The notes under the pieces: model-generated
What the model saw: only the letters and a program-made list of their open reading frames with translations
Databases searched by the model: none
What the model was told of the DNA's origin: nothing
Part shown: positions 1 through 37,257 of the stretch, one piece after another
Layout of the letters: every line of letters begins with the position of its first letter
Position numbering within the stretch: position 1 is the stretch's first letter
IMG/VR virus record: IMGVR_UViG_2917849834_000002
Origin: a virus
Taxonomy: Duplodnaviria > Heunggongvirae > Uroviricota > Caudoviricetes
DNA length: 37,257 nt
Direction: 5' to 3' (one strand)
Translations under genes and position numbers: made by a program

Positions 1-993
1 TTAACTCAATAACCAGACCAACATCACGATGATGGCGGTCAGCAATATCCACAGGCTGGGGCGCATGGCCATTTCTTGCATCGTGTTAATGAATGGCGTA
101 AAGGGATTGAGTAACGGTTGAATATCTCGCGGTTCAATCCCATTCACCCGCCGTTGATAAAGCTGGTTGAGGATATCCTCGGCCTGTGCGGAAGTCAGGG
201 CTGATTGCTGAGAAAGGCCATATTTTTGCTCAACATAGCTCGATAATACTGTCAACTCGCTGGCATCCAGTGGCTGTTTTAGCGCCATCTGAAGCGACTC
301 CAGCGTCGGTGTATTTTGCTGACTTAACACCTGGCGTGCCTGCAACCAGGTAACCAGGTGGGTAAACATTTTTGCCGGGATCAACTCACCATTTTTTACC
401 CCAGAAAGTTCCAGCATAGATTGCCAAATCTGTTTGCTGGGTTCTCCTGTTGCCGCCGCGAGTTTAGTCACCAGTTGCTTAAGCGTATTGTGTTCTGCCG
501 GTAGCAAAGGGCGATCGGTCGCCTGGCGCTGTTGCGGCTGCGGGATAACCATCTTCCCTTCCTGTAACAGCGTCAGGACGGTTTTTAATTGCTCCGGTGA
601 GAGTTGATTCAGCGGCGTCTGACCAAAGTTATGACGAATGTAATCTGTGACCGCCTGACGATTATTCCCCAGCCGTAAATACTCGCTCAATTGCGCCAAA
701 AGCTGGCGGACAGAATGGCTTTCTTGCGCGGCCAGTAAACGTTGTGCAAGGTTTTGTTCTGCGGCGGGGAAATTGCGTGAAAGTAACGGTGAATCGCCGG
801 GCAGACCGATGTCGTGCTTTATACCAGCCCACAATTCCGCGCTCTGCTGTTGCGTCAGCGAAGTCACTTTGGTTATCAAACTTTCCAGCACTGTACGTTG
901 CAAGCTGGATAAAGGCTGATTGCCTGCGCCAGACGACAGTTTATCCCCCTGACCCGGTGGTTGCCCAGGAGGGGCGGAAATTGGTTGTATCAT
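1..993 (-). CDS. flk: C-terminally membrane-anchored Q/P-rich protein, probable flagellar regulator Flk; likely host gene outside the prophage
   Basis: 330-aa ORF with stop at 1..3; N-terminal MIQPISAPPGQPPGQG, Gln/Leu-rich, single hydrophobic C-terminal anchor (WILLTAIIVMLVWLL). Identity to Flk is from memory of the family, not a search. Confidence 0.45.
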   Translation of the reverse strand: MIQPISAPPGQPPGQGDKLSSGAGNQPLSSLQRTVLESLITKVTSLTQQQSAELWAGIKHDIGLPGDSPLLSRNFPAAEQNLAQRLLAAQESHSVRQLLAQLSEYLRLGNNRQAVTDYIRHNFGQTPLNQLSPEQLKTVLTLLQEGKMVIPQPQQRQATDRPLLPAEHNTLKQLVTKLAAATGEPSKQIWQSMLELSGVKNGELIPAKMFTHLVTWLQARQVLSQQNTPTLESLQMALKQPLDASELTVLSSYVEQKYGLSQQSALTSAQAEDILNQLYQRRVNGIEPRDIQPLLNPFTPFINTMQEMAMRPSLWILLTAIIVMLVWLLS

Positions 994-1161
994 TACGTAT
1001 CCTTATACCTGAAATCATCGCAAGTATGCCTGGCCGCGAGATTATGGCACACTTGTCCGGTTAACTCTCGTTCTCATACAGGTACCACAAACGTGAAAAT
1101 CCTTGTTGATGAAAAAAGTGATGATTTAATTTATTGATATAAAAGGATTTGTATCAGCGTA

Positions 1162-1179
1162 TGTCCACGCAGTGACCAC
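1162..1179. repeat. Left copy of boundary repeat TGTCCACGCAGTGACCAC; candidate Int arm-type sites or att core
   Basis: 17/18 identical to 37230..37247; reverse complement holds two GTGGNCA units spaced about 11 bp, resembling the P2 Int arm-site consensus as I recall it. Confidence 0.5.
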
Positions 1180-1197
1180 ATTTTCGAGAGGTAGAGC

Positions 1198-1219
1198 AAG
1201 CCCGCAACATTGCGGGCTT
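1198..1219 (+). terminator. GC-rich hairpin (9-bp stem AAGCCCGCA / TGCGGGCTT) followed by TGTCTTAT
   Basis: Perfect inverted repeat just downstream of the methylase stop; T-rich tail only on the plus strand. Confidence 0.4.
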
Positions 1220-1223
1220 TGTC

Positions 1224-2015
1224 TTATGGTTCGATCGCCGTTTTGAGCCGTTGTGTTGCTACATCAAAATAATGATCACTGGTTTCTATACCAATAAATT
1301 TGCGTCCTGCTTTCAGTGCAGCCACACCCGTTGTCCCTGACCCCATAAAAGGATCAAGGACTGTTCCGCCACTATTCACAGTCCTGACCAGTTCCGCCAT
1401 TAGTTCTTCTGGTTTTCCGGTCGGGTGCATTTTCTTTGACGGGATAACCGGGTACGTCATGCAGCCGTCGAACGGTCCCGAAGGTGATTTATCTAAATGG
1501 CCTTTGCTGCCCCAGACGATGTATTCGCACTGGTGCCGGAAATACCCGGTATGTGGTGTTCGTGACCCCCTCCCTTTGTTCCACGCAATGATGCCGCGCC
1601 ATGTAAAGCCACTGGCCTGAAACGCATCGGTTAAAGCTGGTAGTTGTCGCCAGTCAGTAAATACCAGGGCATAACCGCCCGGCCTGACTGCGCGGTGTGC
1701 CTGTGCCATCCATAATTGTGTCCAGTAAGCCCACGAACGGGCGTCCATGTTTTCACCCGCGAACCCATCAAAGCGGTGAAGGTTCTCGCCGTTCAGATAT
1801 TTTGCATGGCTGCCCTGGTTGGTGCGTCCGGCCTTGTGTGTCGCACCCGAACTGTAAGGCGGGTCAGTAATTAAGGCATCAATGCTTTCTGGCTCAATCA
1901 GCGGCAATATTTCCAGCGCATTTCCACGACAGAGCGTGGCATTGTCAGTCTGGTAAATCTTAGTGTGTTCCGGTGTATGTACTGGCTGGTGCTGGATTGC
2001 GATCCCCACGGTCAT
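1224..2015 (-). CDS. DNA methyltransferase (N6-adenine or N4-cytosine, beta class)
   Basis: 263 aa; DPPY catalytic motif (ITDPPYSSG) N-terminal to the AdoMet motif DPFMGSGTTGVAA; 5' end overlapped by the com-like ORF. Confidence 0.85.
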   Translation of the reverse strand: MTVGIAIQHQPVHTPEHTKIYQTDNATLCRGNALEILPLIEPESIDALITDPPYSSGATHKAGRTNQGSHAKYLNGENLHRFDGFAGENMDARSWAYWTQLWMAQAHRAVRPGGYALVFTDWRQLPALTDAFQASGFTWRGIIAWNKGRGSRTPHTGYFRHQCEYIVWGSKGHLDKSPSGPFDGCMTYPVIPSKKMHPTGKPEELMAELVRTVNSGGTVLDPFMGSGTTGVAALKAGRKFIGIETSDHYFDVATQRLKTAIEP

Positions 2016-2157
2016 AACTCCTCATGCGTGTGGGGTGCTCAATGGCTCTCGTTATCTGGTTAAGTGTTTTGCAGCGCGGACATTTTATTTCAATGTAGAG
2101 AAATGAGGCGCGGGCAAGTAGTTTGTTGCAATTTTTGCATCGTACATTTTGCGTCAT
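1960..2157 (-). CDS. com: Com-like zinc-finger translational regulator
   Basis: MTQNVRCKNCNKLL...IEIKCPRCK matches the Mu Com pattern (CxxC...CxxC); ATG at 2157 with SD GAGGTG 6 nt upstream; overlaps the methylase start as com overlaps mom in Mu. Confidence 0.75.
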   Translation of the reverse strand: MTQNVRCKNCNKLLARASFLYIEIKCPRCKTLNQITRAIEHPTRMRSYDRGDRNPAPASTYTGTH

Positions 2158-2284
2158 TTGCGGCACCTCTTGTGTGGTTACTGCTGCCGATATGATAGCA
2201 AATCGATCGTTTTTATCGATCGGATTTATTGCATCGATCTGTTATGCCTATTGCTTATGGGTGGTGCCCTCATTTGTGAGGACA

Positions 2285-2321
2285 CCAAAAAGAAAACCCG
2301 CAGTTTTTACGGTGCGGGTTT
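2285..2321 (-). terminator. Intrinsic terminator, probable 3' end of the hok-like mRNA
   Basis: 9-bp stem AAACCCGCA / TGCGGGTTT followed on the minus strand by UUUUCUUUUU. Confidence 0.5.
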
Positions 2322-2407
2322 GTTGTTCATGTCTGTCTGATAGGGTGCCTTATCGACCTTACCCTGGCAACCGATTGACGGGGGATTGCTCCCCCGTCGC
2401 GGTTTCC

Positions 2408-2548
2408 TTACTGCTTACACTGTAAGATCGCCGCAAACTCCGCTCCCCAGAAGCTCATCCGTATTTCACACAGCGAACCGTGTAGCATCCAGATGATGAG
2501 GATTGCCGTCACGCAGAACGTGATGGCTATAAGCGATTTTTGCGACAT
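2408..2548 (-). CDS. hok: Hok/Gef-family type I toxin (46 aa)
   Basis: Not in the ORF track (under 60 aa). Translation MSQKSLIAITFCVTAILIIWMLHGSLCEIRMSFWGAEFAAILQCKQ: one TM helix plus the conserved SLCEIR motif; SD AAGGAG 8 nt upstream. Confidence 0.7.
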   Translation of the reverse strand: MSQKSLIAITFCVTAILIIWMLHGSLCEIRMSFWGAEFAAILQCKQ

Positions 2549-2815
2549 AGCACTTGCTCCTTTTTTTGCAAAGGCGCTAAGCTCTTGCCCGCTTATTGAT
2601 TACGTTGTGAAACGCCCAGAGTTGAACATAAGGTTTAGTTGGGCCTTTTTACATCTGGCCTTCGTGTTTGCTGTCCAGCCATCAGTCGAAAGGTGTCCGC
2701 GTGAATTCTAGCCTGCTTTTTTTTCTTGCTTCAATACGTTGACTAATTTCAACACTCTGTTGTGCATATCCTGAACGCAGACATTATTCAGTCACGCATT
2801 TGATACATGCTTCCG

Positions 2816-2837
2816 CCGGCGTTCGCGCCGGTTTTTT
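2816..2837 (+). terminator. Intrinsic terminator with UUCG tetraloop; candidate 3' end of a Sok-like antisense RNA
   Basis: CCGGCG-TTCG-CGCCGG followed by TTTTTT on the plus strand, antisense to the expected hok mRNA leader. Confidence 0.45.
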
Positions 2838-3310
2838 GTCCTGTTGCTGCGTAGATCGTCATGTGCGATCGAGGCGCGGTATTGATCCTTTTTTCAGTTT
2901 AATTCTGGCTCTTGATTTTACGCAGGCCGCGCCGCGTCTGGCTTCTTTGTTTGATGGTTGTTTGATGCGATCCTTTAGTGATCGTTTTTCGTCTCGCGTA
3001 AAGCATGAAAACTCTTTTAATATCATGCTGTTTTATTGCTCCTGTCATTTGCGTGATCGTAAAAACCTCTCTGAAAACTGAAAAAAATTTCAAAGCGTGA
3101 AATTTCAGATCTTCGCTTTTCCCTCAGTTACTGCGCGGGCTGGCGGTCATTTTTGCACGGCAGAAAACTGAAAAAGTGTTTCGACACAAAACCCGCGGGT
3201 TGGAGGGGGTAGCGCGGTTTACGTCACCTCACGCTTTACGTCACACCGTTTACGCGGTATGTGCATACAGCGCCAGAATGGTATGCAGAACGCATTAATC
3301 AGGTGGTGGA

Positions 3311-3340
3311 TATGAAAACGCACGGTCGAAGCCGTGCGTT
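3311..3340 (-). terminator. Probable terminator of the late tail operon
   Basis: 9-bp stem AACGCACGG / CCGTGCGTT about 40 nt downstream of the last tail-operon stop, followed on the minus strand by UUUUCAU. Confidence 0.5.
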
Positions 3341-3378
3341 GTGTGGTGGGGCGTTTATGTGGCTTTTATGTCGGGTTA

Positions 3379-5076
3379 TCAGGCGATAAGGTCGCCGTAT
3401 TTTTCACGCAGACTCGTGGCCTGTTGGGCATCTGCGGCAAGTTCGCCGCTGTTCATCGGTGCGCCAGTGTTGCTGTGGGTGTGGTTTGCTGTATGTGTGG
3501 CCAGCAATTGAATCAGGTCCAGAATATCAGTCAGCAACGTCAGCAGGTTAAGCCCGGACTTTTCCCGCGAGCCGCTGCGACCAATAAACACTGTCGGGGC
3601 GGTAAACTCCAGACCGCCGTCCGCCCTGCATGTTCTGCGGCCTCCCACGTTTTCAGTCAGGTCGTGCTCAATCGTTGACGTTGCGCCTTTAAGTTTAGTC
3701 AGCAAATCCTGCGCCACCATCTGGATGTGTTCGCCGGCTGCGATCGCGTAATTGCCGGTAGTAAGGTGTTCTGTCTGGCCTGTCATCAGCTTGCTGGTAC
3801 CAAGAACACTGGTTATGTCGTTTGCCTGGACTGTTGTTGTTCTGGTTGTTGTTGTGCGTTCTTCCTGGTCGCTGTTAATGGTTCGCCTGGCAGAATGCTC
3901 CCTGATTTGCTGGTCGGTTTCCCTGTGCCAGCTTCCGTCAGTCGTGACACGCTGAAACACTTCTGCGCGCTGTTGCTGCAACTGTTCGCCGGGCTTTACA
4001 TCAGGCAGGTTATGTCCGGCAGGTAAGATTTGCCTGATGACAGGTTTATCCGGGCGGCCTTCAATACTGGATATTTCCACGATGGTGCCTGCCGGTGGGT
4101 AGGCAAAACATCCCGCCTCGCTACCAGCCATCGGGACAGGGAGCGGTACTGCCGGGTAAACAGGCGTATCGCTTTTGTCGTTGCCGTTCTCATCAAGCAG
4201 CTGCACGTCCACGGCGTAGCGTGGGCGGAAACTGTCGGCTACATCGCCCAGGGTGGCGGATTCCGTTGGTGCGACGACCCGCGCCAGTCTGGTGTGTAGT
4301 GTACCGCTGGCCAGTTCCGGAAACTGCGTTTCCATCTGTCTGCGCAATGGTGATTTGGAAACAGGGCTACCCGTGGCGGTGAGGCGCTCCCATGTCAGTG
4401 TCATTTTCTCGTTGTTGAGGGCTACACGGGTAATACGCCCGGCCGGAAGATTCACACCCGGCCGCACGGTTTCCATGAACATGATGTCGATGCTGTTTCC
4501 GCCGCTTTGCCCGAGTGTGTACTGTTGCGGAATATCGGGCATGGTAATGCTGGCAAACCGTGAATCAGCTGCGTTTCCCACAAATACAGAACCGTCCGGC
4601 ATGGGGTGCCAGACGTAATCGCTGATACTGAATGAGCGCCCCAGCTGGCTGAGTAACTGCGTCCCGCTGCCGCTGTGGGTGATGTAGGGAGTTGGTGTGC
4701 TGACATAATCCGCATCTGGCGTGATAAAAACGATACCGCTTTGTCGCCCCAGATTATCGAGCACATCCCGCAACGTCGGGTGTTGCATGGAGCAGGGGAA
4801 ATCAAAATCCAGCACAGCAGCTGCTTCACGGATAAAAAGGCGACGTGAGCCATTTTCGGCCGGTTGATCGCGTTCTATGTAGCCAGAGAAATAGCGCCAG
4901 GCCTCACCATTACGGCCGAGATCGATTTGCACCATTGCGCCGGCAAGGCTTTTTTCTGGTGACAGATTGTTAACAGAAACGAAGCCGCGACCGGCAGCAT
5001 TCAGGGTGAGAGCAAGGCTGATATCGGCAATTTCCACCTGTTCGCCATTGATCATGCAGCGTTGTATCAATTTCAT
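3379..5076 (-). CDS. Putative tail/baseplate hub protein (possibly gpD-like) with long C-terminal extension
   Basis: 565 aa, last gene of the late operon, ATGA-coupled to the upstream gene; N-terminal LALTLNAAGRGF and HPTLRDVLDNLG resemble gpD/Mu gp44 motifs from memory. Family assignment is weak. Confidence 0.35.
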   Translation of the reverse strand: MKLIQRCMINGEQVEIADISLALTLNAAGRGFVSVNNLSPEKSLAGAMVQIDLGRNGEAWRYFSGYIERDQPAENGSRRLFIREAAAVLDFDFPCSMQHPTLRDVLDNLGRQSGIVFITPDADYVSTPTPYITHSGSGTQLLSQLGRSFSISDYVWHPMPDGSVFVGNAADSRFASITMPDIPQQYTLGQSGGNSIDIMFMETVRPGVNLPAGRITRVALNNEKMTLTWERLTATGSPVSKSPLRRQMETQFPELASGTLHTRLARVVAPTESATLGDVADSFRPRYAVDVQLLDENGNDKSDTPVYPAVPLPVPMAGSEAGCFAYPPAGTIVEISSIEGRPDKPVIRQILPAGHNLPDVKPGEQLQQQRAEVFQRVTTDGSWHRETDQQIREHSARRTINSDQEERTTTTRTTTVQANDITSVLGTSKLMTGQTEHLTTGNYAIAAGEHIQMVAQDLLTKLKGATSTIEHDLTENVGGRRTCRADGGLEFTAPTVFIGRSGSREKSGLNLLTLLTDILDLIQLLATHTANHTHSNTGAPMNSGELAADAQQATSLREKYGDLIA

Positions 5077-5648
5077 GTTTTCCCTTCCTCTTTCGCGCTT
5101 CCGATGCCAACAGCATCCAGACCAGAGCCAACGGCATCATTGATTTTTTTCCAGAATGAACTTTGCGTATTCATGCCTTTGTCTGGCACCTGTTCGCTGC
5201 CGTTCTGTGTTTGCTGTTTTGCAATTGTTTTCTGTGAGCCGCTACGTGCAGATGCTTTCTCTGGTACGCTTAATTTTTCTCTGAGGGTAAAGGTGACCTG
5301 CCAGTGCATCTTGCCCTGTTGTTCCGTGGCATCGATGCCGCCGGAAAAAACACCCTGTCGCATATTAATCGCCTTAGCGGTAGCGTTGGCGATGCGGTAT
5401 GTTTTTTTGGCCCCGTTACCTTCAGTTGCTTCGGCAAGCTGAAAAATACGGGTCAGAATGGCCTCATCGTTAAAATCAATGACACCTGACACGCGCAGTT
5501 CTTTTGCCTTGTTTCCCTGCTGAGCGCTTGTGGTGCTGGTTGACTGCCCGGACATGTCTTTATCCGGTAGTTGCATGGTGGCACTGACGGTGATGTTGCG
5601 CAGCAGAATGGCCTCTCCGTCAAGCGCAAGAACAATTATCTGGGTCAT
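5073..5648 (-). CDS. Hypothetical late-operon protein, probably tail-associated
   Basis: 191 aa; SD AAGGGAAG upstream; stop overlaps the next start (ATGA). No recognisable motif. Confidence 0.3.
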   Translation of the reverse strand: MTQIIVLALDGEAILLRNITVSATMQLPDKDMSGQSTSTTSAQQGNKAKELRVSGVIDFNDEAILTRIFQLAEATEGNGAKKTYRIANATAKAINMRQGVFSGGIDATEQQGKMHWQVTFTLREKLSVPEKASARSGSQKTIAKQQTQNGSEQVPDKGMNTQSSFWKKINDAVGSGLDAVGIGSAKEEGKT

Positions 5649-6333
5649 GTAGTGCTTCCCTTAGTGATGAGAGTTCATCGCCGACAAACAGCATCACGGC
5701 GGTAAAAACCCACTCCGGGTGTGGAATGTTTTTTTGTATCAGTGCCGCAGTCTGATTAAGTGTTCCCTTGTTGCAAAAACGCCACACCGGACAGAATTGT
5801 TGTCTGAGTGCTGTCTCTCGCCCGGCAATTTCCTGCAAAATTTTATCTCTCGCTTCCCTGAACTGATGAAGTGACGATGACAATGTTTCCGGTGATGTGG
5901 CTGCTGGGGTGGCTGCCTGCGCAATGGTTGCCGCCAGTGTCATGCCACGGGTTGTCTGTGTTGACAGCGTTATCGGCTCCGGAAGTGATGTTGCCGGCCT
6001 GGCGGGGAGTTGCATTCTGCTGATGGCCAGCGAAAGCTGGCTGGAGATCATGCGGGACATTCGCCCCACCTCCGGCAACGGAAATGCACCTGAAAATTGC
6101 CTGGCGAGTGATAAAAATTCGTCAGCGGACGGGGCGCAGAGTAACAGCGCCACAACGTCCTTTTCTGTGCTTTCTGTCAGGTACGGTAAAAGTGCGGATA
6201 CCGCATTGTCCGGACTGAGATAACGCCCGGATGGTGTAATGTTTCCCGTATTTTCTGACCACGGATGAAGGCAGACCACTGAACAGCTGATGTTCATGGC
6301 TGCCGGGCGCAGAATGGCCTTTTCCCATTTCAT
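5620..6333 (-). CDS. Hypothetical late-operon protein, probably tail-associated
   Basis: 237 aa; start overlaps the stop of the upstream fibre chaperone (ATGA). No recognisable motif. Confidence 0.3.
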   Translation of the reverse strand: MKWEKAILRPAAMNISCSVVCLHPWSENTGNITPSGRYLSPDNAVSALLPYLTESTEKDVVALLLCAPSADEFLSLARQFSGAFPLPEVGRMSRMISSQLSLAISRMQLPARPATSLPEPITLSTQTTRGMTLAATIAQAATPAATSPETLSSSLHQFREARDKILQEIAGRETALRQQFCPVWRFCNKGTLNQTAALIQKNIPHPEWVFTAVMLFVGDELSSLREALHDPDNCSCA

Positions 6334-6902
6334 TCTGCCTTGCCCACCTGAAATGCGCGAATTTCTGCGAGATTATTCAGTTTAGTCAGTGTGTTTTTCA
6401 TCTCCCGCTGGCGCAGATAAATCTCATTGTTGCGGGTAACCTGTGCCTGAACCATTGCCGTCAGCAGTTCGTCCAGTTGCTGCACGGAGAGTTTCACCTG
6501 GCGGTTGTTCGCGTCGTTCCATGTCATAACGCTTCGTGCCGTGTCAGATTTTGCCAGCATCACCACCGGAGACAATCTGTCCACTGAAACAGGGCCGGCA
6601 TCCCAGATTCGCTTTTTCCATTCGAATGTGAACGACCGCGCTTCCTGTTCTGTGCGCCATGCTTCAATTTCCCGACGCTTGGCTGTTTTTGCTGCTTCCA
6701 GTATTTCCGGTGTCACAGTGAACGGAGCTATCTCCCCCCATTTACCGCTTTGCAGTTCCTGCCAGATTTTCTGGCCTGTTGGCGCCGTATCATCTGCCGT
6801 CGCTGTATACGGCAGTGCTTCGCCCATTCCCTCGAGCAGTACGTCACAGTCAATTGCACCACTTTCGATATAACGGGCGTTTTCGATTTTTTTTATTTTC
6901 AT
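6330..6902 (-). CDS. Tail fibre assembly chaperone (set 2)
   Basis: 190 aa immediately downstream of fibre 2; size and position typical of Tfa/gpG/Mu U chaperones. Confidence 0.55.
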   Translation of the reverse strand: MKIKKIENARYIESGAIDCDVLLEGMGEALPYTATADDTAPTGQKIWQELQSGKWGEIAPFTVTPEILEAAKTAKRREIEAWRTEQEARSFTFEWKKRIWDAGPVSVDRLSPVVMLAKSDTARSVMTWNDANNRQVKLSVQQLDELLTAMVQAQVTRNNEIYLRQREMKNTLTKLNNLAEIRAFQVGKAE

Positions 6903-6909
6903 AAATCAC

Positions 6910-8958
6910 CTATGCTGTACGTATAAACAAACCAATCATGACACCGAACGTATCAGCCGATCCCATCATGTCGCCAGACAATGCCCGGTACGTTCCCGGC
7001 AAACCTGCTCCTGAATCACGAAAATAAGCAGATACGTTGCCGTCGTATACGCCGGCCACGTTACTGGTGAAATGGCCCTTAAATTCAACCGCGCTAAGAC
7101 GCGAGCCAGGGTAATAATAACCCCGCATTATCCGGCGATTCTGGTCTGAAGAGTCACTTCCTCTGTATGCGGCCAGCACCAGACTGCCTGTGCCGTACCA
7201 GGCGTCTGTGGCTCCCGGAGCAATGCCTGACAGAAGATCGATAACGTTCTGAGTGGTAAATTTCAGTGATTCCCAGCCGATGAGATAGCCATTTCCACTT
7301 GTCCAGTAGCGGTTGTGATAAATATTGCCGTTAATGCCATAGAAAGTAATGACCTTTACTGTATGACGCGGGTTCGGCACTCCATACTCTGACTCAACCC
7401 AGCGAATACGAACCATTCCTTTGAACAGCACGTCCGGTATAATTTTATTGCTGCCGTCAACAAGATATTCTCCCGGTTCTGCCTTCCTTACCCACGCAAG
7501 AAAATCATTTTCTGAGTTAAACCTGATGACCTCGTCAGGGAGAAAGATATGACCAAAGCCGAACGCGCCAGGTATAGCCAGGCGGTCTGCCGTGCGGTCA
7601 TGAATGTCACCCTGCGGCTCCAGTGTGGCAGCTTTTCCAAGCTCAAGGATCGTGTGCATGTCTGCCAGTGTTTCCTGCATCAGCAGAGTGCGCGCCATTT
7701 CTGACAGTGTGGAAAGCGAAGCATTCCCTTCCGTATCAAAGCACAATAATTTGTCTGCCCGCGCTTTCAAATTGCTGATGGCGGTTAACACGTCACTGAG
7801 AGGTTGCTTGCCTGCCAGCGCGTTGGTGACTGTTGTTGCAAAGTTCGGGTCATTGCCCAGCGCCGCCGCCAGTTCGTTCAGCGTGTCCAGGGCTTCGGGA
7901 GATGAATCCACCAGTGCAGCGAGCAGTTTGCGGACAAACGCCGCATTTGCGATTTCTGTCCCCGTGGCATCATCAGGCGGTGTCGGGGTTTTCGGAGCGC
8001 CGGTAAAGACCGGACTGTACAGGGTGGCTCTGGCGTTGATTAACGTTAAGAAGTACGCCTCATTTGTCTTCAGGTTATCCCAGCCAGTCAGATAACCACC
8101 GCTGAGAGGCCAGTAACGGTTGTAATAAACATCTCCGTTAACGGTGTATAAAATAATGGCTTTTGCCATATGTTGCGGTTCTGGTGGATTGCGGTTCGCC
8201 TCCAGAAACCGGATATTAATTACACCACAGTAGCCACCGGGTAACACACCATTGGCCCCCTGTACAGAATACTCTCCGGGCGTTGCCTGCTTGACCCATG
8301 CTAGGAGGTCTTTTTCTGTATCAAACCGGATAAGCTCGCCTGGCAGAAACATGTGACCAAAACCAAATGCGCCCGGTATCGCCAGCCGGCCTTCCGTGCG
8401 GTCGTAAATATCACTCTGCGGCTCCATTGTGGCGGCATTTTTCAGTCCCAGATTATCACGGGATTCCTGTTGCGCCTCTTCACCTTCTGCCGCAATTTCT
8501 GACAGGTGGTTAGCCGTTTTCAGCATTGTTTTCAGTTCCGGATAAATATCCATCTGCCAGCTCTGTGGGGGAACCGTGATTTGTGCAGCCTGAGCCATAC
8601 CACTGTAAGTGATTGCAAAATTACGAAGAAGAGTTTCCCCCACATGTTTGTGGTGAACAGGAGTTTTTATTACACCGCATAGCGTGCCACTTGCCTGGTG
8701 AACAAGACAAATCCAGTCATAACTGAATTCGGCGTCTTCAGTGACTGCACCGCTACATACAATGCTGTTTGGGGTCAGTTGTCCGTAGGTGAGTTTGTTT
8801 ACGGTATAAGTAATTTTTTCCGGTGGAATAATATTATCTTCCGGGCTGGGGTCGCGATTCATTAGTGCAAATACGATGGCATCCGGCCGGGCAGGTAAAT
8901 TGCCGGCAATGCATTTTGCAATCCATTTTTCAAATGCTTTCGTTAATAATGCGCTCAT
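6910..8958 (-). CDS. Tail fibre protein 2 (mosaic, with internal duplication)
   Basis: 682 aa; N-terminus homologous to fibre 1; contains the P2 gpH-type motif ALDTLNELAAALGNDPNFATT; two diverged copies of a roughly 125-aa segment (aa ~177-300 and ~445-570). Confidence 0.8.
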   Translation of the reverse strand: MSALLTKAFEKWIAKCIAGNLPARPDAIVFALMNRDPSPEDNIIPPEKITYTVNKLTYGQLTPNSIVCSGAVTEDAEFSYDWICLVHQASGTLCGVIKTPVHHKHVGETLLRNFAITYSGMAQAAQITVPPQSWQMDIYPELKTMLKTANHLSEIAAEGEEAQQESRDNLGLKNAATMEPQSDIYDRTEGRLAIPGAFGFGHMFLPGELIRFDTEKDLLAWVKQATPGEYSVQGANGVLPGGYCGVINIRFLEANRNPPEPQHMAKAIILYTVNGDVYYNRYWPLSGGYLTGWDNLKTNEAYFLTLINARATLYSPVFTGAPKTPTPPDDATGTEIANAAFVRKLLAALVDSSPEALDTLNELAAALGNDPNFATTVTNALAGKQPLSDVLTAISNLKARADKLLCFDTEGNASLSTLSEMARTLLMQETLADMHTILELGKAATLEPQGDIHDRTADRLAIPGAFGFGHIFLPDEVIRFNSENDFLAWVRKAEPGEYLVDGSNKIIPDVLFKGMVRIRWVESEYGVPNPRHTVKVITFYGINGNIYHNRYWTSGNGYLIGWESLKFTTQNVIDLLSGIAPGATDAWYGTGSLVLAAYRGSDSSDQNRRIMRGYYYPGSRLSAVEFKGHFTSNVAGVYDGNVSAYFRDSGAGLPGTYRALSGDMMGSADTFGVMIGLFIRTA

Positions 8959-9515
8959 TATTCTTTATTCTCATTAATAGTTTGCGACAGCTCCGGCCAC
9001 GCGATCGCGGCATACGCTGTTTTATCCGTAATCAGGCTAAAATCCATCACCTGCAATTCCTTTGCGTAAATACGATATGCTCTCAGCTTTTCTTTATCTT
9101 CGTCGCTGATTAACCCCAGCAACAGGTCTTTTTCCCAGTCAGCAGTTAACCGGCTTACATCCTTGAGCTTCCTCACTCGCTCATCTTCTGCCTTTTTACC
9201 GTAATCAAATATGAATTTACCATCCCGGTAAAACCAGTAACCCGATATATCAATTCGTCGGTTAGCTGTGTTATCTGTCACTTCAATCACGCTCCTGTTT
9301 CTGGGGTTAATTGACGCAACATCTTTGCCAACCCAGGTAACTTTTCCTGTATCCAGATATTCGACTTTTAATGTGTCAGGTGAAAAATCTTTCTGAATCT
9401 CATACCAGTTTTCACCAGATTCTGCATACAACCACTCGACGCCATATCTTTTAGTTAACTCATATTGTTCGGCTGTTTTCGGATTGCCCGACGTAATATT
9501 TTTTAAGTGCAACAT
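8958..9515 (-). CDS. Tail fibre assembly chaperone (set 1)
   Basis: 185 aa directly after fibre 1 (TAATG overlap with the next start); Tfa-like size and composition. Confidence 0.65.
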   Translation of the reverse strand: MLHLKNITSGNPKTAEQYELTKRYGVEWLYAESGENWYEIQKDFSPDTLKVEYLDTGKVTWVGKDVASINPRNRSVIEVTDNTANRRIDISGYWFYRDGKFIFDYGKKAEDERVRKLKDVSRLTADWEKDLLLGLISDEDKEKLRAYRIYAKELQVMDFSLITDKTAYAAIAWPELSQTINENKE

Positions 9516-9517
9516 AA

Positions 9518-11176
9518 TTACATACTCGCTACGTTATACCAGGTTCCATTAATCAGTTTCTGAAGGGGGCGGATAAACCACCCGTCGGCAGAGTTATCCC
9601 AGTCTCCGTAGCAGTAGCCACCCACACTGACATAACCCGGGGGAGCCAGGTTTGAGCCTGTACTGCCCATCTGTTGATAACCGCCAAGACGCATATCCTG
9701 TACTCCCATTTTATTTTGCAGGTAAGATGACAGCCATCCTCCCCATGTGCTGCCGTACACGTTACCGTCAGCCGCAAGCCTTGCAGAGCCGTTGCCTGAC
9801 TGTAATTCACCTGTTGCGACACTATTTCCATGCACCAGTGAACCGCCACCGGTGGTCACTTTGTGTGACATGGCAATATCACCAGTCCGCAGGTTAATTG
9901 AGAAAGGACGCAGAGGGCCAATATTGCCATTTTCACCCTGTCCTTCCGTGGTGGGGATAAGATGAAGGCTGTCTTCTGAGCGACGAAAAATCAGACCAAA
10001 GGCGCCATCGAAAATCCTCAGCGCATTAACGTCACGAATTTTCAGTTCCCCGGTCATGGTATCGCCACCTCGCTGAACGGCGCCTTCTGCCTTATCAACG
10101 GTGGGCTTTAGTCCGACGTTTTCAATAAACAGTGGTTTGTCGGGGATGTCGCTGCCGTTGCGATTTTTCGCAAGGCGGGCATTTGCGTTATCCATTGCGA
10201 TTTTTACCGCTTTTGACGTGGCGGCACGGTCTTCTGCATCACTGTCAGTGGCGTTACTGTACTGAGCGAATCCTTTTTCGTTCAGTGTGGCATCCGGGTG
10301 CCTGCGGGATTTTTCGTGTTCTGCCAGTGCATTGCTTTGTTCTTCGTCGGGTGTCTCCGGACGTAAATCCTGTGAGCCGTCTGCTGTCAGTTTTGCAAGC
10401 GGTGCAACAAAATGCCGAAAGCCATTCCCGTCTGTGTAGGATGCATGTTCCGGGCGGGCGCTGAATGTGAAAACCGTATTCCATTCGCCAGTAACAAATC
10501 CCTGCCAGCTTGCATCAATCCAGATGGTGTCCCCGACCGTTGCGCGCAGGCTGTAAGGTTCGCGCAGACTGACGCGCAAACCTCCCACATAACCAATCCC
10601 CGCGGCAACAATGGCGGTGCCGTTCTGATAGCTCACCTGAAAACCGTCCTCCAGAAAAGCGGCTTCACCGTAGTGATCAAACGCCAGCAGTCTGCGGGCT
10701 TCATCCATTCCCGCCAGGCGGGCAGTGAAATCAATCTGCCAGACATCAGCACTGACATCGATATGCATCGCTGCTGCCGCACCGTCAAACTCCATGGAAA
10801 ACGTGCGGATCAGATTGTTTCCCTGTACACCGTTCGCGGTTTTAATTTTTTGCTGGCAGGGGGTGTGCGCAATCATACAGAGCACGCCGCTTTCTTCGTT
10901 CAGCAGGCCAATCCAGTTGTATTCGAAGTCGCCGATTGTGGTATCCAGAATGATGGAAAATGCGGTTGCATTCGGTGACAGGAGACCGTACTGGGTGACC
11001 GGTGCGCGATACTGGATCAGGGTTTCATCAGGGAGCGTTTCGTCGCGGGGGATCTCTGCAGACTCATCCAGTCCCGGAATATATGCAAAAACAAATGTAT
11101 CCGGGCGCGCAGGTTTCCCGCTGATGATCTGATTTGCGCACCAGTGTTCGTATTGTTCAGTAATAATCGTACTCAT
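9518..11176 (-). CDS. Tail fibre protein 1 (P2 gpH-like C-terminal two-thirds)
   Basis: 552 aa; AEHEKSRRHPDATLNEKGF and C-terminal KLINGTWYNV match P2 gpH motifs as I recall them; start overlaps the gpI-like stop. Confidence 0.85.
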   Translation of the reverse strand: MSTIITEQYEHWCANQIISGKPARPDTFVFAYIPGLDESAEIPRDETLPDETLIQYRAPVTQYGLLSPNATAFSIILDTTIGDFEYNWIGLLNEESGVLCMIAHTPCQQKIKTANGVQGNNLIRTFSMEFDGAAAAMHIDVSADVWQIDFTARLAGMDEARRLLAFDHYGEAAFLEDGFQVSYQNGTAIVAAGIGYVGGLRVSLREPYSLRATVGDTIWIDASWQGFVTGEWNTVFTFSARPEHASYTDGNGFRHFVAPLAKLTADGSQDLRPETPDEEQSNALAEHEKSRRHPDATLNEKGFAQYSNATDSDAEDRAATSKAVKIAMDNANARLAKNRNGSDIPDKPLFIENVGLKPTVDKAEGAVQRGGDTMTGELKIRDVNALRIFDGAFGLIFRRSEDSLHLIPTTEGQGENGNIGPLRPFSINLRTGDIAMSHKVTTGGGSLVHGNSVATGELQSGNGSARLAADGNVYGSTWGGWLSSYLQNKMGVQDMRLGGYQQMGSTGSNLAPPGYVSVGGYCYGDWDNSADGWFIRPLQKLINGTWYNVASM

Positions 11177-11808
11177 GCGTTATTTGCCTGTAATGTGTAA
11201 TGCTCCACGGACAGGCCGTAATGTCCTGCCTGTAGTGAAGCGGTTAACCAGATGGTGTCCTTTCTCACCGTTGCTTCTGCTGTGTGGTACCGGTAGTGAC
11301 CATCAAACGTGCCGGCTGTCAGTCGGGCGGTGGTTGCATTGATCACCTGAAAGAAATAGCGCCTGCAGGTACGGCCATACTGGCGCACGAGCTGCATCAT
11401 CAGCGCGTTGCTTTCACTCAGCTGGGTGTCATTAATGCGCAGTAAAATAACGTCCCAGTCATGTTGCAGTTGTCGCTCCAGTGTTTTAACGTCTCCCACG
11501 CCAAGACGTTTAAAGATGCGCTCGAAGCCGGCGCGTTCGCCTGAGTCCTGAGCGTTGATAAATGCGTGTTTTACCCTCAGGCGAAATAACGAAACCGGCT
11601 CCCCCTTAAATCGGGTGATGTTGCGCTGGTATGCCAGCAGGTTAAGTAAAGGCTCTGCGCAGGTGTCGACATCAATCTGCTGTAGTGGCCACGTCAGCCA
11701 GCTCCAGACCTTTTCCCAGTAGCGATGCGATGAATGTGCAAGCGTCAACGGCTCACCTTTATTCATCCAGGTGGGAAGTGGAAATTCGGGTATCTCCGGA
11801 AGTTTCAC
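11173..11808 (-). CDS. Baseplate/tail protein, gpI-like
   Basis: Follows the baseplate J gene; likely GTG start at 11808 overlapping the J stop (GTGA) with SD GGAGGTG 5 nt upstream (alternative ATG at 11766). Confidence 0.55.
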   Translation of the reverse strand: MKLPEIPEFPLPTWMNKGEPLTLAHSSHRYWEKVWSWLTWPLQQIDVDTCAEPLLNLLAYQRNITRFKGEPVSLFRLRVKHAFINAQDSGERAGFERIFKRLGVGDVKTLERQLQHDWDVILLRINDTQLSESNALMMQLVRQYGRTCRRYFFQVINATTARLTAGTFDGHYRYHTAEATVRKDTIWLTASLQAGHYGLSVEHYTLQANNA

Positions 11809-12989
11809 GCGCCCACCTCCACAGCAAGCGATTCCAGACGGGGAACGGCCAGATCGCTGAGAATATCCGGAAGGGAAAACGTAACCGACTCCACCTGTGG
11901 AAAGACCTGGTGGATCTCTTCGCCCAGTCTGGACATGCTGAAACGGCTGTACGGCCATGTTTTCTGAACGTCATAATCGCTGTTTTCGCGAAATGCACAG
12001 CGAACCAGATTTTCCACATTGTGCAATAGTGTCTGAATCTCCTCATCGCTGAGGTTCAGCGTTGCATACAACCAGAGTGTCACGGTCAGGGTGTGGCGTG
12101 TTTCAGGCATGGAAAAACAGCGCAGATCGTCACCGTGTCCGTGATGACCTTCATCGTTAATGAATGCGTTTACTGCATCAACGAACGGTTCGGATGCGAT
12201 GCCGGTATCCAGCAGAATGTAAGCATTCGCTGTGCCGGGGCCGCGTGGTGCATCATGCAGAAAATAGATGCGGTCGGCACTGATGCCGGCAACACCGGCA
12301 ATTAATCCACGGTAAACAGCATCGGTGTGATAAGCGCCGGCAAGATTAAACTGATTGCGCACACGATCACGCAGCTCGTCGTCGCTTTCTTCGTTGGCCC
12401 CCGGCGAGGTCAGCCAGTTTTCATCGTTCTCAACGCCGGCAATGCCGTCAATTGCCACCGGAAGGATGCGGTAATACCCCGGTGCGAGGTTAAAGCCGGC
12501 CCCGGCCTGTTCCGCAGAAACATCGATGTTCATGCTGAGTGTTCCTGCCGGAATAACCGTATCCCTGACAACGGTCAGCGTATAAATCACGCCGTTAATA
12601 CGCTCTGTCTGGATCTGTGTACCTGCCGGCACAGTAACTGTGCGATCAATATCGTCTTTTGTGAAACGAATAACGCCGGATGCGTGCGTGGCGGCCTTGC
12701 GCTGCAGGTTCACTGCCCAGGCAAAAACATCAACGAATACACCACTGGCATCGGCCAGAAACAGGTTTTTCATCACCACATTAACCAGCGCGTCTTTCAG
12801 CCACATCACGGGTTTTGTGGTGATAGCTGTAATCAGTCGCCAGAACGGCGACATGCGGGATGTGTTGGTGATAAGCCCTTCGTCTTTGACAATGGCTTCA
12901 AATTCAGCACGTGCCTGTTCTTCGGTTACCGGCATGCCATTATCAGCCAGAATGCGCTCGTAATCTGCGGTAGGTTTGCCGTTAATCAT
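11805..12989 (-). CDS. Baseplate J-like protein
   Basis: 394 aa from ATG at 12989; size and position (after the gp25/W-position gene, before gpI-like and fibres) typical of baseplate J / Mu gp47. Confidence 0.75.
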   Translation of the reverse strand: MINGKPTADYERILADNGMPVTEEQARAEFEAIVKDEGLITNTSRMSPFWRLITAITTKPVMWLKDALVNVVMKNLFLADASGVFVDVFAWAVNLQRKAATHASGVIRFTKDDIDRTVTVPAGTQIQTERINGVIYTLTVVRDTVIPAGTLSMNIDVSAEQAGAGFNLAPGYYRILPVAIDGIAGVENDENWLTSPGANEESDDELRDRVRNQFNLAGAYHTDAVYRGLIAGVAGISADRIYFLHDAPRGPGTANAYILLDTGIASEPFVDAVNAFINDEGHHGHGDDLRCFSMPETRHTLTVTLWLYATLNLSDEEIQTLLHNVENLVRCAFRENSDYDVQKTWPYSRFSMSRLGEEIHQVFPQVESVTFSLPDILSDLAVPRLESLAVEVGA

Positions 12990-13332
12990 CAAGAGATACC
13001 GTAAAAGTCAGGGGTTCAAAAAAATCTTCGGTGTGGGCGCTAATCAGCAGGCGACCAGAAAGCGGGGTTTCTTCTGTCACACTGACCGTGCCAGGTGTAA
13101 TACGCTCATCATCTTCAATCAGCAGTGTCATCTGCATCATGATGTCGGCACGAAGCGTCGGGCTTTTTTCAGCCAGCAGGCGCGTTGCCAGTCCGCTCTC
13201 AATGATGGCGTGCTGGCAGTCCTGGGCAATACTTTCCCTGTTGTTGCACAATACCGGCTCACTGGCGCTGTTCAGCGTGAGATTGCGACCGGTGATGAGC
13301 AAATCAATGTAAAGCGGTTTATCAGTATGCAT
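12982..13332 (-). CDS. Small baseplate protein in the gp25/gpW position
   Basis: 117 aa from ATG at 13332 (SD GGAG), overlapping the tape-measure stop by 8 nt; assignment is by position only. Confidence 0.35.
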   Translation of the reverse strand: MHTDKPLYIDLLITGRNLTLNSASEPVLCNNRESIAQDCQHAIIESGLATRLLAEKSPTLRADIMMQMTLLIEDDERITPGTVSVTEETPLSGRLLISAHTEDFFEPLTFTVSLDD

Positions 13333-15418
13333 GTAGCTCCATCCACTCGTTGAGGCGGGCAGGGGATGGATCCTGCACATTGACGTTGACCACGCGACGG
13401 GAGTTGTCGATTGTGGTCTGGTTTTCGCTGTTGTTCTGCATTTCTGCCGCAATGCCACCCGGCCCCGCACTGATGGCTTTACCGCCGGTTAATACGGAGC
13501 CTTCGCCACTTCCTGTGCTTTCTGATGTGCCGATGTTAACGCCGGGGATCATGTTGAGTTTGTCCACAATCCAGCCCCATGAATCACTGAAGGACTGTTT
13601 CACCAGTTCCCAGAGGTTACTGAAAATGTTCAGGATGCCGCCGGCGATATCCTTCAGGGCGTCCAGAGGTGAATGCGTGGAAAAATAGTTAACCAGTGCA
13701 TTCCAGCCGTCCTGGATTGTGTTCCATGCATTGCCGAACCATGCCCCCATACTGCCGACCATTTCAGCCACCCACTGAAAGGCGGCGGTATCCATCAGCG
13801 CGGCTTTAATCTCATCCCAGCGGGTGATCAGGAAATAAATGCCCACGCTCAGCGCAGCCAGTGCCAGGATGATTAATGTGATGGGGCTGAAAAGTAACTG
13901 TGTTGCAATTGCGGCTCCGCTGGTGACTGCGGTGTAGATTTTCATTGCTATGCCGGCGGCACCCAGCGCAACAGAATAAAGCCAGAGTCCGGCGCGCTGT
14001 AATTTCAGCAGCGCCAGCTGAATTTTTGCTTTGACGTTGTATGTTCCCATAGCAATGGACATGGCCAGATACAGCGCCCTGACCGTTCGGGCAACTACAG
14101 TGAATGCCCACATGGTAGCCGTCAGTGTGCGTTTCAGCAGAATGAGAATCTTCAGAGGTGCAACTGCTGCCAGCCAGACCAGCCGCAGTCCTGTCCAGAC
14201 AAACTTCGCCACACCCACCATAATGTTGACAACGGCACCCACTGCGGCAATGCCCAGCAGGGCGGCAGACAGTAAACCAATAGCCCGTGTGATATTGGGA
14301 TACAGACGTAACCAGGCAACAAAGGATTTACCGCCTTCGTTGCTTTTCTGGATAAACGGGTACAGAACAGGCAGCAACTGCGTGCCGATTTCGATGCGAA
14401 TGCCGTTAATAATTGCGGCGGCCTGTTCCCATGGATCAGCCATGGCCTGCGCCATTTCGACAGCCTTATCCATACCTTTGATATTGCCCAGCGTGGCGAT
14501 ATTCTTTTCAAGTCCGCCAATGTCCGCATTGAGTAATTTAATCATGGCCACAGCTTCATCGGAGCCAAAGGCGCTTTTCAGCAAATCGGAATCAGCCACT
14601 TTTGACAGATCACCAAATTTGCCCCTGATAAGTTTCATGATCTCGACAACACTTTTCATCGTGCCGTCTTTATTCACGAAATTAAGCCCCAGCTTTTTCT
14701 GGGCGCTGCCTACTGCGGCAAGAAATGCCTTGTACTTTGTCCCGGCCTCGCTGCCACTCATGGTGGCCTGCAGTTGTCCCAGCACGGCGAACTGTTCAGC
14801 CGCATCAATACCGGCCGCTTTTGCACTGGCACCCAGCGTGGTGAACGCCGCTGACATGTTATCGCCGGTTGTTTTAAACATTTGCACGGCGGTGGCGGTT
14901 TGCCCGGCGACCTGCTCCACCCATTTACTTTTTCCCATGGCATCAGCCTGGTCTTTAAAGATGCCGTACATGGTGCCCATGTAGGCGGTAATGGTCTGGC
15001 TGCTGGATTTGGTTGCTGCTGCCACCGTTGCTGATGCGGTGGTGAAGCGGGACAGCTCATCGTCAGTTAACCCGGCAATGGCTGACTGGATGTCGTAAGA
15101 AGCACGCACAAAATCCTGCGCAGCCCCGCCGTATTCCATAGTGAAATCAACGGCGGCGCGGCTGAGTTTACGCAATCCGGACTCTGCGACGCCCAGTGAT
15201 TTCACCTCACCGAGCGCCCTGTCCATTTCAATGGCTGGCATCAGTGCCCCCTGAATGGCAGCACCCACTCCCCAGAGCGCAGCGCCTCCGGTAGCAATGT
15301 CCCGAAAGGCTCCCCGACTTGTTGCAGCAAATCCCTGAACCTGTCGCCCGGCTGCACGCAACGGCCTTGTCAGGCGGTCTGTCAGTTCAAGAAGTAATTC
15401 AAGGCGCTGTTGTGACAT
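13322..15418 (-). CDS. Tail tape measure protein
   Basis: 698 aa, Ala/Gly-rich with central hydrophobic segments; directly downstream of the chaperone frameshift ORFs. Confidence 0.8.
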   Translation of the reverse strand: MSQQRLELLLELTDRLTRPLRAAGRQVQGFAATSRGAFRDIATGGAALWGVGAAIQGALMPAIEMDRALGEVKSLGVAESGLRKLSRAAVDFTMEYGGAAQDFVRASYDIQSAIAGLTDDELSRFTTASATVAAATKSSSQTITAYMGTMYGIFKDQADAMGKSKWVEQVAGQTATAVQMFKTTGDNMSAAFTTLGASAKAAGIDAAEQFAVLGQLQATMSGSEAGTKYKAFLAAVGSAQKKLGLNFVNKDGTMKSVVEIMKLIRGKFGDLSKVADSDLLKSAFGSDEAVAMIKLLNADIGGLEKNIATLGNIKGMDKAVEMAQAMADPWEQAAAIINGIRIEIGTQLLPVLYPFIQKSNEGGKSFVAWLRLYPNITRAIGLLSAALLGIAAVGAVVNIMVGVAKFVWTGLRLVWLAAVAPLKILILLKRTLTATMWAFTVVARTVRALYLAMSIAMGTYNVKAKIQLALLKLQRAGLWLYSVALGAAGIAMKIYTAVTSGAAIATQLLFSPITLIILALAALSVGIYFLITRWDEIKAALMDTAAFQWVAEMVGSMGAWFGNAWNTIQDGWNALVNYFSTHSPLDALKDIAGGILNIFSNLWELVKQSFSDSWGWIVDKLNMIPGVNIGTSESTGSGEGSVLTGGKAISAGPGGIAAEMQNNSENQTTIDNSRRVVNVNVQDPSPARLNEWMELHAY

Positions 15419-15615
15419 TACGATCCCTTAAAAGCACGGATAATGCCGTTATTGACGGCGATGCTCATATTTTCCCAGTAGTGGTTATCCAGCCAGACAG
15501 CGGCAGCCAGTGACTGCGGCGAGTCATCCTCGCCGGGCAGCCAGTGGCGGCGCAGGATCAGCATCCGGGTCAGGTCATTGCGATCAATGGCCCCCAGATG
15601 GCTTTTTATTTTTTT
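15418..15615 (-). other. -1 programmed frameshift extension (E' segment) giving an E-E' fusion
   Basis: From the A7 heptamer at 15609..15615 the -1 frame is open for 63 codons (IKSHLGAIDRNDLTRMLILRRHWLPGEDDSPQSLAAAVWLDNHYWENMSIAVNNGIIRAFKGS) and stops at a TAA overlapping the tape-measure ATG. Confidence 0.5.
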
Positions 15616-15899
15616 ACGGTGATTTCCACTTCCGGCACAAACTCGTTATTCACGGCTGTTGCCAGGCTGGCCGGCATTCCTGGTTTTTCCAGCAACTGGT
15701 TCAGCAGATCGCGGTGCTCTTTAATCACGATGCGGCGCAGGTAGTTTTTCAGCGGCGCGATTTTGTTATCCGGCATGAAGTCGTTCTGCAGATCGTTGTA
15801 GGCTTTAACGGTAGGGATAAACGTCAGTTCATGCTCGCCGACCTGTAAAGTGATGGTGTTCTCTGCGGTAGTCTGGGTGTTTTTATCGTTCATCATCAT
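15606..15899 (-). CDS. Tail assembly chaperone (gpE-like)
   Basis: 97 aa immediately upstream of the tape measure; ends in the slippery run A AAA AAA T. Confidence 0.55.
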   Translation of the reverse strand: MMMNDKNTQTTAENTITLQVGEHELTFIPTVKAYNDLQNDFMPDNKIAPLKNYLRRIVIKEHRDLLNQLLEKPGMPASLATAVNNEFVPEVEITVKK

Positions 15900-15924
15900 T
15901 TCCTTTTAAAGTCAAGAATAAGAG

Positions 15925-15957
15925 GGCTTAATAAGCCTGCAGGAAGGCTTATTAAGC
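15925..15957 (-). promoter_or_regulatory. 12-bp-stem hairpin between endolysin and tail chaperone genes
   Basis: GGCTTAATAAGCC / GGCTTATTAAGC inverted repeat with 8-nt loop, followed on the minus strand by a U-rich stretch; possible attenuator or processing site. Confidence 0.3.
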
Positions 15958-15963
15958 GTAAAA

Positions 15964-16305
15964 TCAGCGCACGCCGTTGTGCTCAAGGCTGAAATGATTG
16001 CCATCCGGGCGGTTTTTAAAACGACCGCCCCATGCGCCACCAAGTGATTCCCAGTACTCGCCCAGCTCGCGGTAGGCCTCTGTGCGGGTCTGATATTCAC
16101 CGTTAATAAACAGGTTAAAATCCACGGCCAGCCGCTGACAGTGCAGGCTGTTGGCAATGCCGGAACCCTTTTGGGCGTTGAGTTTTGCCTGCTCTGGTGT
16201 GCGGTACGCCTCACCGAACGTCAGGCCATAACCACGCTGATGGGCAAACTGGATGAGTTTTCCGATCATGACGGTAAATTGTTGTTGCTTATCGGAGAGT
16301 TTCAT
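15964..16305 (-). CDS. Endolysin, peptidase M15 family
   Basis: 113 aa; zinc-ligand pattern SLHCQRLAVD ... DGNHFSLEH typical of M15 L-alanyl-D-glutamate peptidases; follows a holin. Confidence 0.8.
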   Translation of the reverse strand: MKLSDKQQQFTVMIGKLIQFAHQRGYGLTFGEAYRTPEQAKLNAQKGSGIANSLHCQRLAVDFNLFINGEYQTRTEAYRELGEYWESLGGAWGGRFKNRPDGNHFSLEHNGVR

Positions 16306-16409
16306 TTTTGCTCCTTATGAGGTTGCTGAGGTTTGCGCAGCCAGTACCACAGTGCCCGGATAATTTTCCAGGCAATGGCGGCAGCTTTTTGTTCCCTGCG
16401 GGACAGCAT
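16302..16409 (-). CDS. 35-aa amphipathic basic peptide between holin and endolysin
   Basis: Not in the ORF track. MLSRREQKAAAIAWKIIRALWYWLRKPQQPHKEQK; SD AAAGAGGAG 8 nt upstream; its TGA overlaps the endolysin ATG. Confidence 0.3.
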   Translation of the reverse strand: MLSRREQKAAAIAWKIIRALWYWLRKPQQPHKEQK

Positions 16410-16414
16410 TGCTG

Positions 16415-16711
16415 TTACTCCTCTTTGTTCTCTTTCTCGCCCAGCTTCCGGCGCATATGACGCAGGAAGATTTCAACAATCTGGTAACCGGCAACGCCCA
16501 TTGCGGTGCCTGCGCCGGCAATGGCCAGTGGGTCAAGGTTCGGGTAGCGAACCAGCAGGGCAGCGGCAGAAACACCCAGCGCGCTCCCCAGCAGGGTTCG
16601 GCCCACAAACAACCGCAGCGTAATCGGCTCTGCGCCAGCCAGCACCCGACTTGCGGCAGCGATTCCGCCCAGAATGCCCAGAGTGATAATGGTGCGCTCA
16701 TGCTCCTGCAT
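16415..16711 (-). CDS. Holin (three predicted TM segments, charged C-terminus)
   Basis: 98 aa; three hydrophobic stretches then RHMRRKLGEKENKEE; immediately upstream of the endolysin. Confidence 0.6.
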   Translation of the reverse strand: MQEHERTIITLGILGGIAAASRVLAGAEPITLRLFVGRTLLGSALGVSAAALLVRYPNLDPLAIAGAGTAMGVAGYQIVEIFLRHMRRKLGEKENKEE

Positions 16712-16714
16712 GGT

Positions 16715-17170
16715 TCACCCCATCAGTCCGCGCACGTCGTTCTCTGAGAGAACGGGCACGCCGTTGATACGCACAAAGTCAGGGCTTGCCACCACGTACT
16801 TGATTTTGTGCGTGGTCAGATCTGCGCTCTCGGTGTCAATGCTTAACAGGCCGGAAAGCATCAGCTCACAACCGAAGGCTTCAACGCGGATTTCTTCGGT
16901 TCCCGTATTGGCGTAAAACACAAAATCCATTGGCGGCAGGTCACGCCACGATCCCGCCTGAGCAGCCACTTCCCCGAGCTGGTTAAAGCTGCGGGTACTC
17001 ATTTCGATTTCACCTTCGGCACTGACAGGGCCGCGCAGTTTGCCGTCAGGGATGCCACGGGTTTTGGCAACGGCGCTTTCATCGCTGATGTCCAGTGAGA
17101 TGCTTTTCACATGGATATCCGTTCCACCGATAAAAGTGTCAAACGCCATGCCGTTAATGCGGGTCGTCAT
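16715..17170 (-). CDS. Tail tube protein
   Basis: 151 aa directly downstream of and ATGA-coupled to the sheath gene. Confidence 0.55.
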   Translation of the reverse strand: MTTRINGMAFDTFIGGTDIHVKSISLDISDESAVAKTRGIPDGKLRGPVSAEGEIEMSTRSFNQLGEVAAQAGSWRDLPPMDFVFYANTGTEEIRVEAFGCELMLSGLLSIDTESADLTTHKIKYVVASPDFVRINGVPVLSENDVRGLMG

Positions 17171-18315
17171 GCGTTTTCCTCCAGAGATTTATCCAGCTGA
17201 ATGCCCACTTTGATGGTTTTAGGGCAGGCGTAAGGGCGGACGACAATGCTGATGCTGACCGTCTTTTCGTTCTGCCAGGTGATAACCACGTCGCCTTTCC
17301 GGGGCGATTTCACTTCGCCCGGAAACGTGATGCCGTTAATTTGCATGGATTTCGCCATGGCACGCAGTGGGCGGGCAAACAGCGTTTCATGTGCGGCAAT
17401 GCTGCCCGGCGTGCTGTTCAGCGAGCGGTCGGCAATCTTGGGGATGGCCATCAGCCGCACGCGGCGCGCCACCTTATCAGCAATGCGGACATGCTCAATG
17501 ACGTTGTAGTCCCCGCCTTCCACCTCAAGTGTTACACCGTCAGCCCAGTAAAGGCCGTCATAGTCGGCATACCACATGGGCACGCTGTAGCGGGCGGTTG
17601 CCAGTGCCTGCAGAGTGTCGAGATCAATTGCCTGCCCTGTGCTGTCTTTCGGGCGTTCTGTGGTTTTCAGTGCGGACAGGGGCCCGGTTGCCACACGTGC
17701 TGGACTGTCAGCAATGGTGACGGCGCTGTTACACAGGCGACCGGCAAGAACGCCCGGTTCAAATCCAAAAATCTCCGGAACCAGCATGACCTGCGGGGCT
17801 GCAATGCCTTTCTGTAGTGCGGTCAGTTCGGCAACGTATTCCGCCCAGGTTTTACTGTTGTCGTTGGCGGCGATGGTCAGGATGAACCAGATGCGGCGCT
17901 GATATTTATTGATGATGGTCTGACGTAACGCCTGTATGGCGTTGATGTCATCCTGCGTGCTGACCGGCTCGGTGATCACCACGCCTTCAACTGAAACAGT
18001 TTCCTGAGCCGCCAGTATGGCGTTCTGCCATACCTGGCAGGCTGGCGTTGCTTCTTTGCCTTTGCCGGCTTCCGGCAGAACGGCAACATAGAAAAAGGCA
18101 TTCTGTCCGGCATTGGTCAGTGCAGACTGAAGGAAGTTTTTCAGCGGGCTGGCGTTCTTTCCCAGTAGCTCATCCAGATCGCTGTTGGCATTAACCGGCA
18201 GAACCTCACCTTTGTTGTTTTGTGCATTGCCCACAAACAGCAGCGTATTTTCCACGCCGTCCGGTGAACTGCTGAATGTGTTGTACTGTTCAATCGTGAC
18301 AGATGGCCATGTCAT
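17167..18315 (-). CDS. Tail sheath protein
   Basis: About 383 aa from ATG at 18315 (SD AGGAGA 6 nt upstream; the ORF extends to 18447); size and position before the tube gene. Confidence 0.6.
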   Translation of the reverse strand: MTWPSVTIEQYNTFSSSPDGVENTLLFVGNAQNNKGEVLPVNANSDLDELLGKNASPLKNFLQSALTNAGQNAFFYVAVLPEAGKGKEATPACQVWQNAILAAQETVSVEGVVITEPVSTQDDINAIQALRQTIINKYQRRIWFILTIAANDNSKTWAEYVAELTALQKGIAAPQVMLVPEIFGFEPGVLAGRLCNSAVTIADSPARVATGPLSALKTTERPKDSTGQAIDLDTLQALATARYSVPMWYADYDGLYWADGVTLEVEGGDYNVIEHVRIADKVARRVRLMAIPKIADRSLNSTPGSIAAHETLFARPLRAMAKSMQINGITFPGEVKSPRKGDVVITWQNEKTVSISIVVRPYACPKTIKVGIQLDKSLEENA

Positions 18316-18334
18316 GGTTTGTCTCCTGATTTTG

Positions 18335-19048
18335 TTATCTCGTGCCGCCGTAATGCAGGCTGCGCAGCTGCGCTTCCAGAATGCGGGCAAATTCAGCATC
18401 GCTGGCTCCCAGAAATGCGCGGGAGGGGATTTTGATTTCCCATACACGTTTTTTCTGCTCGCCTTTCAGAATGCTGATCACCAGTCCGGCCTGCGCCATA
18501 CTCATGTTTTCCATAATCCATTTCAGAGAAGGCTTTCTGCGTCCCCTGCGTCCGGTTTTTTTGCTGACTGCGCCGACGGGGGCCCGAAAGCCCAGAGAAA
18601 GAAGGCGTTCTGCCTGCCGTCGTGTGGCGGGACGGGTGCGCATGGCTTCGCTGTCCCGGCGTTTTGTGGCGCGGCCTTTGATGGTTGCGCCGTGCTGTTG
18701 CACCCACGCGACCGCCCCACCATGAGAGCCGGTGTTGTAATCCCCTTTTTTGAAGAAAAGGCGGACACTTTTCCCGCTGCCGTCAACCCTGATGGCCAGC
18801 AATTTCGGCAGTCCCAGCAGCATTTTGTTTTTATACCTGCCGCTGGCTTTATCCGGTCTTTTTCGTGGTGCCCAGGCTGCCCCCTCCGGTGTTCGCTGTG
18901 CTTTCACATTGCGTCGTGCAGCCGGTCTCAGGCCGTATTTCGCAATGCGAACCAGCAGCTTTCTGGCCTTTGCCGGCGGAAGTTCTGCCTCTCTGATGGC
19001 GCGACGAACCTGCCGGAGTTGTGACTCGTTAATCACGGGGCTCGTCAT
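18335..19048 (-). CDS. Virion morphogenesis / tail completion protein (gpS-like)
   Basis: 237 aa, basic; positioned between the R-like and sheath genes; ATGA-coupled to the R-like gene. Confidence 0.45.
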   Translation of the reverse strand: MTSPVINESQLRQVRRAIREAELPPAKARKLLVRIAKYGLRPAARRNVKAQRTPEGAAWAPRKRPDKASGRYKNKMLLGLPKLLAIRVDGSGKSVRLFFKKGDYNTGSHGGAVAWVQQHGATIKGRATKRRDSEAMRTRPATRRQAERLLSLGFRAPVGAVSKKTGRRGRRKPSLKWIMENMSMAQAGLVISILKGEQKKRVWEIKIPSRAFLGASDAEFARILEAQLRSLHYGGTR

Positions 19049-19518
19049 GGCATCACCTGGCAGTGAAGCTGATGCGCCTGAGCCACCCAGATTTCAGGCT
19101 TTTCCAGCTGGTAACGTTTCCCGCCTCTGGGGATGGGGCCGTTTTCGTCCTCAACCAGGGTGATGGGATCAACCAGCGGCAGACTGATTTCCAGCCATGC
19201 CACTTCATTTTCATCATCCACTTCGACGTCAACGGCTGGCGCATCCGGTGCCAGGCGCTGGCGCAGGTCGCCGCCGTTGTCTGCCAGCCAGGCTTCAACC
19301 AGAGAAAACACCAAATCCGGATTGAGCTGACGATAGGGCCATGCGTCCCATCGCAGAAAAGCCGTATATTTTCGGACCTGCGTACATAACTGCCCGTGCC
19401 CCAGCGACTTCGTAAACGGAACGAGCGTGATGTCATCCATGTCACTGGTGAACGGAATGCGTGCGCGTGCCGGCAGATTGTTTTCAATGAATGCCGTCAG
19501 GCTGGCGAGTTGCGTCAT
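19045..19518 (-). CDS. Tail completion protein (gpR-like)
   Basis: 157 aa; immediately after the head-completion gene, size close to P2 gpR. Confidence 0.45.
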   Translation of the reverse strand: MTQLASLTAFIENNLPARARIPFTSDMDDITLVPFTKSLGHGQLCTQVRKYTAFLRWDAWPYRQLNPDLVFSLVEAWLADNGGDLRQRLAPDAPAVDVEVDDENEVAWLEISLPLVDPITLVEDENGPIPRGGKRYQLEKPEIWVAQAHQLHCQVMP

Positions 19519-19527
19519 ACCATTTCC

Positions 19528-20022
19528 TTAATCAATCAGCGCGATGGATGCACGCGGTCGGCCCAGCAGCGCCCGCACCGCCATGGCCGCTTCAGCCAGC
19601 AATGTCCGGCGGCTTTCGCTGGCTTCTGATGATGGCTGCGCCTCGCGCCGCCCCACGCTGGCAGATTCCGGCAAAAGATCGGCCTTTGCGCGGGCATACA
19701 CAGCCTTGGTGTACAGTGCTGTAATGTGGTTCTGCATCCGTTCAGGTTGTGCATCCGTATTGCGCGGCTCTGGTTGCAACACGGTGTAACCCGGAATATC
19801 AGCGGCCCGGATGTGGCCCTGTTCCTGCCAGTATTCACGGCGTGCAGCCAGTTCAGTGTTAATCTCTGTTACCGCGCAAAGCAGCGCCGTCAGCACCGTT
19901 TCGTGTGACGTGACGGCGGGGATGCTGCGGCTCTTTTCAAAATCGCCGGCATCAATATCCGGCCAGAATCCATCGTTCTGAATAATGGCCTGCTGATAGT
20001 GAATGCTTTTCCCGTCAAACAT
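19528..20022 (-). CDS. L: Head completion protein (gpL-like)
   Basis: About 164 aa from ATG at 20022 (the ORF extends to 20217); downstream of the small terminase subunit, as in P2. Confidence 0.65.
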   Translation of the reverse strand: MFDGKSIHYQQAIIQNDGFWPDIDAGDFEKSRSIPAVTSHETVLTALLCAVTEINTELAARREYWQEQGHIRAADIPGYTVLQPEPRNTDAQPERMQNHITALYTKAVYARAKADLLPESASVGRREAQPSSEASESRRTLLAEAAMAVRALLGRPRASIALID

Positions 20023-20120
20023 GCTCACTCCGGGGAAAGGCGGGCTGACCGGTTTCCGCAGTGTGCTGATGGCTTTTGCCGGCACACCTCCACCGCGCCC
20101 GCCCGGTTGTTGGGAGTCGT

Positions 20121-20831
20121 TTACGTGCCCTGCAACGCGCGCAGTCTTGCGGCAATGCGCTGGCGCAGGGTTTTCACCTGAATTTTTGGATGCAGCCAGG
20201 CAGCTCGTTCCAGACACTGGTCGGCCTGTTGCAGTCTCTCCGGATCGTTAATTGCACTGGCCAGCGGTTTACCGTCATCGCCGCGCAGCAGCAGGACGCC
20301 TGCAAAGCGCCAGTAGCGGGCAGCAAGGCGTTCATTCACGCGCCATTTGTCACGGATTTTTTCAAACACCTGCTGAAAATATGGCGCGATACTGTTCCCG
20401 CGTTCAGCTTCGGTTTCTGCCCATTCAAGAATGAAATGGGCCACAAACGTTGGCAGCTCGCTTTTGAAGTTCTCCGGCGTCTTCTGTCCCTGCTCAATGG
20501 CAATGTCAGCCCACCGTAGCGCCATCTCAAACTGCCCGGTATCGAACAGCCAGATGATGCAGTACACCAGAATGGGATTCTGATAGACGCGTTCCCCCTC
20601 CAGATAAGCCTGTGCGTGTGGCAGCCAGCGGGGCAGCAGCGTGTTCCGTTTGAATTCCAGCTTGTCAGACAGCAGCTCCATGTTGTGCAGTTGTCTGATG
20701 TCGTTATCCAGTGCCAGCAGCTTAATGTGCTGACTCTCTGTGCTGATGGCGCTCCCGTCCGTTCTGGTCATGAGCGCCGCACGGCGCTCATCCATCTGTC
20801 GGGCACGTTGTCGCTGCATTGGCGTTGGCAT
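20121..20831 (-). CDS. M: Terminase small (endonuclease) subunit, gpM-like
   Basis: 236 aa in P2 order O-N-M-L. Confidence 0.75.
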   Translation of the reverse strand: MPTPMQRQRARQMDERRAALMTRTDGSAISTESQHIKLLALDNDIRQLHNMELLSDKLEFKRNTLLPRWLPHAQAYLEGERVYQNPILVYCIIWLFDTGQFEMALRWADIAIEQGQKTPENFKSELPTFVAHFILEWAETEAERGNSIAPYFQQVFEKIRDKWRVNERLAARYWRFAGVLLLRGDDGKPLASAINDPERLQQADQCLERAAWLHPKIQVKTLRQRIAARLRALQGT

Positions 20832-20848
20832 ACCGTGCGCTCCGTTTA

Positions 20849-21862
20849 TCAGGCGATGGTGACCGCAGACTCATCCACGGCAGCATATAAATCCGGATCG
20901 CCCAGGGCGTACCCCTCGTAACGCCAGTATGAGTTTTCGAACTGTTTGCGATCGCCCACATCTTCTGCCTTGCGGCGGCGGGAGCCTTTCAGCGTCAGGA
21001 TCTGCAGGTTTGGCAGCATGGTCACCACCATACGTTTGCCCGGCATAAACGGCGGAATGATGGCCTTGCGGCCTGCAATGTTCTTCGTCAGCAACTGTGC
21101 GGCCACTTTTTCGGTAGGCTTATCCTCTTTGTTGTAGAGGCGTAGTTCTTCAGCAGCCACAAGGTCTGCGCCGACCAGTACGGTAAGTCGTGGGTCGTTG
21201 TGATACTGTGCCGGGATGTAAGTGCGGATCAGGTCTGAGGCCATGGCATCAAGACCGACATAATCGCCGCCTTCGCCCAGGGTAACGGCGTCTGTCAGAA
21301 TACGGGAGGTATTGCCGGGCTGTTCTCCCCACTTTTTGGCGATTTCATGCCAGCCGATGTTGACGTCCTCGCCGTTCGGATGGCTTTCAGGATCGGAGTT
21401 TTCCGCTGCTGTTTTACCGTTAAAGCCAATGCGCAGCATATCCAGCGCAAAGTTGGTAACGGCTGCGGAGTTCATCAGGTTGAAAAATTCCTGCGGGCTG
21501 CCAGCATTCGCCCAGATGGCGAGTTGTTCCCAGGTGATCACGCAGCAGGAATCAGTTTCAACGAGTTTAAATTCGTTGCCTTTGATGCCTGAACCTTTGG
21601 CGAAACGACCGCTTTTCACGCGACCGGTGCGCAGCGTGGATTCACCCACGGTGACGACCTGTCCCTGCGGGTGCGGAACGTCCATGCAGGTGATGAAACT
21701 CAGAAACTCGGTGCTTTCCAGCAGGGCTTTACGCAGGGCAATGCTGCGCGGTTCGGTCAGAGAAAAAGCGCGATCACCTGAGGCAGCGCAGTCACTGAAT
21801 GTTTTTTGCAATTCGCTGAGGTACTGATTAACCAGCTTTTGTGCTTCTGGTGTCATGTTCAT
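20849..21862 (-). CDS. N: Major capsid protein, gpN-like
   Basis: 337 aa between scaffold and small terminase genes. Confidence 0.8.
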   Translation of the reverse strand: MNMTPEAQKLVNQYLSELQKTFSDCAASGDRAFSLTEPRSIALRKALLESTEFLSFITCMDVPHPQGQVVTVGESTLRTGRVKSGRFAKGSGIKGNEFKLVETDSCCVITWEQLAIWANAGSPQEFFNLMNSAAVTNFALDMLRIGFNGKTAAENSDPESHPNGEDVNIGWHEIAKKWGEQPGNTSRILTDAVTLGEGGDYVGLDAMASDLIRTYIPAQYHNDPRLTVLVGADLVAAEELRLYNKEDKPTEKVAAQLLTKNIAGRKAIIPPFMPGKRMVVTMLPNLQILTLKGSRRRKAEDVGDRKQFENSYWRYEGYALGDPDLYAAVDESAVTIA

Positions 21863-21876
21863 TGCGTTCTCTCCGG

Positions 21877-22758
21877 TTACACCAGGTTAAAAGTTTCGCC
21901 ACCGGCCGGATTGTTACCCGGCAGCTTCGTGGCATCCTTGCTGAGTTCAGCAAATGCGGTTTCCATGCTGGTGACTTTCTCCGCGATGGCGTTCACCGTG
22001 GAGAACAGCTTTTCACCCTGCTCGGTGGTCAGCGTGAAGGTTTTGTCGTCCTTGTTGTTCTGTTCTGCGTTGTCCTGCCCCTGATCGCCAGTGCTGCCTT
22101 CCGGCTTGTTATCACCGGTATTTTTCGGGGCATCCTTCGCGCTGAACTGCGCGACGTTTTCTTCCAGTTTGTCCAGGCGTTCGCCGGTTTTGTTGATGGC
22201 GTCCATTAACTGACCGAACTGTTTTTCGTTCATATCGTTTTCCTGTTTGAATGGCCAGAGCTGTGAGAACCATGCCTTTTTGGCTATCTCGTCATCTGAC
22301 TGTAATGTGAAACAAAGTTCCTCCACGTTTCCCGTGCGAATAGCTTCGCCCTGTGAAAATTGCAGGCGGGTGGTGTGGATGCTGGCAGGGGTGTCGGTTA
22401 CTGTGAGGGCGCGGAGATAAAACTTTCCCGTTCCCATGTAATTTTCACCAACATCAATAGAGGTAAACAGCTTTTGCCCCGCTTTATTCGCCTCAAGTAA
22501 AAAGCGATTTGGCGTAATGCGGGCCTTGAGCTGAATTTTGTCGCCGAATTTCTCTGTTTTGAGTGCATCCACATGACCGTAATTATCAACAAACTGATAA
22601 GTGTAGGGGGATGCATGAAATGGCCAGAGCATGGCAGTGCGCTCGTCAGCGTTGTAAACCTCCGCCGCATCTGTCAGCCATTTGGGATCAATCTCCCGCC
22701 CGTCAACGGTCGGGCCTGATGTGGCTATCACTATCCAGTCTGTTTTTTGTTTCGTCAT
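21877..22758 (-). CDS. O: Capsid scaffolding protein, gpO-like
   Basis: ATG at 22758 (the track ORF starts at an upstream TTG); acidic Lys/Glu/Asp-rich C-terminal half; divergent from P. Confidence 0.75.
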   Translation of the reverse strand: MTKQKTDWIVIATSGPTVDGREIDPKWLTDAAEVYNADERTAMLWPFHASPYTYQFVDNYGHVDALKTEKFGDKIQLKARITPNRFLLEANKAGQKLFTSIDVGENYMGTGKFYLRALTVTDTPASIHTTRLQFSQGEAIRTGNVEELCFTLQSDDEIAKKAWFSQLWPFKQENDMNEKQFGQLMDAINKTGERLDKLEENVAQFSAKDAPKNTGDNKPEGSTGDQGQDNAEQNNKDDKTFTLTTEQGEKLFSTVNAIAEKVTSMETAFAELSKDATKLPGNNPAGGETFNLV

Positions 22759-22840
22759 CTGAATCAACCCGCTGATAAAAATTAACTGGTGTTATTTAAG
22801 AGGGAAATAAAAAAAACGTCACCTGATTAATTTCCGGTAA

Positions 22841-22866
22841 TTTCGGATATGCGCACATATCCGAAA
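22841..22866. promoter_or_regulatory. 26-bp palindrome in the divergent late-promoter region; candidate activator site
   Basis: TTTCGGATATG cgca CATATCCGAAA (11-bp arms, 4-bp spacer) in the 193-bp gap between the O and P starts. Confidence 0.4.
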
Positions 22867-22951
22867 AATACCGAAAAGAGATATTCGTTTTTAAAAAAAC
22901 CTTTGCTGAAAATGCATAAATTAAAATTGCATCAGCAGGTGAGGTTTATTT

Positions 22952-24739
22952 ATGGCGTATTCTGATGAGGTGATTGCTGCTGCAAAATCGCTCTATCTGA
23001 AAAGACACACACCAAAAGAAATACAAAAAAAACTCGGACTGAACAGTCCGCGAATTGTTTATTACTGGGCGACAAAATTTGAGTGGTACACGCAGCTTAA
23101 TACTGAAGGCGTGGAGGATGTTATCGCCCGTCGTCTCGCTGTACTGGCGGAGCGTGATCATAAAACGCCGGAAGAACACGATGAACTCGATCGCCTGATT
23201 GGCCATCACGTCAAACTGATGTCGGTCAGGAACAAGCACACGGAACGAATGGCCGAGATTGAACGAATGGGAGCGGATATTCCCCAGTCTGGTCGTTATG
23301 GAAAAGAAGAACGCGGAGAAAAAGGTGCAGGTAAGAAAGAGCGCCCCCGCAAAGCTAATGACGTTTCCGGACTGACAGCGGAAAGTTTTGAGCCGTTTAC
23401 GAAAAAATTGTTTGCTTATCAGTTGCGCCTGCGTGAAAACAAATTCCGCCGTGTGCGCAACCTGCTTAAATCCCGCCAGATTGGGGCGACGTATTACTTC
23501 GCGTTTGAGGCATTTGAAGATGCAGTATTAACCGGCGACACACAGATATTTTTATCGGCATCAAAACGTCAGGCCGAAGTGTTCCGTACTTATATTGTAA
23601 AAATTGCACAAACAGAGTTTGGTATTCCCATTAAAGGCAATCCGGTTAAGTTAAGTAACCTGGCTGAACTGTATTTTCTGGCGACCAACAGTAACACAGC
23701 GCAGTCAAACAGCGGCCACCTGTATATTGATGAATACCTGTGGATCCCCGGTTTTCGCCGTCTCAATGAAGTGGCATCAGGGATGGCCACCCATAAACAC
23801 TGGCGCATTACCTATTTCTCCACGCCGTCATCCAAAACACACCAGGGTTACCCGTTCTGGTCTGGCGATGAATGGCGCAAAGGCGATCCGAAACGAAAAG
23901 GGGTTGAGTTTCCGTCCTTTGATGAGCTGCGCGATGGTGGGCGTGAATGTCCGGATGGTCAGTGGCGCTATGTGGTTACGCTGGAAGATGCTATTGCCGG
24001 CGGTTTTAACCTTGCTGACATCAACGAGCTGCGCGAGCGATACAACGAAACAGCGTTCAATATGCTGTTTATGTGCGTGTTTGTGGATGACAAAGAGAGC
24101 GTCTTTAAATTCGATGATCTTGTGCGTTGTGGTGTTGATGTCAGTACGTGGGAGGATTATCACCCGGAAGAGTCCATGCCATTTGGTAACCGTGAGGTGT
24201 GGGGCGGCTTTGACCCGGCGCGCTCCGGCGATAACGCCACATTTGTTGTGCTGGCACCGCCGCTGGTTGCGGCAGAACGATTCCGCGTGCTGGAAAAACA
24301 CCACTGGCGCAGCATGTCATTCCAGTTTATGGCAGAGCGTATCCGCAGCATTAAGGCGCGCTATAACATGACGTTTATCGGCATTGACGTCACCGGTCTT
24401 GGTTACGGTGTCTTTGAGCTGGTTCAGGGATTTGCCCGCCGTGAAACAGTGGCCATTCATTACAGCGTGGAATCCAAAAACCGCCTGGTGATGAAGATGC
24501 TGGATCTGATTTACGCCAACCGTATTGAGTGGGATGAGGAAGCCACGGATATTCCGGCATCGTTCCTGGCCATTCGTCAGGAATCCACCAACAGCGGCAA
24601 TAAAGTCACTTTCACCGCCGAACGTAGCGAAGAAACCGGGCACGCTGACATCTTCTTTGCCATAGCTCATGCCGCAAGTAATGAACCCCTGAACTATAAG
24701 CACAAGCGCAAATCAACATGGATCCTGTCAGATGAGTAA
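22952..24739 (+). CDS. P: Terminase large (ATPase) subunit, gpP-like
   Basis: 595 aa; Walker A-like KSRQIGATYYF; overlaps the portal gene start by 8 nt. Confidence 0.9.
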   Translation: MAYSDEVIAAAKSLYLKRHTPKEIQKKLGLNSPRIVYYWATKFEWYTQLNTEGVEDVIARRLAVLAERDHKTPEEHDELDRLIGHHVKLMSVRNKHTERMAEIERMGADIPQSGRYGKEERGEKGAGKKERPRKANDVSGLTAESFEPFTKKLFAYQLRLRENKFRRVRNLLKSRQIGATYYFAFEAFEDAVLTGDTQIFLSASKRQAEVFRTYIVKIAQTEFGIPIKGNPVKLSNLAELYFLATNSNTAQSNSGHLYIDEYLWIPGFRRLNEVASGMATHKHWRITYFSTPSSKTHQGYPFWSGDEWRKGDPKRKGVEFPSFDELRDGGRECPDGQWRYVVTLEDAIAGGFNLADINELRERYNETAFNMLFMCVFVDDKESVFKFDDLVRCGVDVSTWEDYHPEESMPFGNREVWGGFDPARSGDNATFVVLAPPLVAAERFRVLEKHHWRSMSFQFMAERIRSIKARYNMTFIGIDVTGLGYGVFELVQGFARRETVAIHYSVESKNRLVMKMLDLIYANRIEWDEEATDIPASFLAIRQESTNSGNKVTFTAERSEETGHADIFFAIAHAASNEPLNYKHKRKSTWILSDE

Positions 24740-25766
24740 AAAGAAAAAATACCCCGTGTTACACGATGGCGTAGCAAAAAAAACAGCCAGCAAAATGACG
24801 TTTATTGAATTTGGTGACCCGGAACCGGTCGCTGCATGGGGCTGTTATTACGGCTCGCTCTGGGATGGTTATAACGGCTGGTACACGCCGCCCATTGAGC
24901 GCATGGATCTCGCTATGTTGGCCAATATCGCACCGTATCACGGCGCGGTACTGCGTGCACGCGTCAATATGATCATGCAGGGTTTTCGTGGGGGTGGTGG
25001 TATGACACACGCCGCCATGGCGGCAGCGGTGACCAATCTGCTGATATTCGGGGATATGGGACTGCTTAAAGTGCGCAATGGCTTCGGGCGGGTGGTGCGC
25101 CTGCATACGTTGCCTTCTCTGTACCTGCGGCGTAACAACGAGGGTGGCACGGTGATTGTGCAGGCAGCACTGGAAGATCTCGTTTACCCGCCAGGCGAAG
25201 TGGTGTTCGTGGCTATTTATGACCCGCAACAGCAGGTTTACGGTGTTCCGGATTATATCCACGGGATGGAATCCGCCATGCTGAATGTGGATGCCACCCG
25301 CTTTCGCCGCAAGTATTACAAGAACGGCGCACATCTTGGTTATATCCTGTATTCCACTGACCCGGACATGGACCCCGAGCTCGAGGCGGAATTCCGTAAA
25401 AAGATAGAGGCGTCAAAAGGGGCGGGCAATTTTAAATCCATGTTTATCAATATACCTGGCGGAGACAAAGAAGGCGTTAAGGTGATCCCTATCGGGGATT
25501 CAGGTACAAAAGATGAGTTCCTGAATATAAAAACCATCAGTGCCCAGGATCAGCTCGTTGCACACCGTTTTCCACCCGGACTTGCCGGCATCATTCCCGC
25601 AAATACGGCCGGGCTTGGTGATCCGCTGAAATCCCGCGAGGCATATTACAGAGATGAGGTTATTCCGATGCGCCGCCTGATTATGGAGGGAATCAACAGT
25701 GACCCGGATATCAGGCGACTGGGGGAGGTGAAATTTATTCTTGATTTTGATGAACCCCGGGAGTGA
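24732..25766 (+). CDS. Q: Portal protein, gpQ-like
   Basis: 344 aa, the size of P2 gpQ; directly downstream of the large terminase. Confidence 0.85.
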   Translation: MSKKKKYPVLHDGVAKKTASKMTFIEFGDPEPVAAWGCYYGSLWDGYNGWYTPPIERMDLAMLANIAPYHGAVLRARVNMIMQGFRGGGGMTHAAMAAAVTNLLIFGDMGLLKVRNGFGRVVRLHTLPSLYLRRNNEGGTVIVQAALEDLVYPPGEVVFVAIYDPQQQVYGVPDYIHGMESAMLNVDATRFRRKYYKNGAHLGYILYSTDPDMDPELEAEFRKKIEASKGAGNFKSMFINIPGGDKEGVKVIPIGDSGTKDEFLNIKTISAQDQLVAHRFPPGLAGIIPANTAGLGDPLKSREAYYRDEVIPMRRLIMEGINSDPDIRRLGEVKFILDFDEPRE

Positions 25767-25831
25767 TGTGCGACATGCGAAAAGAGCGGGTAAAATCAGC
25801 AGCAGGAAAACGCTGCCCCGGGAGGTGGAAA

Positions 25832-26089
25832 ATGCGCAGACAAAAAGCGCGGTGTTTTTGCTGTGGCGAACGCGCAGTGATTGAGAAGACCTTCTGGAAA
25901 GATGATCGCTTTGCAGATGTTTATTACCGTTGCACCCATCTCGAGTGCGGGCACACCTGGGTGATGAACCTGACCTACTCGCACACACTGGTGCCCAGCG
26001 GGCTGGAGAATGGCGTGTTAAAGCTGTTGATTGAACGAATGCGCCCGGAAGAAAAACAGATGGCGCTGGAGCTGTTGCAGGCCGGGTAA
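25832..26089 (+). CDS. Ogr/Delta-family zinc-finger protein (putative late-gene activator)
   Basis: 85 aa from ATG at 25832 (SD GGAGG 6 nt upstream); CxxC-22 aa-CxxxxC (CFCC ... CTHLEC) matches Ogr spacing. Confidence 0.55.
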   Translation: MRRQKARCFCCGERAVIEKTFWKDDRFADVYYRCTHLECGHTWVMNLTYSHTLVPSGLENGVLKLLIERMRPEEKQMALELLQAG

Positions 26090-26322
26090 TGGGGATAGCA
26101 TGAGGTTTGTGCCAACCTCTCAGCTGGCGTGGTTGGAGTCCCAGTCTGACGACGAAGTGACCAACTAGGCGGTATCAACTTTTTTGGGGGAGCCGCCTCT
26201 GAATCCCCAAAACCTTACAATACAGTTTGCAGGCGAAAGATAATGCTTAATAAATTTAAGCTCAACGATAAAGTTATTTTCCCTGCTACGGTGACTGACG
26301 CGCTTCGCTTGTCTGCTGCTTC

Positions 26323-26351
26323 GCCGGGGCATAAAGGATTTATGCCCCGGC
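26323..26351. promoter_or_regulatory. Perfect 13-bp-arm palindrome between convergent ogr-like and parR genes
   Basis: GCCGGGGCATAAA gga TTTATGCCCCGGC; no flanking T-tract; lies in the region where cos is expected by synteny. Confidence 0.4.
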
Positions 26352-26424
26352 TCACCAGCCCCGTTTAGTTCGTACCCTCCTGCAGTGGACCATTAGCGGT
26401 TATCCGTCGGCCACTCTGATGGGG

Positions 26425-26730
26425 TTATTCGGGAAAAAGTGCGCGGATATTATCTTTCATTACCTGTGTGTTACTGTCACTCTTCGCTGTCGGTCTTTCT
26501 GACTGTGCCGGCAATGATGGTATCTGGATTTCGTCTTCTGACCATTCAGCTAACGAATACGCCAACGCGGGGGCGCGTTTTATAAGAGCCAGTCCGGCCA
26601 GAAAAGCCGCGCGTTGCGCGCGGCTGCGTTCGGAGGCTGGCAGGCTATTGAGGTAATTGCACGCCTCCTGTTCACTCTTGACGGCAGCTGGCTTCAGATA
26701 GAAACTTATCCGTCTGGTTGGTGTCGTCAT
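26425..26730 (-). CDS. parR: ParR-like centromere-binding protein
   Basis: 101 aa from ATG at 26730 (SD AAGGAG); LNSLPASERSRAQRAAFLAGLAL resembles the plasmid R1 ParR N-terminal region as I recall it; directly follows parM. Confidence 0.7.
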   Translation of the reverse strand: MTTPTRRISFYLKPAAVKSEQEACNYLNSLPASERSRAQRAAFLAGLALIKRAPALAYSLAEWSEDEIQIPSLPAQSERPTAKSDSNTQVMKDNIRALFPE

Positions 26731-26734
26731 TGGT

Positions 26735-27694
26735 TTACTCCTTGTCCATTGCGTACAGCCCATTAACCAGAGCAAACTGTGGCACCCCGTCCGCGATGAA
26801 AGTCGCATTAACTCCGCAGGCTTCGCGGATAGCGGGTGCCACAATCTCCGCCCCGCCACCGACAACCATCACCCGCCCGTAACCCGAAAAAACCGCCAGC
26901 GCGCGGATCACGCGTTGTTTCAGTGTTTCTTCCTTTTCACGAATAACCGCCATCAGGCTGGCGTAATGCGCGTCATTGTGGATGTGCTGGCGCAGCCAGG
27001 CTTCATCATGGCGATGTTCGATAATGGTATTGGCGATGTGGTGACTGGTGCGCATACCGTTAGTGGCCATCACCGACAGTACGGCATCGGCCATCAGAGA
27101 AACGCCTACGTGTGGATCGCAAAACACCTGGCTGATACCTGCCAGTTGCCCCTGAACCTTTGCCACATCCAGCGTGGTTCCGCCCAAATCCACAATCAGC
27201 AGGGATTCAAACGGACTCATGTCAGCCAGTGCCTTAAAGCCAGCCGGAATGGATTCAGGCATAACCCGTACGTTACGGATAGTGAATGCTTCGCCGTTCT
27301 GGTACTCCACCGGGCGCATGACATTCGCTTTTTTGCGGTTGATGTTGGCCATGTCCGGCTGTGCGTTTGTATCGAAATACTCGCTCAGTGGCAGGGTGAC
27401 AACCACATCCACTTCCTGTGGTGTGATGCCTGATTTGACCAGCGCGTGATGAATGGCAATTACATTCACATCGCTGTACTGGTATTGCGTGTCGGTCGTC
27501 TGGACAAAGCGATCGCTGACCGGATCAAAACCATAGCGCACGCCATCAAGCATGTAGTTCGCGGGCTGCGTGCCACCGAACGGCGCAGACCATTCCGACT
27601 TGAAGCTGTTCGGGCTGATGGCGTTGCGGCGTTCGCCGTTCTCAGTCCATGCCAGCTTGATGTTGGTGGAGCCGTCGTCGATACAAATTTTCAT
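26735..27694 (-). CDS. parM: ParM/StbA-family actin-like segregation ATPase
   Basis: 319 aa; MKICIDDGSTNIKL, LIVDLGGTTLD and VMVVGGGAE align with R1 ParM motifs from memory; SD AAGGAAAAG upstream. Confidence 0.88.
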   Translation of the reverse strand: MKICIDDGSTNIKLAWTENGERRNAISPNSFKSEWSAPFGGTQPANYMLDGVRYGFDPVSDRFVQTTDTQYQYSDVNVIAIHHALVKSGITPQEVDVVVTLPLSEYFDTNAQPDMANINRKKANVMRPVEYQNGEAFTIRNVRVMPESIPAGFKALADMSPFESLLIVDLGGTTLDVAKVQGQLAGISQVFCDPHVGVSLMADAVLSVMATNGMRTSHHIANTIIEHRHDEAWLRQHIHNDAHYASLMAVIREKEETLKQRVIRALAVFSGYGRVMVVGGGAEIVAPAIREACGVNATFIADGVPQFALVNGLYAMDKE

Positions 27695-27729
27695 GTCGCT
27701 TTTCCTTATGTTGATTAATTAATCGGTTA

Positions 27730-27837
27730 CAGGATTTTTAAATCCCGTTTTTGCCTGTTTTATGCGTGCTTCATATATCGCGGCGCGTTTTTTGCTCATT
27801 TACGGGATTTGTGAATCCCGTTTCTGTCTGTTTTTTG
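27730..27837. repeat. Two ~35-bp direct repeats, each with an internal palindrome; candidate parC-like centromere/operator
   Basis: ACAGGATTTTTAAATCCCGTTTTTGCCTGTTTT (27730..) and ACGGGATTTGTGAATCCCGTTTCTGTCTGTTTT (27802..), upstream of parM and overlapping a plausible promoter and the last codons of gpA. Confidence 0.5.
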
Positions 27838-30596
27838 TTCCCACGGGTCAGGCCACCCCGCAGCAGGTCTGCTTTGCGGTGGACGCGTTCAGTAGTTTCA
27901 CTGATTCTCTGTGCGTGCTCTGCGTCACGGATGGCGCGCAGCATGTCAGAAAGCACGGTAACGGGTGTTTTCATGATGTTCTGGTCCTGCTGAAGTGTGG
28001 ATGCCAGGCGTGCGGCGGCTTCGGGGTCTGATGCCCCCAGCTGTGCCAGATAGCTGGCGACCGGGTTATGGCGGATCTCCGTGCTGCTTACGCCGTGATT
28101 ACGGCTCAGGCGCTGCCAGAGCTGCGTGATTCGGCTGTCCGGGCGGGTATCCGGTTTGCGTACAACTTCAAATCCCTGCGGTGCAATGATGCTGCCGTCA
28201 ACGTACAGACTGCCGCCCCGTAACAGGTGCTGCATCTGCTGTTCACCAATATGCAGGCCGAGAGATTCAGCAGACTCCCGCCATTCTTTGGCGAGTAACT
28301 CGTGGTTATCAGGCAAAGGCTGTGGCTGTTTGCGGCTCTGTGTCCAGCTCTGCATTTCATCGCTGCTGTTTTTTGCCTGTTTGTCACGCAGCGAACGCAT
28401 CAGCGCCCGGCGTTCGTGCCGTTTCAGTGAGTGCATCCATTCATCCACATCAACGCCGTCAGGAAGCTGCGGCCACGGTGTTGACCGTTCTTCCGGCTGT
28501 TCTGTCCCGTTGTTGTCCGTTTCCTGTACAAGGGGACAGTTATTGCCACGAGTCCAAGGGGCGGCAGGGCCGCCCTGAAGGTCAAAACCATTTTCGTGGG
28601 CGCTGTCTTCCGCTTCCGGTTTACGTCTTACCAGCGTCCAGTTATCCGGATGTGTGCACACGCGGGAAGACTCCCCGATGAGCGGCGACCAGATCCCGTA
28701 AATCTGTACGCTCTGTTCGCCGTAATCGTTCAGCTCATCTGCGAGGTCGTAGGCGGTGCGAATCAGGTAGTCCTTGCGTGGAACAAGTACGCCACCCTGT
28801 TTTTCAATGTAGGTGGCAAAACACCCGGCATCGGCGGCAGCGAGTACCGCATCCATTGCATCATCCTTCAGCCGTTGCGGGCCTTCCGGGTTGCGTGCCA
28901 TCTGGCTGGCAAGGCGGCGGAGTTCACGCCATACCTGACGGGAGGGGATGCCAAAGAACTGGAACTGGCGGACCCGGTGAAGGCGCGCCCAGCCGATGGC
29001 GCGCTCCACGCTCTCGGCCATTGATTTACCTGTTTCGTGGTCAACGCGTGGCTTGCCCGTTTTCGGGTCGATACCATCCACGGCGCGGCTGTCCAGGTTC
29101 TTTCCGATGTAGGTGGCGATGTAGCTGGTTGGTGTGCCTTTTGAGCCGTCGACGTACTCCGCCTTAAAGCGCGGGGTGATATCGCTGCCCAACTCGTGGC
29201 GGTCTTCCTGAATGGCAATATCGCGGGCGTGGGACACAATAGTGTCGATTTCTTCCGGATGAGCAAAGACCATCATATGCCAGTGCACGGTGCCGTCATG
29301 GTGAGGCTCCACCGTGCGGATGCCATACCAGCGCAGGCCGTCGCGGCTCAGTTTTTTGCGGACCGCCGCAAAAAACGTGTTAACCAGGTAATCGCTGGAG
29401 TCGCGCATTGTGGCCCCGTTCCATTTGGGATTCGGATGACCGTTCTCTGTTGTGGCGTGGTATTTTGACGGGCAGGTGACAGTCAGAAACACCGCTTTGT
29501 CGCCACGGGCTTCGGCCAGAAGTTCCAGCCCCTTCATGGTGGCCATCATTTCTGCCTTACGGTGAGTCGGGTTACTTACTCCCGCGTAATACACTGTCTC
29601 GAGATCAATCGTGAAGCCGTCTTCGTTTTCCAGCATGAAACTTTTCAGGAAATCGCGTGTTTTCTCGCGCTGCGCGCGAAACTCGCTTAACGCGTCCTGG
29701 CTCAGATAGGGCGATGTTTTTCTGGAAACCAGACAGGCGGCGCGGAGTTGTTCTTCCCGCCACTCGCAACGTAGAAGCCATAGTTTGCGCTTCCACCAGT
29801 CCGCGCAGGTCAGGCGGAGGATTGCGCCCGGTAACAATTCCGTATCCGGAACGCTCTTGTTCAGGGCTTCGTAATGTGGCGGCATGATGTGCAGGCATAA
29901 TGCGATACGGGCCAGCATCCGGTAAGCCTTCAACATTACATCCATGGTCAGCTCGCCATCTCTGGCACCAAAGCCATCGCAGAGTGTTTCGAAGGTGCTG
30001 CTGAGCATCGCCGCTGTCATGACGGCCAGCGTCTGTATCTGGTGCTTGTTGAGCTGCGGCAGGTAAAGCAAATCGTCCAGGCGTTCGCGCCCGGCAAGGG
30101 AGCGATAACCCGGTGTCAGCCAGCGTCCGTCAGTGCGATCCAGACGTTCGAATATTTTGCGCAGGGTTCCGCGTGCATAGCCCTCTGCTGGTCGGCTCTT
30201 TTTGCCTTTCTGGCGATCAGATTCCTGCTTCTTACGCAAAAAAGAGAGGCGGCGGCTCAGTGGTTCACGCAGATAAACGGGAAGTGCCTTCAGTTCGGCA
30301 AAGGCGCTGGCCACCGGGTCTTGCTTTATTTCCTGGCGCTTATTGATGATGTTTTTTATCAGTTTTTCGCGTTGCCCGGCTTCCTCAAGGGATGCCATGA
30401 GTTTTTTGCCTGTATCGGATTGTGCGAAAAAGGCTTCTTCCTTCGCTTCCTGTTCTTCCTGTGCCCTTTTGTCCGCCTCAAGGTAGTAACGGATGGCGCG
30501 TTGCAGGTCGGTTTCAGTTTCCTGCCTGCGCTCCGTAAATCTGGCCGGATCAATGGCTGGCCGTGGTTCATTCCAGCTCCATGCAAACTCACTCAT
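27771..30596 (-). CDS. A: Rolling-circle replication initiator, gpA-like (HUH endonuclease)
   Basis: About 941 aa from ATG at 30596; HUH motif VHWHMMVF and active-site tyrosine pair YIATYIGKN; C-terminal region longer than P2 gpA. Confidence 0.85.
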   Translation of the reverse strand: MSEFAWSWNEPRPAIDPARFTERRQETETDLQRAIRYYLEADKRAQEEQEAKEEAFFAQSDTGKKLMASLEEAGQREKLIKNIINKRQEIKQDPVASAFAELKALPVYLREPLSRRLSFLRKKQESDRQKGKKSRPAEGYARGTLRKIFERLDRTDGRWLTPGYRSLAGRERLDDLLYLPQLNKHQIQTLAVMTAAMLSSTFETLCDGFGARDGELTMDVMLKAYRMLARIALCLHIMPPHYEALNKSVPDTELLPGAILRLTCADWWKRKLWLLRCEWREEQLRAACLVSRKTSPYLSQDALSEFRAQREKTRDFLKSFMLENEDGFTIDLETVYYAGVSNPTHRKAEMMATMKGLELLAEARGDKAVFLTVTCPSKYHATTENGHPNPKWNGATMRDSSDYLVNTFFAAVRKKLSRDGLRWYGIRTVEPHHDGTVHWHMMVFAHPEEIDTIVSHARDIAIQEDRHELGSDITPRFKAEYVDGSKGTPTSYIATYIGKNLDSRAVDGIDPKTGKPRVDHETGKSMAESVERAIGWARLHRVRQFQFFGIPSRQVWRELRRLASQMARNPEGPQRLKDDAMDAVLAAADAGCFATYIEKQGGVLVPRKDYLIRTAYDLADELNDYGEQSVQIYGIWSPLIGESSRVCTHPDNWTLVRRKPEAEDSAHENGFDLQGGPAAPWTRGNNCPLVQETDNNGTEQPEERSTPWPQLPDGVDVDEWMHSLKRHERRALMRSLRDKQAKNSSDEMQSWTQSRKQPQPLPDNHELLAKEWRESAESLGLHIGEQQMQHLLRGGSLYVDGSIIAPQGFEVVRKPDTRPDSRITQLWQRLSRNHGVSSTEIRHNPVASYLAQLGASDPEAAARLASTLQQDQNIMKTPVTVLSDMLRAIRDAEHAQRISETTERVHRKADLLRGGLTRGNKKQTETGFTNPVNEQKTRRDI

Positions 30597-30982
30597 GGCT
30601 GGTATCCCGTCACGCGCTGCCACTCCTGCGAGAAGATGGCGGAAAGGCGGTTAAATTCAGCGGTGTATTCACTCAGCGAGGCACACCCGCCAGCAGTGCG
30701 ATGCGCCAGCATTGCCACAAATACGGAGGCCGGGGAGTCGTAATACGCCAGCAGTGATTCGCCGTGTGGTGTCAGGCAGTGCAACGCCAGCCCGTGTGGT
30801 GTGAAATCCACGCGGTAGCAGTCGTCTACTGTGAAATAAAGGGTGTCCGCATTCTCCGGTTTTGTGGTGCGTGCTCTGTTGTCACGACCACGGATGTAGA
30901 GATCAAATAATCCCTGAAGAACGGGAGCCAGACGGGTGTCCTGTGTGCGCACCCATCTTGTGAAGTCATGAGCGTCAATCAT
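30593..30982 (-). CDS. Hypothetical early protein
   Basis: 129 aa; stop overlaps the gpA ATG (ATGA). Confidence 0.45.
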   Translation of the reverse strand: MIDAHDFTRWVRTQDTRLAPVLQGLFDLYIRGRDNRARTTKPENADTLYFTVDDCYRVDFTPHGLALHCLTPHGESLLAYYDSPASVFVAMLAHRTAGGCASLSEYTAEFNRLSAIFSQEWQRVTGYQP

Positions 30983-31054
30983 GCTGCAATTCTCTTTACT
31001 ACAGATGTGCGAAGGCCTCCCGCCGCAAGGTGCAGGAAAGGCCCGGAACAGGAA

Positions 31055-31285
31055 TTAATGGAGTTTGTTTTGCTGCTGGATGAGCTGTTGAAGCTCGTGC
31101 AGATCATCCGCCAGATAACTGAAAACAGAGGCGGAATAAATGTTTGATAGTGCGTGGCTGCGCTCATGCAGCATATTGATGTGCATGATTTGCGCGACGC
31201 GTGATGCGCGGGAAAGTCTGCGGTTGATTTCAGTCTGGATGTGACGACGCGCAGCGTATGCGCGCTGTTGTTTGCGGTTTGCCAT
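31055..31285 (-). CDS. Hypothetical small basic protein
   Basis: 76 aa, Arg/Gln-rich; SD-like AGAGG upstream of the ATG at 31285. Confidence 0.4.
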   Translation of the reverse strand: MANRKQQRAYAARRHIQTEINRRLSRASRVAQIMHINMLHERSHALSNIYSASVFSYLADDLHELQQLIQQQNKLH

Positions 31286-31459
31286 GATGTGGCCTCTACG
31301 TGTGTAAGTTTTGAAAACTCACCATCCAGAGCTGCGAAACTGTGGGTGGCGAGACGTACGAGGTTCGCAGTACCGGCAAACGCAGAACCCGGCCCGACCG
31401 AAGTCGGCCCCGTACGCCCCACCATAATTCGTGTGCGAAAAAGACGTGGCGATACAGTA

Positions 31460-31490
31460 CGCACAAAAAAACCGCTGGCGCGGTTGTGCG
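31460..31490 (-). terminator. Candidate intrinsic terminator inside the early region
   Basis: On the minus strand ACCGC-GCCA-GCGGT followed by UUUUUUU, nested in a longer imperfect dyad; about 120 nt downstream of the 183-aa gene stop. Confidence 0.4.
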
Positions 31491-31605
31491 CTACGTTTGT
31501 CAGCGGGCTGCGAAACCCGGCACCCGTTTTATGAGGTGCAGCGGAAATGTAACCTGACTGATTGCGGCATGGCAAGCGGTTTTTTTGTGTGTGCATGGTG
31601 GTTAC

Positions 31606-32157
31606 TCAGTTTGGTAATAGCTCGTACAGCACGGCATCCGCTGCGGTGCGGCGACCGTAAAGAGAACGTGCTGTGCGAGTGGTGACTTTTATTTGCAGTG
31701 TGTGATTAATGTGTTTTGCTATCATGGCGAACGTCATGTGCTGCTCATCATGTAGTTCAGTCACCAGTTTCACCAGGTGATCGCTGTATCTGGTCAGGTG
31801 GTGGAGTTCTCCGCATTTTCGCAGGCTGTAACCACGTTTTTTCAGGTGCACTTGTACTGTGCGACGGGTGCATCCCACCTCGGCGGCCAGTTCCTTCGCC
31901 GTTCTGGTGCGGCGGTTTTCGATGAGAAAGGCGATCTCCTTTGCACTCAGTGTCTTTCTCTTGCGACCAATCAATCCACGGCTATGCAAAAAACCAAGTC
32001 GGTGCATAACGGCATCATGGGTTCGTTGAATTCGTTCAGTTATCTGGCGCGTGTTGTACTCTGGATAAAGCGAGATAAGCATTTCATCCTCCTGCTGTGT
32101 CCATGGCTTTACATGTGCCGGAGCCACGCCAGGCGTACCCATTGGTTTGAGTTTCAT
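31606..32157 (-). CDS. Putative DNA-binding protein (Myb-like segment plus HTH-like segments)
   Basis: 183 aa; WTQQEDEMLISLY is Myb/SANT-like; basic helix-rich remainder. Confidence 0.45.
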   Translation of the reverse strand: MKLKPMGTPGVAPAHVKPWTQQEDEMLISLYPEYNTRQITERIQRTHDAVMHRLGFLHSRGLIGRKRKTLSAKEIAFLIENRRTRTAKELAAEVGCTRRTVQVHLKKRGYSLRKCGELHHLTRYSDHLVKLVTELHDEQHMTFAMIAKHINHTLQIKVTTRTARSLYGRRTAADAVLYELLPN

Positions 32158-32171
32158 TGTGATTTGCTCCC

Positions 32172-32471
32172 TTACTGGTTAAGGAAAAAATCGAAAACGT
32201 TGTCGATGCGTTGCAGCAGCTCCTGCTGCATTGCTTCCGGGTCTTCAGGTTCACCTGGTGCACCCAGCGTTGCGCAGAAATCAGCGATTTCATGGTGGAG
32301 CGTCAGGCGAATGGCTGGAGCCATGGTTCTGGCGTGCTCCAGCTCATCCAGCAGTGCCAGCACAGCAGACGGCGAGAGCATTGCGCGAAATGCCAGTAAT
32401 TTTTGATGTGTTGCCATTCGTTGCAGGTCAGTCGCCAGTTCGCGTAATTCCTGGTGGTTGATGGTGCTCAT
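32172..32471 (-). CDS. Hypothetical early protein
   Basis: 99 aa; SD AAGGAAG 8 nt upstream. Confidence 0.45.
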   Translation of the reverse strand: MSTINHQELRELATDLQRMATHQKLLAFRAMLSPSAVLALLDELEHARTMAPAIRLTLHHEIADFCATLGAPGEPEDPEAMQQELLQRIDNVFDFFLNQ

Positions 32472-32541
32472 GCTCTGGCTTCCTTCAGTAGCTGGTTAAA
32501 CATGTGGGTGAGTGGGTTGCCGCACCCGAACGGCATCGGGT

Positions 32542-32685
32542 TTACCTTGCAAGAGAACCGACCGCCTGTTTTGCGCTCTTCTCGGATGACCAAGCCGTCA
32601 CGCCAGAGTCGGCGTAACTCAGCGCGGCGGCGATTTCTCCGCCACTACACCCCGGATTGGCGGCGATATAGTCCAGAATGGTCAT
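32542..32685 (-). CDS. Small putative helix-turn-helix protein (47 aa)
   Basis: Not in the ORF track. MTILDYIAANPGCSGGEIAAALSYADSGVTAWSSEKSAKQAVGSLAR; start overlaps the upstream stop (ATGA). Confidence 0.3.
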   Translation of the reverse strand: MTILDYIAANPGCSGGEIAAALSYADSGVTAWSSEKSAKQAVGSLAR

Positions 32686-32885
32686 CTTCGTGACTCCTGT
32701 ATCTGTCGGATAAGGTTCACCTGCACCACATTCGTGGCGCAGAAGTATGTGTCGTCTATGAGATAAATGTGATGCGCGTCAGGTTGCGAACGGTGACGGT
32801 CGAGCGTTTTAATCAGCCGTTCGTCAACTTCGTATTCACGCCCTCTGGAGGTGAAACGAGTGACGGTAAATTTCTTAATTGCCAT
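32682..32885 (-). CDS. Hypothetical early protein
   Basis: 67 aa in the coupled early operon. Confidence 0.4.
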   Translation of the reverse strand: MAIKKFTVTRFTSRGREYEVDERLIKTLDRHRSQPDAHHIYLIDDTYFCATNVVQVNLIRQIQESRR

Positions 32886-33211
32886 TACGTTTCCTTAGCC
32901 TGGAAGGCCTGCACCATTTGATGCAGGCGGTACATGGTGCGAAAGCGTGGGCGAGTTCGATTGTTGGCGTCAGAACCATTAACGCGGTTAAGCCAGCCGT
33001 AGCCATACCAGCGGTTAGCTACCCACACCTCAAAGAAGTTCTCGCCGTAATAAAAAATCGCGTTATGCCGATTCACGGTTACGAGTGAACCTTCACCCAG
33101 TAGTTGTTCTAATGCCCCATCCCATGACGCACTGAACGGGCGATAGTAAAAGCCGGTTGCGGTCCTGATGATGTGGTCCAGCAGGGCCACGATGTATTTC
33201 AGTCTCTCCAT
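32885..33211 (-). CDS. Hypothetical early protein
   Basis: 108 aa, Trp/Tyr-rich. Confidence 0.45.
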   Translation of the reverse strand: MERLKYIVALLDHIIRTATGFYYRPFSASWDGALEQLLGEGSLVTVNRHNAIFYYGENFFEVWVANRWYGYGWLNRVNGSDANNRTRPRFRTMYRLHQMVQAFQAKET

Positions 33212-33223
33212 TGCGTTATTCCG

Positions 33224-33598
33224 TCAGTCAATGAAGCGGACTTCTTTTTTATTAGCTTCCAGAGCGGGGTTGGCGGAGATCTCCTTAATTAAGAGTTTCT
33301 CCTGGTCTTTAGACTCGGCTACGATGATGTAAATTTTGTCGTCAGCAACAGCGAGGCGAACTCGCTTGCCGATATTGGTGGCTGGCGAATTTTCTTTTGT
33401 TTGCTGTGCCCTGATAACTTCCAGCTCGGCAGCCTGTTTTTCGATGATTTCAGCGGCTTCAGTAGCAGTTTTTGCGATTATTAATGAGAGAGTTGCGGTG
33501 TCCATGTGGCCATTCGCCATGGCTTCTTTTGCTACTTCACCTTGCATATCTGCGATTTCATTCAGGTTGTGAATAATGCCTTCTTCTTTTGAGTACAT
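33224..33598 (-). CDS. Hypothetical early protein
   Basis: 124 aa, acidic and helical. Confidence 0.45.
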   Translation of the reverse strand: MYSKEEGIIHNLNEIADMQGEVAKEAMANGHMDTATLSLIIAKTATEAAEIIEKQAAELEVIRAQQTKENSPATNIGKRVRLAVADDKIYIIVAESKDQEKLLIKEISANPALEANKKEVRFID

Positions 33599-33691
33599 TT
33601 TTGTATCTCCGTTATTTACGTGTGCGAACGCCTCCGCGAATGCGGATAGTTTTCATGTTTTCGTATTTAATCTGGTGTTTTGTTTATGCTG

Positions 33692-33805
33692 TTATTCGCC
33701 AGTGAAAAAACGTTCAATCTTTTTTACTGAATGAATAATTCGCATAATACCAATTGCGCAAACCACCGAAAAAATCAGAACAAGCCACGAAATAAATATA
33801 TTCAT
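33692..33805 (-). CDS. 37-aa small membrane peptide
   Basis: Not in the ORF track. MNIFISWLVLIFSVVCAIGIMRIIHSVKKIERFFTGE: one TM helix then basic tail; ATG overlaps the upstream stop (ATGA). Confidence 0.35.
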   Translation of the reverse strand: MNIFISWLVLIFSVVCAIGIMRIIHSVKKIERFFTGE

Positions 33806-34044
33806 GCGATATTCCCCAGCTTATACGGTTCAATATGTTCCCCGCATTCTGCGGCACAGATCAGCTCGGAAAGTTCGTTAAGTGCATCCAGATCATCAGC
33901 GTAAAAAGCCACGTCATACAGACTCCGGATTGCCCTGGTCAATGAGTCACGGGCTGCACGTTCAGCATGAGCGCCTGATGCACTTAAGCGAAAATAAAAA
34001 CGCTCAAGTGCTTTGTTAATGAGAGTTTTATATTCTTTGCCCAT
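33802..34044 (-). CDS. Hypothetical early protein
   Basis: About 80 aa from ATG at 34044 (SD AAAGGG). Confidence 0.4.
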   Translation of the reverse strand: MGKEYKTLINKALERFYFRLSASGAHAERAARDSLTRAIRSLYDVAFYADDLDALNELSELICAAECGEHIEPYKLGNIA

Positions 34045-34055
34045 CGCAACGCCCT

Positions 34056-34334
34056 TTAATCTGCTTTCTGAATTTCGGCTTCTGAATCCATACAAATAAT
34101 TTCGATATAGGGTTCATCGCCATTAACCTGACGTGCCTTTTCAGCTTCGCTAATGATTTCTCGTACGGTCTGGTACGGAAGCTCCACGAACAGTTGTGCG
34201 CCGCCGTCCACATAAATATGAGTGGTTGCGTTTTTTGCCTGGGCCACACCATTAATGGCTGATGCGCGCAATAAAAGTTCACCGCGAAAATCAATAAAGC
34301 GGATAAATACACCTTGTGCATGCTCTTTGGTCAT
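34056..34334 (-). CDS. Hypothetical early protein
   Basis: About 92 aa from ATG at 34334 (SD AGGTG). Confidence 0.4.
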   Translation of the reverse strand: MTKEHAQGVFIRFIDFRGELLLRASAINGVAQAKNATTHIYVDGGAQLFVELPYQTVREIISEAEKARQVNGDEPYIEIICMDSEAEIQKAD

Positions 34335-34344
34335 AAAGCACCTG

Positions 34345-34743
34345 TTATAAATCAGCCTGTTTAATAAAACTTTGTCCGCGAAGCAGACGATCAACCGTGC
34401 GTAGTGCTTCGTATAATGTGAAATCCTGCCCGAACTGATTGTCGCCGCTGCTTAGTGCAAAAATGCGATTTCCGGTAAACGGATTGCGTGGGCATTTATG
34501 GACCACGATTCCAGCTTTCTCAATCAGCCAGGCATGCTCGCCGATTTGTTTTACTGGGTAGCCATCCGGCGTTGCGTGTGTTTCGCTCAGGCTGTAGCGA
34601 GAGCTGCTGCGTGATGCACTGGTAGCGAAACGGTTAGCATGGCGTTCAGCACCATTGCGGAAGTGTTGCCGTGAAGAATTACGTCGTTGCTTCATACAAA
34701 AATATCCTGCTGCTGTTGCGAATTTGTGCCGGGTTTTAGCCAT
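34345..34743 (-). CDS. Hypothetical early protein
   Basis: 116 to 132 aa depending on start; basic N-terminus. Confidence 0.4.
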   Translation of the reverse strand: MAKTRHKFATAAGYFCMKQRRNSSRQHFRNGAERHANRFATSASRSSSRYSLSETHATPDGYPVKQIGEHAWLIEKAGIVVHKCPRNPFTGNRIFALSSGDNQFGQDFTLYEALRTVDRLLRGQSFIKQADL

Positions 34744-34836
34744 GCCCGGCGCATGGTTTTGTGGTATTTTTCCACCGCCCGCAGTCTTGAAGGGGCTGTA
34801 AAGGGCGCGTGTTCAACCAACCACAAGGAATAAAAT

Positions 34837-35019
34837 ATGTCCTATGATAAAAAGGTTATTGATGCGCTAAATGCGGCAATTTCTGTATTAGAGAAAGCGC
34901 CGGTTAATCCTCCGAATAAAGGAGAGCCATCAAAAACCATTCGTCAGCTCGCGAATGAATTGCGTACTCTTGCGTTAAGAAAATATCCTCAGGCAAGTAC
35001 ATGGATTCTTCCTGAGTGA
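34837..35019 (+). CDS. Small plus-strand ORF convergent with the early operon (protein, or start of an antisense transcript)
   Basis: 60 aa; strong SD AAGGAA 7 nt upstream; its TGA abuts the stop of the convergent minus-strand gene with no terminator between. Confidence 0.35.
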   Translation: MSYDKKVIDALNAAISVLEKAPVNPPNKGEPSKTIRQLANELRTLALRKYPQASTWILPE

Positions 35020-35430
35020 TTATTTAACTCCAGTGCCGGAGATTTTCTCTGGCACATTTCCGACCTCAATAACCATGTTGTCACTGCTTAAAATTTGTCG
35101 ATAAAGCTCAAAGACTTCTTTGGCGGGAAAACGGAGCGCAACGCCGTATATTGGTTCTAAAATCATTCCAATAGTTTCTTTGATGCCATCTCGACAAAAA
35201 TGGCCGTATTCATCGTCAGGATGCAGGGTGATATCTTTCAAATCTTCGCCATTCTGAAGCTTTGATTTTAATGCCATCAGGCCAGCGAACGTTCTGTGTA
35301 ATTCGTGGTAGTCAACGCTGATTTCGACCTGCGGCTTACCTGGAAAAACGAGTAAAACCTTCTGGTGTGGCTTTTCGTTTTTCAGGGTTTCCAGTCGTTC
35401 CAGTAGTGCTTTGTCTTCGTAGTTTGTCAT
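35020..35430 (-). CDS. Hypothetical early protein (second gene of the early operon)
   Basis: About 137 aa from ATG at 35430, one nt after the cox stop. Confidence 0.45.
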   Translation of the reverse strand: MTNYEDKALLERLETLKNEKPHQKVLLVFPGKPQVEISVDYHELHRTFAGLMALKSKLQNGEDLKDITLHPDDEYGHFCRDGIKETIGMILEPIYGVALRFPAKEVFELYRQILSSDNMVIEVGNVPEKISGTGVK

Positions 35431-35431
35431 T

Positions 35432-35719
35432 TCAAAGCCCCAACCACAGCAACCATGCCTCTCGTTGTTCTTTCGGCTGATTAAAAAATGCCTTGCGCAT
35501 ACCCGCATTAAACGCTGGCAGATATATCCAGTTTTCTGATGCTCGCGTCTTCACTGAACCTGGCTTCGTGAAATCAACCGTTGGTAGCTTTGCGGCGTCA
35601 ATCATGGTTCTGACGGTTGATTCTTTGCGGCCAATCATCTTGGCAAATAGTTGATATGGCACCGCTTCAAGTGGATATGGTGCTACCTGAATGAACCCCT
35701 CAAGCTCTGATTCGCTCAT
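35432..35719 (-). CDS. cox: Cox-like excisionase / early regulator
   Basis: 95 aa; VPYQLFAKMIGRKESTVRTMIDAAKLP ... YLPAFNAG ... WLLWLGL parallels P2 Cox motifs from memory; first gene divergent from C. Confidence 0.75.
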   Translation of the reverse strand: MSESELEGFIQVAPYPLEAVPYQLFAKMIGRKESTVRTMIDAAKLPTVDFTKPGSVKTRASENWIYLPAFNAGMRKAFFNQPKEQREAWLLWLGL

Positions 35720-35743
35720 TGTGGTAATCTCCTTAATTCGTCC

Positions 35744-35786
35744 AAATGGCCCAAAATGGCTTATATAGGCTTATTTTGGCTATTTG
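35744..35786. promoter_or_regulatory. Immunity operator/promoter region with tandem direct repeats
   Basis: AAATGGC cc AAAATGGC then three abutting repeats GGCTTATAT / GGCTTATTTT / GGCTATTTG between the divergent cox and C starts. Confidence 0.5.
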
Positions 35787-35835
35787 AATGTTTTTGTATT
35801 ACATGTAACCCAATAGCGTGGAGTTTAGATCACAT

Positions 35836-36156
35836 ATGATCCATAAATCAAGCCTTGGAGAAAAACTTCGCCTGATTCGAGAGGCAGAGGGATTGTCACG
35901 TAGAGAGATGGGAGAGGTGACAGGGGTATCTCAAAACAATCTCAAAAATTATGAAATATTGGGAAGAATGATACCTGGAGAAACGTTACTCCTGATTTTG
36001 AATCATCCTCGTTTTCGGAAGTATTCGGATTGGGTGATGTTTAATCAAACTAATGCTGCGACGGGGCAGATTGCTCCGCCTCTCTCTCTTGATGGCTTCT
36101 TCGATTCGGAAGGCGATCAGGTTTCAACCGAAACAAACCAAAAATCACCCCACTGA
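35836..36156 (+). CDS. C: Immunity repressor, P2 C-like (HTH)
   Basis: 106 aa from ATG at 35836; HTH LSRREMGEVTGVSQNNLKNYE and C-terminal FNQTNAATGQIAPPL resemble P2 C from memory. Confidence 0.75.
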   Translation: MIHKSSLGEKLRLIREAEGLSRREMGEVTGVSQNNLKNYEILGRMIPGETLLLILNHPRFRKYSDWVMFNQTNAATGQIAPPLSLDGFFDSEGDQVSTETNQKSPH

Positions 36157-36252
36157 GGCCAGAAAACTGGTTAGACCTGCTTTTTGTCTGGTCTGATTAT
36201 TGCTGGAAAGAGGCTGGAGAAATTGTAGAGCGGTTCATTGGAGGGCTTCACG

Positions 36253-37257
36253 ATGTCGATTAAGAAGCTCGAAGATGGTCGTTATTTGCTGGACATCAGG
36301 CCGAACGGACGCAAGGGAAAGCGCGTGCGTAAGGTATTTGACAAAAAATCGGTAGCGGTGGCCACTGAACGCTACATCATGGCGAACGCTGAAAAGCGGG
36401 AATATATACAGGGCTACCGTGATCGTCGAACGCTAAATGATTTGCTTGAGTTGTGGTGGATGTATCACGGCCAGCACAGGCGTAAGGCGGAAGAAGACCG
36501 AAAACAACTGCGCAACATAATCAATGAGCTTGGCGCTGATATGCAGGCTGTGGATCTTGATAAGCTGAAAATTATCGCGTGGCGTTCTCAAAAGATAGCT
36601 GATGGATTGAAACCGTCATCTGCTAACAGATACATGAATCGGTTATCCGGAATGTTTACAGTACTGAAGAAAATAGGCCTCTGGGATGCAGAGCATCCGG
36701 TAAGGGGGATTTCTATTCTTTATGTATCCCCACGAGAAATGGCTTTCCTGTCCCGGAAGGAAGTGGCGTTATTGCTCGATACACTGGAGGGCGATTACTG
36801 GCGTGTTGCGCTTTTGTGTTTAAGCACGGGAGCGCGCTGGAGTGAAGCCTGTAAGCTCCGTGGTGAACAGATAGTTCATAACCGTGTAACGTTTCTCGAA
36901 ACCAAAAATGGCCGAAAGAGAACAGTGCCAATTTCGCAGGCGGTTTGTGAGGCGATCAAAACCAGAGAAACAGGCGGCTTGTTTGAGGTGAAGTACCGGG
37001 AATTCTGCTTGGCGCTGAAAAGAGTTAAGCCCGATTTGCCAAAAGGCCAGGCTGCACATGTGCTGCGGCATACGTTCGCCAGCCATTTTGTGATGAACGG
37101 AGGAAACATTATTGCGCTTCAGAAGATTCTTGGCCACGCAACCATTCAGCAAACAATGGCATATGCACATTTTGCACCGGATTACCTGCAGGATGCGGTG
37201 GCCCTTAATCCGCTGAAAGGTGGCGTGAGTGTCCACGCAGTGTCCACGGGGGATTAA
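36253..37257 (+). CDS. int: Tyrosine integrase, P2 Int-like
   Basis: 334 aa from ATG at 36253; N-terminal MSIKKLEDGRYLLDIRPNGRKGKRVRKVFDKK and C-terminal HVLRHTFASHF ... MAYAHFAP closely parallel P2 Int as I recall it. Confidence 0.9.
   Translation: MSIKKLEDGRYLLDIRPNGRKGKRVRKVFDKKSVAVATERYIMANAEKREYIQGYRDRRTLNDLLELWWMYHGQHRRKAEEDRKQLRNIINELGADMQAVDLDKLKIIAWRSQKIADGLKPSSANRYMNRLSGMFTVLKKIGLWDAEHPVRGISILYVSPREMAFLSRKEVALLLDTLEGDYWRVALLCLSTGARWSEACKLRGEQIVHNRVTFLETKNGRKRTVPISQAVCEAIKTRETGGLFEVKYREFCLALKRVKPDLPKGQAAHVLRHTFASHFVMNGGNIIALQKILGHATIQQTMAYAHFAPDYLQDAVALNPLKGGVSVHAVSTGD
37230..37247. repeat. Right copy of boundary repeat TGTCCACGCAGTGTCCAC inside the int 3' end
   Basis: 17/18 identical to 1162..1179; two tandem GTGTCCAC units. 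Confidence 0.5.

Follow-up and report, generated by a model that had tools for sequence, protein, structure and literature searches.

As a rule, the ParM spindle is the actin-type segregation machinery of low-copy plasmids maintained from one generation to the next. The reference system is parMRC of the low-copy plasmid R1, in which a parC site of ten 11-bp iterons flanking the promoter is followed by parM and parR, while parC of pB171 comprises dozens of short repeats. R1 pairs its parMRC with hok/sok. Cytomotive partition of phage DNA is also established for plasmid prophages. Phage-plasmids with partition systems include the P1/D6 group and the C. botulinum phage c-st (TubZRC), and the ParM/StbA homologue of phage D6 is 48% identical to the ParM protein described here. 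Unlike the prophage considered here, however, these phages have dedicated plasmid replicons and no chromosomal integration cycle.

In P2-like phages, parMR is already known. It has been annotated and discussed, and an episomal phase has been proposed: roughly one in four P2-like phages of E. coli was noted to have a putative partition system, with such a phase as a suggestion (Rousset 2022), and P88 was listed as a candidate phage-plasmid for which both episomal and integrative states were suggested (Pfeifer 2021). The P2-like Burkholderia phage KS14 is experimentally maintained as a plasmid prophage (PMC3091744). Like the prophage described here it combines a P2-family virion module with a partition function, but the latter is of the ParA type (type I) and comes with a RepB initiator and a serine recombinase, there is no gpA-type module and KS14 is not integrated. 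A further precedent comes from Corynebacterium glutamicum, whose prophage CGP3, integrated like the one described here, encodes the actin-like ATPase AlpC and its DNA-binding adaptor AlpA. Without this pair the excised circle does not replicate efficiently, and the adaptor binds repeats upstream of its own operon (PMC4446434). The likeness has its limits, since AlpC belongs to a distant actin-like family whereas the ParM discussed below is canonical, neither of our two proteins is of the AlpC/AlpA families, the gene order of the alp operon is reversed (adaptor first) and the CGP3 host is Gram-positive. The genomic setting is shared in that both systems sit in an integrated prophage; parMR here, in addition, adjoins a replication gene.

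A ParM/ParR module downstream of gpA

The window analysed is the whole 37,257-nucleotide stretch of the Caudoviricetes record IMGVR_UViG_2917849834_000002, and the region of interest within it is organized as follows.

24732..25766, portal gene, flanking the parMR region on the side opposite gpA
25763..26089, plus strand, Ogr/Delta-like zinc-finger gene following the portal gene (Pfam Ogr_Delta 7.4e-11; PHROG 603)
26090..26424, slot for variable cargo, 336 bp and all but empty in this prophage (no ORF reaches 60 aa)
26425..26730, minus strand, parR, ParR adaptor/DNA-binding protein (101 aa; Pfam, PHROG)
26735..27694, minus strand, parM, actin-like segregation ATPase (319 aa; Pfam, PDB, comparison with R1 ParM)
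27727..27764, proximal parC-like repeat, between gpA and parM (palindrome 27729-27748)
27786..27802, partial third unit, A-rich and lacking a palindrome, between proximal and distal repeat
27800..27837, distal parC-like repeat inside the last ~20 gpA codons (palindrome 27802-27821)
27771..30623, minus strand, gpA, rolling-circle replication initiator (HUH; Pfam Phage_GPA, PHROG 91)
28536..28587, minus strand, putative ori (nick region) inside gpA, by homology to the P2 ori only

In profile searches, ParM matches Pfam StbA_N (PF06406; E 1.8e-82, 275 bits) and the ParM C-terminal domain (PF21523; E 6.3e-69, 231 bits) over its full length. The PDB entry for R1 ParM (1mwk) aligns with residues 2-316 (E 8e-93), with 47% identity over the full length. 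ParM is a full-length actin-like ATPase of the ParM/StbA family whose nucleotide-binding motifs DDGSTNIK, DLGGTTLD and GGGAE are all intact. Strong purifying selection is indicated by a pN/pS of 0.06 among 69 unique alleles, and the protein is 98-100% identical across 85 loci, versus 84-95% for gpA (two partial matches aside).

The parR ORF as listed spans 26425..26865, but its real start is the ATG at 26730, 5 nt past the parM stop and served by a Shine-Dalgarno AAGGAG inside the 3' end of parM. ParR matches Plasmid_stab_B (PF10784; E 3.9e-25, with a score of 87.9 bits where 25 would suffice), the Pfam family of R1 ParR, as well as PHROG 2515 ('partition protein', E 1.8e-44) and, weakly, the pB171 ParR structure 2jd3 (E 0.004). 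It is thus assigned to the Plasmid_stab_B/ParR adaptors, with a predicted N-terminal ribbon-helix-helix DNA-binding region. ParR alleles are only 54-84% identical, and that of this prophage is unique. The variation is unevenly spread: the N-terminal RRISFYLKP and C-terminal NIxAxFPE are invariant and the linker is hypervariable, the pN/pS by segment being 0.13, 0.31, 0.78 and 0.16. The last value, indicative of purifying selection, is that of the C-terminal tail xNIxAxFPE, the predicted ParM-binding peptide. Constraint on the N-terminal β-strand and the C-terminal tail is what would be expected from where a ParR protein needs it.

Just upstream of parM are two repeats of 38 nt each, 84% identical and 73 bp apart, each containing a 20-bp palindrome (ACGGGATT-N4-AATCCCGT); in this window, a single C>T mismatch affects an arm of the proximal palindrome. 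Allowing up to two mismatches, the pattern occurs at these two places only in 37 kb, where 0.17 occurrences are expected by chance, and among 60 unique upstream sequences the arms are invariant while the centres vary. A Plesiomonas relative has an analogous, diverged pair of repeats, 72 bp apart and again with its first copy at the 3' end of gpA, and relatives in Serratia and Enterobacter have repeat pairs of their own upstream of parM. Gene order (repeats, parM, parR) and the position of the repeats directly upstream of parM are those of R1 parMRC. However, two palindromes and a partial unit make an array far shorter than the characterized parC sites, and this array may be an operator rather than a full centromere. 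In further contrast to R1, the distal repeat lies within the gene that precedes parM, and a consensus scan for a sigma-70 promoter between 25700 and 28100 was negative. A weak TTTAAA-17-ATTAAT seen by eye overlaps the proximal palindrome and was not relied on.

A previous sequence-only reading of this DNA had proposed a full type II module, made up of ParM, ParR and direct repeats with internal palindromes upstream of parM. All three parts are present, and binding of the repeats as parC is predicted. The placing of the repeats over the parM promoter is not borne out by the scan, which revealed no promoter. The distal repeat, moreover, is within the gpA coding sequence. To judge from homology and the pattern of selection, we consider this to be a genuine, intact and selectively maintained module of the ParM/ParR/parC type (type II).

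A constant part of the replication region

The gene immediately upstream of parM, in the same direction, is gpA, a 950-aa ORF (941 aa as called in the source record) that matches Pfam Phage_GPA (E 5.7e-128) and PHROG 91 ('nicking at origin') and is 31% identical to P2 A. Its TGA stop at 27771-27773 leaves an intergenic region of 76 bp. The annotated nick site of the P2 ori (29892) could be aligned locally with the corresponding position of gpA, which places a putative ori ~0.75 kb from the repeats.

This linkage is strikingly constant. All 83 related loci for which upstream sequence was available have parM behind gpA, at a distance of 79-123 nt in 79 cases, and the adjacency holds with either of two head modules. 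The same cassette is found in Escherichia phage P88, Citrobacter phage phiSM and other Xuanwuvirus or P88-like prophages, with 96-98% DNA identity and 98-100% ParM identity, and in P88-like genomes it is already annotated as ParM or partition protein in GenBank and RefSeq. Beyond these, the order gpA-parM-parR-[cargo]-portal recurs in prophages of Plesiomonas, Hafnia, Serratia and Enterobacter, whose ParM proteins are 54-62% identical to this one, and the context-verified phage ParM proteins cluster together in a neighbour-joining tree (no bootstrap). The lineage comprises P88/Xuanwuvirus-like phages together with more distant Enterobacterales and Plesiomonas relatives, and represents a large P2-family sub-lineage. 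The cassette is very common: of 5426 complete E. coli genomes, 1279 have parM, O157:H7 and O104:H4 strains among them. This type of gpA is about as prevalent, with 1320 genomes; the figures are prevalences rather than a co-occurrence table. An association of parMR with unusually long gpA (~950 aa) was considered and ruled out, as distant relatives with a gpA of 785-907 aa carry the module; the linkage follows lineage and position, not gpA length.

Variation starts on the other side of parR. In 67 loci the gap between parR and portal ranges from 336 to 4183 bp and holds at least 54 ORF clusters, among which are Ead/Ea22, a ClpX zinc finger, an AAA protein with an S8 peptidase, an AAA_15 protein with an OLD-like TOPRIM, and others. 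The nearly empty slot of this prophage, which like its unique ParR allele sets it apart from P88-like relatives, contains a conserved hairpin at 26315-26359. The surrounding conserved hairpin region (26295-26367) is a cos candidate only: the 19-nt cos sequence of P2 is absent even at three mismatches, comparison of the P2 cos junction with 26086-26430 gave no meaningful alignment, and cos was not located. The sequence-only reading had correctly placed parMR between gpA and portal, which do flank the region, but had it filling the variable cargo slot. This did not survive a survey of related prophages, the four other genera included, in which parMR is constant at this position and the variable genes lie beyond parR. 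The true hotspot is between parR and portal, and parMR, to judge from these comparisons, belongs to the replication region as a fixture and is not exchangeable cargo.

Integrated state of the prophage

As the sequence-only reading had it, the element is an integrated P2-like prophage with an integrase, which comparison of attL and attR on the source contig with the empty flk|pdxB site now confirms. It resides in the 5' end of the host gene pdxB, and the window includes the left host flank only, with flk at 1-993, which had escaped the earlier reading. Exact matches to the integrase adjoin pdxB in contigs of 230-420 kb.

1096..1115, attL core AAAATCCTTGTTGATGAAAA, in the 5' end of pdxB, left prophage boundary
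36253..37257, plus strand, tyrosine integrase (334 aa as called in the source record; Pfam Int_N and Phage_integrase)

Unlike in P88, the P88-type early/replication module is here joined to another head and tail module, with a portal 30% identical to the P88 type, and no close phage record was found for this head/tail module.

Across the 5426 complete E. coli genomes, 1441 of the 1443 parM copies are chromosomal, because of which a stable plasmid lifestyle is disfavoured. The copy in this window, being integrated in pdxB, is no autonomously replicating low-copy carrier or extrachromosomal prophage, and no plasmid-type Rep, copy control or iteron module was seen among the scanned ORFs, which cover small ORFs in part. 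In PLSDB, the only clean circular record found is a closed 34,461-bp 'plasmid' that corresponds to a whole P88-like phage genome with its integrase. It shares 14.4 kb at 100% identity with an integrated prophage of another strain, and its own strain lies outside the complete-genome set. It could be an excised, replicating form caught by assembly. Two other kinds of record were discarded as evidence for an episome: a Shigella boydii 'plasmid', which is a linear IS1-disrupted fragment, and several PLSDB 'plasmids' of 0.4-1.4 Mb with parMR, which look like mislabelled pieces of chromosome.

Possible role of the module

With nearly all E. coli copies located in a chromosome, selection on parMR must act through a transient extrachromosomal phase. 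The roles offered by the sequence-only reading, an episomal phase and stabilization of the replicating form, may both apply, although the idea is not new. The explanation that we favour, and hold to be somewhat the better bet, is that the fixed module serves the free, replicating phage circle. In this scenario, parMR would be active solely in the free-circle state of the phage genome that follows infection or excision. Both genes would be transcribed with gpA or just after it, by read-through that is suggested by their co-directional position 76 bp downstream and by the finding of no terminator-like hairpin between gpA and parM. Ribbon-helix-helix dimers of ParR would bind both palindromes upstream of parM, possibly with autoregulation via the proximal one, and ParM-ATP filaments would catch the resulting ParR-DNA complexes through the conserved C-terminal tail of ParR. 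P2 replication yields monomeric circles, and the filaments would push or position such circles as they arise from rolling-circle replication by gpA, with better replication or packaging as the outcome, or delivery of a copy to both daughter cells before integration. Besides the family assignments, the selection on both proteins, the conserved palindromes and the linkage to gpA, the apparent lack of a strong parM promoter and the proximity of the putative ori count in favour of such a role, for which AlpA/AlpC would provide a precedent by analogy. On the other side are the arm mismatch in the proximal palindrome and an array of only four half-sites and a partial unit. Moreover, the usual service of the ParM spindle to low-copy plasmids is more in keeping with life as an episome than with a lytic burst.

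A second possibility is a facultative phage-plasmid that can either lysogenize or persist as an autonomous circle, with ParMRC and Hok giving stable inheritance and integration as the alternative state. We regard this as unlikely. It would account for the canonical plasmid-type nature of the module and for a Hok/Gef toxin gene in the same prophage (2408-2548), a pairing reminiscent of R1; the closed 34,461-bp circle also speaks for it, the P2-like phage KS14 is a proven plasmid prophage, and the suggestion has been made before, for P88 (Pfeifer 2021) and for E. coli P2-like phages (Rousset 2022). However, it has to contend with the overwhelmingly chromosomal location of parM, with the clean att core of this copy and with a sole replication initiator, gpA, that belongs to the early lytic operon, which P2 lysogens keep repressed. 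Neither a Rep protein of the plasmid type nor copy control was seen beside it in the ORFs scanned. KS14 relies on RepB and ParA instead, and the lone circular record could be an assembled excised form, the Shigella match being a linear IS1-ridden fragment. Its boldest version, in which P88-like phages, carried by about one E. coli genome in four, as a group alternate between an integrated prophage and a low-copy rolling-circle plasmid replicated by gpA, segregated by ParMRC and secured by Hok-mediated post-segregational killing, is a shade less probable still; the episomal state would then have been missed so far because finished assemblies show the integrated copy.

A role in lysogenic conversion, in which ParR, parC and ParM of the prophage would exclude or destabilize related phages or plasmids through partition incompatibility or mis-positioning of their DNA, seems improbable to us. 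The idea draws on the location of parMR at the border of a documented anti-phage hotspot (Rousset 2022), on the defence-like AAA_15/OLD-like TOPRIM and AAA/S8 peptidase genes found beside parR in relatives, and on a diversity of ParR alleles that would suit diversifying specificity. That diversity, however, is concentrated in the linker, whereas neither the N-terminal strand that reads the DNA nor the arms of the palindromes vary, which argues that the binding specificity of ParR is not diversifying. Furthermore, the cassette is constant rather than variable, PADLOC returned no defence-family match for ParM or ParR (nor for gpA and the Ogr-like protein), and the promoter scan gave nothing of the kind that drives lysogenic-conversion genes. 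Finally, that parMR is an inert relic of past recombination between a plasmid and a phage, a functionless passenger in an element that is nearly always integrated and in that state has no need of a partition system, is effectively refuted by the selection pattern, namely the low pN/pS of parM and a ParM better conserved than gpA, and by two intact ORFs in an arrangement that is kept in other genera, where ParM identity falls to as little as 54%.

Implications

A strongly selected actin-type machine for plasmid segregation is thus carried by phages that integrate. For surveys of hotspots, the practical consequence is that parMR should be counted as a conserved flank of the P2 gpA-portal hotspot and not as one of the cargo 'systems'. 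If the module does organize phage circles, or sustains a hidden plasmid phase, the precedent set by AlpAC would be extended to a major family of Gram-negative phages, and this would bear on how temperate phages establish lysogeny.

The partition genes

The module that lies between gpA and the portal gene of this P2-like prophage, and its upstream neighbour, are composed as follows:

26425..26730, minus strand: parR, 101 aa, start ATG at 26730
26735..27694, minus strand: parM, 319 aa; Pfam StbA_N (E 1.8e-82) and ParM C-terminal (E 6.3e-69), both domains end to end
27727-27764: proximal direct repeat, 38 nt, upstream of parM
27786-27802: third repeat unit, sharing the A-rich part of the repeat only
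27800-27837: distal direct repeat, 38 nt, upstream of parM
27771..30623: gpA, 950-aa ORF; Phage_GPA (E 5.7e-128), TGA at 27771-27773

The identity of the parts is nearly certain. The R1 ParM structure (1mwk) aligns across the full parM product (E 8e-93), which is 47% identical to R1 ParM and keeps intact motifs for phosphate and adenosine binding (DDGSTNIK, DLGGTTLD and GGGAE). parR starts 5 nt past the parM stop, with an AAGGAG Shine-Dalgarno ahead of its ATG, and its product matches the Pfam family Plasmid_stab_B (ParR/StbB family) at 87.9 bits for a cut-off of 25 bits, PHROG 2515 'partition protein' and, weakly, the pB171 ParR structure 2jd3. The full ParM/ParR pair proposed in the sequence-only reading is therefore borne out by family matches for both proteins, and its coordinates were accurate; what that reading observed is confirmed, while what it made of the observation is supported in part.

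Selection on the two genes is uneven. In parM, pS is 0.075 and pN 0.0046 (pN/pS 0.06, 69 unique alleles). In ParR, almost no variation is seen in the N-terminal strand MTTPTRRISFYLKP (pN/pS 0.13), two main classes of alleles are distinguished in the helical core (pN/pS 0.31), residues 66-92, which form the linker, evolve nearly neutrally (pN/pS 0.78) and the C-terminal tail xNIxAxFPE is constrained again (pN/pS 0.16), a profile that would be expected of a working adaptor. In R1, the C-terminal peptide is the part of ParR that inserts into ParM. For many relatives, the Megablast match ends inside parR, which places the recombination boundary of the hotspot (the variable-gene slot between parR and portal) within this gene. 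The present analysis adds that conservation is far higher in ParM than in ParR, with identities across the fetched loci of 98-100% and only 54-84%, respectively.

A conserved neighbour of gpA

The cassette had been taken for variable cargo of the prophage, a view contradicted by the comparison of 80 IMG/VR loci (ParM 99-100% identical) and of further loci taken from one E. coli chromosome, one PLSDB record and three GTDB genomes. parM lies downstream of a window-type gpA in all 83 loci with upstream sequence, at a distance of 79-123 nt in 79 of them, and gpA identity across the fetched loci is 84-95%, two partial matches excepted. The parM-gpA junction DNA is 96-98% identical to that of phage P88, Citrobacter phage phiSM and further Xuanwuvirus records, which already carry annotations for ParM or a partition protein. 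Two unrelated head modules co-occur with the cassette, carrying either the window-type portal or a P88/P2-type portal (30% identical to the former), and it therefore travels with the replication gene rather than with the structural genes. Among 5426 complete E. coli genomes, 1279 have parM (coverage of at least 80%) and 1320 the gpA type of the window. After the P88 cluster, the next most similar ParM proteins are those of Plesiomonas (62%), Hafnia (62%), Serratia (58%) and Enterobacter (54%). Each of them is encoded in a P2-like prophage, and the four prophages share one order: gpA, 0-2 small genes, parM, parR, variable genes, an Ogr-like gene (two prophages only) and portal. Phage-context ParMs also group together in a neighbour-joining tree, which is only suggestive as it was built without bootstrap. 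In P2, orf91 occupies the place directly after gene A, and tin and old are found further on, on the opposite strand and with their own promoter. An ancient, conserved association of the cassette with the adjacent gpA is a point added here.

The real hotspot is the interval from parR to the portal or Ogr-like gene. Across 67 loci it measures 336-4183 bp from the parR stop and holds at least 54 ORF clusters, with cargo in relatives that includes Ead/Ea22-like proteins, a ClpX-type zinc finger protein, an AAA ATPase with an S8 peptidase, HTH with M78 peptidase, DUF4760, and AAA_15 with OLD-like TOPRIM pairs. This variable slot beyond parR, likewise a new point, is empty in the window, whose gap of 336 bp is the shortest of all, with no substantial ORF at 26090-26424.

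The otherwise empty slot contains a conserved inverted repeat with 21-nt arms (hairpin 26315-26359), and the surrounding stretch of ~70 nt (26295-26367), which also matches P2-like phages without parMR, may be part of cos or a terminator; a sequence search for the P2 cos 19-mer was negative. An Ogr/Delta-like zinc-finger gene (25763-26089, plus strand) overlaps the portal stop codon and accompanies the window-type portal in relatives; at its place P2 has a terminator and cos only.

Repeats upstream of parM

The two 38-nt direct repeats are 84% identical, with a spacing of 73 bp, each with an internal 20-bp palindrome (ACGGGATT-N4-AATCCCGT). With two mismatches allowed, this pattern is found at just these two sites in the 37-kb window (chance expectation 0.17). 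Since gpA stops at 27771-27773, its final ~20 codons contain the distal repeat, whose palindrome reads TGFTNPV there, and the gpA-parM intergenic region is 76 bp only. Direct repeats with internal palindromes are thus present upstream of parM, as the sequence-only reading had it, but their placement over the parM promoter is unsupported, because a consensus scan of 25700-28100 returned no sigma-70 promoter and a scan of the transcribed strand no terminator-like hairpin between gpA and parM. Read-through from gpA is at least as likely for parM as a dedicated promoter.

Across 60 unique upstream sequences, the central bases of the palindromes vary and the arms (CGGGA...TCCCG) do not, which is the pattern that a dimer-binding site would be expected to leave. 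The proximal palindrome of the window has a C>T in one arm that is absent from most relatives. The Plesiomonas prophage has a diverged 26-nt repeat pair (GCGGGACAAC...CCCG) with a spacing of 72 bp, its first copy likewise at the 3' end of gpA, whereas it is inverted repeat pairs of 14-20 nt that precede parM in the prophages of Serratia and Enterobacter. The same architecture despite diverged sequence gives comparative support, short of proof, to these repeats as putative ParR sites. The repeat embedded in gpA, recognized here, is one such candidate.

Integration in the chromosome

Exact-sequence look-ups with ParR and with the 334-aa integrase assign the window to a 269-kb contig (GCA_004745155.1, PDIA01000054.1). 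The relevant features are:

1-993: flk (host gene), Flk_N
1096-1115, then ~183-202 nt past the right end of the window: att core AAAATCCTTGTTGATGAAAA, from attL/attR/attB comparison

The 20-bp core lies at the 5' end of pdxB and, in related strains, flk directly adjoins pdxB at the empty site, so the element is, as first proposed, a chromosomally integrated prophage, of ~36 kb. The phage supplies a new N-terminus to pdxB (VKILVDEN to LSETEKGLKILVDEN). Near attL are genes, all on the minus strand, for an N6/N4 DNA methyltransferase (1224-2015), a Com-type zinc-ribbon protein (1960-2166) and a Hok/Gef-type toxin of 46 aa (2408-2548).

Other features and relatives

In the early region, an Ash-family ORF (30979-31596) contains or adjoins a C4 antisense RNA (Rfam, 80 bits; 31342-31429, minus strand) and the Hfq-binding sRNA isrK (Rfam, 70 bits; 31465-31539, minus strand). 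The arrangement resembles an antisense-controlled antirepressor module of the P1 immI type, here in a P2-like phage, and might bear on the reported inducibility of P88. Among 50,697 phage records, none is closely related to the tail/baseplate module (3379-22767), which is found, at ~93% identity, in only 41 of the 5426 complete E. coli genomes. The prophage combines, as a mosaic, a P88-type early/replication module with a different myovirus structural module. A 226-kb contig labelled 'Vagococcus sp.' (Firmicutes; NZ_JBQPOM010000071.1) carries an enterobacterial P88-like prophage (gpA about 90%, ParM 98% identical) and is probably an assembly contamination or mislabelling.

Role of the module

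On balance, we favour a mechanism in which the substrate of the module would be the free circular genome replicated by gpA, following infection or excision. parM and parR would be expressed along with the early replication genes, ParR would occupy the two palindromes, and the circles would be moved apart or positioned by ParM filaments. gpA, which is 31% identical to P2 A, is the sole replication initiator found, and its nt ~2037-2088 (window ~28536-28587, minus strand) can be aligned to the nick site of the annotated P2 ori, at the corresponding position of the protein, which would put a putative ori at a distance of ~0.75 kb from the repeats upstream of parM. In functional terms, the nearest precedent is the AlpA/AlpC pair of CGP3, an integrated prophage; the pair binds repeats that lie upstream of its own operon and is required for efficient replication of the excised circle (PMC4446434).

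The main rival, a genuine facultative plasmid phase, appears rather unlikely. 'Episomal and integrative states' were suggested for P88 after it was flagged in a phage-plasmid screen (Pfeifer et al., 2021; PMC7969092), and some weight comes from one clean extrachromosomal case in PLSDB, a 34,461-bp 'plasmid' recorded as a closed circle in a cat isolate (NZ_CP148288.1). It is an entire P88-like genome with integrase and Cox, and shares 14.4 kb at 100% identity with a prophage integrated in a human isolate of the same project (NZ_CP148378.1). The Hok/Gef toxin also lends some weight, since with parMRC and a Hok-type killer one phage has both kinds of stability function of plasmid R1. However, the distribution of parM is overwhelmingly chromosomal (1441 of 1443 places in complete E. 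coli genomes) and no plasmid-type replicon was seen in the ORFs scanned. A Shigella 'plasmid' match gives no evidence of an episome, being a linear IS1-ridden fragment. The extrachromosomal evidence is thus thin. For one P2-like phage, KS14, a plasmid prophage state is proven (PMC3091744), but KS14 relies on ParA and RepB, whereas the window has ParM/ParR and gpA. A role in defence or incompatibility in the lysogen is very improbable, because the DNA-reading parts are not diversifying, the cassette is constant and PADLOC gave no matches. That the module is a relic is effectively excluded by the selection pattern.

The cassette is already known and annotated. Rousset et al. (2022) ascribe a putative partition system to roughly one in four E. 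coli P2-like phages; the P88 paper leaves the gene unmentioned, the phiSM paper lists it just as a 'fitness' factor, and literature searches found no functional study. Its biological role is experimentally tractable.

Follow-up and report, generated by a model that had tools for sequence, protein, structure and literature searches.

The 320-bp stretch that lies, on the minus strand, between the stop codon of a 183-aa open reading frame (ORF; 31606) and the ATG of a 76-aa ORF (31285) is, as read from its sequence, a pair of catalogued phage regulatory RNAs, IsrK and C4, together with their target sites. Positions are those of the window, by which we mean the whole stretch of 37,257 nucleotides that was analysed (IMG/VR record IMGVR_UViG_2917849834_000002). 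We hold with considerable confidence that this IsrK–C4 cassette is an antisense-RNA immunity switch of the P4/P1 type, placed in the early operon of a P2-like prophage of the P88 type. That the locus is an ordinary example of a known switch is well supported: this kind of switch is known and is curated in Rfam, and its P2-like setting appears to be undescribed.

As a prophage, the window is P2-like and of the P88/Xuanwuvirus type: its closest DNA relatives are P88, Xuanwuvirus P884B11, and a Citrobacter Xuanwuvirus, and its gene content includes an integrase, Cox, a C-type repressor (a homologue of P2 C with 39% identity), gpA, and a ParM-like gene. Its early operon, on the minus strand, runs from the genes for an Ead/Ea22-like protein and the 183-aa HTH protein through the IsrK–C4 cassette to the 76-aa gene, orf129, and gene A (Table 1), with the cassette starting directly after the variable, mosaic accessory part of the operon. 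An Rfam scan of the whole window gave exactly two matches over the curated thresholds, isrK and C4, both on the minus strand, both full-length, and both inside the 320-bp stretch. The structural features to which an earlier note on this DNA had drawn attention find their place in this arrangement: the hairpin with a U7 tail is present on the minus strand where the note had put it and is the IsrK terminator, and the UUCG hairpin, equally well placed, is the first inner hairpin of C4. The repeated decamer reported in the same note is real in both copies, and what had been missed is that these copies are complementary to an RNA segment lying between them. On the plus strand the decamer reads GCTGCGAAAC and occurs exactly twice in the 37-kb window (31331..31340 and 31507..31516), against 0.11 copies expected by chance and none of 100 shuffles with two or more; its copies are the C4 target sites b1, in the loop of IsrK hairpin 2, and b2, which is found 2 nt past the end of the C4 match.

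Table 1. Features of the IsrK–C4 cassette and of the genes that follow it, in window coordinates and in the order of transcription of the minus strand
Feature	Position	Strand	Basis or setting
Promoter-like site (putative PisrK, equivalent to P4 PLE)	31546..31575	-	TTGCCA-18 nt-TACATT
IsrK-like small RNA (P4 'seqA' RNA)	31465..31539	-	Rfam RF01394 isrK
b1, UUCGCAG, upstream target of b'	31508..31514	-	core of one decamer copy; loop of IsrK hairpin 2
a1, CAAACGUAG, upstream target of a'	31491..31499	-	5 nt upstream of terminator stem
IsrK intrinsic terminator	31465..31485	-	terminator scan; terminal hairpin of isrK model
C4-like antisense RNA (P4 'CI RNA' / P1 c4 type)	31342..31429	-	Rfam RF01695 C4
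UUCG hairpin, CCGAC-UUCG-GUCGG	31407..31394	-	read directly in the sequence
a', UUCUGCGUUUG	31377..31387	-	loop of C4 hairpin 2
b', CUGCGAA	31364..31370	-	single-stranded junction, hairpin 2 to outer-stem 3' strand of C4
b2, UUCGCAG, downstream target of b'	31332..31338	-	core of other decamer copy
a2, CACACGUAGAG(G), downstream target of a'	31293..31304	-	overlaps Shine-Dalgarno of 76-aa gene
76-aa gene, homologue of P4 epsilon (helper derepression)	31055..31285	-	Pfam PF25738 Derepression
129-aa gene (orf129), same transcription unit as 76-aa gene	30593..30982	-	ORF list
Replication initiator gene A (P2 gpA type)	27771..30596	-	Pfam PF05840 Phage_GPA, E = 6e-128

The upstream RNA matches the isrK model at 69.6 bits, against a gathering score of 50, over model positions 1-77 of 77, and is laid out as hairpin 1, hairpin 2 with b1 in its loop, the single-stranded a1, and an intrinsic terminator. 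The consensus fold of 35 relatives reproduces the three hairpins of IsrK, and the fold of the RNA by itself is weaker (z = -1.6). Its terminator hairpin (AACCGC-GCCA-GCGGTT, 31485..31470) has a 6-bp stem, invariant in 35 of 35 relatives, and the loop GCCA, and is joined to a run of seven T (31471..31465), two of which are within the stem. Members of the isrK family have their own promoter, are primary transcripts, and bind Hfq. A putative promoter of this kind, PisrK, has its -10 hexamer ending 7 nt upstream of the first base of the IsrK match, is the sole sigma-70-like site on the minus strand within 30500..33500, and is nearly invariant among the 35 relatives; a -35/-10 pair with the same spacing stands upstream of isrK in P4, Stx2a_1447, N15, a Salmonella phage, and a Citrobacter phage, which makes six types of element with the window.

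The downstream RNA matches the C4 model at 80.4 bits, against a gathering score of 45, over positions 1-87 of 87 (E = 2e-14), and is composed of a 17-bp outer stem, the UUCG hairpin, a hairpin 2 that carries a' in its loop, and the single-stranded b'. Its fold is stable (-45.4 kcal/mol, z = -3.5, with 0 of 200 shuffles as stable); the single-sequence minimum-energy fold departs from the family fold in the inner part. All 35 sequences keep the three internal helices of C4 fully (100%) paired; hairpin 2 is invariant, whereas one pair of the outer stem and two pairs of the UUCG hairpin have changed on both sides. In the C4 family the mature RNA is cut from a longer transcript, with RNase P acting at the 5' end, and in the window the outer stem can be seen to be tRNA-acceptor-like and to be followed by CCC/CCA.

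The evidence that these RNAs are matched to their targets comes from natural variation at the locus. The sample consisted of 80 IMG/VR loci whose 76-aa protein is 92-100% identical to that of the window, together with two GenBank relatives, and it yielded 35 distinct versions of a 330-nt region besides the window's own; the alignment (A1) has 35 rows, namely 34 of these versions (with L035 left out) and the window. Across versions the 330-nt region is 84-97% identical, and nearly all of the variation is confined to six short patches, which are b1, a1, a', b', b2, and a2. These patches co-vary three ways, with a' kept complementary to a1 and to a2, and b' kept complementary to b1 and to b2. The a1–a' pairing comprises 9 pairs, 6 of them changed on both sides, with 100% of cells paired; the corresponding figures are 7 pairs, 4 changed on both sides, and 99.6% for b1–b', 11 pairs, 5 changed on both sides, and 94.8% for a'–a2, and 7 pairs, 4 changed on both sides, and 100% for b'–b2, all of these being cell counts that overstate the number of independent events because the 35 sequences are closely related, so that it is safer to go by the number of alleles (10 a' and 5 b'). 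When the partners were slid by 1-3 columns as a control, 35-49% of the cells were paired, and the covariation score observed was reached by none of 500 shuffles. Covariation across related prophages, which had been proposed as a check on the locus, is seen in the three-way pattern of the patches.

The alleles themselves, at least 10 for a' and at least 5 for b', are reassorted in at least 12 combinations. Cognate alleles pair at 9 of 9 positions between a1 and a', at 7 of 7 between b' and its own b2, and at 7 of 7 between b' and its own b1, the exception to the last being one version (L070) with a 2-nt deletion in b1; non-cognate alleles pair at 4-8 of 9 positions (a) and 3-6 of 7 (b), apart from a single-base a' variant that pairs via a G·U wobble. 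Within a', the 5' UUCU is near-constant (two alleles have one base changed) and pairs with the purines of the Shine-Dalgarno sequence, AGAGG at 31297..31293, the GAGG of which is 7 nt upstream of the ATG at 31285; the remaining 7 nt are allele-specific and carry the specificity. The window's own allele pairs a' with a2 with one mismatch and one G·U pair, and its b' pairing is 7 nt long. In the consensus fold of the unprocessed RNA, b2 is within a hairpin loop. A different pairing, suggested by the single-sequence fold, between the 3' strand of the C4 outer stem and a2 with its Shine-Dalgarno sequence was set aside as a mechanism, as a2 varies by allele and the strand is constant. A scan of the window for further C4 targets, in which G·U pairs were allowed, returned hundreds of matches of 8-11 nt on both strands and was uninformative.

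These observations bear on the three functions that had been proposed for the stretch, namely a small RNA, a conditional terminator that governs access to the replication genes, and a replication-related site. The first of these is right in kind and falls short in number, there being two small RNAs, IsrK-like and C4-like, each matching a curated Rfam family. The second captures part of the arrangement, as the U7 hairpin must be read through for C4, the epsilon-like gene, and gene A to be transcribed; the specificity is nonetheless located not in the hairpin but in the antisense pairing to an upstream and a downstream pair of targets, the downstream one covering the ribosome-binding site. The proposal of a replication-related site gains no support, the P2-type origin being placed within gene A by the annotation of P2. 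We consider it very improbable that the stretch is a passive intrinsic terminator or attenuator that works without any trans-acting RNA, or else a replication or binding site in DNA. Such a reading could appeal to the presence of a terminator-like hairpin and U run inside an operon, and to the position of the cassette next to the variable, mosaic part of the early operon, but neither a passive terminator nor a DNA site explains the three-way co-variation of segments up to 220 nt apart, the two full-length RNA-family matches, the conserved promoter, or a strand-specific complementarity that makes use of G·U pairs.

A protein-coding reading of the same DNA was weighed as well. A 205-codon ORF (30979..31596) spans the 320-bp stretch, and were it an 'Ash family' gene the hairpins would be incidental. 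The frame is open over all of its 205 codons, its first 110 codons are open in about 30 of the 35 relatives, its residues 16-109 match Pfam PF10554 Phage_ASH weakly (E = 1.4e-4), and some records carry an 'ash family protein' annotation at the locus. That match, however, scores 22.7 bits, below the cut-off of 26, and spans exactly the IsrK–C4 segment, and RefSeq labels the feature an incomplete pseudogene. The 3' third of the ORF is overlapped in a different frame by the conserved 76-aa gene, and the substitutions, instead of falling at synonymous positions, come in blocks by which RNA segments far apart compensate for each other's changes. The frame is broken or its start codon lost in about 5 of the 35 relatives (L070, L035, L060, L021, and L074), in which the RNA pairings persist, and the rejection of the frame in the earlier note is upheld. 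The history of P4 offers a parallel, in that its immunity factor was assigned to a protein, the product of the 'cI/ash' ORF over the equivalent RNAs, before it proved to be an RNA. We accordingly give the coding reading almost no credence. A plus-strand ORF of 97 aa (31241..31534) was also discarded as a gene, being without a family match.

Downstream of the cassette, the 76-aa protein scores 32.9 bits against PF25738 Derepression, for which the cut-off is 27, and its gene is annotated in relatives as 'derepression protein'. Aligned with P4 epsilon over 51 aa, the protein is 33% identical (pairwise E = 1e-9), from which we infer that it is an anti-repressor, and its gene would be the one directly under C4 control. 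The repressor of the prophage is a homologue of P2 C, which is the known target of P4 epsilon. The product of orf129 had no match in a family search of Pfam and NCBIfam and no similarity to P4 ORF151, and at its position the P88-type relatives have a hypothetical protein. Gene A probably starts at the ATG at 30596, overlapping the stop codon of orf129 (ATGA); in RefSeq relatives, the annotated start of gene A overlaps the preceding gene by 4 nt. No promoter-like site in the same orientation was detected in a scan between the cassette and gpA.

The switch that we propose would operate as follows. Transcription would start at about 31539 from the putative PisrK (31575..31546), and most transcripts would end at the U7 terminator to give an IsrK-like RNA of about 75 nt that carries b1 and a1, while read-through transcripts and those arriving from upstream in the early operon would carry the 88-nt C4-like RNA, which, by analogy with P1 and P4, would be excised and would accumulate. 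This RNA would offer two recognition segments, a' in a hairpin loop and b' in a single-stranded junction, with which it would bind a2 and b2 immediately downstream. Translation of the epsilon-like 76-aa gene would be blocked because a2 covers its Shine-Dalgarno sequence, and the untranslated RNA would, through polarity, be terminated, such that the epsilon-like gene, orf129, and gene A would be off in the lysogen as well as in any phage of its type that superinfects. The b1 and a1 segments of IsrK would also be bound by C4, and might serve either as a second target, as does seqA of P4, or as a decoy that titrates C4 and so switches the genes on, as reported for the IsrK of Gifsy-1. The behaviour of P4 supplies the background to this scheme: its CI RNA is the immunity factor, an RNA of the C4 type controls premature termination ahead of the replication gene, and the seqA copy of the targets is needed for immunity.

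The read-through RNA lends itself to another interpretation. Folded as a whole it reaches z = -3.4, and its minimum-energy fold has a1 and b1 paired in cis with a' and b', a predicted arrangement reminiscent of 'structure A', the translationally inactive form of isrK-orf45-anrP in Gifsy-1. A switch of the Gifsy-1 type would be activating, not repressing, with the read-through mRNA kept silent by this cis pairing and free C4 being minor. In Gifsy-1, short IsrK is a trans-acting activator of the anti-repressor operon that lies downstream; supplied in trans, it increases translation by more than 100-fold, and spontaneous induction depends on it (PMC4825925). P88 for its part has been recovered from a lysogen after mitomycin C (PMC5285337). 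We regard this interpretation as unlikely. The pairing to a2 and b2 is conserved as strictly as that to a1 and b1, and a2 is over the ribosome-binding site, an arrangement required of an antisense RNA that represses but not of a pure IsrK activator; moreover, the homologous RNA is the immunity factor in both P4 and P1. The activating and repressing readings are at the same time compatible, in that IsrK could be an antagonist of C4.

The repressing antisense switch finds its closest counterpart in satellite phage P4, whose isrK (8692..8615) and C4 (8507..8420) belong to the same families and have the same order and spacing as in the window, upstream of epsilon. The same a/b logic applies: the a' of P4, CCUGUGAA, has UUCACAGG sequences as its pairing partners on both the upstream and the downstream side, and its b', UUCUCAC, pairs with GUGAGAA. 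As in the window, the downstream target of P4 overlaps the Shine-Dalgarno sequence, a gene of the epsilon family and then a replication gene follow, and the promoter is equally distant; P4-like elements have at least 7 a' and at least 3 b' alleles, a diversity comparable to that of the P88-type loci. The immunity region of P4 has the order PLE – seqA – cI/CI RNA – seqC – eta – epsilon – alpha; its target sites seqA and seqC are reportedly the subject of Sabbattini et al. 1995 (cited in PMC3632133). The window differs from P4, a satellite that has an alpha primase, in being a P2-like phage that is complete (with gpA, C, Cox, integrase, and ParM), in having its cassette within an operon whose early promoter lies further upstream, and in having the epsilon homologue itself directly after C4, where P4 has a short leader ORF (MATTLTPSHPE...). 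A leader ORF of the icd/eta/orf45 type between C4 and the regulated gene is absent from the window and from all P88-type relatives, and the position that the epsilon homologue holds in the window is occupied in P4 and the Stx phages by a MAT..TL..PE leader ORF; the details of coupling may therefore differ from those in P1, P4, and Gifsy-1.

Given the isrK–C4–epsilon order of P4 and the epsilon homologue of the window, the cassette would be a P4-type immunity and derepression module housed in a phage of the helper type. In P2, neither isrK nor C4 was detected at E <= 0.1 in the interval from C to A, and the cassette is thus not general to P2-like phages. No a' or b' allele is shared between 89 P88-type loci and about 80 P4-like loci, as extracted by regular expression from IMG/VR contigs, where two or three of the matches among the P4-type loci look spurious. 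Cross-immunity of helper and satellite through shared specificities, which had been considered, is left unsupported by this result for the P88-type and P4-type loci sampled.

The immI region of P1 and P7 has the order P51 – a1 b1 – c4 – a2 b2 – icd – ant, with a c4 RNA of the same Rfam family. As established for P1, two segments of this RNA each have a complementary site on either side of c4; the one downstream lies over the ribosome-binding site from which the first ORF is translated, and the regulated product is an anti-repressor, a role that is putative in the window. The heteroimmunity of P1 and P7 is set by differences in the recognition loop (PMC12197685, in a summary of P1/P7 c4), and it is to differences of this sort that the 10 a' and 5 b' alleles of the P88-type versions correspond. 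The window departs from P1 and P7 in having the epsilon-type 76-aa gene in place of icd-ant, with gene A downstream in the same unit, and in having the upstream a1 and b1 packaged in a terminated small RNA of the IsrK type. Further counterparts are the isrK – orf45 (STnc1160) – anrP region of Gifsy-1 and the Stx and N15 cassettes, in which IsrK has its own promoter and a leaky terminator and an anti-repressor gene comes after. Gifsy-1 also has a stable processed RNA downstream of IsrK, likened by its authors to the CI RNA of P4, as well as cis pairing between IsrK and downstream sequence, and in Stx2a_1447, as in the window, the cassette is found inside the early operon immediately before the replication genes. 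This group has a lambdoid or N15 backbone and an anti-repressor of the Ant/Rha type; in Gifsy-1 the orf45 leader is required for coupling, whereas in the window the epsilon homologue would be controlled directly, and the Gifsy-1 effector AntQ is without a counterpart in the window. The isrK–C4 pair as such recurs in the Citrobacter Xuanwuvirus, an Stx2a phage, N15, and a Salmonella phage, where it always precedes either a gene of the anti-repressor type or a replication gene. The a/b logic can be read in P4, Stx2a_1447, N15, the Salmonella phage, and the Citrobacter phage, in which the relative positions of the promoter, b2, a2, the Shine-Dalgarno sequence, and the ATG are kept.

The cassette is common, with a match in 1461 of 5426 complete E. 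coli genomes (27%). In the records that we examined, the module is unannotated or entered as a pseudo 'ash family protein', and in other phages it is engulfed by over-extended coding features labelled 'antirepressor' or 'repressor'. In the part of the literature on P2-like phages and Peduoviridae that we covered, we found no description of the cassette.

The identity of the 320-bp gap is settled by these results as that of two known regulatory RNAs and their target sites, neither a protein gene nor an origin, and the known principle of the switch is unchanged by them. The allele series, with at least 10 a' and at least 5 b', each matched at two targets, is a set of probably orthogonal antisense pairs, and amounts to a natural covariation proof of the intermolecular pairings. 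A more tentative proposal, and one that we consider somewhat doubtful, is that the early operon of P88-type phages carries the RNA-controlled epsilon module of P4, that the 76-aa protein is directed against the phage's own repressor of the P2 C type, and that diversifying selection acts for orthogonal immunity types. If true, IsrK and C4 would together form the switch that governs induction and immunity in a prophage group present in 27% of complete E. coli genomes, the weapon that P4 uses against its helper would be a captured or shared module of helper phages, and the reassorted a and b alleles would be mutually orthogonal immunity types, distinct from those of co-resident P4-like satellites. 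The shared module of epsilon and RNA immunity links the P2-type helper lineage with the P4 satellite, and bears on how the two sense and derepress one another.

The Pfam match of the 205-codon reading frame spanning the cassette, to PF10554 ('Ash protein family'), covers exactly the segment of the IsrK-like and C4-like RNAs, and in GenBank/RefSeq relatives the same RNAs are labelled 'similar to ash family protein' or pseudo 'ash family protein', with no ncRNA annotation at the cassette locus in the records examined. The Ash protein family, or at least the way it is applied in annotating this locus, has the look of an RNA gene read as protein. Other phages carry different protein names over the same element, namely an 'antirepressor' in Stx2a_1447 and a 'transcriptional repressor' in N15; both protein features have probably been drawn too long or are spurious. 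The cassette of Stx2a_1447 likewise lies within the early operon, with cII on one side and replication gene O on the other.

Features of the cassette, its flanks and its annotated counterparts in other phages
Feature	Location	Strand	Basis or remark
ParM-type plasmid segregation gene	window 26735..27694	minus	StbA_N + ParM_N, E ~1e-82
Gene A start region	window 30593..30623	minus	ORF call vs relatives' annotation
Ash-related segment	window 31270..31551	minus	PF10554 match of 205-codon ORF
Ash-related segments in relatives	L002 4002-4262; L091 1502-1762
Alternative predicted hairpin	window 31325..31353	minus	consensus fold of unprocessed RNA
183-aa HTH gene	window 31606..32157	minus	directly upstream of cassette
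'Antirepressor' CDS	L093 (Stx2a_1447) 1146-2297		drawn over isrK and/or C4 match
'Transcriptional repressor' CDS	L094 (N15 gene 32) 1579-1869		drawn over isrK and/or C4 match
isrK and/or C4 matches under those CDS	L093 1506-1694; L094 1563-1650

Upstream of the cassette, the gene slot is mosaic. The window's similarity to its relatives starts at about 31597, and the 183-aa HTH gene is missing from other prophages with identical C4 recognition segments a' and b' (L084-L090), its place being taken in P88 by a serine-protease/lipoprotein gene. Downstream, mechanical ORF calling starts gene A at GTG 30623 (minus strand), whereas the relatives' annotation gives it a 4-nt overlap with the orf129 stop, equivalent in the window to ATG 30596; this overlap (ATGA) implies that orf129 and gene A are coupled in translation. 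Directly 3' of gene A, in this integrating P2-like phage, lies a ParM-type gene, which likewise adjoins gene A downstream in P88.

The P4-like satellites (L096-L175) have a reassorted allele series of their own, with at least seven a' and at least three b' alleles, none of which is shared with the P88-type loci (L001-L090; 13 a'/b' combinations, extracted by an identical method). In one P88-type locus (L035 65-412; IMG/VR contig 2582580934_000004), hairpin 2 of C4 has gained 17 nt and so carries two a' loops in tandem that differ in specificity (one is allele a10, the other a4), and the a1 and a2 target sites of this element match a4 only. The double-loop C4 may have arisen by recombination, or it may offer two specificities as alternatives.

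The consensus fold calculated for the unprocessed RNA gives the outer stem of C4 an alternative: its 3' strand, CUCGCCA, can pair instead with the downstream GGUGAG, which would place the downstream target b2 in the loop of the alternative hairpin; this predicted placement resembles that of the upstream target b1, in the loop of IsrK hairpin 2. In one relative (L070 2688-3016), b1 carries a 2-nt deletion that weakens its pairing with b', and b2 and b' still match perfectly. This suggests that selection holds the upstream b site less tightly than the downstream b site.

What the first reader, a model, noticed from the sequence alone, without database searches (positions are those of the whole stretch)
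34744..35019. Plus-strand unit convergent with the early lytic operon
A 60-aa plus-strand ORF with a strong SD runs into the 3' end of the second early gene, with stop codons abutting and no terminator between. The arrangement recalls a 186-type establishment promoter transcribing antisense through the early genes toward the repressor and integrase. The upstream region contains TGGTATTTT (extended -10 like) and a GTGG-N7-CCAC dyad.
Basis: inference. Interest (0 to 1): 0.4.

Follow-up and report, generated by a model that had tools for sequence, protein, structure and literature searches.

The report
Prophage accessory gene with own promoter
The 60-codon plus-strand ORF is a real, conserved small gene with its own promoter and terminator-like hairpin, inserted backwards into the early lytic operon of a P2-like prophage; it is one of many interchangeable small genes behind the same invariant promoter block, not a phage-186-style establishment promoter.

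Summary
ORF 34837..35019 (+), SD AAGGA, TGGTATTTT (34762..34770) and abutting stop codons are all present.

The ORF is a real gene. All homologues are 55-60 aa, and dN/dS is 0.13 against a Yersinia copy.

The window is a P2-like prophage (Xuanwuvirus/P88 group): int, C, Cox, no CII. Positions 34703..35433 form a replacement cassette that close relatives lack.

Upstream lies a block, GTGCCGGGTTTTAGCCATGCCCGGCGCATGG..TGTGGTAnnnT. It is near-invariant from E. coli to Yersinia and in 186-like phages.
- In 39 viral contigs carrying the exact 29-mer, 35 have an SD-led plus-strand ORF 37-90 nt downstream (21% at random positions).
- These ORFs fall into 11 unrelated families.
- Neighbours on both sides vary.
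- Only T-12, A-11, T-7 and the TG stay fixed, the signature of an extended -10 promoter.

A stable hairpin (35033..35055) follows the stop. Diverged homologues have full plus-strand terminators at that position.

Best reading: a self-contained "moron" in an under-described hotspot, probably expressed from the prophage and silenced by convergent Pe transcription.

The 186 pE analogy fails. There is no CII, the position differs, and the block also occurs downstream of cII in CII-encoding phages. The GTGG-N7-CCAC dyad is not conserved. Protein function is unknown.

The parts
34725..34753 (+). GC-rich dyad, TGTGCCGGGT-N9-GCCCGGCGCA. It is the core of the invariant block 34726..34772. It lies at about -52 to -24 from the predicted start. 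Its role is unresolved: operator, activator site or insulator hairpin.
   Evidence: It occurs only once in the window, with 0 expected by chance. It has 0-1 mismatch in 17 distinct loci, including Yersinia and a 186-like prophage, whose flanks differ. The exact 29-mer is found in 39 IMG/VR contigs. In L039 the arms are kept while the loop changes. As plus-strand RNA the region 34720-34780 that contains the dyad folds at -25.8 kcal/mol, z = -3.7.
34762..34770 (+). Predicted extended -10 promoter: TG at 34762-63 and hexamer TATTTT at 34765-70. There is no recognisable -35. The predicted start is near 34777.
   Evidence: Of 26 distinct block-bearing sequences, 21 have TGGTAnnnT exactly 5 nt after the block: TATTTT, TAATTT, TAGGAT, TATCGT, TATTGT, TAATGT, TAGTTT. 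Three more recreate TGGTATTCT after an 8-nt deletion. The background frequency of the motif is 0.9% per 22-nt window. The canonical -35/-10 scan found nothing.
34773..34811 (+). Leader stem-loop at the predicted 5' end of the mRNA (core 34776..34807).
   Evidence: The consensus fold has 13 pairs at -16.3 kcal/mol. No pair shows a two-sided compensatory change within this leader class, and one sequence breaks a pair. Other leader classes have an unrelated hairpin at the same position. One class shows a compensatory pair, TCTGGT/ACCAGA versus TCTGTT/AACAGA. Structural support is moderate.
34812..34836 (+). CA-rich translation-initiation region with SD AAGGA (34825-29).
   Evidence: AACCAACCACAAAGGA is shared by several otherwise unrelated cargo classes.
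34837..35019 (+). Gene for a 60-aa helical-hairpin protein of unknown function.
   Evidence: The family is length-conserved and has remote homologues. dN/dS is 0.13 against the Yersinia copy. The AF2 model has helix 3-20, a loop, then helices 33-49 and 51-57, with pLDDT 72. There is no hit in Pfam, PHROG, PADLOC, NCBIfam or the PDB.
35033..35055 (+). Terminator-like hairpin GTGCCGGAGA-TTT-TCTCTGGCAC with tail ATTTCC. It lies inside the last codons of the minus gene.
   Evidence: Free energy is -17 kcal/mol, z = -3.9. It is kept in homologues, including the Yersinia variant. Equivalent hairpins with T-rich tails on the plus strand only follow most other cargo classes. L039 and L040 have canonical terminators. 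The U-tract here is too weak for the terminator scan.
35020..35430 (-). Convergent 136-aa early gene, translationally coupled to cox. It marks the right end of the cassette.
   Evidence: The family has 33 clusters, with invariant motifs FPGKPQ and DDEYGHFCR. The short 135-137-aa form occurs with the 60-aa ORF in 7 of 7 viral contigs. Pairs at 26-30% identity remain syntenic in L039 and L040. No fold match was found.
35432..35719 (-). cox, the first early gene.
   Evidence: PF10743 at 1.3e-22 and phrog_272.
34345..34695 (-). DUF4761 early gene, the left flank of the cassette.
   Evidence: PF15958 at 1e-69. Homology to relatives resumes at 34702.
34703..35433 (.). Replacement cassette, absent from the closest sequenced phages.
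   Evidence: Shae_phiSM, PhiR44_2 and Chuche align only up to 34702 and from 35434 onward. They carry a 68-aa minus-strand gene there instead.

Best explanation
The region 34725..35055 is a self-contained accessory ('moron') transcription unit. It is inserted in reverse orientation between cox plus one more gene and the rest of the early operon of a P2-like prophage.

An invariant upstream block supplies a sigma-70 extended -10 promoter (TGGTATTTT) preceded by a GC-rich dyad. The mRNA starts near 34777 with a 5' stem-loop. It has a CA-rich leader and SD, encodes a 60-aa helical-hairpin protein, and ends mostly at the hairpin 35033..35055.

Because it points against Pe, it can be expressed in the lysogen while C represses Pe. 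During lytic growth the early transcript must run antisense across the whole unit. That should silence it by polymerase collision and RNA duplex formation.

The same block drives at least 11 unrelated small genes in other P2/186-like phages. The locus is therefore a swap site for small accessory proteins.

Shown: the gene is real, the cassette is variable, the block is linked to the plus-strand ORF, the -10 conservation pattern holds, and the hairpins exist.

Inferred: promoter activity, start site, termination efficiency and lysogen-biased expression.

Unknown: what the protein does. My guess is a prophage-expressed modulator that affects other phages or satellites, or the phage's own early proteins.
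For: - P2-type context and cassette limits.
- Coding signature.
- Block invariance despite saturated synonymous sites in the adjacent ORF (dS about 1).
- Unbiased 29-mer scan: 39 contigs, of which 35 have an SD-led plus ORF at +37 to +90, against 21% at random positions. Cargo forms 11 clusters. Convergent partners form 13 clusters. Left neighbours form at least 9 clusters..
- Relatives without the block have only minus-strand genes there.
- TGnTAnnnT pattern.
- Plus-strand-specific hairpins or terminators after the cargo ORFs.
- The same unit is present in the isolated phages SEN4/SEN5.
- The integrase-primase interval is reported as a minor accessory/defence hotspot of P2-like prophages: PMC13586616.
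Against: - No transcript data exist for this locus.
- There is no -35 element, and the consensus promoter scan found nothing.
- The U-tract after the hairpin is weak in this window, so read-through is possible.
- Cassette GC (0.41-0.46) does not differ clearly from its flanks, so there is no compositional sign of foreign origin.
- The dyad could be an operator that keeps the promoter off under conditions unknown here.
- The leader hairpin shows no two-sided covariation within its class.
- No cargo family matches a known defence or anti-defence protein.
Confidence: 0.7

Rival explanations
1. A 186-pE-like establishment or antisense promoter. On this reading the main output is a plus-strand transcript that runs antisense through the early genes into C and int, helping to establish or maintain lysogeny. 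The ORF would be incidental.
For: The unit is convergent with Pe, with C and int downstream on the same strand. The U-tract after the hairpin is weak. The dyad arms are 19 bp apart centre to centre upstream of the -10, which loosely recalls the two-turn CII site of 186.
Against: No CII is present. The position and distance are wrong (PMC6593788). The block is also found downstream of cII in CII-encoding phages. It is identical in phages with different Cox, C and int types. The ORF is under purifying selection. Diverged homologues have clear terminators. An 8-nt deletion shifts the dyad relative to the -10 in some classes, which a phased activator site would not tolerate.
Confidence: 0.08
2. 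The 60-aa protein and the convergent 136-aa early protein form a functional two-gene module. One possibility is a prophage-made small protein that binds or neutralises the early protein. Another is a pair regulated through their overlapping 3' ends.
For: The short form of the minus gene occurs with the 60-aa ORF in 7 of 7 contigs. Pairs at 26-35% identity keep the same abutting arrangement in L039, L040 and L068. The variable C-terminal half of the small protein shows dN/dS of 0.3-0.8 among E. coli copies.
Against: The 136-aa family also pairs with the 78-aa and ECs1072 cargos. ECs1072 also occurs without it. The 60-aa family occurs in SEN5 next to an unrelated 158-aa gene. Co-divergence is expected from linkage alone. 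No interaction test was possible.
Confidence: 0.2
3. The conserved block serves the minus-strand early mRNA, for example as a processing or stability hairpin ahead of DUF4761, and the plus-strand ORF is a by-product.
For: The block lies within 113 nt of the start of the next minus-strand gene in the 33 loci where such a gene was found, overlapping that start in some. The hairpin can also form in the minus strand.
Against: The left-hand gene belongs to at least 9 unrelated families at variable distances. The block is absent when there is no plus-strand cargo. The minus-strand fold is weaker, z = -1.6 against -3.75. No minus-strand promoter or U-tract is present. The plus ORF shows a coding signature.
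Confidence: 0.05

Closest known systems
Phage morons: accessory genes with their own promoter and terminator, such as P2 old, tin and Z/fun, or neaT in the CFT073 P2-like prophage (PMC3573123)
   Same: It is present in some but not all close relatives. It is oriented against the flanking operon. It has its own promoter-like and terminator-like signals. It sits at a position where cargo varies.
   Different: The position is new: just after cox (plus one gene) inside the early operon. The described P2 positions are gpA-portal, the tail genes, and tail-CI. Only the broad integrase-primase interval has been noted before (PMC13586616). The cargo is very small (29-158 aa). All variants share one near-invariant promoter block. 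No compositional anomaly is seen.
Coliphage 186 pE, the CII-activated establishment promoter
   Same: It is a plus-strand (lysogenic-direction) start convergent with the early lytic promoter, with a dyad upstream of a weak-(-35) promoter.
   Different: There is no CII. It lies about 975 bp rather than 340 bp from the lytic promoter, and not at the first/second gene junction. It encodes a protein and ends in a hairpin. It coexists with cII in 186-like phages.
Lambda OOP RNA (pO), an antisense transcript overlapping the 3' end of cII
   Same: It is a short transcript convergent with the early operon. Its 3' end overlaps the 3' end of the second early gene by at least 36 nt if it ends at the hairpin.
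   Different: OOP is a 77-nt non-coding RNA. This unit carries a conserved ORF under purifying selection, and its cargo is interchangeable.
Hypervariable small-protein loci behind a conserved regulatory element, such as anti-CRISPR/anti-defence loci
   Same: One conserved upstream element precedes many unrelated small proteins at one genomic position.
   Different: No conserved regulator gene of the aca type is linked to it. No cargo matches a known anti-defence or defence family. Its orientation against the early promoter suggests lysogenic rather than early-lytic expression.

Membership tests
186-type pE/CII establishment system | A CII activator (169 aa, HTH) encoded as an early gene | tested here: not met
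186-type pE/CII establishment system | Promoter at the apl/cII junction, about 340 bp from and convergent with pR | tested here: not met
   186 pE is at 23400-23462, between apl and cII (PMC6593788). Here the cox/second-gene junction is 1 nt long. The unit starts about 975 bp from the inferred Pe start.
186-type pE/CII establishment system | Inverted-repeat activator site with half-sites at -38 and -58 | tested here: not met
   The dyad arms are centred near -29 and -48, and 8 nt closer in some classes. They are identical in phages with and without CII.
186-type pE/CII establishment system | Transcript continues into the repressor and integrase genes | not testable with these tools
   A hairpin at 35033-35055 and canonical terminators in homologues argue against this. 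The weak U-tract here leaves partial read-through open.
Phage moron | Present in some and absent from other closely related genomes | tested here: met
   The cassette 34703-35433 is absent from Shae_phiSM, PhiR44_2 and Chuche. It is complete in 1 of 5426 E. coli genomes.
Phage moron | Own promoter, independent of the flanking operon | tested here: inconclusive
   The comparative signature of an extended -10 is strong. There is no -35, no hit in the scan, and no transcript data.
Phage moron | Own terminator | tested here: inconclusive
   A stable hairpin is present but its U-tract is poor. Other cargo classes have clear plus-strand terminators.
Phage moron | Base composition differs from the surrounding genome | tested here: not met
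   GC is 0.41-0.46 in the cassette and 0.44-0.53 in the flanks, with no sharp break.
Lambda OOP-type antisense RNA | Short non-coding RNA | tested here: not met
   The region holds a 60-codon ORF with dN/dS 0.13 and remote protein homologues. Rfam gives no match there.
Known anti-phage defence systems (PADLOC 2.0) | HMM match to a catalogued defence protein | tested here: not met
   The 60-aa and 136-aa proteins have no hit at E <= 1. The alternative cargos give only noise.

The most novel reading that the evidence does not exclude
The invariant dyad plus extended -10 block is a dedicated, regulated expression port of P2/186-like phages. It presents a rapidly exchanged repertoire of very small proteins, at least 11 families of 29-158 aa, all uncharacterised. 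These proteins are made from the prophage and act in phage-phage, phage-satellite or phage-defence conflicts. A conserved host or phage factor binds the dyad. This would be a hitherto undescribed conflict hotspot with its own control element.
Probability: 0.3. Interest if true: 0.65.

Novelty: new member of a known kind. Interest (0 to 1): 0.38.

Why it matters
Ordinary part: this is a small accessory gene of unknown function in a prophage.

Useful part: the same 45-nt promoter block marks a swap site for many unrelated small genes inside the early operon of P2/186-like phages. Some of these genes are unannotated or called on the wrong strand in public records. The block gives a simple sequence handle for harvesting these small proteins and testing them for exclusion, defence or counter-defence activity. 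The convergent layout is also a natural case of expression gated by transcriptional interference from the lytic promoter.

Tried and rejected
- Family searches for the 60-aa and 136-aa proteins in Pfam, PHROGs, PADLOC and NCBIfam found nothing. PDB sequence profiles gave only noise.
- Rfam had no match in 34300-36300.
- The sigma-70 -35/-10 scan found 0 sites.
- The minus-strand terminator-like site at 34958..34937 is not conserved in homologues, so it is chance.
- No operator sequence is shared between the Pe/Pc switch and the unit's promoter; only 7-mers match.
- I read the block for Ogr-type TGT-N12-ACA, sigma-54, sigma-32 and sigma-E motifs, and for a minus-strand promoter. None fits. The sigma-54-like GG..GC spacing is one base short, and that stretch is not conserved.
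- An N-terminal extension of DUF4761 starting at the ATG in the dyad loop (MAKTRH...) is out of frame or terminated in L014 and L015, so the block is not coding.
- Two giant proteins hit by the 60-aa profile (P0040, P0044) are tandem-repeat artefacts.
- The 186 tR1 terminator is unrelated to the block.
- Alternative cargos and their partners have no informative family hits.
- The literature search found no description of this unit.
- The one-genome-per-species scan gave a single extra locus, in E. albertii.

Full report
**What is at the coordinates**

- A plus-strand ATG ORF of 60 codons lies at 34837..35019.
- AAGGA sits 7 nt upstream of the ATG.
- TGGTATTTT is at 34762..34770.
- GTGG-N7-CCAC is at 34761..34775.
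- A convergent minus-strand ORF has its TAA stop (35022-20) directly against the plus-strand TGA (35017-19).

The minus-strand gene is 35020..35430 (136 aa). Its ATG lies one base after the cox stop.

**Genomic context**

The window is a P2-like prophage of the Xuanwuvirus/P88 group. From the right end, the genes are:
- integrase, 36238..37257 (+);
- an HTH C repressor, 35836..36156 (+);
- Cox, 35432..35719 (-), PF10743;
- the 136-aa gene (-);
- the 60-aa ORF (+);
- DUF4761, a phrog_3800 protein and DUF4754 (all -).

The closest sequenced phages are Shae_phiSM, PhiR44_2 and Chuche. They align only up to 34702 and again from 35434. Between those points they carry a 68-aa minus-strand gene instead. 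So 34703..35433 is a replacement cassette. Only 1 of 5426 complete E. coli genomes has the whole cassette.

**The ORF is a real gene**

- Five close clusters are all exactly 60 aa, at 72-92% identity, from E. coli and Yersinia enterocolitica.
- Against the Yersinia copy, 26-28 differences fall at third codon positions and 4-11 at the others. dN/dS is 0.13-0.14 and dS is about 1.
- A profile search of 1.84 billion representatives adds 55-60-aa relatives.
- Three of these four relatives (L038, L039, L040/L041) lie in the same place in other P2-like prophages; L042 is on a short, unrelated contig. Salmonella phages SEN4/SEN5, found through the block match, carry another.
- AlphaFold gives a helical hairpin with pLDDT 72.
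- No family, defence-library or structure match exists.

**The upstream block**

An alignment of loci with different cargo shows that the 110-130 nt upstream of the ORF are almost invariant. The core is GTGCCGGGTTTTAGCCATGCCCGGCGCATGGTTTTGTGGTAWTTT (34726..34772). It has 0-1 mismatch in 17 distinct loci. These include the Yersinia prophage and a 186-like prophage, whose flanks are unrelated.

An unbiased scan of IMG/VR with the exact 29-mer found 39 contigs.
- In 35 of them, an SD-preceded plus-strand ORF starts 37-90 nt after the block. The rate at random positions in the same contigs is 21%.
- Two more have an ORF without an SD (my reading of the sequences).
- The ORFs form 11 BLAST-unrelated families of 29-158 aa.
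- The convergent partner genes form 13 families.
- The gene on the other side of the block forms at least 9 families.
- Relatives that lack the block have only minus-strand genes there.

The block therefore belongs to the plus-strand cargo and not to its neighbours.

**Promoter signature**

All leader classes keep TGGTAnnnT directly after the block. The hexamers seen are TATTTT, TAATTT, TAGGAT, TATCGT, TATTGT, TAATGT and TAGTTT. One class has an 8-nt deletion that recreates TGGTATTCT. TG, T-12, A-11 and T-7 stay fixed while the middle of the hexamer varies. That is the pattern expected for a sigma-70 extended -10 element (established promoter knowledge).

Five to eight nt further on, each class has a stem-loop of class-specific sequence. 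A CA-rich stretch and the SD follow. Within this window's class the 13-pair hairpin shows no two-sided covariation. Support for it comes mainly from positional conservation across classes and from one compensatory pair in another class.

The GTGG-N7-CCAC dyad is not conserved.

The GC-rich dyad (34725-34734 / 34744-34753) is strongly conserved. In L039 its arms are kept while the loop changes. Its role is open. It lies at about -52 to -24 from the predicted start, which fits an operator or an activator site. However, the 8-nt deletion in some classes argues against a strictly phased activator.

**The 3' end**

A 10-bp hairpin at 35033..35055 starts 13 nt after the stop. Its free energy is -17 kcal/mol, z = -3.9, and it is kept in homologues. 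Its tail, ATTTCC, is a poor U-tract.

The diverged homologues L039 and L040 have canonical plus-strand terminators at the same place: a stem followed by TTTTTCTTTT or TTTTTCCC. Most other cargo classes have a stable hairpin with a T-rich tail on the plus strand only.

The unit is therefore built to end just after its ORF, inside the 3' end of the convergent gene. In this window some read-through remains possible.

**How it most likely works**

The unit is a promoter-leader-ORF-terminator cassette pointing against Pe. Reading the switch region, I infer that Pe starts near 35752 and Pc near 35737 (and direct reading). The unit's predicted start is then about 975 bp downstream of Pe.

With Pe repressed by C in the lysogen, nothing opposes the unit. 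After derepression, the early transcript has to cross it antisense to reach DUF4761 and the replication genes. Collision and RNA duplex formation should then shut it off.

This is inference from the layout and from established work on convergent promoters (PMC6593788). No transcript data exist.

The protein's function is unknown.

**Relation to the 136-aa gene**

The short form of the 136-aa family always accompanies the 60-aa family. Pairs at 26-35% identity keep the arrangement. However:
- the 136-aa family also pairs with other cargos;
- those cargos also occur without it;
- SEN5 pairs the small protein with an unrelated gene.

Linkage is enough to explain the association. A functional pairing remains a 0.2 possibility.

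**Comparison with 186 pE**

186 pE lies at the apl/cII junction, 340 bp from pR. It depends on CII bound at -38 and -58, and it has negligible basal activity (PMC6593788). P2-type switches lack CII (PMC7708051).

Here no CII exists and the position differs. The same block also lies downstream of a 186-type cII in L057 and L063. The resemblance is limited to orientation.

**Novelty**

Published P2 hotspots are gpA-portal (old/tin), the tail region (Z/fun) and tail-CI. A 2026 survey notes that 8% of P2 defence systems lie somewhere between the integrase and primase genes. I found no description of this block or of its small cargos.

I file the finding as a new, uncharacterised member of a known kind (a phage moron). 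It has a moderately interesting twist: a shared invariant promoter block in front of a hypervariable set of small genes.

Noticed in passing
window 31342-31429 (-) and 31465-31539 (-): Rfam matches above gathering score to the C4 antisense RNA (80 bits) and the isrK Hfq-binding RNA (70 bits). They lie side by side in the ORF-poor stretch 30979-31600 of the early operon, upstream of the gpA-like gene 27771-30623.
   Followed up: no
window 35720-35835: This is the switch region. TGTGGTAATCT at 35720-30 (+) looks like an extended -10 for Pc and shares the TGTGGTA motif with the cargo promoter. Direct repeats AAATGGC (35744, 35754) and GGCTTAT (35758, 35768), spaced 10 bp, look like operator repeats. 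Pe is probably -35 TTCAAA (35788-83) and -10 TATAAG (35765-60) on the minus strand (and direct reading).
   Followed up: partly
L083 (Yersinia phage vB_YenM_42.18) 1801-2512: The block is followed by two plus-strand ORFs: a 39-aa acidic peptide (1911-2030) and a 155-aa protein that looks like a two-TM protein by eye (2036-2503). GenBank annotates a 221-aa minus-strand gene over the same DNA, which is probably a wrong-strand call.
   Followed up: partly
L015 (E. coli CFSAN051542, 186-like prophage) 1909-2196: A 95-aa plus-strand ORF with a GTG start and a good SD lies behind the block. RefSeq does not annotate it. It overlaps the 3' end of the annotated minus-strand gene by 125 nt.
   Followed up: partly
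L082 (Salmonella phages SEN4/SEN5) 1801-2120: Isolated phages carry a 60-aa family member (SEN5_34) behind the block, followed by a GGCCGG/CCGGCC hairpin. Here the cassette lies between the first early gene and a gene annotated as Cox, so the insertion point within the early operon is not fixed.
   Followed up: partly
L005/L043 versus L062: The 202-aa form of the 136-aa family consists of the conserved N-terminal ~120 residues plus an ~80-aa tail. In L062 that tail exists as a separate 91-aa ORF. The 3' end of this early gene is remodelled each time the cargo changes.
   Followed up: no
L016 1893-2129 and relatives (78-aa cargo family): This family has a weak, sub-threshold resemblance to the BssS biofilm-regulator family (PF13991, E = 0.006, 17 bits against a cutoff of 27).
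   Followed up: no
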